A DNA stretch of 32,000 nucleotides from Candidatus Omnitrophota bacterium. GTDB lineage: Bacteria > Omnitrophota > Gorgyraeia > Zapsychrales > JANLHA01. The stretch spans positions 930,001 to 962,000 of the forward strand of contig OY759724.1 in assembly GCA_963662715.1 (NCBI GenBank), given 5' to 3'. Under the pieces are notes generated by a model. It had not been told where the DNA came from and did not search any database. It worked only from the letters and a program-made list of their open reading frames with translations. Of the stretch, positions 1 to 32,000 are shown one piece after another. The translations under genes were made by a program, and so were the position numbers. Positions within the stretch are counted from its first letter, which is position 1; every line of letters starts with the position of its first letter.

Positions 1-301
1 TTCCGCAAAAGCCGGCCAGGGCGGAAAACATCCCCCCCGTTAAAAAAGCGAAAGGCACAAAAATCGCCAGATATCCCCGGAAGGCCAGAAAAAGGAGAAT
101 AACAAAAATGACGGAGAAAAATTTCCCGACAGCCACAAATTGTCTTCTCAAATATGCCCCTGCCCCTTCCCGGACTGCGGACGCAATCTCTTTCATTTCA
201 CTCGTACCTTCGTCTTCTTGATAAATTTTTTTGGTCAGGTAAAGACCATAGACCAATGCTCCTATCGATCCGAGCGGGACCAGGAAAAACAAATTGAACA
301 T
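1..301 (-). CDS. hppA: Membrane-bound H+/Na+-translocating pyrophosphatase, N-terminal 100 codons (5' partial; runs off the window edge)
   Basis: Not in the ORF track. Minus-strand translation from the ATG at 301-299 gives MFNLFFLVPLGSIGALVYGLYLTKKIYQEDEGTSEMKEIASAVREGAGAYLRRQFVAVGKFFSVIFVILLFLAFRGYLAIFVPFAFLTGGMFSALAGFCG. This fits the conserved N-terminus of M-PPases (TM1, then the MKEIA..I.EGA.AYL.RQ loop, then G..FS.LAGF.G). AAGGAGG SD at 306-312. Confidence 0.85.
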   Translation of the reverse strand, partial: MFNLFFLVPLGSIGALVYGLYLTKKIYQEDEGTSEMKEIASAVREGAGAYLRRQFVAVGKFFSVIFVILLFLAFRGYLAIFVPFAFLTGGMFSALAGFCG

Positions 302-416
302 ATGACCTCCTTTACTTATGAAGAATGGATATCTTCGAACGATTTGAGTTATTTGTCATTAAATGTTTTGGGGGAAATCATGATTCAAAACCACGTCCGG
401 CAACATTAAAGAATCA

Positions 417-497
417 TTATCCCTTATTAGGCTTGCGGCCGTGATTCGCCTTTTTAGAACGCCAGTTTAATTTGCCTCTTCGTTTCTTCTTGCTCAT
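417..497 (-). CDS. 26-aa highly basic micro-protein resembling ribosomal protein bL37 (ANHG-K/R-x-PN C-terminal motif)
   Basis: Hand translation gives MSKKKRRGKLNWRSKKANHGRKPNKG followed by TAA. A strong GAGGAGG SD at 507-513 lies 7 nt before the ATG. A sigma70-like promoter lies about 75 nt upstream. Too short for the ORF track. The bL37 resemblance is from my memory of actinobacterial bL37 sequences (..KANHGKRPN.). Confidence 0.55.
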   Translation of the reverse strand: MSKKKRRGKLNWRSKKANHGRKPNKG

Positions 498-571
498 CTC
501 AAAGCACCTCCTCTACCCTGCTAAACGTATATTTTCGCTGAATTAGGGAATAATATTAATTTAAAGATATA

Positions 572-599
572 TTTATAACAGTATTATGAAAAATTGCAA
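572..599 (-). promoter_or_regulatory. Candidate sigma70-type promoter for the micro-ORF and possibly hppA
   Basis: On the minus strand: TTGCAA (599-594), 16-nt spacer, TATAAA (577-572). Located in the AT-rich gap after the HAD gene stop. Confidence 0.35.
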
Positions 600-630
600 C
601 AAAAAAATTATCCCGCAGCCCTTAAAGCGG

Positions 631-1287
631 TCACCCGACTCCGTTCAAGTCCTGCAGAATATCTATCAGCTCCCGGATATCATCAATAACCGTCAGCGGG
701 TTTAACTCCTGCAATTCTTTTCTGGTCGATGACCCGGTCGTCACCGCAACGGTCTTGACCGCGGCGCGCTGCCCTGTCTGAACGTCAATCGTCATGTCCC
801 CGACATACAGGCTTTCCGAAGGATGGGCATCGAATTTCATCAATATTGTCTTTAAAATATCCGGGTACGGCTTCGGGCGGTGGACCCGGTCGCCGCATAA
901 AACATAATGAAAGTGTTCTTTCAGCCCCAGATGCCGCATAACGATATGCGAAAATTTTGTCGGGCGGTTGCTGGCAACCGCTGTCTTATACTTTTCCTTT
1001 TTAAGATAATTCAAAACTTTTTTGACGCCGGGCAGTGTTTTCGATCCTTTTTTAAGGGAAGTCTGGTGATGGCGGCGGTAGACATTCAGAACCTTATCAA
1101 TGTTTTCTTCCCCGACGAAACGCTGCAGGAGATGCCGGTCCCCCCACCCTACGGTCCGTTTGATCTGCTCGGCGCTTATGGGAGAAAACCCGAATTTCCT
1201 GAGGGTAAAATTGATGCTGCGTTCAACGGGCTTGTAAGCATCGATGAGTGTGCCGTCCAAGTCAAAGATAACAAGTTTGATTTTCAT
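631..1287 (-). CDS. HAD-superfamily hydrolase, subfamily IA (phosphoglycolate phosphatase-like)
   Basis: Motif I FDLDGTL, motif II VASN, motif IV GDMTIDVQTG. I prefer the ATG at 1287 (MKIKLVIFDLDG) over the GTG at 1308 used by the track. Confidence 0.85.
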   Translation of the reverse strand: MKIKLVIFDLDGTLIDAYKPVERSINFTLRKFGFSPISAEQIKRTVGWGDRHLLQRFVGEENIDKVLNVYRRHHQTSLKKGSKTLPGVKKVLNYLKKEKYKTAVASNRPTKFSHIVMRHLGLKEHFHYVLCGDRVHRPKPYPDILKTILMKFDAHPSESLYVGDMTIDVQTGQRAAVKTVAVTTGSSTRKELQELNPLTVIDDIRELIDILQDLNGVG

Positions 1288-1323
1288 AAAATGTCCCAGG
1301 TTCTCCACGTTTTTCCGGCTAAG

Positions 1324-1917
1324 TTAAAAATTCACGACGCCTCCGGACACCGTAAACTTTATGGCTTCCTCCACGGATAATTCCGTAAAAATAATATCTT
1401 TTCTCGGGATCATGATCACATACCCTGTTAAAGGCCCGGGCGCGCTCGGGACAAAAACATTGCAGAGGTCTTCGCGCAGCAGGGTGCGGACTCTCTGCCC
1501 GGTTTCATTCGTTAAGAATCCCAGGGAGTAAATGCCCTTCCGGGGATACTGCACGATGACCACCTGTTTAAAAGATAAGCGCTCCCGGGAAAACAAAAAG
1601 ATCGCAATTTCCTTCAAAGGCGGGTAAACCTGCCGGAAGAACGGGAGCTGCAGCAAAAACCTTTCAAAGCCTCCGTATAATTTTTTCCCGAAATAATTGG
1701 TCGCAAAGAACCCGATGAGCACAATAATATAAACGCCGATGATGATGCTCAATCCCTTAAAATAAAAACCAAACTGCTGCAGGAAATACGGCTCAATAAA
1801 CTGCCGCAGAAGGTTGTCAGCAAAATCCAGGCTCCAGACAAACAGATAGATCGTCAGGACCAGCGGCAAAAAAACGACCAGGCCGTAGAGGAAATATCTC
1901 CTGAAGCTGCTTAACAT
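1324..1917 (-). CDS. DUF502-family membrane protein
   Basis: Two N-terminal TM helices, then the conserved YPRKG..S.GF.T and P.AP.P.TG..I..P core typical of DUF502. I prefer the start at the ATG at 1917 (MLSSFRRYFLYG; GGAG 6 nt upstream). That start removes the overlap with the upstream gene created by the track start at 1998. Confidence 0.8.
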   Translation of the reverse strand: MLSSFRRYFLYGLVVFLPLVLTIYLFVWSLDFADNLLRQFIEPYFLQQFGFYFKGLSIIIGVYIIVLIGFFATNYFGKKLYGGFERFLLQLPFFRQVYPPLKEIAIFLFSRERLSFKQVVIVQYPRKGIYSLGFLTNETGQRVRTLLREDLCNVFVPSAPGPLTGYVIMIPRKDIIFTELSVEEAIKFTVSGGVVNF

Positions 1918-1931
1918 AGGAAACTCCGCAT

Positions 1932-2930
1932 TTATCTTAATTGATACATAATAACCATGCTCAACAGGAAAAAGAAGCCGATCGTCCAGGAATCCCACCC
2001 CACACCGGCCCAGGTTCTCTTCCGGCCCGATCTCATCCCCGCAAGGGCCACAAGGGTTAAAAGCACGCTGGAAAAAGCCGTGATAAGATGTCTCGCGCTG
2101 ACCATGGCCAAAAGAGGGCCCTTCCAGTAAAAGAGATCACAGACGGAAATAATGAACATATTCGACATGTTGCTTCCGAATATGTTCCCGACCGCCAGAT
2201 CCAACGCGCCCAGTTTCACGGCAGAGATCGTGACAACCATCTCCGGCAGAGACGTGACCAGGGCCAGGAAAAACGTTCCGACAAACGTGCGTCCCAGGTT
2301 GGTGACCTCAGCAATGGTGTCGGCCGTATTGGCCAGCCATACGGCACCGACGACGACCAACAGCGCGCTGCCGGCCAGGTTCAGGATGACCTGCGTCATG
2401 GAAACGGAAGAAACGCGCGGCGTCTCCCCCGCCCCGGACGGAGGAGCCTCTCCACCCTGGTTCCGGGACAGGATTTTCATAAACACAAAATACCCCGGAA
2501 AAACCAGCACACTGGCAAGGCCGAGAAATCCGACGGTTATCATCCGCTGCGGGCCCAGCCATATTTCAGAGATGATGAGAAAGACCAAGGTCAACGAAAA
2601 GACCGCCGGGTAAACATTCGCCGGAATGAAATGGATACGGTTCGTCACGGCCCCCTGCCGGTAAACAATGTCCATCACCAGGATCAAACACAAATTGAAG
2701 TTGTTGCTTCCGACCATGTTCCCTACGGCTAAATCCGGCGCGTTCAGAAAAACAGCTGCGGTCAGACTGGAAACAGCTTCGGGCAGAGAAGTGATGATCC
2801 CCAAAAGGACAATGCCGATCCAGACCTTTCCGACATTCAGCCGTTCACTCAGGATATCGGCATAAGTCGTCAACCGGACTCCCGCCAGGATAATTAAAAC
2901 GGCGCCAAAGATGAATTGTAGCCACAACAT
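1932..2930 (-). CDS. Ca2+/cation antiporter (CaCA family, YrbG-like Na+/Ca2+ exchanger membrane protein)
   Basis: About 10 TM helices. Two alpha-repeat signatures, GNMVGSNNFN and GNIFGSNMSN, sit in the two halves. Confidence 0.85.
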   Translation of the reverse strand: MLWLQFIFGAVLIILAGVRLTTYADILSERLNVGKVWIGIVLLGIITSLPEAVSSLTAAVFLNAPDLAVGNMVGSNNFNLCLILVMDIVYRQGAVTNRIHFIPANVYPAVFSLTLVFLIISEIWLGPQRMITVGFLGLASVLVFPGYFVFMKILSRNQGGEAPPSGAGETPRVSSVSMTQVILNLAGSALLVVVGAVWLANTADTIAEVTNLGRTFVGTFFLALVTSLPEMVVTISAVKLGALDLAVGNIFGSNMSNMFIISVCDLFYWKGPLLAMVSARHLITAFSSVLLTLVALAGMRSGRKRTWAGVGWDSWTIGFFFLLSMVIMYQLR

Positions 2931-2995
2931 ATAAAAAATAACACCGCGGGTTCTCTGCGTTAAAAATCAGGATAAACAAAAGCGCCCGGATCAGG

Positions 2996-3181
2996 CTATT
3001 CCTTAACCATGTACAAAAGGAGAAGACCGCCTAAAGCCACGGCCATACCCACAACCCCTTTAAAAAAAACAACAACGTCCGTCCACCAGATCAGAATCAT
3101 CACAATGCCGGCCAGCAAGACCAGGAATCCGGTAAGGAATAACGCCCCTTTATTGGCTTTGATCTTTTTATCTAATGACAT
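2996..3181 (-). CDS. Small two-TM membrane protein, unknown function
   Basis: 61-aa ORF with two clear hydrophobic helices, packed between neighbouring genes. The GGAGG lies only 1 nt from the ATG, so translation signals are poor. Confidence 0.45.
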   Translation of the reverse strand: MSLDKKIKANKGALFLTGFLVLLAGIVMILIWWTDVVVFFKGVVGMAVALGGLLLLYMVKE

Positions 3182-3190
3182 ACCTCCCCC

Positions 3191-4162
3191 TTACGAAAAC
3201 GTCTGACAGACAGGCTCTTCCGCGTTACGGCTCAGATCCCTGCCGACCGGATCCTGCTCTTTCTTCCAGCGTCTATGCATCCATCCCCATTCATGCGGAT
3301 ACATCCGGATAAACTTTTCAATGATACGTGTCAGGCGGGAGACATTCACTTGTATCGTATCTTCGTCCTTCTCGCATTTTTCAAAAAATATTTCCGGCTC
3401 GAGGATGATTTCCTGATGGCTGTCCTTCTGTCTGACACAAAAGACCGGCAGAACAGGAGAGCCGGTCCGGTTGGCGATCACAACGGCGCCCGGAGCCGTT
3501 GCGGCTTTCCGGTGAAAGAACTCCACCATAACACCGCCCTCGCTCCCGAAATGCTGGTCCATCAAAACGAACAACAATTCGTTATTCCTCAACACCTTCA
3601 AAGATTCCAGAACACAGCCCCTTCGGGGATGCGTATAAATCGTATGGACATTGACCCTGTTCATGATCTTCAGAATAATATCCGCGACCTTCTTGTCTCT
3701 CGCCCGGCGCATGATCACGTTGACTTTATACCCCATCTGGGCAAAATCCAGCATCATCAGAGGGAAATTACCGAAATGCGCGGTCACCAGGATCACCCCT
3801 TTCCCGTTCGCCAAAGCCCGGTCCAAATGCTCCTTGCCTTTGATAGAGAACGTCTGCTGGACTCTGTCCGGATAACGGGAATAATACAAAAGCTCAATAA
3901 TGCCTTTCCGGATATTCTTGAAACAATCATGAATAATATGCTCAATCTGCTCATCGGTCTTCTCCGGCCCGAAAGCGATCCTGAGGCTTTCCCGGGAAAT
4001 CTTCTTCAGACGCACAGTCAGGCGGAAGGCAAAAGAAAGCAAAAAATTCAGCAGGCCGCGGACAAGCGAAAAAGGCAAATGCTCAATCAGCCAGTAGGCA
4101 AAAATCATGCCGCTGCGCGCTGTGGCTCTTTTAAATTTTTTAGAAAAATTTTTAAAATTCAT
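3191..4162 (-). CDS. Lysophospholipid/lipid A acyltransferase family protein (LpxL/HtrB-like)
   Basis: N-terminal membrane anchor. The VTAHFGNFPLMMLD region fits the H-x4-D acyltransferase motif, and length and layout fit Kdo2-lipid IVA acyltransferases. Confidence 0.8.
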   Translation of the reverse strand: MNFKNFSKKFKRATARSGMIFAYWLIEHLPFSLVRGLLNFLLSFAFRLTVRLKKISRESLRIAFGPEKTDEQIEHIIHDCFKNIRKGIIELLYYSRYPDRVQQTFSIKGKEHLDRALANGKGVILVTAHFGNFPLMMLDFAQMGYKVNVIMRRARDKKVADIILKIMNRVNVHTIYTHPRRGCVLESLKVLRNNELLFVLMDQHFGSEGGVMVEFFHRKAATAPGAVVIANRTGSPVLPVFCVRQKDSHQEIILEPEIFFEKCEKDEDTIQVNVSRLTRIIEKFIRMYPHEWGWMHRRWKKEQDPVGRDLSRNAEEPVCQTFS

Positions 4163-4182
4163 GTCAGCACCGATATCCGGCG

Positions 4183-4665
4183 TTACCGTTTATACCCGAT
4201 CCGCCTTAAGAAATCCTTCCTCCAGGCCACATCTTCCTCTTCTTCTATTCCCGTGGGTTTAAGTCCGTCAATCACCCCCAGGATACCCCGGCCAGTGCCG
4301 TTATCCGCGAGAATAACGTCCAGTGGATTCGCCGTTGCGGCAAAAATCGAACAAACTTCGCACACGCCTTTCACGGCGTTCAGGATATTAATCGGGAACC
4401 CTTCTTTCAGACAAATCAGGAAAGCATGGCCGGCGCCGATCCGCAAAGCATTGTCGGCGGCCAGGGTTTTCATCCCGTCATCGTTCCCTTCAACGCGGAC
4501 TTTACAGGCCCCGGAGGCCTCACAGAAGGCAATGCCGAATTTCAATCCCGGAGCGGTCGAAATAATCGTTTCGTATAAATCTTCGACCGTTTTGATAAAA
4601 TGGGTCTGGCCAAGAATGACATTAACATTTTCCGGCTTTTCGATAGACACACGTACAATATCCAT
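4183..4665 (-). CDS. Adenosine-specific kinase family protein (PF04008-like)
   Basis: 160 aa, with the family-typical GQ.HFIKTVED..E...... FG.AF.EAS and AGH.F.I......PINVLN..K blocks. GGAGGAGG SD upstream. Confidence 0.75.
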   Translation of the reverse strand: MDIVRVSIEKPENVNVILGQTHFIKTVEDLYETIISTAPGLKFGIAFCEASGACKVRVEGNDDGMKTLAADNALRIGAGHAFLICLKEGFPINILNAVKGVCEVCSIFAATANPLDVILADNGTGRGILGVIDGLKPTGIEEEEDVAWRKDFLRRIGYKR

Positions 4666-4818
4666 GTGGCGCTTCCTCCTCCATAAGCATTGTCAGGTTA
4701 AAATGTTATTCTTGAAATATCCCAGGCTCTGCCGGTCAGGATGACACCGCAATCCCGTCTAACGTTCGGGTCTGCAGAAAAAACCCCGTGGATACGCAGG
4801 TCAGCAAACATGAATGAA

Positions 4819-5568
4819 TCACTTATATTTTGAAAATTGCTCAAGAATACGGCGTACTTCAGCCAACAGGGTTTTTGCATGGACAGGCTTTGTCAGATGT
4901 GAGACGGCTCCTACGGCCATTTCTGCATGAATATCGTCCAAAGAATCTTTCGCCGTTAAGAATATCACTGGAATATTTTGTGTTTCGGCCTCTCTCTTTA
5001 ACGTGGCGCAGACCTCCCGGCCCTTTATCCCGGGAAGAATGACGTCAAGGATAATCAGATCCGGCTTTTGCAATTTGGCAATCTGCAGGCCTTTTTCTCC
5101 CGACACCGCCGTTAAGACACTGTATCCGTTCGGCAGGAGAATGCCCTTGACCATCTTCAGGCTTCCCTCATCATCGTCAACAACCAGAATACTCTTCCGG
5201 ACATACTCCCATTTACGTTCGAACTCCAATTTCACTTTCGGAAGAATAAAAAACAAGATGGCGATATAATTCAGAAGGATAAAGGGCAGAATTTGCTTGG
5301 CCGCAAAAGAGATGTAAATCCCCAGGAAATAAAGCATCATCATGCCGTTTAAGACCATGAATACTTTTCTGGCCCAATCCTTAAACAGCATCATAATCAA
5401 AGAACAAAGCATCAAGGCGGAGAACAAGAGGAGAAGTATCCCCCGGTGGAAAGCGAGCGGAACAACCCCGAAGACGTCCGGATTAGCCAGAAGGGATAAC
5501 ATCGCTGTGCCGTACAGAATGATAAAAAGGCTAATAATAGTGGCAACAGTTTTTTTGTTCTTGGTCAT
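4819..5568 (-). CDS. Membrane-anchored response-regulator receiver protein (4 TM + REC, no output domain)
   Basis: The C-terminal 125 aa have all REC hallmarks: VVDDD, phospho-acceptor D in IILDVILPG, T in FLTAK, K in LTKP. The N-terminal ~120 aa form four hydrophobic helices. Confidence 0.8.
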   Translation of the reverse strand: MTKNKKTVATIISLFIILYGTAMLSLLANPDVFGVVPLAFHRGILLLLFSALMLCSLIMMLFKDWARKVFMVLNGMMMLYFLGIYISFAAKQILPFILLNYIAILFFILPKVKLEFERKWEYVRKSILVVDDDEGSLKMVKGILLPNGYSVLTAVSGEKGLQIAKLQKPDLIILDVILPGIKGREVCATLKREAETQNIPVIFLTAKDSLDDIHAEMAVGAVSHLTKPVHAKTLLAEVRRILEQFSKYK

Positions 5569-5600
5569 GTGTCTCCTCCCGGTTATCCACGGCGCCCTGC

Positions 5601-5987
5601 TTAGCTCTGAAGAGACTTATTCAATGAAAGCAAATACCACCCAACCACAGCAGCGACAGCCAAAGGAGTTAAATAGTAAATTTGAAACGCGCTTTGCGTC
5701 CGAAAGACCATCATAATCATGGCCCCGCTGATCACGACAGTAAGAGCGACGACGATATAATGCAAGAAACGCCACAGATGGTTCCCCATCAAAGAGGTGA
5801 TCGCGGCCACCATAAAGAATCCCGCAGGAACGGCCAGGGACAATAAGAACCAGTCATTGATCGAATACTGGGTGTCCTGCGTCGTCATCTTATGCAAAAA
5901 AACCGGAATGGCAAATAACAATATCCGCGCGGCCACAACGACTTCAGCCCATAGCATAATTTGTAGAGACATCGGCTTTTTTTTCAT
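5601..5987 (-). CDS. Four-TM membrane protein, unknown function
   Basis: 128-aa ORF with four hydrophobic helices. GGAG lies 9 nt upstream of the ATG at 5987. Confidence 0.6.
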   Translation of the reverse strand: MKKKPMSLQIMLWAEVVVAARILLFAIPVFLHKMTTQDTQYSINDWFLLSLAVPAGFFMVAAITSLMGNHLWRFLHYIVVALTVVISGAMIMMVFRTQSAFQIYYLTPLAVAAVVGWYLLSLNKSLQS

Positions 5988-6073
5988 TATTCATAACTCC
6001 TTTGCTAAAAAAAATTTTTGATTTTTCAAGCGGATAGTTTAACTTATTTTTTTTCATTATACAAGAACAAATA

Positions 6074-7780
6074 TTAACTGGCACGTACTTTTAATATTAT
6101 TATTCCGTAACCTATTAATATGAAACATACTAGTACAAAGACATCACCGAACACGGAATAAAAGGATTCATATCCCAGCAACTGGACCTTGCCTGTAGAA
6201 AAACCATCGACAAAAACTTTCTGATGTTCCGCATCCTGGACAAAACCATAGAGATCCCCGGTAGGGTCGATAAAACACGTCACTCCGGTATTGGCGGCTC
6301 TGATAAGATAACGGCGGCAGGACACAGCCTGAAACACGGCGGCCTGCAGATGCAGCCAGGGAGCTTTTTTCGCCAGGAACCAGGCGTCATTCGTGATATT
6401 CACCAAAAGGTGCGTTCCCCGGCGCACCAGTTTCCTAGAGACGGGGGCCACCGTATCTTCAAAACAAATAAGGACCGACAGGAAAGAATCCATGAGTTCA
6501 TACGCGTCCGGGGTTCCTGCCGGCGGGGAATCAGGGGAATCGGCCGCTGTTCGCGACCTGCGCAAGACAGGAAACAATGTCTCGACCTGCCCGGGCTGAA
6601 AATCCAGGATCGGGATAAGCGCGCCTAAAAAAGGGAATTGTTTACGGAAGGGGATATATTCCCCGAACGGCACCAGGTGCAACTTATCATGTTTTTTATG
6701 AACCTCCCCGTCAGGGGTCATAAGAAAAGCCGAATTAAAATACCGGTCCTCTCTTTCCAAAAGGACGGCTCCGAAAAGCAGCGGGACATGCATCCTTTTA
6801 ACGTCCTCCTGCAGCTTACGGAACATCTCCATGGATTCCCAGAGGTAGCCGGGGAAAGCTGTCTCCGGCCAAATCACCAGGTCCGGTTTTTGGGCCACAG
6901 CTTCCTGCGATAATGAGACATAACTCTGCATGATTTCCGGCCATTGCAAGGGCAGCCATTTCATGCGCTGAGGGATGTTGCCCTGCACAAGTGCGACCTT
7001 TAATTCCCCCCTGGATTGATAGTCAACGGCGTGACGGCAATGTCGCAGCCCGTAAGACAAAACAAGCCCCGAGACCAGGATGAGGACGAGCAAAGGGACA
7101 AAAATTTTCCGGTCTTTTAAAGTGCGGTTCTCCACAAAGAACTCTTTGAGGAGATCCATGAGGACAAGGTTAACGAAAACGATCAGGAAAGACACGCCGA
7201 AGACACCCGTGATATCGGCGATCTGGATCACCGGTAAAAACCGGTACTGCGAATGCCCCAGACTCGCCCATCCGAACCCCGTAAAGAAACGGTCCCGGAC
7301 AAACTCCAGAACAACCCATAAACTCGGGATACAGAAATATCTCTTCCAGGATGAAAGCTTATAAAGCACGGCGCAACCATAACCAAAAAGGCCGAAGTAA
7401 AGGGCGAGATAGGCCACCAGGGCGACAACAGCCATAACGGCCAATATCAGAGGAATGCCGGCTGTTTCATGCATGGCGATAAACCAGTAAAACATCCCTA
7501 AGAAAAAAAGGCATCCGGTAAAATAACCGAGCTGAAAAGCTTGCCGGGGGGACTTTTCTTCAAAATCCCACATCATCGGAATCAGGGCTACCCAGGCAAG
7601 TCCGAAGAAATCAAACAAAGGGTAGGACAAGACCAGCAGGACAGCCGTTAAAATGCAGAGCAGGCCGGAATAGTGGAAAAGAAAAGGAAAAAAACTCCGC
7701 TCTTTTTCCTCAACACCAACCCCAAAATTAAGACTCGGGTGCAGGTCGTCTTCTAATTCCGTGTTATAAGGCACGTTCAC
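6074..7780 (-). CDS. lnt: Apolipoprotein N-acyltransferase
   Basis: N-terminal polytopic membrane domain plus a C-terminal CN-hydrolase domain, with KVALVQGNIPQ, VIWPETAFP (catalytic E) and LICFED (catalytic C). The start codon is GTG at 7780. Confidence 0.85.
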   Translation of the reverse strand: MNVPYNTELEDDLHPSLNFGVGVEEKERSFFPFLFHYSGLLCILTAVLLVLSYPLFDFFGLAWVALIPMMWDFEEKSPRQAFQLGYFTGCLFFLGMFYWFIAMHETAGIPLILAVMAVVALVAYLALYFGLFGYGCAVLYKLSSWKRYFCIPSLWVVLEFVRDRFFTGFGWASLGHSQYRFLPVIQIADITGVFGVSFLIVFVNLVLMDLLKEFFVENRTLKDRKIFVPLLVLILVSGLVLSYGLRHCRHAVDYQSRGELKVALVQGNIPQRMKWLPLQWPEIMQSYVSLSQEAVAQKPDLVIWPETAFPGYLWESMEMFRKLQEDVKRMHVPLLFGAVLLEREDRYFNSAFLMTPDGEVHKKHDKLHLVPFGEYIPFRKQFPFLGALIPILDFQPGQVETLFPVLRRSRTAADSPDSPPAGTPDAYELMDSFLSVLICFEDTVAPVSRKLVRRGTHLLVNITNDAWFLAKKAPWLHLQAAVFQAVSCRRYLIRAANTGVTCFIDPTGDLYGFVQDAEHQKVFVDGFSTGKVQLLGYESFYSVFGDVFVLVCFILIGYGIIILKVRAS

Positions 7781-7820
7781 CCCCTAAAAAAACCAACATT
7801 GAAATCACTCTTCAGGGATT

Positions 7821-10796
7821 TTACGAACCGCAGCATTTCTTGTATTTTTTTCCGCTCCCGCAAGGACAAGGGTCATTCCGCCCGACCTTGGGGCCGCTTT
7901 TATGGATCGGCTGGGGTTTCGGCGGCTGAGCCTGCGGCGGTTCTTTCCCTGCTGTCTGCTGAGGGGCGGGCTCCCCTGAAAAACTTGAAATCTCATCGTG
8001 CACAAGATTCTGCGGCAAATCGCTGAACACGCTTCTCATGCGTGCGCTCCGGTCCGGAGGCAAAGGCTGAACTTTAAAAATAATCTCAACGACTTCCTGG
8101 CTGATGGAGCTGAACATCATCTGGAACATTTCATAGCCTTCTCTTTTATACTCAATCAAAGGATCCCGCTGACCGTAAGAACGCAGCCCCACCCCGCCTT
8201 TAAGCTGATCCATCGCATAAAGATGGTCTTTCCATTTCGCATCAAGCGTATTCAATAAAACGACTTTTTCCAGCCTCCGGATATTTTCCGCACCGAAATC
8301 ATTTTCTTTCTGACGGTAAATATCCTGCAGGCCCTGCATAATCAGGTCCTTGATCTCCTCGGGGTTCATGCTGTCCAGCCTGTCCCGGATGAGAGCAAGA
8401 TCATAACCGAAATTCGAATGCAGGGCCACCTGAAGTCCGTCGATATCCCAAGGGACTTCATCCTGGCCGGTGAAAAGGTGCTGGTCGACTAATGACGGGA
8501 CCGTTTCTTCCATCGCTTCCATGATGCGGTCCTTGACATTATCGCTTTCCAGAATGCTGCGCCGCAAACCGTAAATCGCTTCCCGCTGTTTATTCATGAC
8601 ATTATCATATTCCAAAAGCTGTTTCCGGAACTCGAAATTCTGCGTCTCGACCCGCTTCTGCGCCACTTCAATGGCCCGCGTCACCCAGGGATGCTCAATC
8701 ACCTGCCCCTCTTCCATCCCCAGTTTCTCCATAAGCGTCATAATGCGGTCCGAAGCAAACAGGCGCATCAGGTCATCCTCCAAAGCGACAAAGAAACGCG
8801 ACGACCCGGGGTCACCCTGGCGTCCGGACCGGCCGCGCAGCTGGTTGTCGATACGCCGGGACTCATGCCGCTCGGTCCCGATCACGTGCAGACCGCCCAG
8901 GTCAACGACCTGCTGGTGTTCTTTCTGCACCTGCTCCCGGAACTGGGCCAGAAATTTCTGCACCAATGATCCTTTCCGGGTTTCGTCCGCATCCTCTCCC
9001 GCCTCTTTTTCCGCCAGACTCTTTGCCAAGAACTCGGCGTTCCCCCCCAGGACAATATCCGTCCCCCGTCCGGCCATATTCGTGGCGATGGTCACGGATT
9101 TATAGCGCCCGGCCTGTGCGACGATCTGCGCTTCCGACTCATGATATTTCGCGTTCAAAACCTGGTGAGGGATCCCCCTCTGCTGCAACAGGGCGGACAG
9201 ATACTCGGACTTTTCAATGGAAATCGTCCCCACAAGCACCGGCTGGCCGCGTTGGTAGCAGTCGACGATTTCCTCGACCACGGCCTGGAACTTTTCCCGC
9301 ACGCTTTTATAAATGCAGTCCGAATGATTCTTCCGCATAAGCGGGCGGTTCGTCGGCATAACAACACAGTCCAGTTTATAAATCTGGCTGAACTCGGTGG
9401 CTTCGGTGTAAGCCGTACCCGTCATCCCGGACAGTTTTTCATACATACGGAAATAATTCTGGAAAGTGATCGTGGCTAAAGTCTGGTTCTCCCGCTCAAT
9501 CTTGATCCCTTCCTTCGCTTCGACAGCCTGGTGCAGGCCGTCGCCCCAGCGGCGGCCCGGCATAAGACGCCCGGTAAATTCGTCGACGATCAAAACCTGC
9601 CCGTCCCGCACGACATAATCGACGTCGAATTTAAAGAATTCTTTCGCTTTCAGCGCCTGCAGAATATGGTGCCGGTACTCAATCGTTTCCATGTCATGTA
9701 GGTTGTCAATCCCGAACTGCTTGGCCGCCTTTTCCTCCCCCTGCTCGGTCATGGAAATAGACCGGTTCTTTTCATCGGCCACATAATCGTACCCGATGGA
9801 CAGATCAATGTTTTTGTACTTCGCGTCAATCTCTTCCTGCTCGGTGATCCGCCGCCCTTTCAGACGCTTGGCGATATCGTTGGCCGTGTAATATTTATCC
9901 GTCGACTCTTCGGCGGGCCCGGAAATAATCAACGGGGTCCGGGCTTCATCCACGAGGATGCTGTCAACCTCATCGACAATGGCAAAATGGTACTGGCTCT
10001 GCACCATGTCCTCCTTGGAGATAACCATATTATCCCTGAGATAGTCAAACCCGAATTCATTGTTCGTCCCGTAGGTGATATCACAGGCATATTCCTGCTG
10101 GCGCTGCGCAGGGTTCAGGTCATGAAGAATGACCCCGATGGAAAGGCCTAAAAACTCAAAAACCGGGCCCATCCACTCCCGGTCCCGTCTGGCCAGGTAA
10201 TCATTGACCGTAACGACATGCACGCCCTCCCCGCTTAGCCCGTTCAGGTAAGCCGGAAGCGTTGCCACCAGAGTTTTCCCTTCCCCGGTGGCCATTTCCG
10301 CGATCTTGCCTTCATGCAGCATCATGCCGCCCAGAAGCTGGATATCATAATGCCGCATCCCTAACGTGCGCTTGGCCGCCTCCCGGACGGCGGCAAAAGC
10401 TTCCGGCAGAATTTCCCGCAACGAGGCCTGCCGGAGCTTCTTCAATTCCTCTCTAATGGCGTCGATCTGTATATTATAATCGTCCCGCTCTTCATTCGTC
10501 ACCGCCTGCCGGAAAAGCTCCTCGGTCTTCGCCAGCTCCTCCTTCTTTTCCCTCGTCGCGTTCCGGTACTTTTCCCTGAACTCTGCGGTCTTGGCTTTGA
10601 GCTCCGCTTCAGAATAAGCCTCAAATTGAGGCTCCAGGGCATTGATCTGAGCGACAGTCTTGCTCATTTTTTTGATCGTGGATACGGACGGCAGCGGCAG
10701 GTCCAGCGGCAAATGAATATTGACTTTGGGTTCAAGTTTGTCGATATAGGCCTGGGCACGCCTGACAATAAATTTACCTAAAAAGAAATCAAACAT
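7821..10796 (-). CDS. secA: Preprotein translocase ATPase SecA
   Basis: Walker [10 protein letters not shown]; DEAD-like box [20 protein letters not shown]; [24 protein letters not shown]; C-terminal zinc finger [23 protein letters not shown] upstream. Confidence 0.97.
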
Positions 10797-10847
10797 GAAA
10801 AATATCTCCCTCCTCGGTCATCATAAACGGTAAGCGCCGGGACAACA

Positions 10848-11949
10848 TCAGTTTCCCGCCCCGGGCTTCCATCGTAAAAAAGCATCGATAAACAGACTTA
10901 AGTCACCGTCCATGATGCGGGGGACATTGCCGGTCTCCACGTCTGTCCGGTGGTCTTTCACCATGTTATACGGGTGCATCACGTAGGAGCGGATCTGGCT
11001 GCCCCACTCAATTTTCTGTTTTTGCCCGTACTCCTTCGACATCCGCTCTTCCTGTTCCTTGCGTTTCTTTTCGTACAAGCGGGCCTTAAGGATTCTCATG
11101 GCCATTTGTTTATTCTGCAGCTGAGAGCGTTCGTTCTGGCACTGAACCACGATGCCCGAAGGCAAATGCGTGATCCGCACGGCGGAATCCGTTGTGTTGA
11201 CGGACTGACCGCCGGGGCCGGATGAACGGAAAATATCAATCCGCAAGTCATCCGGATTAACCTCAACTTCAACATCATCCGCTATTTCCGGGATCACATC
11301 CACGGACGCGAATGAAGTGTGTCTTCTTTTATTGGCATCAAAAGGCGAAATACGCACGAGCCGGTGCACGCCTTTTTCGCCCTTCAGGTATCCGTAGGCG
11401 ATATCGCCTTCAATGCGCAATGTCACATTCTTTATCCCGGCCTCTTCCCCGGGGAGAATATCCGTCGTCGTGACCTTATATTTCATGTTCTCCGCCCAGC
11501 GCATATACATGCGCAAAAGCATGTTCGACCAGTCACACGACTCCGTACCCCCGGCACCGGCATTAATACTCAGGATGGCGTTGTTCTGGTCAAAAGGGCC
11601 GGACAGCAAAGATTTGTTTTCCAGAGAATCGATCTCTTTCCGCAAACCCGCCAGGTCCGCTTCAATCTCCTGCATAGACGACTCTTCGCCTTCTGATAAT
11701 TCCGCCAGTTCCTGCAGTTCATCCAGCTTTTTAGAAATTTCATTACAAGGCTCAACGCAGGATTTGAGAAACTTCAATTCCCGCATGACCTTGTTGGCCG
11801 CTTCATTATCATCCCAGAAATCGGGCTGGGCCATTTTCTGCTGAATGGCCTCAATGGCTTCCTGCTTCTGGGAGAGGTCAAAGAAACCCCCTAAGTTGAT
11901 GGAGTTTTTTCTTAAGGATATCTATTTGTAAATGAATATCACTAGGCAT
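10848..11949 (-). CDS. prfB: Peptide chain release factor 2, made by a programmed +1 frameshift (frame 0: 11949-11881; frame +1: 11879-10848)
   Basis: SPF tripeptide (RISPFD) and GGQ (SGPGGQSVN) are present. The track ORF lacks the N-terminus. By hand, upstream MPSDIHLQIDILKKKLHQLRGFL ends at an in-frame TGA, and the +1 frame continues DLSQKQEAIEAIQQKMAQPDFW into the track ORF. Confidence 0.93.
11877..11892 (-). promoter_or_regulatory. prfB: prfB autoregulatory +1 frameshift site
   Basis: The minus strand reads AGG GGG TTT CTT TGA C. This is an internal SD-like AGGGGG, a 3-nt spacer and the slippery CTT before TGA-C. The architecture matches E. coli AGGGGGTATCTTTGAC. Confidence 0.9.
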
Positions 11950-11987
11950 ATAAGTATTTATAGTATTAAGAGTTAAGATTGGGGGAT

Positions 11988-12015
11988 ATTATATCACAAC
12001 CCGGAGGAAAAACAA
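11988..12015 (-). promoter_or_regulatory. Candidate extended -10 promoter upstream of prfB
   Basis: The minus strand reads TTGTTT (12015-12010), 16 nt, then TGaTATAAT (TG 11996-11995, TATAAT 11993-11988). This lies 38 nt before the prfB ATG. There is no SD in the short leader. Confidence 0.35.
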
Positions 12016-12077
12016 TAAGCAAAATAAGCGGAAAAAGCGGACACAAAATCACCGGCACACCCCCTGAAGGGCGGACT

Positions 12078-13595
12078 CTAAGGCCCTTTTTTCTCAAAAA
12101 TAAAAATAACCGGAGCCACGGTCGGAGCCCGACCTTTCAGCCTGTATCTAAGCTTCCCGATACTCTTGACCTGCCGGTACCCTTTCCTTTCCAGGAAATC
12201 CTGAAAAGGTGATCCCCCGGGACGAATCAAGACATCCTCCTCTTTGCCCCAGTTATCCAAAACAAGAATGACATGGCCGGAGGCTGTTTCTAAAAGTCCC
12301 TTCACTTCGTCGCGGTTTTTCGGGAATTCGATTAATTGTCCGCCGAACCTTGCAAAATTCACCCCGCTGTAATACCGGATAAACCTCGGGGAATTGGCTA
12401 TAATCACGGTCTCCGGCCGGGCGTTCTGCCGCACCCAGGAGCCCGCGTCCGGGAACCCGAGGTAGAACTTCCGTTCTTCCGACAGAGTATGATGCGTTTC
12501 CGGATACTGAATCCCGGCGATAAAGCACACCAGCCCGAGCATCAGCCAGCGCACCATACTTTTCTTCTCTTTCGAAAAAAAGAATTCCATAAGCGCATTC
12601 ACACCCAGAGCGGCAAAAACAATCAAGGCCGGCAGGTAGACCAGGCTGTACCGGAAAAGACGTTCCGCGGCGCATGACAGGGCAACCATAAAAACGATGC
12701 CCCAGGAAAACAGCAATACAGCGACGGGTTTATTATCCCCTTTCAACAGGGCCGCCATGCCGATGAGGGCCAGGACGGTCAGCATGGCAGAGCCTAATAG
12801 ATCATTCATCCCCAGGACGTAAAACCATCTTGAAGCCGGCTCTTTGGTGGTTTCCAGCAAAGCCGACATGTCGGGAAGACAGGTGCCTAACTGAATGCGG
12901 TTATTCAGCAATAAAAGGAAAGCCGTCCCCAGGATGACGGACACCGGCCGCACCAGTTTTCGGATCCGCTCTTTGCCGCTTAGATTTTTCAACCCTAAAA
13001 GATAAAACACCGTTATCAGGATTACGACAACGGCTCCCGACCATTTCGTCAGCACGAGAGCCGCCCCGGCTCCGCCCAGATAAAAATCCAGCCTTTTCCC
13101 CTTTTTCCCGGAGACCTCCAGCAGAATAAGCGCCGCCAGCATCATCAAAAGCATGAACAGGCTGTCGCTCAGAATTTTTGTTGAAAACTTCAGAAACGTG
13201 GCATTGAACGACAGCAGGACGGCACAGATCAAACCGCCGAAAGGATCCATTATTCTCCGGCCCAGAACATACATCATCAGAATACAGAGCAGGCCGATGA
13301 TCAAAGATACGATGCGGCAGGCCGGCAGCGCAGGGTGGAACAGGCTCCCTGCGGCCAGGACACCGCTGAACAACGGAGGATGAAATTCATTGACTTCCGC
13401 CGAAAACAACAGCAGGGGATTCCCGGCTATCCTCATAGCGTTCCAGGCATATAAAGCCTCGTCGGCCCACAGCCGTTCCTGGAACATGAACTTTATTCTG
13501 ATCAGCAAAGACATGACCAGCAGGGCGGTTAACGCCAGAGCATAGCCGTATTTTTGAAAAGAGACCGGTAGACCTTGATTAACGTTCTTGTTCAT
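12078..13595 (-). CDS. GT-C fold membrane glycosyltransferase, PMT_2/ArnT-like (GT39/GT83-type)
   Basis: 505 aa, about 11-12 TM helices. The first periplasmic loop has RLWADEALYAW ... HPPLF, the DE ... hPPL signature of ArnT/PMT-type enzymes. A C-terminal soluble domain is present. Confidence 0.8.
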   Translation of the reverse strand: MNKNVNQGLPVSFQKYGYALALTALLVMSLLIRIKFMFQERLWADEALYAWNAMRIAGNPLLLFSAEVNEFHPPLFSGVLAAGSLFHPALPACRIVSLIIGLLCILMMYVLGRRIMDPFGGLICAVLLSFNATFLKFSTKILSDSLFMLLMMLAALILLEVSGKKGKRLDFYLGGAGAALVLTKWSGAVVVILITVFYLLGLKNLSGKERIRKLVRPVSVILGTAFLLLLNNRIQLGTCLPDMSALLETTKEPASRWFYVLGMNDLLGSAMLTVLALIGMAALLKGDNKPVAVLLFSWGIVFMVALSCAAERLFRYSLVYLPALIVFAALGVNALMEFFFSKEKKSMVRWLMLGLVCFIAGIQYPETHHTLSEERKFYLGFPDAGSWVRQNARPETVIIANSPRFIRYYSGVNFARFGGQLIEFPKNRDEVKGLLETASGHVILVLDNWGKEEDVLIRPGGSPFQDFLERKGYRQVKSIGKLRYRLKGRAPTVAPVIFIFEKKGP

Positions 13596-15459
13596 TGATC
13601 GATGGACGGTTGATTTTAAAAAGCCAAAAGTCGTGACGTTCTTTGTGTATGAGTGTAAACAAAGGGGAATGCTTTAACCCGGCGAGCTTTTTCGACACGA
13701 CTTCTTTGCCGAACTCCTTCACGGCCCGTTCACTGACGACAATATATTCATAGTCATTCCCGGCAAGACGGGAATAAAGGGTATCCGGGTCCAGCTCAAT
13801 GGCATCGTGAAACGAGTCCTGATAAGCCCTGGTCCAATAGTCGCTGGCCATGTCGTGGCCGATCACCAATTTGTTATCAACAAACGTAAAAACCCGGGAC
13901 CCGGCTCTGATATTCCGGCGCATCCAAACGAACCCTTTCATTTCATGATACGATCCCCAGGATATCCCGTAATCCCAGAGATCATTATTCACGACAAATT
14001 TCGGATATGCGGACGTCAGCAGAACAGCGGTGATCAAAAACCCTGCCTTCCTTTTATGAAACCGGCTTTTGTCCGTGGTGACACAGTCGACCCCCTCCGC
14101 CGCAAAAACACAAACAGGGACGGCGAGCAGGGGCCAAAACCGGTAGGCGAATAAACCGACCGGCAGAGAAAACGTTTTGGAATTCAGCCCCAGAAACGTA
14201 AAAGCGAGCCATAAAAGCATCGTTGAATAATACTCCCGCTCCTGACGGTCTCCCCGGGCCAGCCGGTACAGGCCTTTGCCGATGCCCAGAAGCGTAAGAA
14301 GACTGACAGCGAGGCCGAACCCCATCGGGCAATTATAATCATTGTACAGCGGGGGAAAAAGGTAATTCTCCATGGAATACTTCCGGGTCGTGCTTCCGGT
14401 GCCGGGGTTAAAGAGCCTCCGCTGAATCGTCGTCACAGCCTGAGCCCCTCCCACATCTTCGTTCAGGACGGTCGTCTTCAGCTTTAACTGTCCCGAGCGG
14501 TATGATTGATAGACCGGCACATACCAGGCGGCGGATATCAGAACGGCGGTCAAAGGCACCGCAACCAGGCGCAGAGGGATCTTTTTCCTTATCAAAAGCA
14601 TACCGGCGTACCACAGAGCCAGCATGACCATAAACTTAACAGGCTGCGTGGGCTGGACCAACAATATACCGGCTGTCACCATGACGGCAGATAAGAAAAA
14701 CCGGGCGTCTTCCCGGCATTTCCAGACACAATAAAACCCGACGAGGAACAATGTAACGGCCAGGGAATGCGCCCAGATAAAATGGCTCAGATAAGCCGGG
14801 ACGGCGGCCAGGAAAAACGCGGCCCATAAAGAGCGCGCGGAATTTTTCGTTAAAGCGTTGATAAAAAAGTAAAAAAACAGGATGCCCAAAGCGATGATCA
14901 AACCGTTAAAAAACTTCAGGGTCCAGTACAGAGACGGGGACGTCTGGTGCATTAAAGCCATGACCAGATCGTACCCCGGAGGATACGGATTGATATACTG
15001 AAACAGCCCGGAATCCGCGTTCAAATTCTTTTCCACCATTATATAGGCCGTGCCTGCGGCATGATGCCAGGGATCGTCATCTTCCAGCCAGGAATAAGTA
15101 AACGCCCCGCCGCAGTACATGACAACGCAGAATATAAAAATAACGGCCAGACATAATACCTTCTTTGTGAATTTAAGATCTGCAGGGACACGGCTTTGCT
15201 TTTTCCGTCCGCGGATATAGTCGGTGACGGGAAAAACAACCGCCAAAAACAAGAAAACCGTCCAGTGAAGGGGCACACCCAACAGGTTAAGCCACACCCC
15301 CAAAACAGGAACCGCGGCTAAACCTATGCCGACGCGCATTATAATGATTTCAAAATTAAGGGCCTGAACAAAACGGGTCAGGGCGTAGCCCAGACCATAG
15401 GTATATACGAAAAACAAAATAATGTTGGCTAGACTGGAGAGAACGTTAAATAGGGACAT
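13579..15459 (-). CDS. Large GT-C-like polytopic membrane protein with oligosaccharyltransferase-like motifs (function uncertain)
   Basis: 626 aa, more than 12 TM helices and a ~135-aa C-terminal soluble domain. Loop motif WLEDDDPWHH (15090-15061) is followed by NPYPPGYD. LWDYG (13980-13966) comes directly after the last TM helix. Overlaps the downstream GT-C gene by 17 nt. Confidence 0.7.
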   Translation of the reverse strand: MSLFNVLSSLANIILFFVYTYGLGYALTRFVQALNFEIIIMRVGIGLAAVPVLGVWLNLLGVPLHWTVFLFLAVVFPVTDYIRGRKKQSRVPADLKFTKKVLCLAVIFIFCVVMYCGGAFTYSWLEDDDPWHHAAGTAYIMVEKNLNADSGLFQYINPYPPGYDLVMALMHQTSPSLYWTLKFFNGLIIALGILFFYFFINALTKNSARSLWAAFFLAAVPAYLSHFIWAHSLAVTLFLVGFYCVWKCREDARFFLSAVMVTAGILLVQPTQPVKFMVMLALWYAGMLLIRKKIPLRLVAVPLTAVLISAAWYVPVYQSYRSGQLKLKTTVLNEDVGGAQAVTTIQRRLFNPGTGSTTRKYSMENYLFPPLYNDYNCPMGFGLAVSLLTLLGIGKGLYRLARGDRQEREYYSTMLLWLAFTFLGLNSKTFSLPVGLFAYRFWPLLAVPVCVFAAEGVDCVTTDKSRFHKRKAGFLITAVLLTSAYPKFVVNNDLWDYGISWGSYHEMKGFVWMRRNIRAGSRVFTFVDNKLVIGHDMASDYWTRAYQDSFHDAIELDPDTLYSRLAGNDYEYIVVSERAVKEFGKEVVSKKLAGLKHSPLFTLIHKERHDFWLFKINRPSINEQER

Positions 15460-15465
15460 TGCAGT

Positions 15466-15495
15466 AATATATCATATGGCGGACAGGTCTGTCTA
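15466..15495 (-). promoter_or_regulatory. Candidate promoter giving a leaderless or near-leaderless mRNA for the GT-C operon
   Basis: Minus strand: TAGACA (15495-15490), 18 nt, TATATT (15471-15466), 6 nt, ATG (15459). No SD is present before this ATG. Confidence 0.4.
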
Positions 15496-15496
15496 G

Positions 15497-15553
15497 TGGG
15501 ACCGGGTCCCTCTAAAGTTCTAAACACTATTGAGTTACGAGAGAAGTGTCCCC
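15497..15553. repeat. Left arm of the bipartite inverted repeat (outer block A, 26-nt spacer, inner block B)
   Basis: GGGACCGGGTCCCTC at 15498-15512 and GAGAGAAGTGTCCCC at 15539-15553. Both are exact reverse complements of the blocks at 16426-16440 and 16385-16399. Confidence 0.9.
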
Positions 15554-15637
15554 AAACACTTCCCTGTTCTAAAACTTTCCTGCCGCGGGATAATAGCCGT
15601 CAAGGAACAGGAACCCGCCCTCTCATCTTCTTCTCTT

Positions 15638-15964
15638 TCACCTTCTGGCGGCATAATTAAAATGATCAAAATAGCTGCGCCATAATGTTTCCGTGGAAGA
15701 GAATTGGTTTGTTCCGCAGAAATAATCAAGAAGGCATTCTCTTAAACGGGTAAGTTCTTTACGGCGGGGCAAAGTGTTGAGCGAGGCCAAAGTCAAATCA
15801 ATTAATTCCAGAGCCCGGTAAAATGCTTTTTGAGAATAAAGGTCATTCTTTTTCTTCTGCCAGTTTAACGCCCGGCTAACCTCGCTGCCAATATGCGCCA
15901 TCTGTTCGACCAAAGGCATTTGGCTCCAGCGCCCTGCGGCAAGATCTTTATGTTGAACTGTCAT
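15638..15964 (-). CDS. 108-aa predicted helical protein of unknown function (second gene of the cassette)
   Basis: Intact ORF whose ATG overlaps the stop of the upstream gene (ATGA at 15961-15964). From memory, the sequence type (..HIGSEVSRALNW.KK.N....KAFYRALELIDLT..) recurs as an unannotated hypothetical protein in other uncultured bacteria. Confidence 0.7.
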   Translation of the reverse strand: MTVQHKDLAAGRWSQMPLVEQMAHIGSEVSRALNWQKKKNDLYSQKAFYRALELIDLTLASLNTLPRRKELTRLRECLLDYFCGTNQFSSTETLWRSYFDHFNYAARR

Positions 15965-16302
15965 CTCGGTATCCTCTTTAAAACAATATCGAAAATCCTT
16001 TTTCGAATATGTTCATCATCTACCCCGCGGCTCATATTGTTCTGTGAAGGGCGCAAATTGATCATTGAATCGAATTCCACAAAATTTTCCAAAGACAAAT
16101 CCGGATAAAGATTTATCCCCCAAAGGCTTTTTTGTTGCGAGCCCCTTTCAAGCAGGAGGGCTTCCAGGTCAGAATGCAACTCAGCGTTTAATCCTATAAT
16201 CTCTTTATCAACATCAACGACAGCTTTGACCATGTCTCCGAACAAATCCTGAGCCATGACTTTTAACTCTTCTAAAGATAATGTTGTATCAACGATTTTC
16301 AT
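15961..16302 (-). CDS. DUF5674-like protein (first gene of the cassette)
   Basis: 113 aa with the blocks FGDMVKAVVD, ELHSD.EALLLE.GS.Q..LWGINLYP and EFDSMINLRPSQ.N.SRGV, which I recognise as the DUF5674 family pattern. No SD; a candidate leaderless promoter lies directly upstream. Confidence 0.75.
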   Translation of the reverse strand: MKIVDTTLSLEELKVMAQDLFGDMVKAVVDVDKEIIGLNAELHSDLEALLLERGSQQKSLWGINLYPDLSLENFVEFDSMINLRPSQNNMSRGVDDEHIRKRIFDIVLKRIPR

Positions 16303-16308
16303 GGAATC

Positions 16309-16337
16309 ATTTTAAAGGATATTGTTTTTATTATCAA
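16309..16337 (-). promoter_or_regulatory. Candidate promoter giving a leaderless mRNA for the two-gene cassette
   Basis: Minus strand: TTGATA (16337-16332), 17 nt, TAAAAT (16314-16309), 6 nt, ATG (16302). Confidence 0.35.
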
Positions 16338-16384
16338 CAATTACCCCTCCCCTCTGAATTATTATGTAAATCACCTTGCGGCTC

Positions 16385-16441
16385 GGGGACACTTCTCTCT
16401 CAACTTGATCAAAGGCAACAGGATGGAGGGACCCGGTCCCA
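16385..16441. repeat. Right arm of the bipartite inverted repeat (inner block B', 26-nt spacer, outer block A')
   Basis: GGGGACACTTCTCTC at 16385-16399 and GAGGGACCCGGTCCC at 16426-16440. The spacer length is identical to the left arm. Confidence 0.9.
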
Positions 16442-16485
16442 AAAACTAAAAAAATCCTCTTTCGAAAAAACAAAAGAGGATTTTT
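16441..16485 (-). terminator. Rho-independent terminator downstream of the CapD/PglF-like gene (hairpin is symmetric, possibly bidirectional)
   Basis: An 11-bp stem pairs AAATCCTCTTT (16452-16462) with AAAGAGGATTT (16473-16483) around a 10-nt loop. On the minus strand it is followed by TTTTTTTAGTTTTT. Confidence 0.6.
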
Positions 16486-16509
16486 AAAATCACTTAACTG
16501 AATTTTACA

Positions 16510-18429
16510 TCAACCGCGTTCCATCTCCCTGATAAGCTCGGGATCGTCCGTATTCCCCCACCGGAGAATCTCCAAAGCATTGGTTTTCGAAGCGTTTTCT
16601 TGAGAATTAAATTCCGGCACAACCTGCTTCATTTTACTCAGCACGCCCGGAATGTCCCTCACATCAGCCAGCTGCCACAGCTCTTCCACATCACGGAACA
16701 GCTTTTCCTTGTCAAAACTCCGGGGCTTCTCCACGTAAATCTGATTATTCGCAGTCTTCTGCACCCCCTCCTGAGAGGTCAGCAATTCTTCATATAACTT
16801 CTCTCCCGGCCTCAAACCGACAATCTCGATCTTAATATCTCTATCCGGCTCAAAACCCGACAACTTGATCAAAGACTTGGCCATATCCAGGATACGCACC
16901 GGCTCACCCATCTCTAAAACATATATCTCCCCGCCCCTGGCCATGGCCGCCGCCGTCAGCACCAGCTGTACAGCCTCGGGGATCGTCATAAAATACCGCA
17001 CAACGTCCGGGTGAGTCACGGTCACCGGCCCGCCCTGGGCGATCTGCTTCCGGAACAGCGGCAGGACACTGCCGTTACTGTCGAGCACGTTTCCGAACCG
17101 CACCGCGCTGAACACCGTATCGCTATGCCCGTTCAAAGACTGGATCACCATCTCTGCCAGCCGTTTACTGGCCCCCATGACATTCGTCGGGTTCACGGCT
17201 TTATCCGTTGAAATCATCACAAACCTTTTGACCCTGTGCTTCATCGCCAAGGTCGCGATATTATACGTCCCCCAGATATTATTTTTTACAGCCGCGTCAA
17301 TATTCCTCTGCATCAGCGGCACATGTTTGTAAGCCGCCGCATGAAAGACCACCTCCGGCTTAAACTGTTCAAAAATGTGATCCATCTTATTTTTATGCTG
17401 AATATTGGCCACCAGCGGAACATGCAGAGGCTGGACATTTTTCCTGAGAGCTGAAAGCTCCATATCAATGGAATAAACATGATGTTCAGAGCTGTCCAAA
17501 AGGATCAGCTGTTTCGGCTGATACCCGCTGATCTGCCGGCACAGTTCAGAACCGATCGACCCGCCGGCCCCGGTGACCATAATCACTTTCCCGCGCAGGT
17601 ATTTTACGATCTCCTCCCGGTCGGCTAAATTAGGCTCCCGGCCCAGAAGATCTTCCGGCTCAACATTTCGGATCTCGCTGATATTAACAGACCCGTCCAA
17701 GATCGACACCAAAGACGGCACTTTTTTAACTTCGGCATCGGTCATCTCGCAGAGCGTCACGATGCGCCGCATCTCGTCACTATGGGCGGACGGGATGGAA
17801 ATAATGATCATCTCCACATGTTTTCTTTTAACGATCGACCTGATGTCTGCTGTCGTGCCCAGCACCGGGATCCCGTGAATAAGGCTGCCCTTTTTAACCG
17901 GATCGTCATCCACAAAACCGACCGGATGATACTGGGCATGCTCGGCCCTTAAAATATCCCGCACCAGGCCTTCACCGGCATCCCCGGCGCCTACGACAAG
18001 GATCCGTTTGGCCGAATCCTGATTGCCGGTCCTTTTCCAGGAATACAAGGTATGGATAGCCAGCCTTAAACCCGTGGTAAACAATACCGCCAAAACCATC
18101 CCCAGCAGAATAACGATCCGCGGGAACGTCCAGTGATGGATAAAATACAGCACCAGCATATAAATGGATACGCTTAAAGCCACGCCGCCGAAAAGACGGA
18201 TGACATTTTTAGCGGTCATGTAGCGCCAGTCATGATGATAGAACTGGGACCGGGAAAACACCGTGAAACTGATCATGGAGTACAGCAAAAACGTGTGGAG
18301 GTACATATCCCGCCAAGGAGACGGAACGGCAAAATCGAAACGCAGCACCAAAGCCAAAAAAAGTGCGAGATTAATAACAATCATATCGCATACCATCAAA
18401 AATCCCCGGCTCTTCATAAGACGCTTCAT
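16510..18429 (-). CDS. Membrane-anchored UDP-GlcNAc 4,6-dehydratase family protein (CapD/WbpM/PglF type)
   Basis: Four N-terminal TM helices and two Rossmann segments (VVGAGDAG and VTGAGGSIGSEL). The catalytic region STDKAVNPTNVMGASKRLAE is typical of polysaccharide biosynthesis protein CapD. Confidence 0.9.
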   Translation of the reverse strand: MKRLMKSRGFLMVCDMIVINLALFLALVLRFDFAVPSPWRDMYLHTFLLYSMISFTVFSRSQFYHHDWRYMTAKNVIRLFGGVALSVSIYMLVLYFIHHWTFPRIVILLGMVLAVLFTTGLRLAIHTLYSWKRTGNQDSAKRILVVGAGDAGEGLVRDILRAEHAQYHPVGFVDDDPVKKGSLIHGIPVLGTTADIRSIVKRKHVEMIIISIPSAHSDEMRRIVTLCEMTDAEVKKVPSLVSILDGSVNISEIRNVEPEDLLGREPNLADREEIVKYLRGKVIMVTGAGGSIGSELCRQISGYQPKQLILLDSSEHHVYSIDMELSALRKNVQPLHVPLVANIQHKNKMDHIFEQFKPEVVFHAAAYKHVPLMQRNIDAAVKNNIWGTYNIATLAMKHRVKRFVMISTDKAVNPTNVMGASKRLAEMVIQSLNGHSDTVFSAVRFGNVLDSNGSVLPLFRKQIAQGGPVTVTHPDVVRYFMTIPEAVQLVLTAAAMARGGEIYVLEMGEPVRILDMAKSLIKLSGFEPDRDIKIEIVGLRPGEKLYEELLTSQEGVQKTANNQIYVEKPRSFDKEKLFRDVEELWQLADVRDIPGVLSKMKQVVPEFNSQENASKTNALEILRWGNTDDPELIREMERG

Positions 18430-18499
18430 ACTCTTATCTTCTCCTCTTTCCCGCGGCCTTCCCGCAAAACTATTAATAATTTTTTAATTTTTAATAACC

Positions 18500-19150
18500 T
18501 TAGTTTTTATGATCAGAAGTCAATCGACTCGCCAAGTCATTGATATTTTTACCAAACACATTCACGAACATTTTCATATACTCTAAGCGTACAACCCTGC
18601 GGCCGGCAGGACTCTGCCACCAGATGTCCGGATTAAACCAGCTGTCAGTCACCGGACAATACATAAGTTTCACCCCGCTGCGTTTGAACGTCCGGTCAAA
18701 TAACATTGCCACCCGGCGCATATGATAAGGCGAACTGACAATTATCGCTGATGTAAATCCGTTTTCGCGCAACAGCGGTGCGACCAATAACGGGTGCTGG
18801 TACGTGTGCAAAGACTGAGATTCCAGCAAAATATGTTCTGCCGGAACGCCCATGCCCCGGGCCTGCCTTTTCATGTTCGCGGCCATCGTACTAGGAACGG
18901 AACTCAAACCGCCGCTCATGATCATGTAATCCGCAAGGCCCTGTTTATACAGCGCCACAGCATGACCGACGCGTTCATCGTCTCCGGATAAAACCACAAT
19001 CACATCCGCTTTTTTCAAATCATCCGCAACAACCAAAAAACGACCTAAAGCCCTGCACACCGGTTCCCGCCAAATTATCAACAGAGCGCTTAAAAATAAA
19101 AGGCCCAAAAACAATCTGTAAATTGTCTTAGAGGATTTTTGTTTTTTCAT
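18500..19150 (-). CDS. YdcF/DUF218 (ElyC/SanA-like) family protein
   Basis: Signal-anchor MKKQKSSKTIYRLFLGLLFLSALLII, then the DUF218 core VIVVLSGD....R...A..LY..G.A..I..SGG and VSSPYHM.R. I prefer the ATG at 19150; the track start at 19258 is a TTG. Confidence 0.8.
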   Translation of the reverse strand: MKKQKSSKTIYRLFLGLLFLSALLIIWREPVCRALGRFLVVADDLKKADVIVVLSGDDERVGHAVALYKQGLADYMIMSGGLSSVPSTMAANMKRQARGMGVPAEHILLESQSLHTYQHPLLVAPLLRENGFTSAIIVSSPYHMRRVAMLFDRTFKRSGVKLMYCPVTDSWFNPDIWWQSPAGRRVVRLEYMKMFVNVFGKNINDLASRLTSDHKN

Positions 19151-19281
19151 AATCCGCCTAAAAAGGCCTTTTTCAGCAAGAACTGCTTTTATAAACAAAT
19201 ACAACCATAAGGTAAAATTCCACTTATATCCGTCGGTATCATCCGGCCTTTCAGCCAAGGTCTATACGAGAACAAAGGCAA

Positions 19282-19311
19282 AGTATACCAAACTAATATA
19301 TATAATGTCAA
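19282..19311 (-). promoter_or_regulatory. Strong sigma70-like promoter upstream of the YdcF and CapD-like genes
   Basis: Minus strand: perfect TTGACA (19311-19306), 18-nt spacer, TATACT (19287-19282). It lies in a 230-bp intergenic gap. Confidence 0.5.
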
Positions 19312-19488
19312 TAGGGCAAGCCCCTACATACTCGGACATACCGGTATATACGGGGACATGGCTTTTTCACAGGAAAAACTGCTTAAATTCCGCCCTAAAA
19401 TTATCCTAACACATGATTATGAAAACCCGGTGAGCAAGACGTGAAGAACAGAAAAGGAAAACTCGGGAGAGGACAAAATACGGCAAAA

Positions 19489-20676
19489 TTAACCGGCCGC
19501 TTTTTTAAGTACGGATCTCATACTATCGATCACATAATGAATACTTCTTTGACTCAAGGTGGGGTGAACCTGCAGCATGATGGACTTTTCCCCAAGCTTC
19601 CTGGTCACGGGTAAGCGCGGCTGCGGTTTCAAGCCAGCCTTTTTTCTTTGCATGCGAAAGGCTTTCTCTCTGTATATTTCCGGACAAGCCCCGCTGCCGC
19701 AGGGTATGCCCAAAGCCGCAAGTTCCTGCAGGATCCTGTCCCGGGACCAATCTTTTTTCAATCTTGGGGTGTCCACGAGGACATAATACTTGTAATAAGC
19801 ATGATAAATTTCATCCGGAGGCCTGGTGACCGTCAACCCCGGTATTGTTTCAAAAGCATCGTCCAGCATAGCCGCGTTACGGCGGCGGACGGCAACCATA
19901 TCGTCCAAACGCTTCAACATAATCCGTCCGATCACCGCCTGCATTTCCGTCATCCGGTAATTCGTCCCAAAGCTGTTCACCATCCATTTAAATCCGGTCC
20001 CGCCTTTCTGATGAAACACCACATCAAAATCACGGCCATGGTCCTTGAGGCTCCAGGCTTTTTTCCAAAGCTTCGGGGCTTTCACCGCCAGCAACCCTCC
20101 CTCTCCGCCAGTCGTGAATATCTTGTCCTGACAAAAAGAAAACGAGGCAAACGGCCCGAATGTTCCGACAGGCTTCCCTTTGTATCTTGCGCCGTGCGCC
20201 TGCGCGCAGTCTTCGATGAGCGACAGCTTTCTTACCCGGCAAAGCTTCAAAATAGGATCCATATCACACGGCCACCCGGCCAAATGAACCGCAATAACCG
20301 CCTTGGTTTTTTTCGTCAAAACGGCGGCAATCGTCTCTGCCGTCATGTTTCCGCTTTGCGGATCCACATCGGCAAACACAGGCAGGGCTCCGGTTAAGGA
20401 AACACAGCTGGCCGAGGCCACAAAAGAACGGCTGGCCACCACAACCTCATCCCCGGGCCCGATCCCCAAGGCTCTTAAAGCAACATCCAGAGTGACCGAA
20501 CCGTTGGCCATAGCAATAGCCTGTTTAATCCCCAGATACTGCGCGTATTCTTTTTCAAACGCATAAACATGTTGGCCGGTCCACTGATTCACCTTGCCTG
20601 AACTCAAAACCTTCTCGACCGCCTTTATAATTTCCCGGTCAAAAGACGGCCACGGCGCAAAAACGGGCTGTGTCAT
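19489..20676 (-). CDS. DegT/DnrJ/EryC1/StrS-family PLP-dependent sugar aminotransferase (PglE/WbpE/WcfR-like)
   Basis: Family-typical layout with the PLP-lysine block FSFCQDKIFTTGEGG and the N-terminal P.F..E...V..VL.SG. 4-nt overlap with the upstream transferase gene. Confidence 0.9.
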   Translation of the reverse strand: MTQPVFAPWPSFDREIIKAVEKVLSSGKVNQWTGQHVYAFEKEYAQYLGIKQAIAMANGSVTLDVALRALGIGPGDEVVVASRSFVASASCVSLTGALPVFADVDPQSGNMTAETIAAVLTKKTKAVIAVHLAGWPCDMDPILKLCRVRKLSLIEDCAQAHGARYKGKPVGTFGPFASFSFCQDKIFTTGGEGGLLAVKAPKLWKKAWSLKDHGRDFDVVFHQKGGTGFKWMVNSFGTNYRMTEMQAVIGRIMLKRLDDMVAVRRRNAAMLDDAFETIPGLTVTRPPDEIYHAYYKYYVLVDTPRLKKDWSRDRILQELAALGIPCGSGACPEIYREKAFRMQRKKAGLKPQPRLPVTRKLGEKSIMLQVHPTLSQRSIHYVIDSMRSVLKKAAG

Positions 20677-21326
20677 AACGCATATTTCTCCCTGAATAAT
20701 TTTACAGAATTATGTTCTTTCACCGGCCATATTTTGCCCAAAGGGATCAGCACCCAGACTGTCTGCACCAAAATCAGCAAATCGAAAAAAAACGAATTCT
20801 TCCGCACATGCTCCAGGGCCAAATCCACCTTTAAAGGCACGACCACTTCATCATAAAACTCATCGGCATTCTTAACTTTTGCCAGGATCTCCTCTTCATG
20901 CCGGAAATGCAGTGTGGCGACACTGGTGATACCCGGCCGTACCGAAAATATACGCTTCATCTCCGGCGTGTATTTCGCGGTGATTTCCGGCACATCCGGC
21001 CGCGGCCCCACAAAACTCATGTCGCCTTTAAGCACATTAAATAACTGGGGCAGTTCATCAAGCTTGGTCTTGCGCAGGAATCTCCCCACGGGCGTAATGC
21101 GGGGGTCAACCCCGGTTGTCACCGACGTCCCCAGAGTATCGGCTTTGTCGACCATGGTGCGGAATTTGTAAACATCAAATATTTGTTCGTGCAGCCCCAC
21201 TCGCTTCTGCGCGTAAATGACCGGCCCCTGCGACGTCAGTTTGATAAGCACGGCCGTGACGCCCATAAGCGGAGCAAACACCGCCAGCCCAAATAGCGAA
21301 AATATAATGTCAAAAAGGCGTTTCAT
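20673..21326 (-). CDS. Small monotopic phosphoglycosyl transferase (bacterial sugar transferase; PglC/WcfS-like initiating enzyme)
   Basis: 217 aa. Re-entrant helix MKRLFDIIFSLFGLAVFAPL, then KFRTM, the LDELPQLFNVLKGDMSFVGPRP catalytic DE dyad and the PRP motif. Confidence 0.9.
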   Translation of the reverse strand: MKRLFDIIFSLFGLAVFAPLMGVTAVLIKLTSQGPVIYAQKRVGLHEQIFDVYKFRTMVDKADTLGTSVTTGVDPRITPVGRFLRKTKLDELPQLFNVLKGDMSFVGPRPDVPEITAKYTPEMKRIFSVRPGITSVATLHFRHEEEILAKVKNADEFYDEVVVPLKVDLALEHVRKNSFFFDLLILVQTVWVLIPLGKIWPVKEHNSVKLFREKYAL

Positions 21327-21581
21327 AGATCTTTATTATTACACAAAAATTTATTTCGATTATCCATTCTCCTGTTGCATGGACAAACTGCATAACAAGA
21401 TTTCCAGCATCATCTAAAATTCCCACGACACCAAATCGAGGTTCGTTAAATTAAATTTAAGCAAAAAACAGCAAAATAAACATTTGAAAGGATTTTTCTA
21501 AAGACACAAATAGTCTTTTGTAAATGTAATACATATTTATATCAGTTCTAGAGAAGACTTTTTAAACAGCGCACACACGAT

Positions 21582-22640
21582 CTAAATAATAAGCCGTGGC
21601 ACTTTGTAGCCGCGATATTTTATTAAAAATTTTGGTATATTAAACATACCAGCCAAGGTGCCAACGCCATATGCAAAATGGATTAAGAAAAAAGTGCCTG
21701 GCAACATACAACACAAGGGTTTTACATCCTTATTAGCTTCCCTCATAGCCCGGAACGAGAAAAAAACAGCGCAAAAGAAATAGATCAATATCAAAATAAC
21801 GAGTGGGACAACATTCTTCAGCATTGCAAAAATTAGACTCACTAAACATGCAAACACAAAAATAGCAGGGACAAAATGACGAGCACAAAAACATTTTGGA
21901 GAAATTGATGCTGTTATGGCTATCCAATAACCAGTCCCAAACTTTTGCTTAAGCAACCCTGACATATTCGACCTCGGAAAATGAAAGGATACGATCTCTG
22001 GATTAAAATAAAATTTAAATCCAGCCTGTCTCATCCGATAATGAATTTCCATATCCTGATTCCGTACCAATCGTTCATCATATCCACCGACAAGAGAAAA
22101 TATGTGTTTTCGATATGCTGCGTGAGCTAATGTCTCAACATAACGCGCAGGGCCGGGATGTTTAAATCCGGCGGCTCCGGCTCCGAATCTGGATTCTTCT
22201 GCTAAAGCAAAAAAAGCTGGCCACTTTTCATTTGGCACACGACTGACCCTAGCCCCCCCCACGATACTTTCCCCCCGGGAAATGGCATCAACATTCTTAC
22301 GAATAAAGTCCCGAGGGATACGGCTATGAGCATCCACTCGCAAGATGACTTCCCCTTTCGCATGCGCAAGAGCAACATTCCACCCAGCTGATAATATCTT
22401 GCCTGGATTGGACAGAATTTTGAAAAACAAGTCTGCATGATGAGATTGAAAATCGTAAATTATGTTTAAAGAGTTATCCGTTGAACAACCATCAACGCAC
22501 AAAATTTCAAACTTGTCATGCGGGTAGTCTTGTTCAGAGATATCGGTCAATAGGTCTGCCAAACTACACTCCGCATTTCGAAACACAATAATAAATGTAA
22601 CCAACATCACGGGACAAAGGTCGACTTTCTCATTACTCAT
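21582..22640 (-). CDS. Family 2 glycosyltransferase with a C-terminal TM region
   Basis: GT-A signature V.FIIVFRN....L...L..I..QDYP....EIL.VDG.STD and ILRVDAHS, with three or four hydrophobic helices at the C-terminus. Low-GC gene. Confidence 0.85.
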   Translation of the reverse strand: MSNEKVDLCPVMLVTFIIVFRNAECSLADLLTDISEQDYPHDKFEILCVDGCSTDNSLNIIYDFQSHHADLFFKILSNPGKILSAGWNVALAHAKGEVILRVDAHSRIPRDFIRKNVDAISRGESIVGGARVSRVPNEKWPAFFALAEESRFGAGAAGFKHPGPARYVETLAHAAYRKHIFSLVGGYDERLVRNQDMEIHYRMRQAGFKFYFNPEIVSFHFPRSNMSGLLKQKFGTGYWIAITASISPKCFCARHFVPAIFVFACLVSLIFAMLKNVVPLVILILIYFFCAVFFSFRAMREANKDVKPLCCMLPGTFFLIHFAYGVGTLAGMFNIPKFLIKYRGYKVPRLII

Positions 22641-22760
22641 TGTTATTTAAAACTCTCCATATCAAGATTATTTCCAACAATTCTATGCTAAAAATTATTC
22701 CAATACGAATAAAATTTCAACATGAAATACTTTATAAAAAAAGACAACATAAATACAGAT

Positions 22761-23654
22761 TCATTGAGAGCAGGTACGACGGTTAATTTCTTCAAGTTTA
22801 TATAACGGCCGTAAAAATTCAAAGGACTTCTGCAATAAATTGCGACAAGGATACGTTGCACAAATGATACCAGCTGTTACAGGATGATAATGAATTTGTA
22901 GCCCCATTGATTGTTTTCTAAAACCAAATTTTGAGATAAGGACTTCCTGAACTCGAGTAGCATGACTTAAATTGCGAAATCCACTATTTACATACTGAAA
23001 CTTTTGCACATCAAGATAATATTTATTTCTTTCATAAAAAAGTATCGCACTAGGATTAAGCCGCAAGTAATCAGGATCGAATTTGGTCATTGAATAATTG
23101 GCCTCGATTTTATCATACAGATAAACCTGTGAATACGCAATTAACCTACCGGATTCTTTTTCAAAAACTCCCCAACAATCTACAATATCCTCAAAACCAA
23201 TCGCTGCCAGCATATTTTGTTTAAATTGCCTCTCTGTTTTAACTAATCGCGTGTTTCTATAGCGCTTAAAAGCTGAAGAAAAAACAGGCCATGCATTTTC
23301 CGCAATAAATTTCACGCTGACTTTTCGAACTTCACATTTATTTGCCCCACGAACGATTTCTTTTCTTATTTTTCCTCTCATCTTCATAATATGTTCAACA
23401 TTATCACAAATAACAGAATACCATCCATTAGCAATCTCACTAAACCCTGTAGTACTTCGAACCAATATCGCTGGGCTTAATTTATGCAATAAGAACTTAG
23501 CGGCTGTACGTGAAAGGGAAAAATTATCTATCGCTGGGCCGACAGGAACTATCATGTTTTGATAATATACCCACAAATTATCATCTAAAAAGAATGCCCT
23601 TCGTCCTTGTTCCTTAAAAAGGTCAAAATATCGACGATTAACCTCAAGCTTCAT
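22761..23654 (-). CDS. FemAB/CelD-like GNAT-superfamily acyl or aminoacyl transferase (paralog 2; family assignment tentative)
   Basis: 297 aa. The pattern RK.I.R......V.K, GRLIAY...Y.....ANYS..K.DPDYL.L.P..ILFYE and NSGFRNL......QE.LISKFGF resembles Acetyltransf_6/FemAB-type proteins. Clearly paralogous to the upstream gene. Confidence 0.55.
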   Translation of the reverse strand: MKLEVNRRYFDLFKEQGRRAFFLDDNLWVYYQNMIVPVGPAIDNFSLSRTAAKFLLHKLSPAILVRSTTGFSEIANGWYSVICDNVEHIMKMRGKIRKEIVRGANKCEVRKVSVKFIAENAWPVFSSAFKRYRNTRLVKTERQFKQNMLAAIGFEDIVDCWGVFEKESGRLIAYSQVYLYDKIEANYSMTKFDPDYLRLNPSAILFYERNKYYLDVQKFQYVNSGFRNLSHATRVQEVLISKFGFRKQSMGLQIHYHPVTAGIICATYPCRNLLQKSFEFLRPLYKLEEINRRTCSQ

Positions 23655-23700
23655 AACCCTTTATCCTCAAAGGATATATTCATTTAAATATAATATCCGA

Positions 23701-24591
23701 TCACTTATTATTGTTCATAAATTTATTTATTTTATCAAATTTTTGCAAAGCAGATAAGGGTGGGCATGTTTGCCGGAACAAAACATAAAATGGTTCCAAC
23801 AGATTCAATCCTTTAGCAACGAAAGGTCTATAGCAAACTTGCAATCCTACGGGTTGCTTTTTATAAGAATATTTTTTTATAAGTAATTCTTCAATATTAG
23901 TTTCATGCAACAAATTTCTAAATCCAGAGTTAAGATAACTAAACTGTTGTTCCTCCAAATAATATTTATCCATTTCATAAAAAAGTGCCCAGCCAGGATA
24001 AAGATTAAGAAAATCAGGATGAACTTTTATAGTTGAATAATTAACTTCAATTTTCCCATAGCAATAATTTTGCGCATAAGCAATCAACCGACCTGTCGCG
24101 TTTTCAAAAGCACCCCAATATTGCGAAACATCTTCAAAACCAACAGGGACAACATTTCGCCTGAATTCTCTTTCTGATAGTGTTGTCCAAGGATTTTTAT
24201 GTAATTTAATAGCAGACGAAAAAATTGGCCAAGCTTTTTGTCTTATAAGCTCTGGATCGATCTTCTGTGTAGTACAGAATTTTAATCCCTTTCGAGTTTT
24301 ACTTCTTGCCTCTTTGCTAGCCATATCTGCGACAGGAATAAACTTATCTCTTATTACACAATACCATTCTTCAGGAAAATCGACAAAACCAGTCGTCGAT
24401 CTAACAAGTATTGCGCTTTTAAAATATTTCAATAAATTCCTAAAATCTTTAACAGAAATAGAATAATTTTGACTTACTGGCCCAACAGGAACGACCATTT
24501 TCTGATACAGAGTCCACAAATGCCCTCCTGCAAGAAAATATGGTTTACCTTGTTTCTCTAAAAATTCTTGGTGCCTTACGAAATTAAACAT
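23701..24591 (-). CDS. FemAB/CelD-like GNAT-superfamily acyl or aminoacyl transferase (paralog 1; family assignment tentative)
   Basis: 296 aa. Shares VPVGP, AILVRSTTGF, AWP.FSSA.K, GFED....WG.FE...GRLIAY.Q.Y.Y.KIE.NYS, LFYE..KYYL..Q.F.Y.NSGFRNL and GLQ..Y.P with the downstream paralog. 8-nt overlap with the GT4 gene. Confidence 0.55.
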   Translation of the reverse strand: MFNFVRHQEFLEKQGKPYFLAGGHLWTLYQKMVVPVGPVSQNYSISVKDFRNLLKYFKSAILVRSTTGFVDFPEEWYCVIRDKFIPVADMASKEARSKTRKGLKFCTTQKIDPELIRQKAWPIFSSAIKLHKNPWTTLSEREFRRNVVPVGFEDVSQYWGAFENATGRLIAYAQNYCYGKIEVNYSTIKVHPDFLNLYPGWALFYEMDKYYLEEQQFSYLNSGFRNLLHETNIEELLIKKYSYKKQPVGLQVCYRPFVAKGLNLLEPFYVLFRQTCPPLSALQKFDKINKFMNNNK

Positions 24592-25729
24592 GCTTAATCT
24601 GTTCTCCTAACAACTTTTTAAGTTCATAGACATACTGTCTTGCTATCTGCGACCAAGTTAGATGATCCAAAACATATTTCCTGGCGGTTACTCCTTTCTT
24701 CAATATTGCAAAATCTTCTCTTAATATAGCGAGAACTACTTGTGCGATAGAGTCAACACTTAACGAGCATCCCCACCCACCAGTACAGCTCAAAACCATT
24801 TTCTGAACATTTGTTCCCGGGGTCACCAAGCAAGGAATTCCTCGCGCCATTGCTTCTAAAACGGCTCCGGGCATTCCTTCATGTCGAGATGTATGTACAA
24901 AGACATCAAAAAGATCAAACATTTTATCTTTCTCCTCCCCCGAGACAATGCCTTTATATTCAATCACATCAGGATCAGGCAACGCATTAACTAAATCCCA
25001 AAACATTTTTTCATTCTTTCTTCCAAAAAACGGACCAGCAAAAATAAAATGCAATTTATTCTGCGGATGTTCTTTTTGTATTTTATTCACCGCTTTTAAC
25101 AGGAAATCTAATCCTTTATGAGACACATCTATCCTACCCAAAAAGCCGAATGTAATTCTTCCCGCTGATTTCTTAAGAGACCGTTCAGGCAAAGAAGCTG
25201 GGACTCCATTGGGCAAGACTAAAAATCTTTTTCCAGGGAAACGTTCTTCAATAGCTGAAACCTCAGCGTCATTTAAAGCATGAATTGCGAAAGAATTTCT
25301 AATAAAATAATTAAAAAATAATAAATTCCCTAAAAATTTTTTTAATGGTTTTCTCCTTTGAGAATGCTGCTGCAATCCTCCGTGCATAGCACAAATATAA
25401 GGGATTCCATATCGTTTTAATTGTATAGAAAAAGCCGCGTGAAACGGATGATAAACACCATGGAAATGAACAACATCCGGACATCCAAAGGATTTTAGCA
25501 TATCGTTAAAATAATTTTTATTTACATACCACGGATTCCAATGTCGTGTTTTGAGCGGAGACAAGATTGAAACTCCATCTATACTAAAATTATTCACATC
25601 GCGAGAACTAGGTAATAAGCCCACCTGAACACCCTCAATCCGGGAAACAGCCTTAATCAAATCAATCACATAAATAGACAAGCCAGATGGTACGCTTGTT
25701 GTAATTGGAGAAATGTGTAAAACTCTCAT
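24584..25729 (-). CDS. Family 4 (GT-B fold) glycosyltransferase
   Basis: The C-terminal E-x7-E region FVHTSRHEGMPGAVLEAMARGIPCLVT is typical of Glycos_transf_1. Confidence 0.9.
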   Translation of the reverse strand: MRVLHISPITTSVPSGLSIYVIDLIKAVSRIEGVQVGLLPSSRDVNNFSIDGVSILSPLKTRHWNPWYVNKNYFNDMLKSFGCPDVVHFHGVYHPFHAAFSIQLKRYGIPYICAMHGGLQQHSQRRKPLKKFLGNLLFFNYFIRNSFAIHALNDAEVSAIEERFPGKRFLVLPNGVPASLPERSLKKSAGRITFGFLGRIDVSHKGLDFLLKAVNKIQKEHPQNKLHFIFAGPFFGRKNEKMFWDLVNALPDPDVIEYKGIVSGEEKDKMFDLFDVFVHTSRHEGMPGAVLEAMARGIPCLVTPGTNVQKMVLSCTGGWGCSLSVDSIAQVVLAILREDFAILKKGVTARKYVLDHLTWSQIARQYVYELKKLLGEQIKHV

Positions 25730-25745
25730 AAATAAATGCCTACAA

Positions 25746-26858
25746 CTAGTTAAAAAGGACTGAAATATATTCGGGATAATTAAAAGCCGCTTGACTAAGA
25801 TAAAAAATTAAAAAACAAACCATATAAAATATAAAAACGATAAAATATCTCCCCGCCGTATTGAAAAGCAATAAAAATGATGCAAAAATTAATGGTTCGC
25901 CCACACTCATAATGTTAGCTCCTCGAACGGCGATAATAGCCAAATCGTTAAAAAGGAAATACCACATGAGCGCTCCTGACAAAAAAATGAACATTACTTC
26001 AAAATATTTTACTCTAGCGTTTAAAGTTTTTCTAAATATCATGGATAAAAGACAGCCACACAATAACTTCAATGAATAAGGTTTCACAACTCCTAAGGCA
26101 TGTCCATATTCTTGATTCCCGTAATAACTTGCTCCTCTTTCTAATAAAGAACCGCCTATATTTGCTTTTAGAAATATATTAAAAAACTTATAAGCAAGAG
26201 GGAAATACGTTCCGATAAAGAATGAGCATATAAGTAAAAATAAAATTTTTTTTGTTGTCAAATTTAATCGATATAACAAATATCCGAATAATGAAAAAAA
26301 AGCAGACGCCTGAAATAATGACGCAAAAAATACCATCATGACAAAACAATTTCTTTTCTTTTCAACCAAAAAAGCTAATCCAAGCAAAATTAAAGCACTG
26401 GCAATTGCCATTCGTATCTGCTCCATTTCTCTACTAGGATAAAGTACCGATGTATAAAACAGAACTGAAAGCATAAAAAACGGCGAGTATTTTTTATAAA
26501 CAAACAGGGTAATCCCCAAGCTAATAAAAGCCATAACCAAAAACATAACAACAGGATCAGCAGAAAAACACTTAATCACAGAATTAAGAACAATAAACAT
26601 ATATTCTTCTCTAAAGTCAACCTGCGTTCCTCCGAATAAAAATTCCGGTAATGGAGGTACTTGAGAAAAAACCCATTCATAAATATCCTGATCAGGCCAT
26701 CCCGTACGCGTCCCCGCAAAGATCGCCAAAATAAATAAAAAAGTAAAAAAAAGGATTCCCCTGGCAGCTTTAACGTTAAAAATAAGATCAAAAAAATACG
26801 ATGCTGTTGCAATCAGCAAAAACAAAAAATAGAATGGAAACATCCCAGATAATATCAT
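25746..26858 (-). CDS. EpsG-family polytopic membrane protein (Wzy-type polysaccharide polymerase candidate)
   Basis: 370 aa with about 10-11 TM helices. The early loop FAGTRTGWPDQDIYEWVF resembles the EpsG motif (R...G.D...Y). Located between the flippase and GT genes. Confidence 0.7.
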   Translation of the reverse strand: MILSGMFPFYFLFLLIATASYFFDLIFNVKAARGILFFTFLFILAIFAGTRTGWPDQDIYEWVFSQVPPLPEFLFGGTQVDFREEYMFIVLNSVIKCFSADPVVMFLVMAFISLGITLFVYKKYSPFFMLSVLFYTSVLYPSREMEQIRMAIASALILLGLAFLVEKKRNCFVMMVFFASLFQASAFFSLFGYLLYRLNLTTKKILFLLICSFFIGTYFPLAYKFFNIFLKANIGGSLLERGASYYGNQEYGHALGVVKPYSLKLLCGCLLSMIFRKTLNARVKYFEVMFIFLSGALMWYFLFNDLAIIAVRGANIMSVGEPLIFASFLLLFNTAGRYFIVFIFYMVCFLIFYLSQAAFNYPEYISVLFN

Positions 26859-26928
26859 TACATTGATTCCTAAAATTAAGATAGGATTCTCTCAAGAAGA
26901 AATACTACCCATCCCAAAACTATTCAAG

Positions 26929-28236
26929 TTAAAATACCTGCTTCTGAGCGCAAGGCACACAGGCTAATTTATATGTCCAAACCAAACAAAAAGCGTAAAC
27001 TAACGCTCCCAATATTCCAAGGGATAAAACAGCGAAATAATAATTTTTTAAATATACGCCCACAGACATGGCCCCAAAGACGGCAAACAACATCGCCCCT
27101 TGAATCCATAGATTATATTGCTGTTTTTGAACAACAAAAAAAATGTAACTTGTAGCATTCGCAAAAAACCTTAGTCCATAATAAATAGACAAAAACCTAG
27201 CAAACTGTCCAGCTATCCACCACTCATCCCCAAAAATTAAAACAAATATCGATGGTCCTCCTAAAAGCAATACTAAACAAAAAGGAAGAACTATCAGTAA
27301 AAGCCCTTTCACTATTTTTATATAAATATTCTGACAACTTCCTCTCTGCAAGTATTCCTCACTTACCTTTTGCTTAAAAACATCTGCGACAGACTGAGCA
27401 ACAAAAGTAATAGGGACATTCAATGTCCTCTGCGTTAATCCATAAAAACCCGCAACAGCTGGCCCAAAATAGGAGCTAAACAACATGACAGGGACTTGAT
27501 TAGTCAAAGTATGTATAAATGTGGTAGGGATATCATAGATGGGGAACCTTTTGTATTCAACGGCAAGTTTTCGCAATACCCTAAAGTTAAAATTAGTATT
27601 CATTAATAATTTTTCTTGAAAAGACATTGATACTACAAAATACAATGATACAATAATTTCTCCACAGATCCATCCAATAATCAACCCAGTTGACACATGA
27701 AGCATTCCAAGCATTATTTGCACAGAAATCATAATTATTGCTTGAATTACTCTACGTTTCGCAGAAACAGAAAACTGCTTTTTACGATTAAACCAATATG
27801 ATATTGTTGAAGAGATTCCTGTGCAACAAATTGAAACAGGCATTAAATATAACCAAAATTCAATATTTTTATTTCCAAAAAAACTCGTAACAAAAGAGGA
27901 AAAGCAGCAAAGAATAAACGATACGCATAATGTAAAAATAGTAATAATAAAAAAAGATAATTTTACTAAATTAATAGCATCTGAATCCTCTTTAGGTAGC
28001 ATTATAGCTTGATCGTATCTCCCAGTAACCAAAACCGACAATGTCGTTGACATAGAAGTATACAAAACAAAAAGACCAAAATCCTCGGGAAGATAAAACC
28101 TCGTTAAAAACGGAGAAACAAAAATTGCAATTAATTGCGCTACCGCTGTACCTGTCATAAGGGTTAAAACATTCGCCCGAAAAGAACCATGCGGAGCTAT
28201 TTTCAATCTAAATTTTCTAATTTTTTTTATTAACAT
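26929..28236 (-). CDS. wzx: Oligosaccharide/polysaccharide flippase (MOP superfamily, Wzx-like)
   Basis: 435 aa with about 12 TM helices. The N-terminal region S.R.NVL.L..GT..AQ.I....SP.LTR.Y.PE.FG is typical of polysaccharide biosynthesis protein PF01943. Confidence 0.85.
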   Translation of the reverse strand: MLIKKIRKFRLKIAPHGSFRANVLTLMTGTAVAQLIAIFVSPFLTRFYLPEDFGLFVLYTSMSTTLSVLVTGRYDQAIMLPKEDSDAINLVKLSFFIITIFTLCVSFILCCFSSFVTSFFGNKNIEFWLYLMPVSICCTGISSTISYWFNRKKQFSVSAKRRVIQAIIMISVQIMLGMLHVSTGLIIGWICGEIIVSLYFVVSMSFQEKLLMNTNFNFRVLRKLAVEYKRFPIYDIPTTFIHTLTNQVPVMLFSSYFGPAVAGFYGLTQRTLNVPITFVAQSVADVFKQKVSEEYLQRGSCQNIYIKIVKGLLLIVLPFCLVLLLGGPSIFVLIFGDEWWIAGQFARFLSIYYGLRFFANATSYIFFVVQKQQYNLWIQGAMLFAVFGAMSVGVYLKNYYFAVLSLGILGALVYAFCLVWTYKLACVPCAQKQVF

Positions 28237-28280
28237 CCTGAATTAAATCCATTTGATCTAGAATCTACTAACCAATGTAG

Positions 28281-29249
28281 TTAAGCAACTACTTTACATG
28301 CCCATTTTTTATTCTCCAGATACCATTCCGAACTTCTCTTGATCCCTTCCTCAAGGCTCACTTTCGGCTGCCATCGTAAAAGTTTTTTCGCTTTGGAAAT
28401 ATCGGCCCAGGTGGCTTTCAGGTCGGTTTTGTGAAAAGGTTTTTGCCGGCGGGAGGACAACTTGCCGACATATTTCTCAACCAGGGCGATCATCTCATTA
28501 AGCTCGTAAGGCTGATTGCCCCCAAGGTTGATGATCTCAAAGCCCACTTTTTTCAGGGCTTTAATCGTCCCTTCCGCGATGTCATCCACGTAAGTGAAAT
28601 CCCGGCTCTGGGTGCCGTCCCCGAAAATTTCTATGGGCTGGCCTTCATCGATCCATTTGATAAACCGGAAGACACTCATGTCCGGCCGGCCCGCCGGGCC
28701 GTAAACAGTAAAATAGCGCACAACAGTCACATCTATCCCGTATAAATAATGATAAGTATAGGCCATGACCTCCGCAGCTTTCTTGCTTGCGGCATAGGGC
28801 GAAATAGGTGTGTTCACAGGAAGGGATTCCTGAAAAGGCATTGTCTGCCCGGCGTATAAAGAAGAAGTCGAGGCCAAAACGAATTTTTTTATACCGTGAT
28901 CCCGGCAGGCGTCAAGGAGGTTCAGGGTGCCGTCGGCGTTTGTGGTCATGTACACAAAAGGATTTTCCATGCTGTAGCGGACTCCGGCCCGGGCGGCGAG
29001 GTTGATAACAGCATCAAATTTATATTTCCGGAAAATCCGCCGTAAGGCCGACCTGTCTTCAATATCACATTTGTGAAAGCTGAAGTTTTCATGTTTCCTG
29101 ATCCGCTTCAGCCGGTATTCTTTCATCCGGACGTCATAATAATCGTTCATATTATCAATCCCGATGACCCGCGCACCCTTCTCAAGCAGTTTCTCCCCGG
29201 TGCGTGAACCGATAAACCCGGCCGCTCCTGTCAGCAATAGTGTTTTCAT
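28281..29249 (-). CDS. NAD-dependent nucleotide-sugar epimerase (CapI/UDP-glucuronate 4-epimerase-like SDR)
   Basis: TGAAGFIGS Rossmann motif, NDYYDVRMKEYRL (typical of UDP-GlcA 4-epimerases) and the catalytic YAASK. Confidence 0.88.
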   Translation of the reverse strand: MKTLLLTGAAGFIGSRTGEKLLEKGARVIGIDNMNDYYDVRMKEYRLKRIRKHENFSFHKCDIEDRSALRRIFRKYKFDAVINLAARAGVRYSMENPFVYMTTNADGTLNLLDACRDHGIKKFVLASTSSLYAGQTMPFQESLPVNTPISPYAASKKAAEVMAYTYHYLYGIDVTVVRYFTVYGPAGRPDMSVFRFIKWIDEGQPIEIFGDGTQSRDFTYVDDIAEGTIKALKKVGFEIINLGGNQPYELNEMIALVEKYVGKLSSRRQKPFHKTDLKATWADISKAKKLLRWQPKVSLEEGIKRSSEWYLENKKWACKVVA

Positions 29250-29396
29250 CTTATCCCTCTTGTATAAAAATATTTAATATCAAATTTGTCCCTTTTAAAT
29301 ATAAAAATACGCCAGGACACGTTGGACGCATGCAGCTACGGCGCTATATATCACTGGCGTCTAATTATTAGGGAAGACAGACTAAAATAATTTGTT

Positions 29397-31118
29397 TTAT
29401 TTCTTTTTTGTCTTCCGGACTCCCTGGGTTCTTCCCTTCCCTTTGGAGGCTATTTTCCGCCGGGTATTAGGTTCATAAAGAGAATACCCGTAATAATGAT
29501 GCCCGTTACCGTAAAAATTCACCCTGTTCAGGACTACAGCCAGAACACGCGCATTAACCGTCTTTAATGCCTTGATACTGCTTAACACAGCCTGGCGGTG
29601 AGCAAAAGCGGAACGGACAACGAGGACAGTGGCATCCGCTTTCGCAGAAAGGATGGCCGCGTCCGTAGCCGCCAGAAGCGGCGGGGAATCAAAAACCACC
29701 CGCTGGTAGTCGCCGCAGGCCCGGATGATGAAGTCCCGCATTCTCTGGGAATCCAGCAGTTCCGCCGGGTTAGGCGGCATTTCACCGCAGGCCAGCACGT
29801 CCAGGTTGGGGATATCCGTCTTATGGATAAAAGAATGGATGTCTTCCTGCCCCTGCACCAGGATATCTGTCAGTCCGTTCGTGCGCTCAATATTGAAGAT
29901 CGTATGCAGGCGCGGGCTGCGCATATCGGTGTCCACCAGCAGCGTCCGCTCCCCGGACTGCGCAAAGACCGTGGCCAGGTTGACGGCGGTCGTGGTCTTG
30001 CCCTCCAAGGCGGATGAACTGGTCACCATAATCGTCCGTTTGGGAAAATCCGGATTGCTGTACATGATGCCTGTCCGCAGATGCCGGAACGACTCGGTCA
30101 CCAGGGATTGGGGGCTCTTGTCCGAAGCCAGCTCAGGGATCAGGCCGGCAGATACTTTTTTGTTTTTAAATTGCGGGATGGCCACAATAGACGACATGTT
30201 GATCGTTTTTTCAAGGTCAGGCGCGGTCTTGATGGTCTGATCCAGCGACTCCAGGATGACAACCATAATCCCTCCGCCGAACAGGCCTAAAATAACGGCC
30301 AGCGCCAGGTTCAGCATTTTCCTTGGCCGTACCGGTTTTTGCGGCACCGGGGCCAGGTCAATAATCTTGACATTCGTAATATTGCCGCTCCAGGAAGACA
30401 GTCCTTCTCCGCCGGATTCGACCTGTTTCAGGCGGGCCCGTTCGCTTTCGATCTTTTCGTCAATAGCGGCAATTTCATTCTGCAGCCCCAGGATCACCGG
30501 ATGTTTCTCTTTCAGATATTTTTCCCGCTGATAGAGATCAGTCTCCAATTCACTGCGCCGCTGGATCAGCTGATCGACGGAGGAAAACAGCACATACGCC
30601 TGCGCCCAGGTATTGGCAATGCGGGCCGCCAGATCAGGGGCGGTGTCCTCGACATTCACGTCAATAATCTGCGTGTTGCGGACCGGGGAAATCTTGACGT
30701 TCTCCAGTAATGCGTCTATGCGCTGGGATCTCGTCATGGCTTCCAGCTCTTCCTCGGGCTTTCCCCTCCGGGCCGGGGGCTCATACGCCCCAAGTTCCTT
30801 AAAAACCATGTCGGCTAAAGACCGGCTTTTGAGGATTTCCACCTGCGAATTAAAAAAGTTGTTGGCATCGGTGTACTCCGGCAAAACAACGTCTTCCACT
30901 TTCACGATTTTCGGGGGACGGCGGTCGACCAAAATCCGGCTCCTGGCCTGGTACACAGGCTGGACCGCGGAAGAATAAAACTGTGCCCCGGCCACAGCCA
31001 GGCAAAGCATCCCGACAAACAGATACCGGTGTTTAAAAAGTGTGCGAAAAATATCCCGCAGATCGATCTCAACAAAATCATCTTCCCGGCTGGGCATATG
31101 CATATTCATTTCCGACAT
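29397..31118 (-). CDS. wzc: Polysaccharide co-polymerase / tyrosine autokinase (Wzc/GumC-type BY-kinase)
   Basis: Wzz-type N-terminal TM plus a periplasmic coiled region and a second TM. Walker A SSALEGKTTT, Walker A' LLVDTDMR, Walker B VVFDSPP. C-terminal Tyr cluster NFYGNGHHYYGYSLY. Confidence 0.92.
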   Translation of the reverse strand: MSEMNMHMPSREDDFVEIDLRDIFRTLFKHRYLFVGMLCLAVAGAQFYSSAVQPVYQARSRILVDRRPPKIVKVEDVVLPEYTDANNFFNSQVEILKSRSLADMVFKELGAYEPPARRGKPEEELEAMTRSQRIDALLENVKISPVRNTQIIDVNVEDTAPDLAARIANTWAQAYVLFSSVDQLIQRRSELETDLYQREKYLKEKHPVILGLQNEIAAIDEKIESERARLKQVESGGEGLSSWSGNITNVKIIDLAPVPQKPVRPRKMLNLALAVILGLFGGGIMVVILESLDQTIKTAPDLEKTINMSSIVAIPQFKNKKVSAGLIPELASDKSPQSLVTESFRHLRTGIMYSNPDFPKRTIMVTSSSALEGKTTTAVNLATVFAQSGERTLLVDTDMRSPRLHTIFNIERTNGLTDILVQGQEDIHSFIHKTDIPNLDVLACGEMPPNPAELLDSQRMRDFIIRACGDYQRVVFDSPPLLAATDAAILSAKADATVLVVRSAFAHRQAVLSSIKALKTVNARVLAVVLNRVNFYGNGHHYYGYSLYEPNTRRKIASKGKGRTQGVRKTKKK

Positions 31119-31129
31119 GATAAAACTCC

Positions 31130-31813
31130 TTAAAAAAGACTTTCGGGGACAATCACCAAATCTCCGGCGCGCAACACCAGATTGTCCTGTCCGAATCCGT
31201 CTTTGTTGATAATATCGTTCACCCGAACCAAAATCTCTTCCCGTCTGCCGTCAGAATGAGTGCGGATCACCTTGACCTTGTTGGGAGAGGCGATCTTGGT
31301 AAACCCTTCTGACAGCGCCACAAGCTCCAAAACCGTGAGCTGCCCTTTAAGCGGATAAGCCCCGGGCCGCTTGACTTCCCCCAAGATGGAAACCGTGCTG
31401 TATTCCTCGATAAAAACCGTCACCTGCGGGTTCACTAAATAGTCCCTGGACAACAGGAGGGTCAGTTTGTTCTGCAGGTTGGACACCGTCAGCCCCAGCA
31501 CATGCACGTCACCGAGCAGAGGAAAGGAGATCGTCCCCCGGGAGGAAACCCGGACTTTCTGGGATAACTGCTCCCCTTTGCCGTAATAAACATCGATCTG
31601 CAAAACATTCTCCGTGCCGATCTGATATTCAAAAACATCCCCGGGCCCCCGCTCAACGGCGGAAGCTGTCTCCGGAGGGCAGACGCCGCCGGCCGGTTGC
31701 GCGACAGTGTCTTGCGGAGGATTTCCCGATGCGGTCTGCACCCGCGTGCCTCCGCATCCGGTAAATGTCAGAAGAAACAAAATAACTGGCATCAAATAAA
31801 ATAATCTTTTCAT
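31130..31813 (-). CDS. wza: Polysaccharide export outer-membrane lipoprotein (Wza-like; Poly_export + SLBB)
   Basis: Lipoprotein signal with lipobox LTFTG-C. Also YQIG..NVLQIDV, PLLGDVHV.GLT and SILGEVKRPGAYPL ... TVLELVALSEG. Confidence 0.9.
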   Translation of the reverse strand: MKRLFYLMPVILFLLTFTGCGGTRVQTASGNPPQDTVAQPAGGVCPPETASAVERGPGDVFEYQIGTENVLQIDVYYGKGEQLSQKVRVSSRGTISFPLLGDVHVLGLTVSNLQNKLTLLLSRDYLVNPQVTVFIEEYSTVSILGEVKRPGAYPLKGQLTVLELVALSEGFTKIASPNKVKVIRTHSDGRREEILVRVNDIINKDGFGQDNLVLRAGDLVIVPESLF

Positions 31814-31833
31814 GTCTTTCTCTGTCCTTTACA

Positions 31834-32000
31834 TTAAATTAAAAAATCAAACCGCAGGGAAATAATGTTGTCCTGATATTTTTCGCTGTCAATATTCGAC
31901 ACATTCTCTTTGTACTGATACCCCAGACTCACCCGCCCCCGGTTTAAAACAGTATAGCGCAGCATAATCCCTTCCGTGAAAACGGAATCCCGCCGCTCCG
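31834..32000 (-). CDS. C-terminal 55 codons of a probable outer-membrane beta-barrel protein (3' partial)
   Basis: Hand translation gives ERRDSVFTEGIMLRYTVLNRGRVSLGYQYKENVSNIDSEKYQDNIISLRFDFLI, then TAA at 31834-31836. The alternating hydrophobic pattern and aromatic-rich terminal strand are typical of EPS-locus beta-barrels. Too short for the ORF track. Confidence 0.4.
   Translation of the reverse strand, partial: ERRDSVFTEGIMLRYTVLNRGRVSLGYQYKENVSNIDSEKYQDNIISLRFDFLI

What the first reader, a model, noticed from the sequence alone, without database searches (positions are those of the whole stretch)
13579..15459. GT-C membrane protein with oligosaccharyltransferase-like motifs next to bacillosamine-type sugar genes
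- The 626-aa polytopic protein has an acidic DxD-type loop motif after a TM helix, WLEDDDPWHH (15090-15061). About 25 residues later comes NPYPPGYD. This resembles the first external loop of STT3/AglB/PglB enzymes (DxD followed by P-aromatic-aromatic-H, then a YP.G segment).
- LWDYG (13980-13966) lies 4 residues after the last TM helix, at the start of the C-terminal soluble domain. This is roughly where the WWDYG catalytic motif of oligosaccharyltransferases sits.
- A 4/5 match to WWDYG at that position is unlikely by chance.
- The window also encodes PglF-, PglE- and PglC-like enzymes, a flippase and GTs.
- The gene overlaps by 17 nt a second, clearly ArnT/PMT-type GT-C gene (12078-13595; DEALY ... 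HPPLF). The two are therefore probably co-translated.
- Caveats: I could not find convincing TIxE/SVSE or DK/MI motifs. All GT-C families share an acidic loop followed by a PP-containing segment. The protein could therefore be a different GT-C enzyme, for example a polysaccharide or lipid glycosyltransferase.
Basis: partly seen in the sequence, partly recalled or inferred. Interest (0 to 1): 0.7.

Follow-up and report, generated by a model that had tools for sequence, protein, structure and literature searches.

The report
Uncharacterised GT-C glycosyltransferase, not an oligosaccharyltransferase
The gene encodes a membrane glycosyltransferase of an unstudied family shared by tiny DPANN archaea and Omnitrophota bacteria; it resembles the enzymes that attach N-glycans to proteins in overall fold but lacks most of their defining motifs, so it most likely adds single lipid-carried sugars to a surface glycan or protein.

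Summary
The ORF, the quoted motifs and the 17-nt overlap with a PMT_2-type GT-C gene are all real. The oligosaccharyltransferase (OST) reading is not supported.

- **LWDYG:** only W495 and G498 are conserved. The Asp occurs in 4 of 163 relatives; Pro is usual.
- **STT3 signal:** no STT3 Pfam hit in 46 members. hhalign to 38 true DPANN AglB gives 8.8%.
- **Other OST motifs:** no conserved EL2 acidic motif and no conserved external-loop Glu.
- **Coexistence:** canonical AglB (WWDFG) lies about 1 kb from family members in four archaeal loci.
- **Relatives:** hhalign to the neighbouring PMT_2-type family gives 98.6% over 441 columns. Several relatives pass Pfam DUF6541.
- **Fold search:** the confident AlphaFold model hits STT3 first, but TM-scores are about 0.45 for all GT-C classes. 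A bona fide PMT_2 control also hits STT3 strongly.
- **Context:** an ArnC/DPMS-type GT2 is within the flanks of 65 of 83 loci.

Best reading: an extracytoplasmic GT-C enzyme using a polyprenyl-phosphate sugar donor. The acceptor is unknown. The window's sugar genes form a self-sufficient Wzx/Wzy polysaccharide locus, and the closest relative's locus lacks them.

The parts
13579..15459 (-). Target gene: 626-aa polytopic GT-C-fold protein of an uncharacterised family at the edge of Pfam DUF6541
   Evidence: ORF. No Pfam hit for this protein. AF2 model pLDDT 92.3, pTM 0.93. Foldseek hits to GT-C enzymes only. 744 cluster representatives in the 1.84-billion library.
15166..15459 (-). N-terminal extension of three TM helices (residues 1-98) preceding the canonical GT-C TM1; carries conserved E37 and R42
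   Evidence: Helices 3-27, 36-59 and 66-82 at pLDDT above 90. Conservation. Covered by the DUF6541 profile from position 3. Absent from the PMT_2 neighbour, whose alignment starts at target residue 120.
15061..15090 (-). External loop 1 acidic motif W-L-E126-D-D-D129-P-W-H-H; presumed catalytic or acceptor-activating acidic cluster
   Evidence: E126 and D129 invariant, D128 43/46, D127 40/46, W131 45/46, H133 44/46. It follows the TM helix 99-118, which comes after a +8 cytoplasmic loop, so it faces outward.
14968..14991 (-). N-P-Y-P-P-G-Y-D segment of external loop 1 (Y159, P160, P161 invariant)
   Evidence: Aligned by hhalign with the H-P-P-L-F of the PMT_2-type neighbour.
14773..14784 (-). 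External loop 2 motif H226-F-I-W229, where OSTs carry their second acidic DxD motif
   Evidence: H226 and W229 invariant; no conserved acidic residue in this loop. DPANN AglB has invariant D371-T-D373 at its second acidic motif.
14314..14496 (-). Long external loop (residues 322-382) after the seventh core TM helix; no conserved acidic residue
   Evidence: Secondary structure. Conserved residues are F350, G355, T358, Y361, N376, G380 and G382 only.
14140..14142 (-). Invariant R440 (F-A-Y-R-F-W), candidate donor-phosphate ligand shared across GT-C classes
   Evidence: Invariant. Aligned with invariant R315 of the neighbour family and with invariant R580 of DPANN AglB.
13966..13980 (-). L-W495-D-Y-G498: chance near-match to WWDYG on a conserved W-x-x-G scaffold (family motif K-x3-N-T-x2-W-x-x-G-x-x-W-x-S-x-E-E)
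   Evidence: The motif precedes the first helix and strand of the C-terminal domain.
13582..13983 (-). C-terminal extracytoplasmic alpha/beta domain (residues 493-626), of the type found in the PMT_2/ArnT-like neighbour
   Evidence: Secondary structure. Included in the 98.6% hhalign match to the PMT_2-type family. Domain alone: 62% to the PMT_2-type family, 0.25% to AglB.
12078..13595 (-). Partner gene: 505-aa PMT_2/ArnT-type GT-C (DEALY, HPPLF)
   Evidence: Pfam PMT_2 1.2e-9 and PMT 2.8e-9. AF2 model pLDDT 82.8. Foldseek top hit ArnT, 5.9e-9, TMq 0.67. The overlapping pair is conserved in L001.
13579..13595 (-). 17-nt overlap between the target's last codons plus stop and the partner's start codon (possible translational coupling)
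   Evidence: Sequence read. An 8-nt overlap is seen in the closest relative's locus.
15466..15495 (-). Promoter-like site (TAGACA-18-TATATT with an upstream TG) 7 nt before the target's ATG
   Evidence: This is a consensus match only: the region has 7 such sites against 4.9 expected.
16450..16485 (-). Terminator-like hairpin (15-bp stem plus T-run) just after the PglF-like gene, separating the polysaccharide locus from the GT-C pair
   Evidence: This is a consensus match only.

Best explanation
The gene encodes an integral-membrane GT-C (class A) glycosyltransferase of an uncharacterised family at the edge of Pfam DUF6541. The family is found in DPANN archaea and Omnitrophota.

Architecture (shown): three extra N-terminal TM helices precede a PMT/ArnT-like core. 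The core is TM, external loop 1 with the E-D-D-D-P-W acidic cluster and Y-P-P, six TMs, a long external loop, four TMs, and a small C-terminal alpha/beta domain. All conserved polar motifs face the outside of the cytoplasmic membrane.

Mechanism (inferred):
- It takes a sugar from a polyprenyl-phosphate-linked donor. The donor is most likely a polyprenyl-monophosphate monosaccharide made by an ArnC/DPMS/GtrB-type GT2 and flipped outward.
- It transfers the sugar to an extracytoplasmic acceptor, such as a surface glycan, a lipid-linked glycan or a protein side chain.
- D129 and its acidic neighbours activate the acceptor. R440, K182, K275 or K487 hold the donor phosphate.
- In this genome it is made together with, and may work with, the overlapping PMT_2-type GT-C.

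It is not an STT3/AglB/PglB-type N-oligosaccharyltransferase.
For: - **GT-C fold:** AF2 model pLDDT 92.3. The significant Foldseek matches (E <= 0.001) are all GT-C enzymes: STT3, AglB, DPY19, PglB, AftA, ArnT, PMT.
- **Homology to the PMT_2/ArnT type:** hhalign A1 versus 30 PMT_2-type neighbours gives 98.6%, E 1.2e-15, 441 columns, residues 120-621 including the C-terminal domain. The neighbour's own model hits ArnT first at TMq 0.67.
- **DUF6541:** six relatives score above the Pfam gathering threshold, over residues ~13-467.
- **Not an OST:** no STT3 hit in any of the 46 aligned sequences, this protein included. hhalign to 38 DPANN AglB gives 8.8% over 82 columns, while the PMT_2 control versus AglB gives 98.1%.
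- **Missing OST motifs:** the WWDYG Asp is in 4/163. There is no conserved acidic residue in EL2 or the long loop, whereas AglB has invariant D371/D373, E517, WWDFG and D793/K797.
- **Coexistence with true OST:** canonical AglB is adjacent in L015, L018, L054 and L071. It is also in the same assembly as P0053.
- **Donor:** a GT2 matching ArnC (9e-18), P. furiosus DPMS (8e-17) and GtrB full-length lies within the flanks of 65/83 loci. It is within 200 nt in 24 and within 3 kb in 54. LPG_synthase_TM, Wzx/MATE and DUF2304 membrane proteins recur nearby.
- **Precedent:** three-component systems of polyprenyl-P-sugar synthase, flippase and GT-C are established (PMC11127046).
- **Topology:** positive-inside loops place all conserved motifs outside.
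Against: - Foldseek E-values favour STT3/AglB (1e-9) over ArnT (5e-5).
- The EL1 D-P-W resembles AglB D-P-Y more than the PMT_2 D-E-A-x-Y.
- This protein has no Pfam hit at all.
- No ArnC-type GT2 lies within the 32-kb window, so the donor inference rests on relatives.
- In archaea DPMS-like GT2s also build Dol-P-linked N-glycan precursors, so the GT2 neighbour is not fully discriminating.
- A Wzx-type flippase is directly downstream in 17 loci. That would also fit an enzyme that uses flipped oligosaccharide donors.
- Donor, acceptor and activity are untested.
Confidence: 0.6

Rival explanations
1. It is a non-canonical oligosaccharyltransferase. It transfers a flipped lipid-linked oligosaccharide en bloc to proteins (N- or O-linked), using a degenerate W-x-x-G motif in place of WWDYG, and so does not read the N-x-S/T sequon in the standard way.
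For: - STT3, AglB and PglB are the best Foldseek matches, at 1e-9 to 2e-6.
- The EL1 D-x-D-P-W is like AglB I-D-P-Y.
- Invariant R440 aligns with AglB R580.
- The conserved junction motif N-T-x2-W-x-x-G falls on AglB N-S-W-W-D-F-G in the best, though non-significant, C-domain path.
- Wzx-type flippases are directly downstream in 17 loci, and glycan-assembly genes surround most family members.
Against: - The Asp that binds the +2 Ser/Thr is absent in 159/163 family members.
- No conserved EL2 DxD, no EL5 Glu and no DK/MI counterpart.
- No STT3 Pfam hit in 46 members.
- hhalign to AglB gives 8.8% full-length and 0.25% for the C-domain.
- Element order differs from OSTs: W-x-x-G precedes the first helix and strand, whereas in AglB WWDFG lies about 40 residues after the last TM segment. 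That WWDYG follows a helix and strand is from published PglB/AglB structures.
- Canonical AglB coexists and is adjacent in four loci.
- A PMT_2 control also hits STT3 at about 1e-7.
Confidence: 0.1
2. It is a glycan polymerase or ligase-type enzyme. It uses flipped polyprenyl-diphosphate-linked repeat units, for example joining or attaching the polysaccharide made by the adjacent Wzx/Wzy locus to a lipid or cell-surface anchor.
For: - It is adjacent to a complete polysaccharide locus in the window.
- Wzx or MurJ-type flippases recur near family members.
- Two of the 46 aligned family members gave weak Wzy_C hits, best E 0.0023.
Against: - The window locus already has its own EpsG/Wzy polymerase and Wza/Wzc export.
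- Known polymerases and ligases (Wzy, WaaL, SEDS) have different folds and do not appear among the Foldseek hits, apart from a weak FtsW-complex hit at E 0.42.
- The closest relative has no polysaccharide genes nearby.
- The strongest conserved neighbour is a monophosphate-sugar synthase-type GT2.
Confidence: 0.1
3. It is mainly a non-catalytic or regulatory partner of the overlapping PMT_2-type GT-C. The two would form an obligatory heteromer like Pmt1-Pmt2 or EmbA-EmbB, or it would be a lipid-carrier-handling protein such as the 'flippase activity-associated' Agl23 type.
For: - The 17-nt overlap, and an 8-nt overlap in L001, suggest coupled synthesis.
- A PMT_2-type GT-C lies within three genes in about 30 of 83 loci.
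- The neighbour weakly matches the Agl23 model TIGR03663 at 5e-6.
Against: - The acidic cluster, Y-P-P, R440 and many outward-facing residues are invariant, as expected for an active enzyme.
- In most Omnitrophota loci the PMT_2 gene is convergent rather than co-transcribed.
- Many archaeal loci lack an adjacent PMT_2 gene.
Confidence: 0.07

Closest known systems
PMT_2 / ArnT-type GT-C enzymes (Pfam PF13231; ArnT, CAZy GT83; PMT, GT39)
   Same: - Profile-profile homology of 98.6% over 441 columns to the PMT_2-type genes that neighbour family members, C-terminal domain included.
- Same core order: TM1, EL1, six TMs, long external loop, four TMs, C-terminal alpha/beta domain, as in the neighbour's model.
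- Shared P-P segment and conserved Arg.
- Frequent pairing with an ArnC/DPMS-type GT2.
   Different: - This protein gives no PMT_2 or PMT Pfam hit, and only three of its 45 aligned relatives give weak ones.
- Its acidic motif is E-D-D-D-P-W rather than D-E-A-x-Y.
- It has three extra N-terminal TM helices.
- TM-score to ArnT is only 0.44, against 0.67 for the neighbour.
STT3 / AglB / PglB oligosaccharyltransferases (Pfam PF02516, CAZy GT66)
   Same: - Best Foldseek E-values, 1e-9 to 2e-6.
- EL1 D-P-aromatic motif, a conserved Arg (R440 ~ AglB R580), similar size, and a C-terminal extracytoplasmic domain.
   Different: - No conserved WWDYG, EL2 DxD, EL5 TIXE/SVSE Glu or DK motif.
- No PF02516 hit in 46 members.
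- hhalign 8.8%.
- The long external loop follows the 7th core TM, whereas published PglB structures place it after the 9th.
- It coexists with canonical AglB.
Pfam DUF6541 (PF20176), an uncharacterised membrane-protein family
   Same: Fourteen of 46 relatives hit it. Six score above the 29-bit gathering threshold (best 44.9 bits, 7e-12). The match runs from the N-terminus, so it includes the three extra TM helices, to about residue 467.
   Different: - The window's protein itself does not reach significance.
- The profile's last ~180 positions are not matched.
- Nothing is published under that name.
Three-component extracytoplasmic glycosylation systems (GtrA/GtrB/Gtr*, ArnC/ArnT, GT136 systems; in archaea AglD/AglR/AglS)
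   Same: The family-level context matches the scheme described in PMC11127046:
- an ArnC/DPMS/GtrB-type GT2 next to the GT-C;
- flippase-like membrane proteins nearby (LPG_synthase_TM, Wzx/MATE, DUF2304).

The comparison with AglS, a GT-C acting beside AglB, rests on my own knowledge.
   Different: - No such GT2 or small flippase lies in this 32-kb window.
- Donor sugar and acceptor are unknown.
- A second GT-C is usually present.

Membership tests
STT3/AglB/PglB oligosaccharyltransferase (GT66) | Match to the STT3 profile (Pfam PF02516) or to NCBIfam STT3 models | tested here: not met
   No PF02516 hit at E <= 0.1 for the protein or any of 46 family members. One member hits archaeo_STT3 at 7.8e-4, far below the cutoff. 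The true DPANN AglB scores 1.9e-48.
STT3/AglB/PglB oligosaccharyltransferase (GT66) | Conserved WWDYG motif in the extracytoplasmic domain (binds the +2 Ser/Thr of the sequon) | tested here: not met
   W495 and G498 are invariant, but Asp is in 2/46 and 4/163, and Pro in 102/163. AglB relatives have invariant W-W-D-F-G.
STT3/AglB/PglB oligosaccharyltransferase (GT66) | First DxD-type acidic motif in external loop 1 | tested here: met
   E126 and D129 invariant, D127 and D128 near-invariant, followed by P-W as in AglB D-P-Y. This feature is shared with other GT-C classes.
STT3/AglB/PglB oligosaccharyltransferase (GT66) | Second acidic motif (DxD / DxxxxxD-H) in external loop 2 for the metal site | tested here: not met
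   Loop 220-228 has invariant P221, H226 and W229 and no conserved acidic residue. AglB has invariant D371 and D373.
STT3/AglB/PglB oligosaccharyltransferase (GT66) | TIXE/SVSE glutamate in the long flexible external loop (EL5) | tested here: not met
   No position in 322-382 is acidic in at least 85% of members. AglB has invariant T514-V-A-E517.
STT3/AglB/PglB oligosaccharyltransferase (GT66) | DK or MI motif in the extracytoplasmic domain | tested here: inconclusive
   No conserved D-x-x-K. The only conserved acidic positions in the domain are E506 and D536 (87%). No reliable alignment of the domains exists (0.25%), so positional equivalence cannot be checked.
STT3/AglB/PglB oligosaccharyltransferase (GT66) | Profile-profile homology to bona fide family members | tested here: not met
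   hhalign against 38 DPANN AglB gives probability 8.8%, 82 columns. The control, PMT_2-type versus AglB, gives 98.1%.
STT3/AglB/PglB oligosaccharyltransferase (GT66) | Structural similarity specifically closer to OSTs than to other GT-C classes | tested here: inconclusive
   STT3 and AglB have the best E-values (1e-9), but TM-scores are 0.43-0.48 for OSTs against 0.44-0.47 for ArnT and AftA. A PMT_2 control also hits STT3 at about 1e-7. No coordinates were available to superpose.
STT3/AglB/PglB oligosaccharyltransferase (GT66) | Transfers lipid-linked oligosaccharide to Asn in a sequon | not testable with these tools
   Needs a glycosylation assay.
GT-C class A glycosyltransferase superfamily | Polytopic membrane protein with a conserved acidic residue in the first extracytoplasmic loop, and the fold of solved GT-C enzymes | tested here: met
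   AF2 pLDDT 92.3. Foldseek probability 1.0 to 23 GT-C chains. Acidic loop invariant and outward-facing.
GT-C class A glycosyltransferase superfamily | Uses a polyprenyl-phosphate-linked sugar donor | not testable with these tools
   Only contextual evidence: an ArnC/DPMS-type GT2 in 65/83 loci.
PMT_2 / ArnT-like (PF13231) | Match to the PMT_2 or PMT Pfam profile | tested here: not met
   No hit for this protein. Weak hits in 1 (PMT_2) and 2 (PMT) of 46 members.
PMT_2 / ArnT-like (PF13231) | Profile-profile homology over the core and the C-terminal domain | tested here: met
   hhalign 98.6%, E 1.2e-15, 441 columns against 30 PMT_2-type proteins.
Pfam DUF6541 (PF20176) | Score above the gathering threshold (29 bits) | tested here: not met
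   No hit for this protein. Six relatives pass, at 30.1-44.9 bits, so the family sits at the edge of DUF6541.
Three-component extracytoplasmic glycosylation system | Adjacent polyprenyl-phosphate sugar synthase (ArnC/GtrB/DPMS-type GT2) | tested here: not met
   None within the 32-kb window. At family level it is met: 65/83 loci, 24 within 200 nt.
Three-component extracytoplasmic glycosylation system | Dedicated flippase for the lipid-linked monosaccharide | tested here: inconclusive
   LPG_synthase_TM (23 loci), Wzx/MATE (28 loci) and DUF2304 (4 loci) recur near relatives. None is assignable in the window apart from the polysaccharide locus Wzx.

The most novel reading that the evidence does not exclude
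The family is a previously unrecognised GT-C lineage with its own architecture: three extra N-terminal helices, E-D-D-D-P-W, and a W-x-x-G junction motif. It appears confined to the nano-sized DPANN archaea and Omnitrophota. Under this reading it acts as a sequon-independent protein or S-layer glycosyltransferase, or as a WWDYG-less oligosaccharyltransferase. It would work beside canonical AglB and with a PMT_2-type partner, and would shape the cell surface these episymbionts use to contact hosts.
Probability: 0.12. Interest if true: 0.7.

Novelty: new variant of a known kind. Interest (0 to 1): 0.35.

Why it matters
- **Against over-annotation:** a bacterial N-glycosylation enzyme should not be called from a near-WWDYG string and a top STT3 fold hit.
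- **A family to characterise:** the family has 744 cluster representatives and at least 264 species genomes, and no characterised member, no literature and no CAZy-style assignment that I could find. It is shared between two lineages of ultra-small, often host-attached cells.
- **Testable hypothesis:** its conserved pairing with a polyprenyl-phosphate sugar synthase and a second GT-C points to a specific surface-glycan modification. Characterising one member would define a new GT-C family and its donor and acceptor.
- **Limit:** the enzymology is expected to be ordinary for the GT-C superfamily.

Tried and rejected
- **Sequence and profile search of the PDB:** nothing significant. There were only spurious Sec61-gamma hits to an N-terminal TM helix, and yeast Stt3 C-domain 2lgz at E 0.24. 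I rejected these as evidence.
- **Source contig look-up:** neither the target nor the neighbour P0241 is on record. All I learned is that the neighbour's exact sequence lies on a 3.36-Mb contig.
- **C-terminal-domain-only hhalign:** too weak against AglB to map WWDYG positionally, at 0.25% and 0.4%. I first inferred by transitive alignment that WWDFG corresponds to the end of strand 522-525. I keep this only as a suggestion.
- **Structure prediction of the neighbour using locus-derived homologues:** I redid it with database homologues.
- **Literature searches:** DUF6541, GT-C with DPANN or Omnitrophota, and AglB in DPANN found nothing on this family.
- **Neighbouring sugar genes as a pgl-type N-glycosylation locus:** rejected. 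The locus has Wza, Wzc, Wzx and EpsG/Wzy and looks like a complete polysaccharide pathway, and no PglD-type acetyltransferase turned up among the ORFs scanned.

Full report
**1. The observation.**
- ORF 13579-15459 (-) encodes 626 aa. It is followed by a 505-aa ORF, 12078-13595 (-).
- The overlap is 17 nt: the ATG of the second gene lies inside ...ATC AAT GAA CAA GAA CGT TAA.
- WLEDDDPWHH is residues 124-133, NPYPPGYD is 157-164 and LWDYG is 494-498, at the stated coordinates.
- The downstream protein matches PMT_2 and PMT at about 1e-9.
- The window also holds PglF-like, DegT and small PglC-like genes. One search adds Wza, Wzc, an epimerase, Wzx and an EpsG/Wzy polymerase.
- This set amounts to a self-sufficient Wzx/Wzy polysaccharide locus, not a pgl-type locus. 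No PglD-type acetyltransferase turned up among the ORFs scanned.
- Between it and the target lie two unrelated small genes (DUF5674 and a 108-aa ORF).
- A 15-bp-stem terminator-like hairpin follows the PglF-like gene. A promoter-like site sits 7 nt before the target's ATG (consensus matches only).

**2. The protein and its family.**
- The target has no Pfam hit and only a weak NCBIfam hit, to a Leptospira 'putative glycosyltransferase' family at 5e-4.
- It has 364 database relatives, all unnamed or 'hypothetical', from Omnitrophota and from Woese-, Nano- and Pacearchaeota.
- A profile search of 1.84 billion cluster representatives finds 744 relatives at E <= 1e-3.
- A pattern scan finds the family in 264 species genomes.
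- In a neighbour-joining tree the ten bacterial sequences form one clade, apart from 71 archaeal ones.
- Fourteen of 46 aligned members hit Pfam DUF6541. Six are above threshold. The hits run from the N-terminus to about residue 467.
- No member hits STT3.

**3. Structure.**
- The AlphaFold2 model is confident: pLDDT 92.3, pTM 0.93.
- With the positive-inside rule it gives the following order:
  - three N-terminal TM helices;
  - a +8 cytoplasmic loop;
  - a TM helix;
  - external loop 1, carrying E126-D-D-D129-P-W, then Y-P-P and H171-Q;
  - six TMs;
  - a 60-residue external loop (322-382);
  - four TMs;
  - a 134-residue alpha/beta domain.
- Every conserved polar motif is on the outer face.
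- Published structures place the long external loop after the 7th core TM in ArnT and PMT, but after the 9th in PglB. The target follows the ArnT/PMT pattern. The neighbour's model has the same 7+4 core without the N-terminal extension.

**4. Fold search and its control.**
- Foldseek against the PDB ranks STT3 (1e-9), AglB (5e-9), DPY19 (2e-7), PglB (2e-6), AftA (1e-5), ArnT (5e-5) and Pmt4 (2.5e-4).
- TM-scores are 0.39-0.48 for all of these, with rmsd from 7 to 14 A, about 12 A for most.
- As a control I modelled the PMT_2 neighbour (pLDDT 82.8).
- Its top hit is ArnT (5.9e-9, TMq 0.67), but STT3 chains follow at 6e-8 to 3e-7.
- STT3 is therefore a general attractor for class-A GT-C queries.
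- The target's four-log preference for STT3 remains unexplained. It is not decisive, because the target is structurally distant from every solved enzyme.

**5. Tests of the OST reading.**
- I found true AglB genes in the fetched loci: about 1,017 aa, PF02516 at 1.9e-48, with WWDFGHW.
- I built a 38-sequence DPANN AglB alignment. Its invariant hallmarks are:
  - D227-P-Y in EL1;
  - D371-T-D373 in EL2;
  - T514-V-A-E517 in EL5;
  - W673-W-D-F-G677;
  - D793-M-x-x-K797.
- The target family keeps only the first:
  - EL2 has H226 and W229 and no acidic residue;
  - the long loop has no conserved acidic residue;
  - no D-x-x-K is conserved.
- At LWDYG only W495 and G498 are conserved. The Asp occurs in 4 of 163 distinct relatives (Pro in 102) and exact WDYG in this protein alone.
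- The 4/5 match is rare against shuffled sequence, at 0.8%. It is explained by a conserved W-x-x-G scaffold with variable middle residues.
- In the model this motif precedes the first helix and strand of the C-terminal domain. In published PglB and AglB structures WWDYG follows the first helix and strand.
- hhalign results:

| Comparison | Probability | Detail |
|---|---|---|
| family vs AglB | 8.8% | 82 columns, R440 on AglB R580 |
| family vs 30 PMT_2-type neighbours | 98.6% | E 1.2e-15, 441 columns, C-domain included |
| PMT_2-type vs AglB (control) | 98.1% | shows the AglB profile is sensitive |
| C-domain only, family vs PMT_2-type | 62% | |
| C-domain only, family vs AglB | 0.25% | |

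- The family coexists with canonical AglB. It is adjacent in L015, L018, L054 and L071. It is also in the same assembly for P0053 and P0188, which share the locus-tag prefix KY360.

**6. Genomic context across 86 loci.**
- I called ORFs and clustered them.
- The commonest neighbour is a ~293-aa GT2 with C-terminal TM helices. It is present in 65 of 83 loci, within 200 nt in 24 and within 3 kb in 54.
- That GT2 matches ArnC (9e-18), Pyrococcus DPMS (8e-17) and GtrB over its full length. It is therefore a polyprenyl-monophosphate sugar synthase type.
- Other recurrent neighbours are Wzx/MATE flippases (28 loci, 17 directly downstream), LPG_synthase_TM (23), methyltransferases and DUF2304.
- PMT_2-type GT-Cs lie within three genes in about 30 loci.
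- In seven Omnitrophota loci a PMT_2 gene is convergent with the target.
- In the window and its closest relative (61% identity, L001) the two genes overlap head-to-tail.
- L001 has no sugar-nucleotide genes nearby, but it does have a third GT-C-like gene.
- The window itself has no ArnC-type GT2. Its 352-aa GT2 matches known structures only over the N-terminal GT-A domain.

**7. Interpretation.**
- Shown:
  - a GT-C class-A fold;
  - an outward-facing invariant acidic cluster;
  - homology to PMT_2/ArnT-like enzymes;
  - absence of four of the five OST hallmark motifs;
  - coexistence with true AglB;
  - conserved linkage to an ArnC/DPMS-type GT2.
- Inferred:
  - the enzyme transfers a monosaccharide from a polyprenyl-phosphate carrier to an extracytoplasmic acceptor, as in the three-component systems reviewed in PMC11127046, and like AglS beside AglB in haloarchaea (my own knowledge);
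  - D129 acts in catalysis and R440 binds the donor phosphate;
  - the overlap with the PMT_2 gene implies co-production and perhaps joint action.
- Unknown: the sugar and the acceptor.
- Two points keep some weight on an oligosaccharide-donor role, which I put at about 0.1 for an OST and 0.1 for a ligase or polymerase:
  - archaeal DPMS-like GT2s also start Dol-P-linked N-glycans;
  - Wzx flippases are often adjacent.

**8. Verdict.**
- The protein belongs to an uncharacterised GT-C family at the edge of DUF6541, with an unusual N-terminal three-helix extension. The family is restricted, as far as these searches show, to DPANN archaea and Omnitrophota.
- I rate it a new variant of a known kind, of moderate interest.

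Noticed in passing
window 10848-11883 (-): The RF2 (prfB) ORF starts late. The canonical +1 programmed-frameshift site CTTTGAC sits just upstream at 11877-11883. This is the ordinary prfB autoregulatory frameshift.
   Followed up: partly
window 16510-31813 (-): A complete Wzx/Wzy-type polysaccharide locus: Wza, Wzc, epimerase, Wzx, EpsG/Wzy, GT4, GT2, small PglC-like phosphoglycosyltransferase, DegT aminotransferase, DUF218 and a PglF-like dehydratase. No PglD-type acetyltransferase turned up among the ORFs scanned, so the sugar is a 4-amino-4,6-dideoxy-HexNAc type but not demonstrably di-N-acetylbacillosamine.
   Followed up: partly
window 22761-23654 and 23701-24591 (-): Two tandem paralogous ORFs of 297 and 296 aa inside the polysaccharide locus. 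Neither has a significant Pfam or NCBIfam match.
   Followed up: no
window 15638-16302 (-): A DUF5674 gene (15961-16302) and a 108-aa family-less ORF (15638-15964) overlap by 4 nt. They lie between the sugar locus and the GT-C pair and look like an inserted two-gene cassette.
   Followed up: no
proteins P0142, P0158, P0181, P0185, P0211 and others: Many DPANN AglB/STT3 homologues carry fused peptidyl-prolyl isomerase domains: rotamase PF00639/PF13145/PF13616, or FKBP_C PF00254. This is an oligosaccharyltransferase-foldase fusion.
   Followed up: no
L001 8057-9544 (-); L004 5711-7975 (+): Further GT-C-like membrane proteins sit directly beside family members: a weak TMEM260_N match in the closest relative's locus, and a 754-aa PTPS_related (PF10131) protein in a marine Woesearchaeota locus. 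These loci therefore stack two or three GT-C genes.
   Followed up: no
L015 196-6255; also L018, L054, L071: In one Woesearchaeota/Nanoarchaeia sublineage the gene order is family member, DUF2304 small membrane protein, then canonical AglB on the opposite strand.
   Followed up: partly

What the first reader, a model, noticed from the sequence alone, without database searches (positions are those of the whole stretch)
15497..16441. Two-gene cassette bracketed by a bipartite, equally spaced, perfect inverted repeat
- Left arm: GGGACCGGGTCCCTC (15498-15512), 26 nt, GAGAGAAGTGTCCCC (15539-15553).
- Right arm: GGGGACACTTCTCTC (16385-16399), 26 nt, GAGGGACCCGGTCCC (16426-16440).
- Both 15-mers are exact reverse complements (15/15). 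One more flanking T matches on the outer side.
- The spacer length is identical in both arms. The spacer sequences themselves are mostly unrelated; only AGTT next to the inner block is shared. So two short sites and their spacing are conserved, rather than a simple duplication.
- The outer block has a 13-nt palindromic core, GGGACC-N-GGTCCC, which looks like a dimeric protein-binding site.
- The arms enclose only the two overlapping small ORFs and their putative promoter.
- The unit sits between the terminator of the CapD-like gene (the T-tract abuts the right arm) and the -35 of the GT-C operon promoter (1-2 nt from the left arm).
- There is no transposase or recombinase inside, and I see no target-site duplication.
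- Possible interpretations: a non-autonomous mobile cassette mobilised in trans; an invertible segment; a pair of operators allowing DNA looping or autoregulation; or pairing between the 5' and 3' UTRs of the cassette mRNA.
Basis: partly seen in the sequence, partly recalled or inferred. Interest (0 to 1): 0.78.

Follow-up and report, generated by a model that had tools for sequence, protein, structure and literature searches.

The report
Transposase-associated repeats flanking a gene pair
The "bipartite inverted repeat" is real, but its two arms are copies of a 56-base repeat scattered through Omnitrophota-type genomes and tied to a domesticated tyrosine transposase (RAYT), so it is a new example of a known repeat system rather than a device belonging to the two enclosed genes.

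Summary
Two arms lie at 15498-15553 and 16385-16440, with 15/15 and 16/16 complementary blocks and a 26-nt spacer in each.

Each arm is one complete 56-nt unit, 5'-GGGGACACTTC…GGGACCCGGTCCC-3'. Pattern scans found 35 such units, at roughly 21 distinct intergenic sites, in Omnitrophota/PVC contigs. All are 56-57 nt, have sharp ends, and none lies near a DUF5674 gene.

- In three related genomes, two units in the same inverted geometry bracket a REP-associated tyrosine transposase gene (NCBIfam 99-102 bits, cutoff 80).
- The window's own genome appears to encode one too: P0295 sits on a contig of identical length. Its C-terminus, GDTSVVT, is the translation of the unit's GGGGACACTTCT… box.
- The GGGGACAC end fits the published GGGGWSAS motif of "TIR" repeats flanking such transposases.
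- The enclosed DUF5674 + 108-aa pair is conserved (~70% identity) in four other genomes, where it has no repeats.
- Neither cassette protein models as a known DNA-binding fold.

The block-and-spacing conservation is therefore a property of the repeat family, most plausibly what the transposase recognises. I could not exclude that this doublet carries the two genes as cargo.

Verdict: new member of a known kind, modest interest.

The parts
15498..15553 (-). Left arm: one complete 56-nt repeat unit, read on the minus strand as GGGGACACTTCTCTC-N26-GAGGGACCCGGTCCC. The GGGGACAC end (15553) faces the cassette. The near-palindromic end (15498) lies 38 nt upstream of the start codon of the 626-aa gene.
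   Evidence: It matches the family profile at nhmmer E=2.5e-11 over positions 1-56.
16385..16440 (+). Right arm: a second complete 56-nt unit in the opposite orientation. The GGGGACAC end (16385) faces the cassette. The near-palindromic end (16440) lies 9 nt from the CapD-like gene's terminator.
   Evidence: nhmmer E=1.8e-10 over positions 1-56.
15961..16302 (-). DUF5674 gene (113 aa). It is enclosed by the arms but does not belong to the repeat system.
   Evidence: Pfam PF18924, 1.9e-34. At least 8000 homologues, mostly Omnitrophota. AlphaFold2 model is alpha/beta, pLDDT 82, with no PDB fold match.
15638..15964 (-). 108-aa partner gene, overlapping DUF5674 by ATGA. It is a conserved companion of DUF5674 in other genomes.
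   Evidence: No Pfam or NCBIfam hit. 768 homologues at about 62-72% identity. Adjacent to DUF5674 in L001, L002, L035-L037. AlphaFold2 model is a 5-helix bundle, pLDDT 91, with no PDB match at E<0.001.
16309..16337 (-). Promoter-like site TTGATA-17-TAAAAT for the cassette. It lies inside the right arm and ends 6 nt before the ATG, so the mRNA may be leaderless.
   Evidence: (10 of 12 consensus matches) and the sequence. Consensus match only.
15466..15495 (-). Promoter-like site TAGACA-18-TATATT for the downstream 626-aa gene. It starts 2 nt after the left arm.
   Evidence: 10 of 12 consensus matches. Consensus match only.
16450..16485 (-). Intrinsic-terminator-like hairpin of the CapD-like gene. 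It has an A-tract on one side and a T-tract on the other.
   Evidence: (pair I6).
16510..18429 (-). Upstream neighbour: CapD/PglF-like polysaccharide biosynthesis protein.
   Evidence: Pfam Polysacc_synt_2 3.2e-120 and CoA_binding_3.
13579..15459 (-).
   Evidence: ORF. No Pfam hit at E<=0.1. The next gene, 12078-13595, hits PMT_2.

Best explanation
Each arm is one copy of a 56-57-nt dispersed intergenic repeat, 5'-GGGGACAYTTC…(N~32)…GGACCCGGTCCC-3'. The repeat belongs to a REP/TIR-RAYT system of Omnitrophota-type bacteria.

**Shown**
- The family exists at many unrelated sites.
- It always has the same two end boxes and the same length.
- In related genomes, two units in exactly the window's geometry (GGGGACAC ends inward, near-palindromic ends outward) bracket a Y1/HUH REP-associated tyrosine transposase gene.
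- The window's genome very probably encodes such a transposase, and that gene's 3' end reads into a unit.

**Inferred, from the biochemistry of E. coli TnpA-REP and IS200/IS605 TnpA**
- The transposase recognises the conserved end boxes at their fixed spacing.
- It has seeded copies in trans into intergenic DNA, probably through single-stranded intermediates.
- Selection for recognition keeps the boxes and the length constant while the interior drifts. That produces the 'bipartite, equally spaced, perfect' look.

**Consequence for the cassette**
- The DUF5674 + partner pair is an ordinary conserved chromosomal gene pair.
- It sits between two such copies, which occupy the two intergenic gaps on either side.
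- The bracket is a by-product of repeat placement (solo copies or a family-typical doublet), not a regulatory or mobility device of the cassette.
For: 1. **A dispersed family.** The genome scan and metagenome scan gave 25 loci. Fuzzy matching found 35 units, 30 of them unique. All are 56-57 nt with sharp boundaries.
2. **Intergenic and unlinked to the cassette.** Units lie between genes at about 21 distinct sites, next to unrelated genes. tblastn finds no DUF5674 or partner gene in 218 kb of these loci.
3. **Units bracket a transposase gene.**
   - In L005, units at 8202-8257(-) and 9005-9061(+) bracket a 164-aa ORF. It scores NCBIfam REP_Tyr_transpos 99.1 bits (cutoff 80) and Pfam Y1_Tnp 2.5e-16.
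   - The same arrangement occurs in L029-L031 (units at about 3751-3806(-) and 4502-4558(+); transposase P0243, 102 bits) and in L018/L011.
   - A 50%-identical transposase in L032-L034 has a variant unit, AGGGACATTTCTAACGG…, starting 5 nt after its stop codon.
5. **Its gene runs into a unit.** P0295 ends …YGDTSVVT. The L005 unit start GGG GAC ACT TCT GAC GTA ACT translates to GDTSDVT, and tblastn aligns P0295 through the L005 stop codon into the unit.
6. **Match to a published motif.** GGGGACAC fits GGGGWSAS, reported for the long TIRs that flank 'TIRYT' tyrosine transposase genes. Those TIRs form moderately abundant families arranged as dimers or clusters (PMC3733652; PMC6006769).
7. **The cassette has no repeats elsewhere.** L001, L002, L035/36 and L037 carry neither units nor a flanking inverted repeat.
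8. **Other doublets exist.** Inverted doublets with the same geometry but only 115-122 nt between the units occur in L015 (1402/1580) and L004 (996/1159).
Against: - The source genome could not be retrieved. Its copy number of units, their consensus, and the flanks of P0295 are therefore unknown.
- Only two units occur in 32 kb. They occupy adjacent gaps, in the transposase-type geometry, and share the variant TCTC at positions 12-15. That variant is seen in no other copy. The unit abutting P0295 has G at position 13, because valine is GTN. This hints that the two arms are related as a pair.
- The interior length (831 nt) is close to that of the transposase-bearing doublets (747 and 695 nt).
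- The unit is not a classical REP. It has no stable hairpin (z-scores from -1.1 to +1.8), no covariation and no GTAG foot.
- Transposase activity on such units has never been shown.
Confidence: 0.72

Rival explanations
1. Cargo-carrying doublet. The two arms and the 831-nt interior form one unit, in effect a REPIN/TIRtron-like doublet in which a two-gene cargo takes the place of the transposase. This unit is, or was, mobilised as a whole in trans by the genome's RAYT.
For: - The geometry is identical to the transposase-flanking doublets, and the interior length is similar: 831 nt against 747 and 695 nt.
- The arms share the otherwise unseen TCTC variant.
- All inverted pairs found so far have the GGGGACAC ends facing inward.
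- The DUF5674 pair sits in different neighbourhoods in every genome examined.
Against: - Four other genomes carry the pair without any units or inverted repeat.
- No second copy and no empty site is known.
- The transposase-flanking arms are asymmetric (56-nt type on the 5' side, 57-nt type on the 3' side in L005 and L029), whereas both window arms are 56 nt.
- REPIN/RAYT systems are not known to move passenger genes (PMC3337134).
- Varying neighbourhoods are also expected from ordinary genome rearrangement at about 70% protein identity.
Confidence: 0.12
2. Co-opted regulatory sites. The units are bound by a host protein or the RAYT as double-stranded sites. They insulate the cassette's transcription from the surrounding polysaccharide operon, or tune the adjacent promoters.
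For: - About half of the distinct copies end 19-125 nt upstream of a start codon in the sense orientation.
- One subfamily carries a perfect TTGTTA-17-TATAAT abutting the unit, upstream of three different genes.
- The left arm ends 2 nt before a promoter-like site.
Against: - There is no overall orientation bias: about 10 copies are sense and about 8 face a convergent gene.
- The downstream genes are functionally unrelated.
- This is not exclusive with the best explanation. Co-option of REPs is well known (PMC3733652).
Confidence: 0.08
3. Invertible segment. Recombination between the arms flips the cassette.
For: Inverted repeats bracket a promoter-containing segment.
Against: - No recombinase or invertase gene is in the window. 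All 28 ORFs submitted to Pfam were scanned, and none hit a recombinase, invertase or transposase family.
- The identical blocks are only 15-16 nt, with unrelated spacers.
- The palindromic box has a 1-nt centre, unlike the 2-nt or 6-8-nt crossover cores of known invertase and tyrosine recombinase sites (my own knowledge).
- The same units occur singly at most sites.
Confidence: 0.03
4. Pairing between the 5' and 3' UTRs of the cassette mRNA, or operators bound by the cassette proteins for autoregulation or looping.
For: The blocks are perfectly complementary, and the outer box is palindromic.
Against: - The best promoter-like site lies inside the right arm, so the 5' arm would not be transcribed with the cassette.
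- Cassette homologues lack the boxes.
- The boxes occur at unrelated loci.
- Neither protein model resembles a DNA-binding fold.
Confidence: 0.03

Closest known systems
TIRtrons / TIRYT-associated TIR repeats (Di Nocera et al. 2013, PMC3733652; discussed by Quentin et al. 2018, PMC6006769)
   Same: - A RAYT-like Y1 transposase gene is flanked by long terminal inverted repeats that are not hairpin REPs.
- The gene-proximal end carries GGGGWSAS (here GGGGACAC).
- The same TIRs form moderately abundant dispersed families arranged as singles, dimers and clusters.
   Different: - Most described TIRYTs fall in subclass 2.1: about 238 aa, with a C-terminal helix-turn-helix extension and YIELNP/Y[IV]HLNP motifs.
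- The proteins here are 163-167 aa with NH[AV]H, WQ and YIHNNP, and no extension.
- The host phylum (Omnitrophota/PVC) and the second conserved box, GGACCCGGTCCC, at fixed spacing are not described in the passages I read.
- In the window the bracketed genes are not a transposase.
REP / REPIN-RAYT (REPtron) systems of Proteobacteria (Bertels & Rainey 2011, PMC3116915, PMC3337134; Ton-Hoang et al. 2012, PMC3333891; Corneloup et al. 2021, PMC8266576)
   Same: - A single, apparently vertically inherited RAYT gene is bracketed by inverted copies of a genome-specific short repeat.
- The repeat is also dispersed in intergenic DNA, including as inverted doublets.
- The transposase meets NCBIfam's REP_Tyr_transpos cutoff.
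   Different: - Classical REPs are 20-40-nt imperfect palindromes with a GTAG (or CGTC) foot, recognised as folded single-stranded DNA.
- These units are 56-57 nt and do not fold better than shuffles.
- They have no GTAG foot.
IS200/IS605 insertion sequences and their palindrome-associated derivatives
   Same: - The transposase is of the Y1 HUH type.
- The two ends are distinct: 56-nt and 57-nt types sit on the 5' and 3' sides of the transposase gene.
- There is no target-site duplication.
   Different: - IS200/IS605 ends are subterminal hairpins on one strand, not long inverted repeats.
- Those elements are multicopy, together with their transposase.
- The NCBIfam IS200 model scores below its cutoff here: 23-30 bits against 55.

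Membership tests
REP/REPIN-RAYT system (REPtron) | The same genome encodes a class-2 Y1/HUH transposase of the RAYT type. | tested here: met
   - P0295 (167 aa) scores 98 bits on NCBIfam REP_Tyr_transpos, cutoff 80.
- It carries HUH (NHVH) and YIHNNP motifs.
- Its longest_contig value is 3,360,633 bp, the same as for the exact copies of both cassette proteins.
- Residence in the same genome is inferred from that identity. It was not read directly.
REP/REPIN-RAYT system (REPtron) | The RAYT gene is bracketed by the repeats in inverted orientation. | tested here: met
   - Met in relatives: L005 (8202-8257 / 9005-9061), L029-L031, and L018/L011.
- For the source genome only the 3' side is supported. 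The P0295 C-terminus GDTSVVT is the translation of the unit's 5' box.
REP/REPIN-RAYT system (REPtron) | The repeat is dispersed, extragenic and multicopy within a genome. | tested here: inconclusive
   - Met for related metagenomic genomes. For example, 9 exact-pattern copies lie on 6 contigs of sample Ga0310040, and units are intergenic.
- The source genome was not retrievable. Only 2 copies occur in the 32-kb window.
REP/REPIN-RAYT system (REPtron) | The repeat is a 20-40-nt imperfect palindrome that folds as a stem-loop and has a GTAG or CGTC foot. | tested here: not met
   - Units are 56-57 nt.
- RNA and DNA folds are no better than shuffles, with z-scores from -1.1 to +1.8.
- RNAalifold finds only an invariant 5-bp terminal stem and no covariation.
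- There is no GTAG. ACGTC occurs on the reverse strand of many copies but not in the window arms.
TIRtron / TIRYT-associated TIRs | A tyrosine transposase gene is flanked by long TIRs that share GGGGWSAS. | tested here: met
   The box GGGGACAC fits GGGG[AT][CG]A[CG]. It is the gene-proximal end in L005, L029 and L032.
TIRtron / TIRYT-associated TIRs | The TIRs also occur as a dispersed family of singles, dimers and clusters. | tested here: met
   - Singles are the commonest form.
- Inverted dimers occur in L015 and L004.
- A tandem pair occurs in L004 (5455/5579).
- Clusters at kilobase scale occur in L005, L009, L010 and L015.
TIRtron / TIRYT-associated TIRs | The transposase belongs to subclass 2.1: long, with a C-terminal helix-turn-helix extension. 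| tested here: inconclusive
   - Length (163-167 aa) and motifs (NH[AV]H, WQ, YIHNNP) differ from the subclass 2.1 row of Quentin's Table 1.
- They look closer to the 2.4 and 2.6 signatures.
- No phylogeny was run.
Non-autonomous mobile cassette (MITE-like element with cargo) | The whole module recurs, an empty site exists, or homologous cassettes carry the same ends. | tested here: not met
   - Cassette homologues in L001, L002, L035/36 and L037 have no units and no flanking inverted repeat.
- Recurrence within the source genome and empty sites could not be tested.
Invertible DNA segment (inverton) | A site-specific recombinase is nearby, and both orientations are observed. | tested here: inconclusive
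   - All 28 window ORFs submitted to Pfam were scanned, and none hit a recombinase, invertase or transposase family.
- Orientation heterogeneity cannot be tested without reads.

The most novel reading that the evidence does not exclude
The arm-cassette-arm module is a RAYT-dependent doublet that carries passenger genes. In this reading a REPIN/TIRtron-type element has its transposase replaced by the DUF5674 two-gene pair and is mobilised in trans. That would make a domesticated Y1 transposase system a vehicle for gene cargo.
Probability: 0.1. Interest if true: 0.65.

Novelty: new member of a known kind. Interest (0 to 1): 0.3.

Why it matters
**Practical value.** The result explains a striking-looking structure as family-level conservation of a transposase-associated repeat, which guards against over-reading such brackets as operators or invertons.

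**Modest biological value.**
- It documents a REP/TIR-RAYT system in Omnitrophota/PVC genomes. A literature search found no description of one there.
- The repeat has an unusually clean architecture: two invariant end boxes, a fixed 56-57-nt length, no hairpin, and distinct 5'-side and 3'-side types around the transposase gene.
- That architecture makes it a tractable substrate for asking how hairpin-less TIR-type repeats are recognised by RAYT-like enzymes, a question the cited papers leave open.

**If the doublet proves to move its two enclosed genes,** it would be the first cargo-bearing element of this class that I am aware of.

Tried and rejected
- **Retrieving the source genome.** Exact look-ups of both cassette proteins, P0001 and P0295 all returned 'not on record'. 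The listing of cluster members gave no accession. The window's own arms were not returned by the genome or metagenome scans, so the genome is not in those collections.
- **RNA element.** Rfam gave no relevant hit on L003/L004 at E<=1; the one match (snoRNA GlsR19, 18.9 bits against a gathering score of 100, E=0.83) lies in L003 away from the unit. Single-unit folds are not better than shuffles. RNAalifold found no covarying pairs. By eye I looked for pairing between positions 10-13 and 44-47 and between 21-25 and 35-39, but the registers shift and many copies break the pairs, so I rejected it.
- **Sigma-70 promoter inside the unit.** CTGACG resembles a -35 hexamer, but no conserved -10 follows at 16-18 nt, and the window arms lack TGAC. 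Rejected.
- **Orientation bias relative to genes.** My first impression was that units sit upstream of genes in the sense orientation. A systematic count gave about 10 sense and about 8 convergent, so the idea was dropped.
- **Transposase remnant inside the window cassette.** tblastn of RAYTs against the window found nothing. There is no sequence similarity between the window interior and the interiors of the transposase doublets.
- **Synteny between the window and the transposase locus of L005/L029** (Pyr_redox_2 - RAYT - BBP2_2). Not found.
- **Function of the cassette proteins.** NCBIfam, PDB sequence search and Foldseek against the PDB gave nothing informative.
- **Viral scan.** It gave one hit with a shorter span (51 nt against 56-57), treated as unrelated and not followed up.
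- **nhmmer re-runs** on the enlarged locus set did not report the new loci: one gave the same 38 hits as before, the other gave no output. I used regex matching instead.
Full report
**1.
- The sequence and the repeat finder show a 16/16 inverted match at 15497-15512 / 16426-16441. They also show a 15/15 core (21 nt at 90%) at 15539-15553 / 16385-16399.
- Each arm has a 26-nt spacer, and the two spacers share only 9 of 26 positions.
- Neither block occurs elsewhere in the window without mismatches.
- A single perfect 15-nt inverted match within 1.5 kb is expected about 0.05 times in 32 kb. Two at the same offset is negligible.
- The arms enclose two overlapping minus-strand genes: DUF5674 (15961-16302, Pfam 1.9e-34) and a 108-aa ORF (15638-15964) with no family hit.
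A CapD/PglF-like gene and its terminator lie on one side. A promoter-like site and a 626-aa membrane protein lie on the other.
- The whole window is a chromosomal segment, all on one strand. It carries SecA, prfB, Lnt and a 20-kb polysaccharide cluster. No transposase or recombinase family was hit.

**2. The cassette genes are not what carries the repeat.**
- Both proteins have hundreds to thousands of homologues at about 60-73% identity, almost all from Omnitrophota. They are always adjacent.
- Four other genomes were fetched (L001, L002, L035/36, L037). There the pair lies after a sugar epimerase, after a tRNA gene, after ProRS, and before a class-II aminoacyl-tRNA synthetase gene (tRNA-synt_2).
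- None of these has the boxes or a comparable flanking inverted repeat.

**3. The arms are members of a dispersed repeat family.**
- A scan of 185,579 species-representative genomes for both boxes with a loose gap found two loci, in an Omnitrophota MAG and a 'Planctomycetales' MAG. A metagenome scan found 23 more.
- Fuzzy matching over all fetched DNA gives 35 units, 30 of them unique.
- Every unit is 56 or 57 nt. Each starts at GGGGAC and ends at GGTCCC, and similarity stops abruptly at both ends.
- The first 11 and last 12-13 positions are nearly invariant. The interior is only partly conserved.
- The 'bipartite, equally spaced' design is therefore a property of the family, and each window arm is one whole unit. 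The arms match the family profile at E=2.5e-11 and E=1.8e-10 over its full length.
- After merging orthologous sites, about 21 distinct sites remain. They lie between unrelated genes. None of the 218 kb of unit-bearing DNA encodes a DUF5674 or partner homologue.

**4. What the family is tied to.**
- In L005, two units in the window's geometry (GGGGACAC ends inward) lie 747 nt apart. The only gene between them is a 164-aa protein that meets NCBIfam's REP-associated tyrosine transposase model (99.1 bits, cutoff 80) and Pfam Y1_Tnp.
- The same bracket surrounds the 74%-identical orthologue in L029-L031, which comes from the same MAG as L003. It also surrounds the orthologue in L018/L011.
- The transposase sits in conserved synteny (Pyr_redox_2 - RAYT - BBP2_2). 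This fits the single-copy, vertically inherited behaviour described for RAYTs (PMC3337134).
- A 50%-identical transposase in L032-L034 is followed, 5 nt after its stop codon, by a variant unit that keeps the first box.
- A search with the L005 transposase returned P0295 (167 aa, 56% identity). P0295 also passes the NCBIfam cutoff (98 bits).
- P0295 ends in GDTSVVT, and the first 21 nt of the L005 unit translate to GDTSDVT. tblastn aligns P0295 straight through the L005 stop codon into the unit. The window genome's transposase gene therefore very probably runs into a unit of this family.

**5. Comparison with what is known.**
- Di Nocera et al. (PMC3733652) describe tyrosine transposase genes flanked not by hairpin REPs but by long terminal inverted repeats ('TIRtrons', 'TIRYT'). 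Many of those repeats share GGGGWSAS and form moderately abundant families arranged as dimers or clusters. GGGGACAC fits that motif.
- Quentin et al. (PMC6006769) place most TIRYTs in subclass 2.1, which is long and carries a C-terminal helix-turn-helix. The proteins here are short and carry NH[AV]H / WQ / YIHNNP, so protein-level membership is unsettled.
- The classical REP definition (a 20-40-nt foldable imperfect palindrome with a GTAG foot) is not met. Units fold no better than shuffles as RNA or DNA. They show no covariation and match no Rfam family.
- Functionally, the closest analogue remains the REP/REPIN-RAYT system. E. coli TnpA-REP binds, cleaves and recombines its repeats in vitro (PMC3333891; PMC8266576).
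- I found no paper that describes such a system in Omnitrophota.

**6. Mechanism.**
- *Shown:* the family exists, its architecture is fixed, it is physically associated with RAYT genes in three lineages, and a RAYT is probably present in the source genome.
- *Inferred:* the RAYT recognises the two end boxes at fixed spacing and has seeded the copies in trans. Selection for recognition keeps the boxes perfect while the interiors drift. The two window copies landed in, or persisted in, the two intergenic gaps beside the DUF5674 pair.

**7. What remains open.**
- The two window arms are the only copies in 32 kb. They sit in adjacent gaps in the transposase-type geometry. They share a TCTC variant seen in no other copy, and they enclose an interior (831 nt) similar in size to the transposase-bearing doublets.
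- Short-interior doublets with the same geometry exist in L015 (122 nt) and L004 (115 nt).
- I therefore keep a 10-12% probability that this is a true doublet with gene cargo.
- Against that: cassette homologues elsewhere lack repeats. Both window arms are the 56-nt type, whereas transposase brackets pair a 56-nt with a 57-nt type. No second copy or empty site is known.
- Operator, inverton and UTR-pairing readings have little or no support.

**8. Verdict.**
- The structure is real. It is explained as two copies of a RAYT-associated TIR/REP-like repeat.
- This is a new member of a known kind and of modest interest. The cargo-doublet reading is the only route to higher interest.

Noticed in passing
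window about 11880-11900 (minus strand), upstream of ORF 10848-11834: The prfB (RF2) gene shows the classic programmed +1 frameshift site, AGGGGG TTT CTT TGA C. The listed 328-aa ORF is therefore only the post-shift part of the gene.
   Followed up: partly
window 21000-28000: G+C drops to 33-41% against about 45-54% elsewhere. The low-GC stretch covers the glycosyltransferase, EpsG and flippase genes of the polysaccharide cluster. It looks like a horizontally exchanged variable region.
   Followed up: no
window 16302 and 15459 (minus-strand start codons): Both the DUF5674 gene and the 626-aa gene start 6 nt after a good -10-like hexamer (TAAAAT, TATATT), and neither has a Shine-Dalgarno sequence. 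Both mRNAs may be leaderless.
   Followed up: no
window 15540-15565: The first box of the left arm is also half of a local hairpin, AGAGAAGTGT-CCCCAA-ACACTTCCCT (9 of 10 pairs). This is absent at the right arm and in the other family members inspected.
   Followed up: partly
L005 8202-8257 / 9005-9061; L029 about 3751-3806 / 4502-4558: The two arms around the transposase gene are not equivalent. The 5'-side arm is a 56-nt type (…GTAACCAACTGTGGGAGTAAAGG…). The 3'-side arm is a 57-nt type (…CCTTATGCCGCAATG…GGC), starting 3-6 nt after the stop codon. Both types are also dispersed. This resembles the distinct left and right ends of IS200/IS605.
   Followed up: partly
L015 1551-1579 (TTGTTA-17-TATAAT directly abutting the unit at 1580); the same 22-30 nt occurs beside the unit at L009 8327-8382 and, inverted, at L004 about 1044-1075: One subfamily of the repeat carries a perfect sigma-70-type promoter fused to its GGGG end. 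It sits upstream of three different genes, so it may be a portable promoter.
   Followed up: partly
L010 6432-6590 and 9244-9397: Direct repeats of about 165 nt (92% identical), each containing a unit plus an upstream terminator, flank a 2.8-kb segment. That segment carries an excisionase-like helix-turn-helix ORF and three unknown ORFs. By eye, the neighbouring genes look like HNH, Vsr and cytosine-methylase genes (not tested). This may be a small integrated island.
   Followed up: partly
L005 about 6890-7000 and 8390-8485; L013 about 950-1020; L017 about 545-610: A second, unrelated dispersed repeat (…GGGCGCTTGTTCTGAGCAAGGTCGAAGGATTAGCCCGGGGAGCTTCATT…) recurs near units. It also lies between the left arm and the transposase gene in L005.
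   Followed up: no
window 16510-18429 with 15961-16302; L001 3655-5004: In two of five genomes the DUF5674 pair lies directly downstream of a Polysacc_synt_2/epimerase-type gene. In the other genomes it lies next to aminoacyl-tRNA synthetase or tRNA genes. The function of this widely conserved Omnitrophota pair is unknown. The AlphaFold2 models (pLDDT 82 and 91) have no PDB fold match.
   Followed up: partly
L004 5400-5640, L006 520-700, L017 420-485, L020 745-800: Several units are preceded by a shared motif, GCTTCGTTATTACTATG, and by short 'TTCGTSCTTCRT'-like reiterations. The repeat unit may extend 5' in some subfamilies.
   Followed up: no
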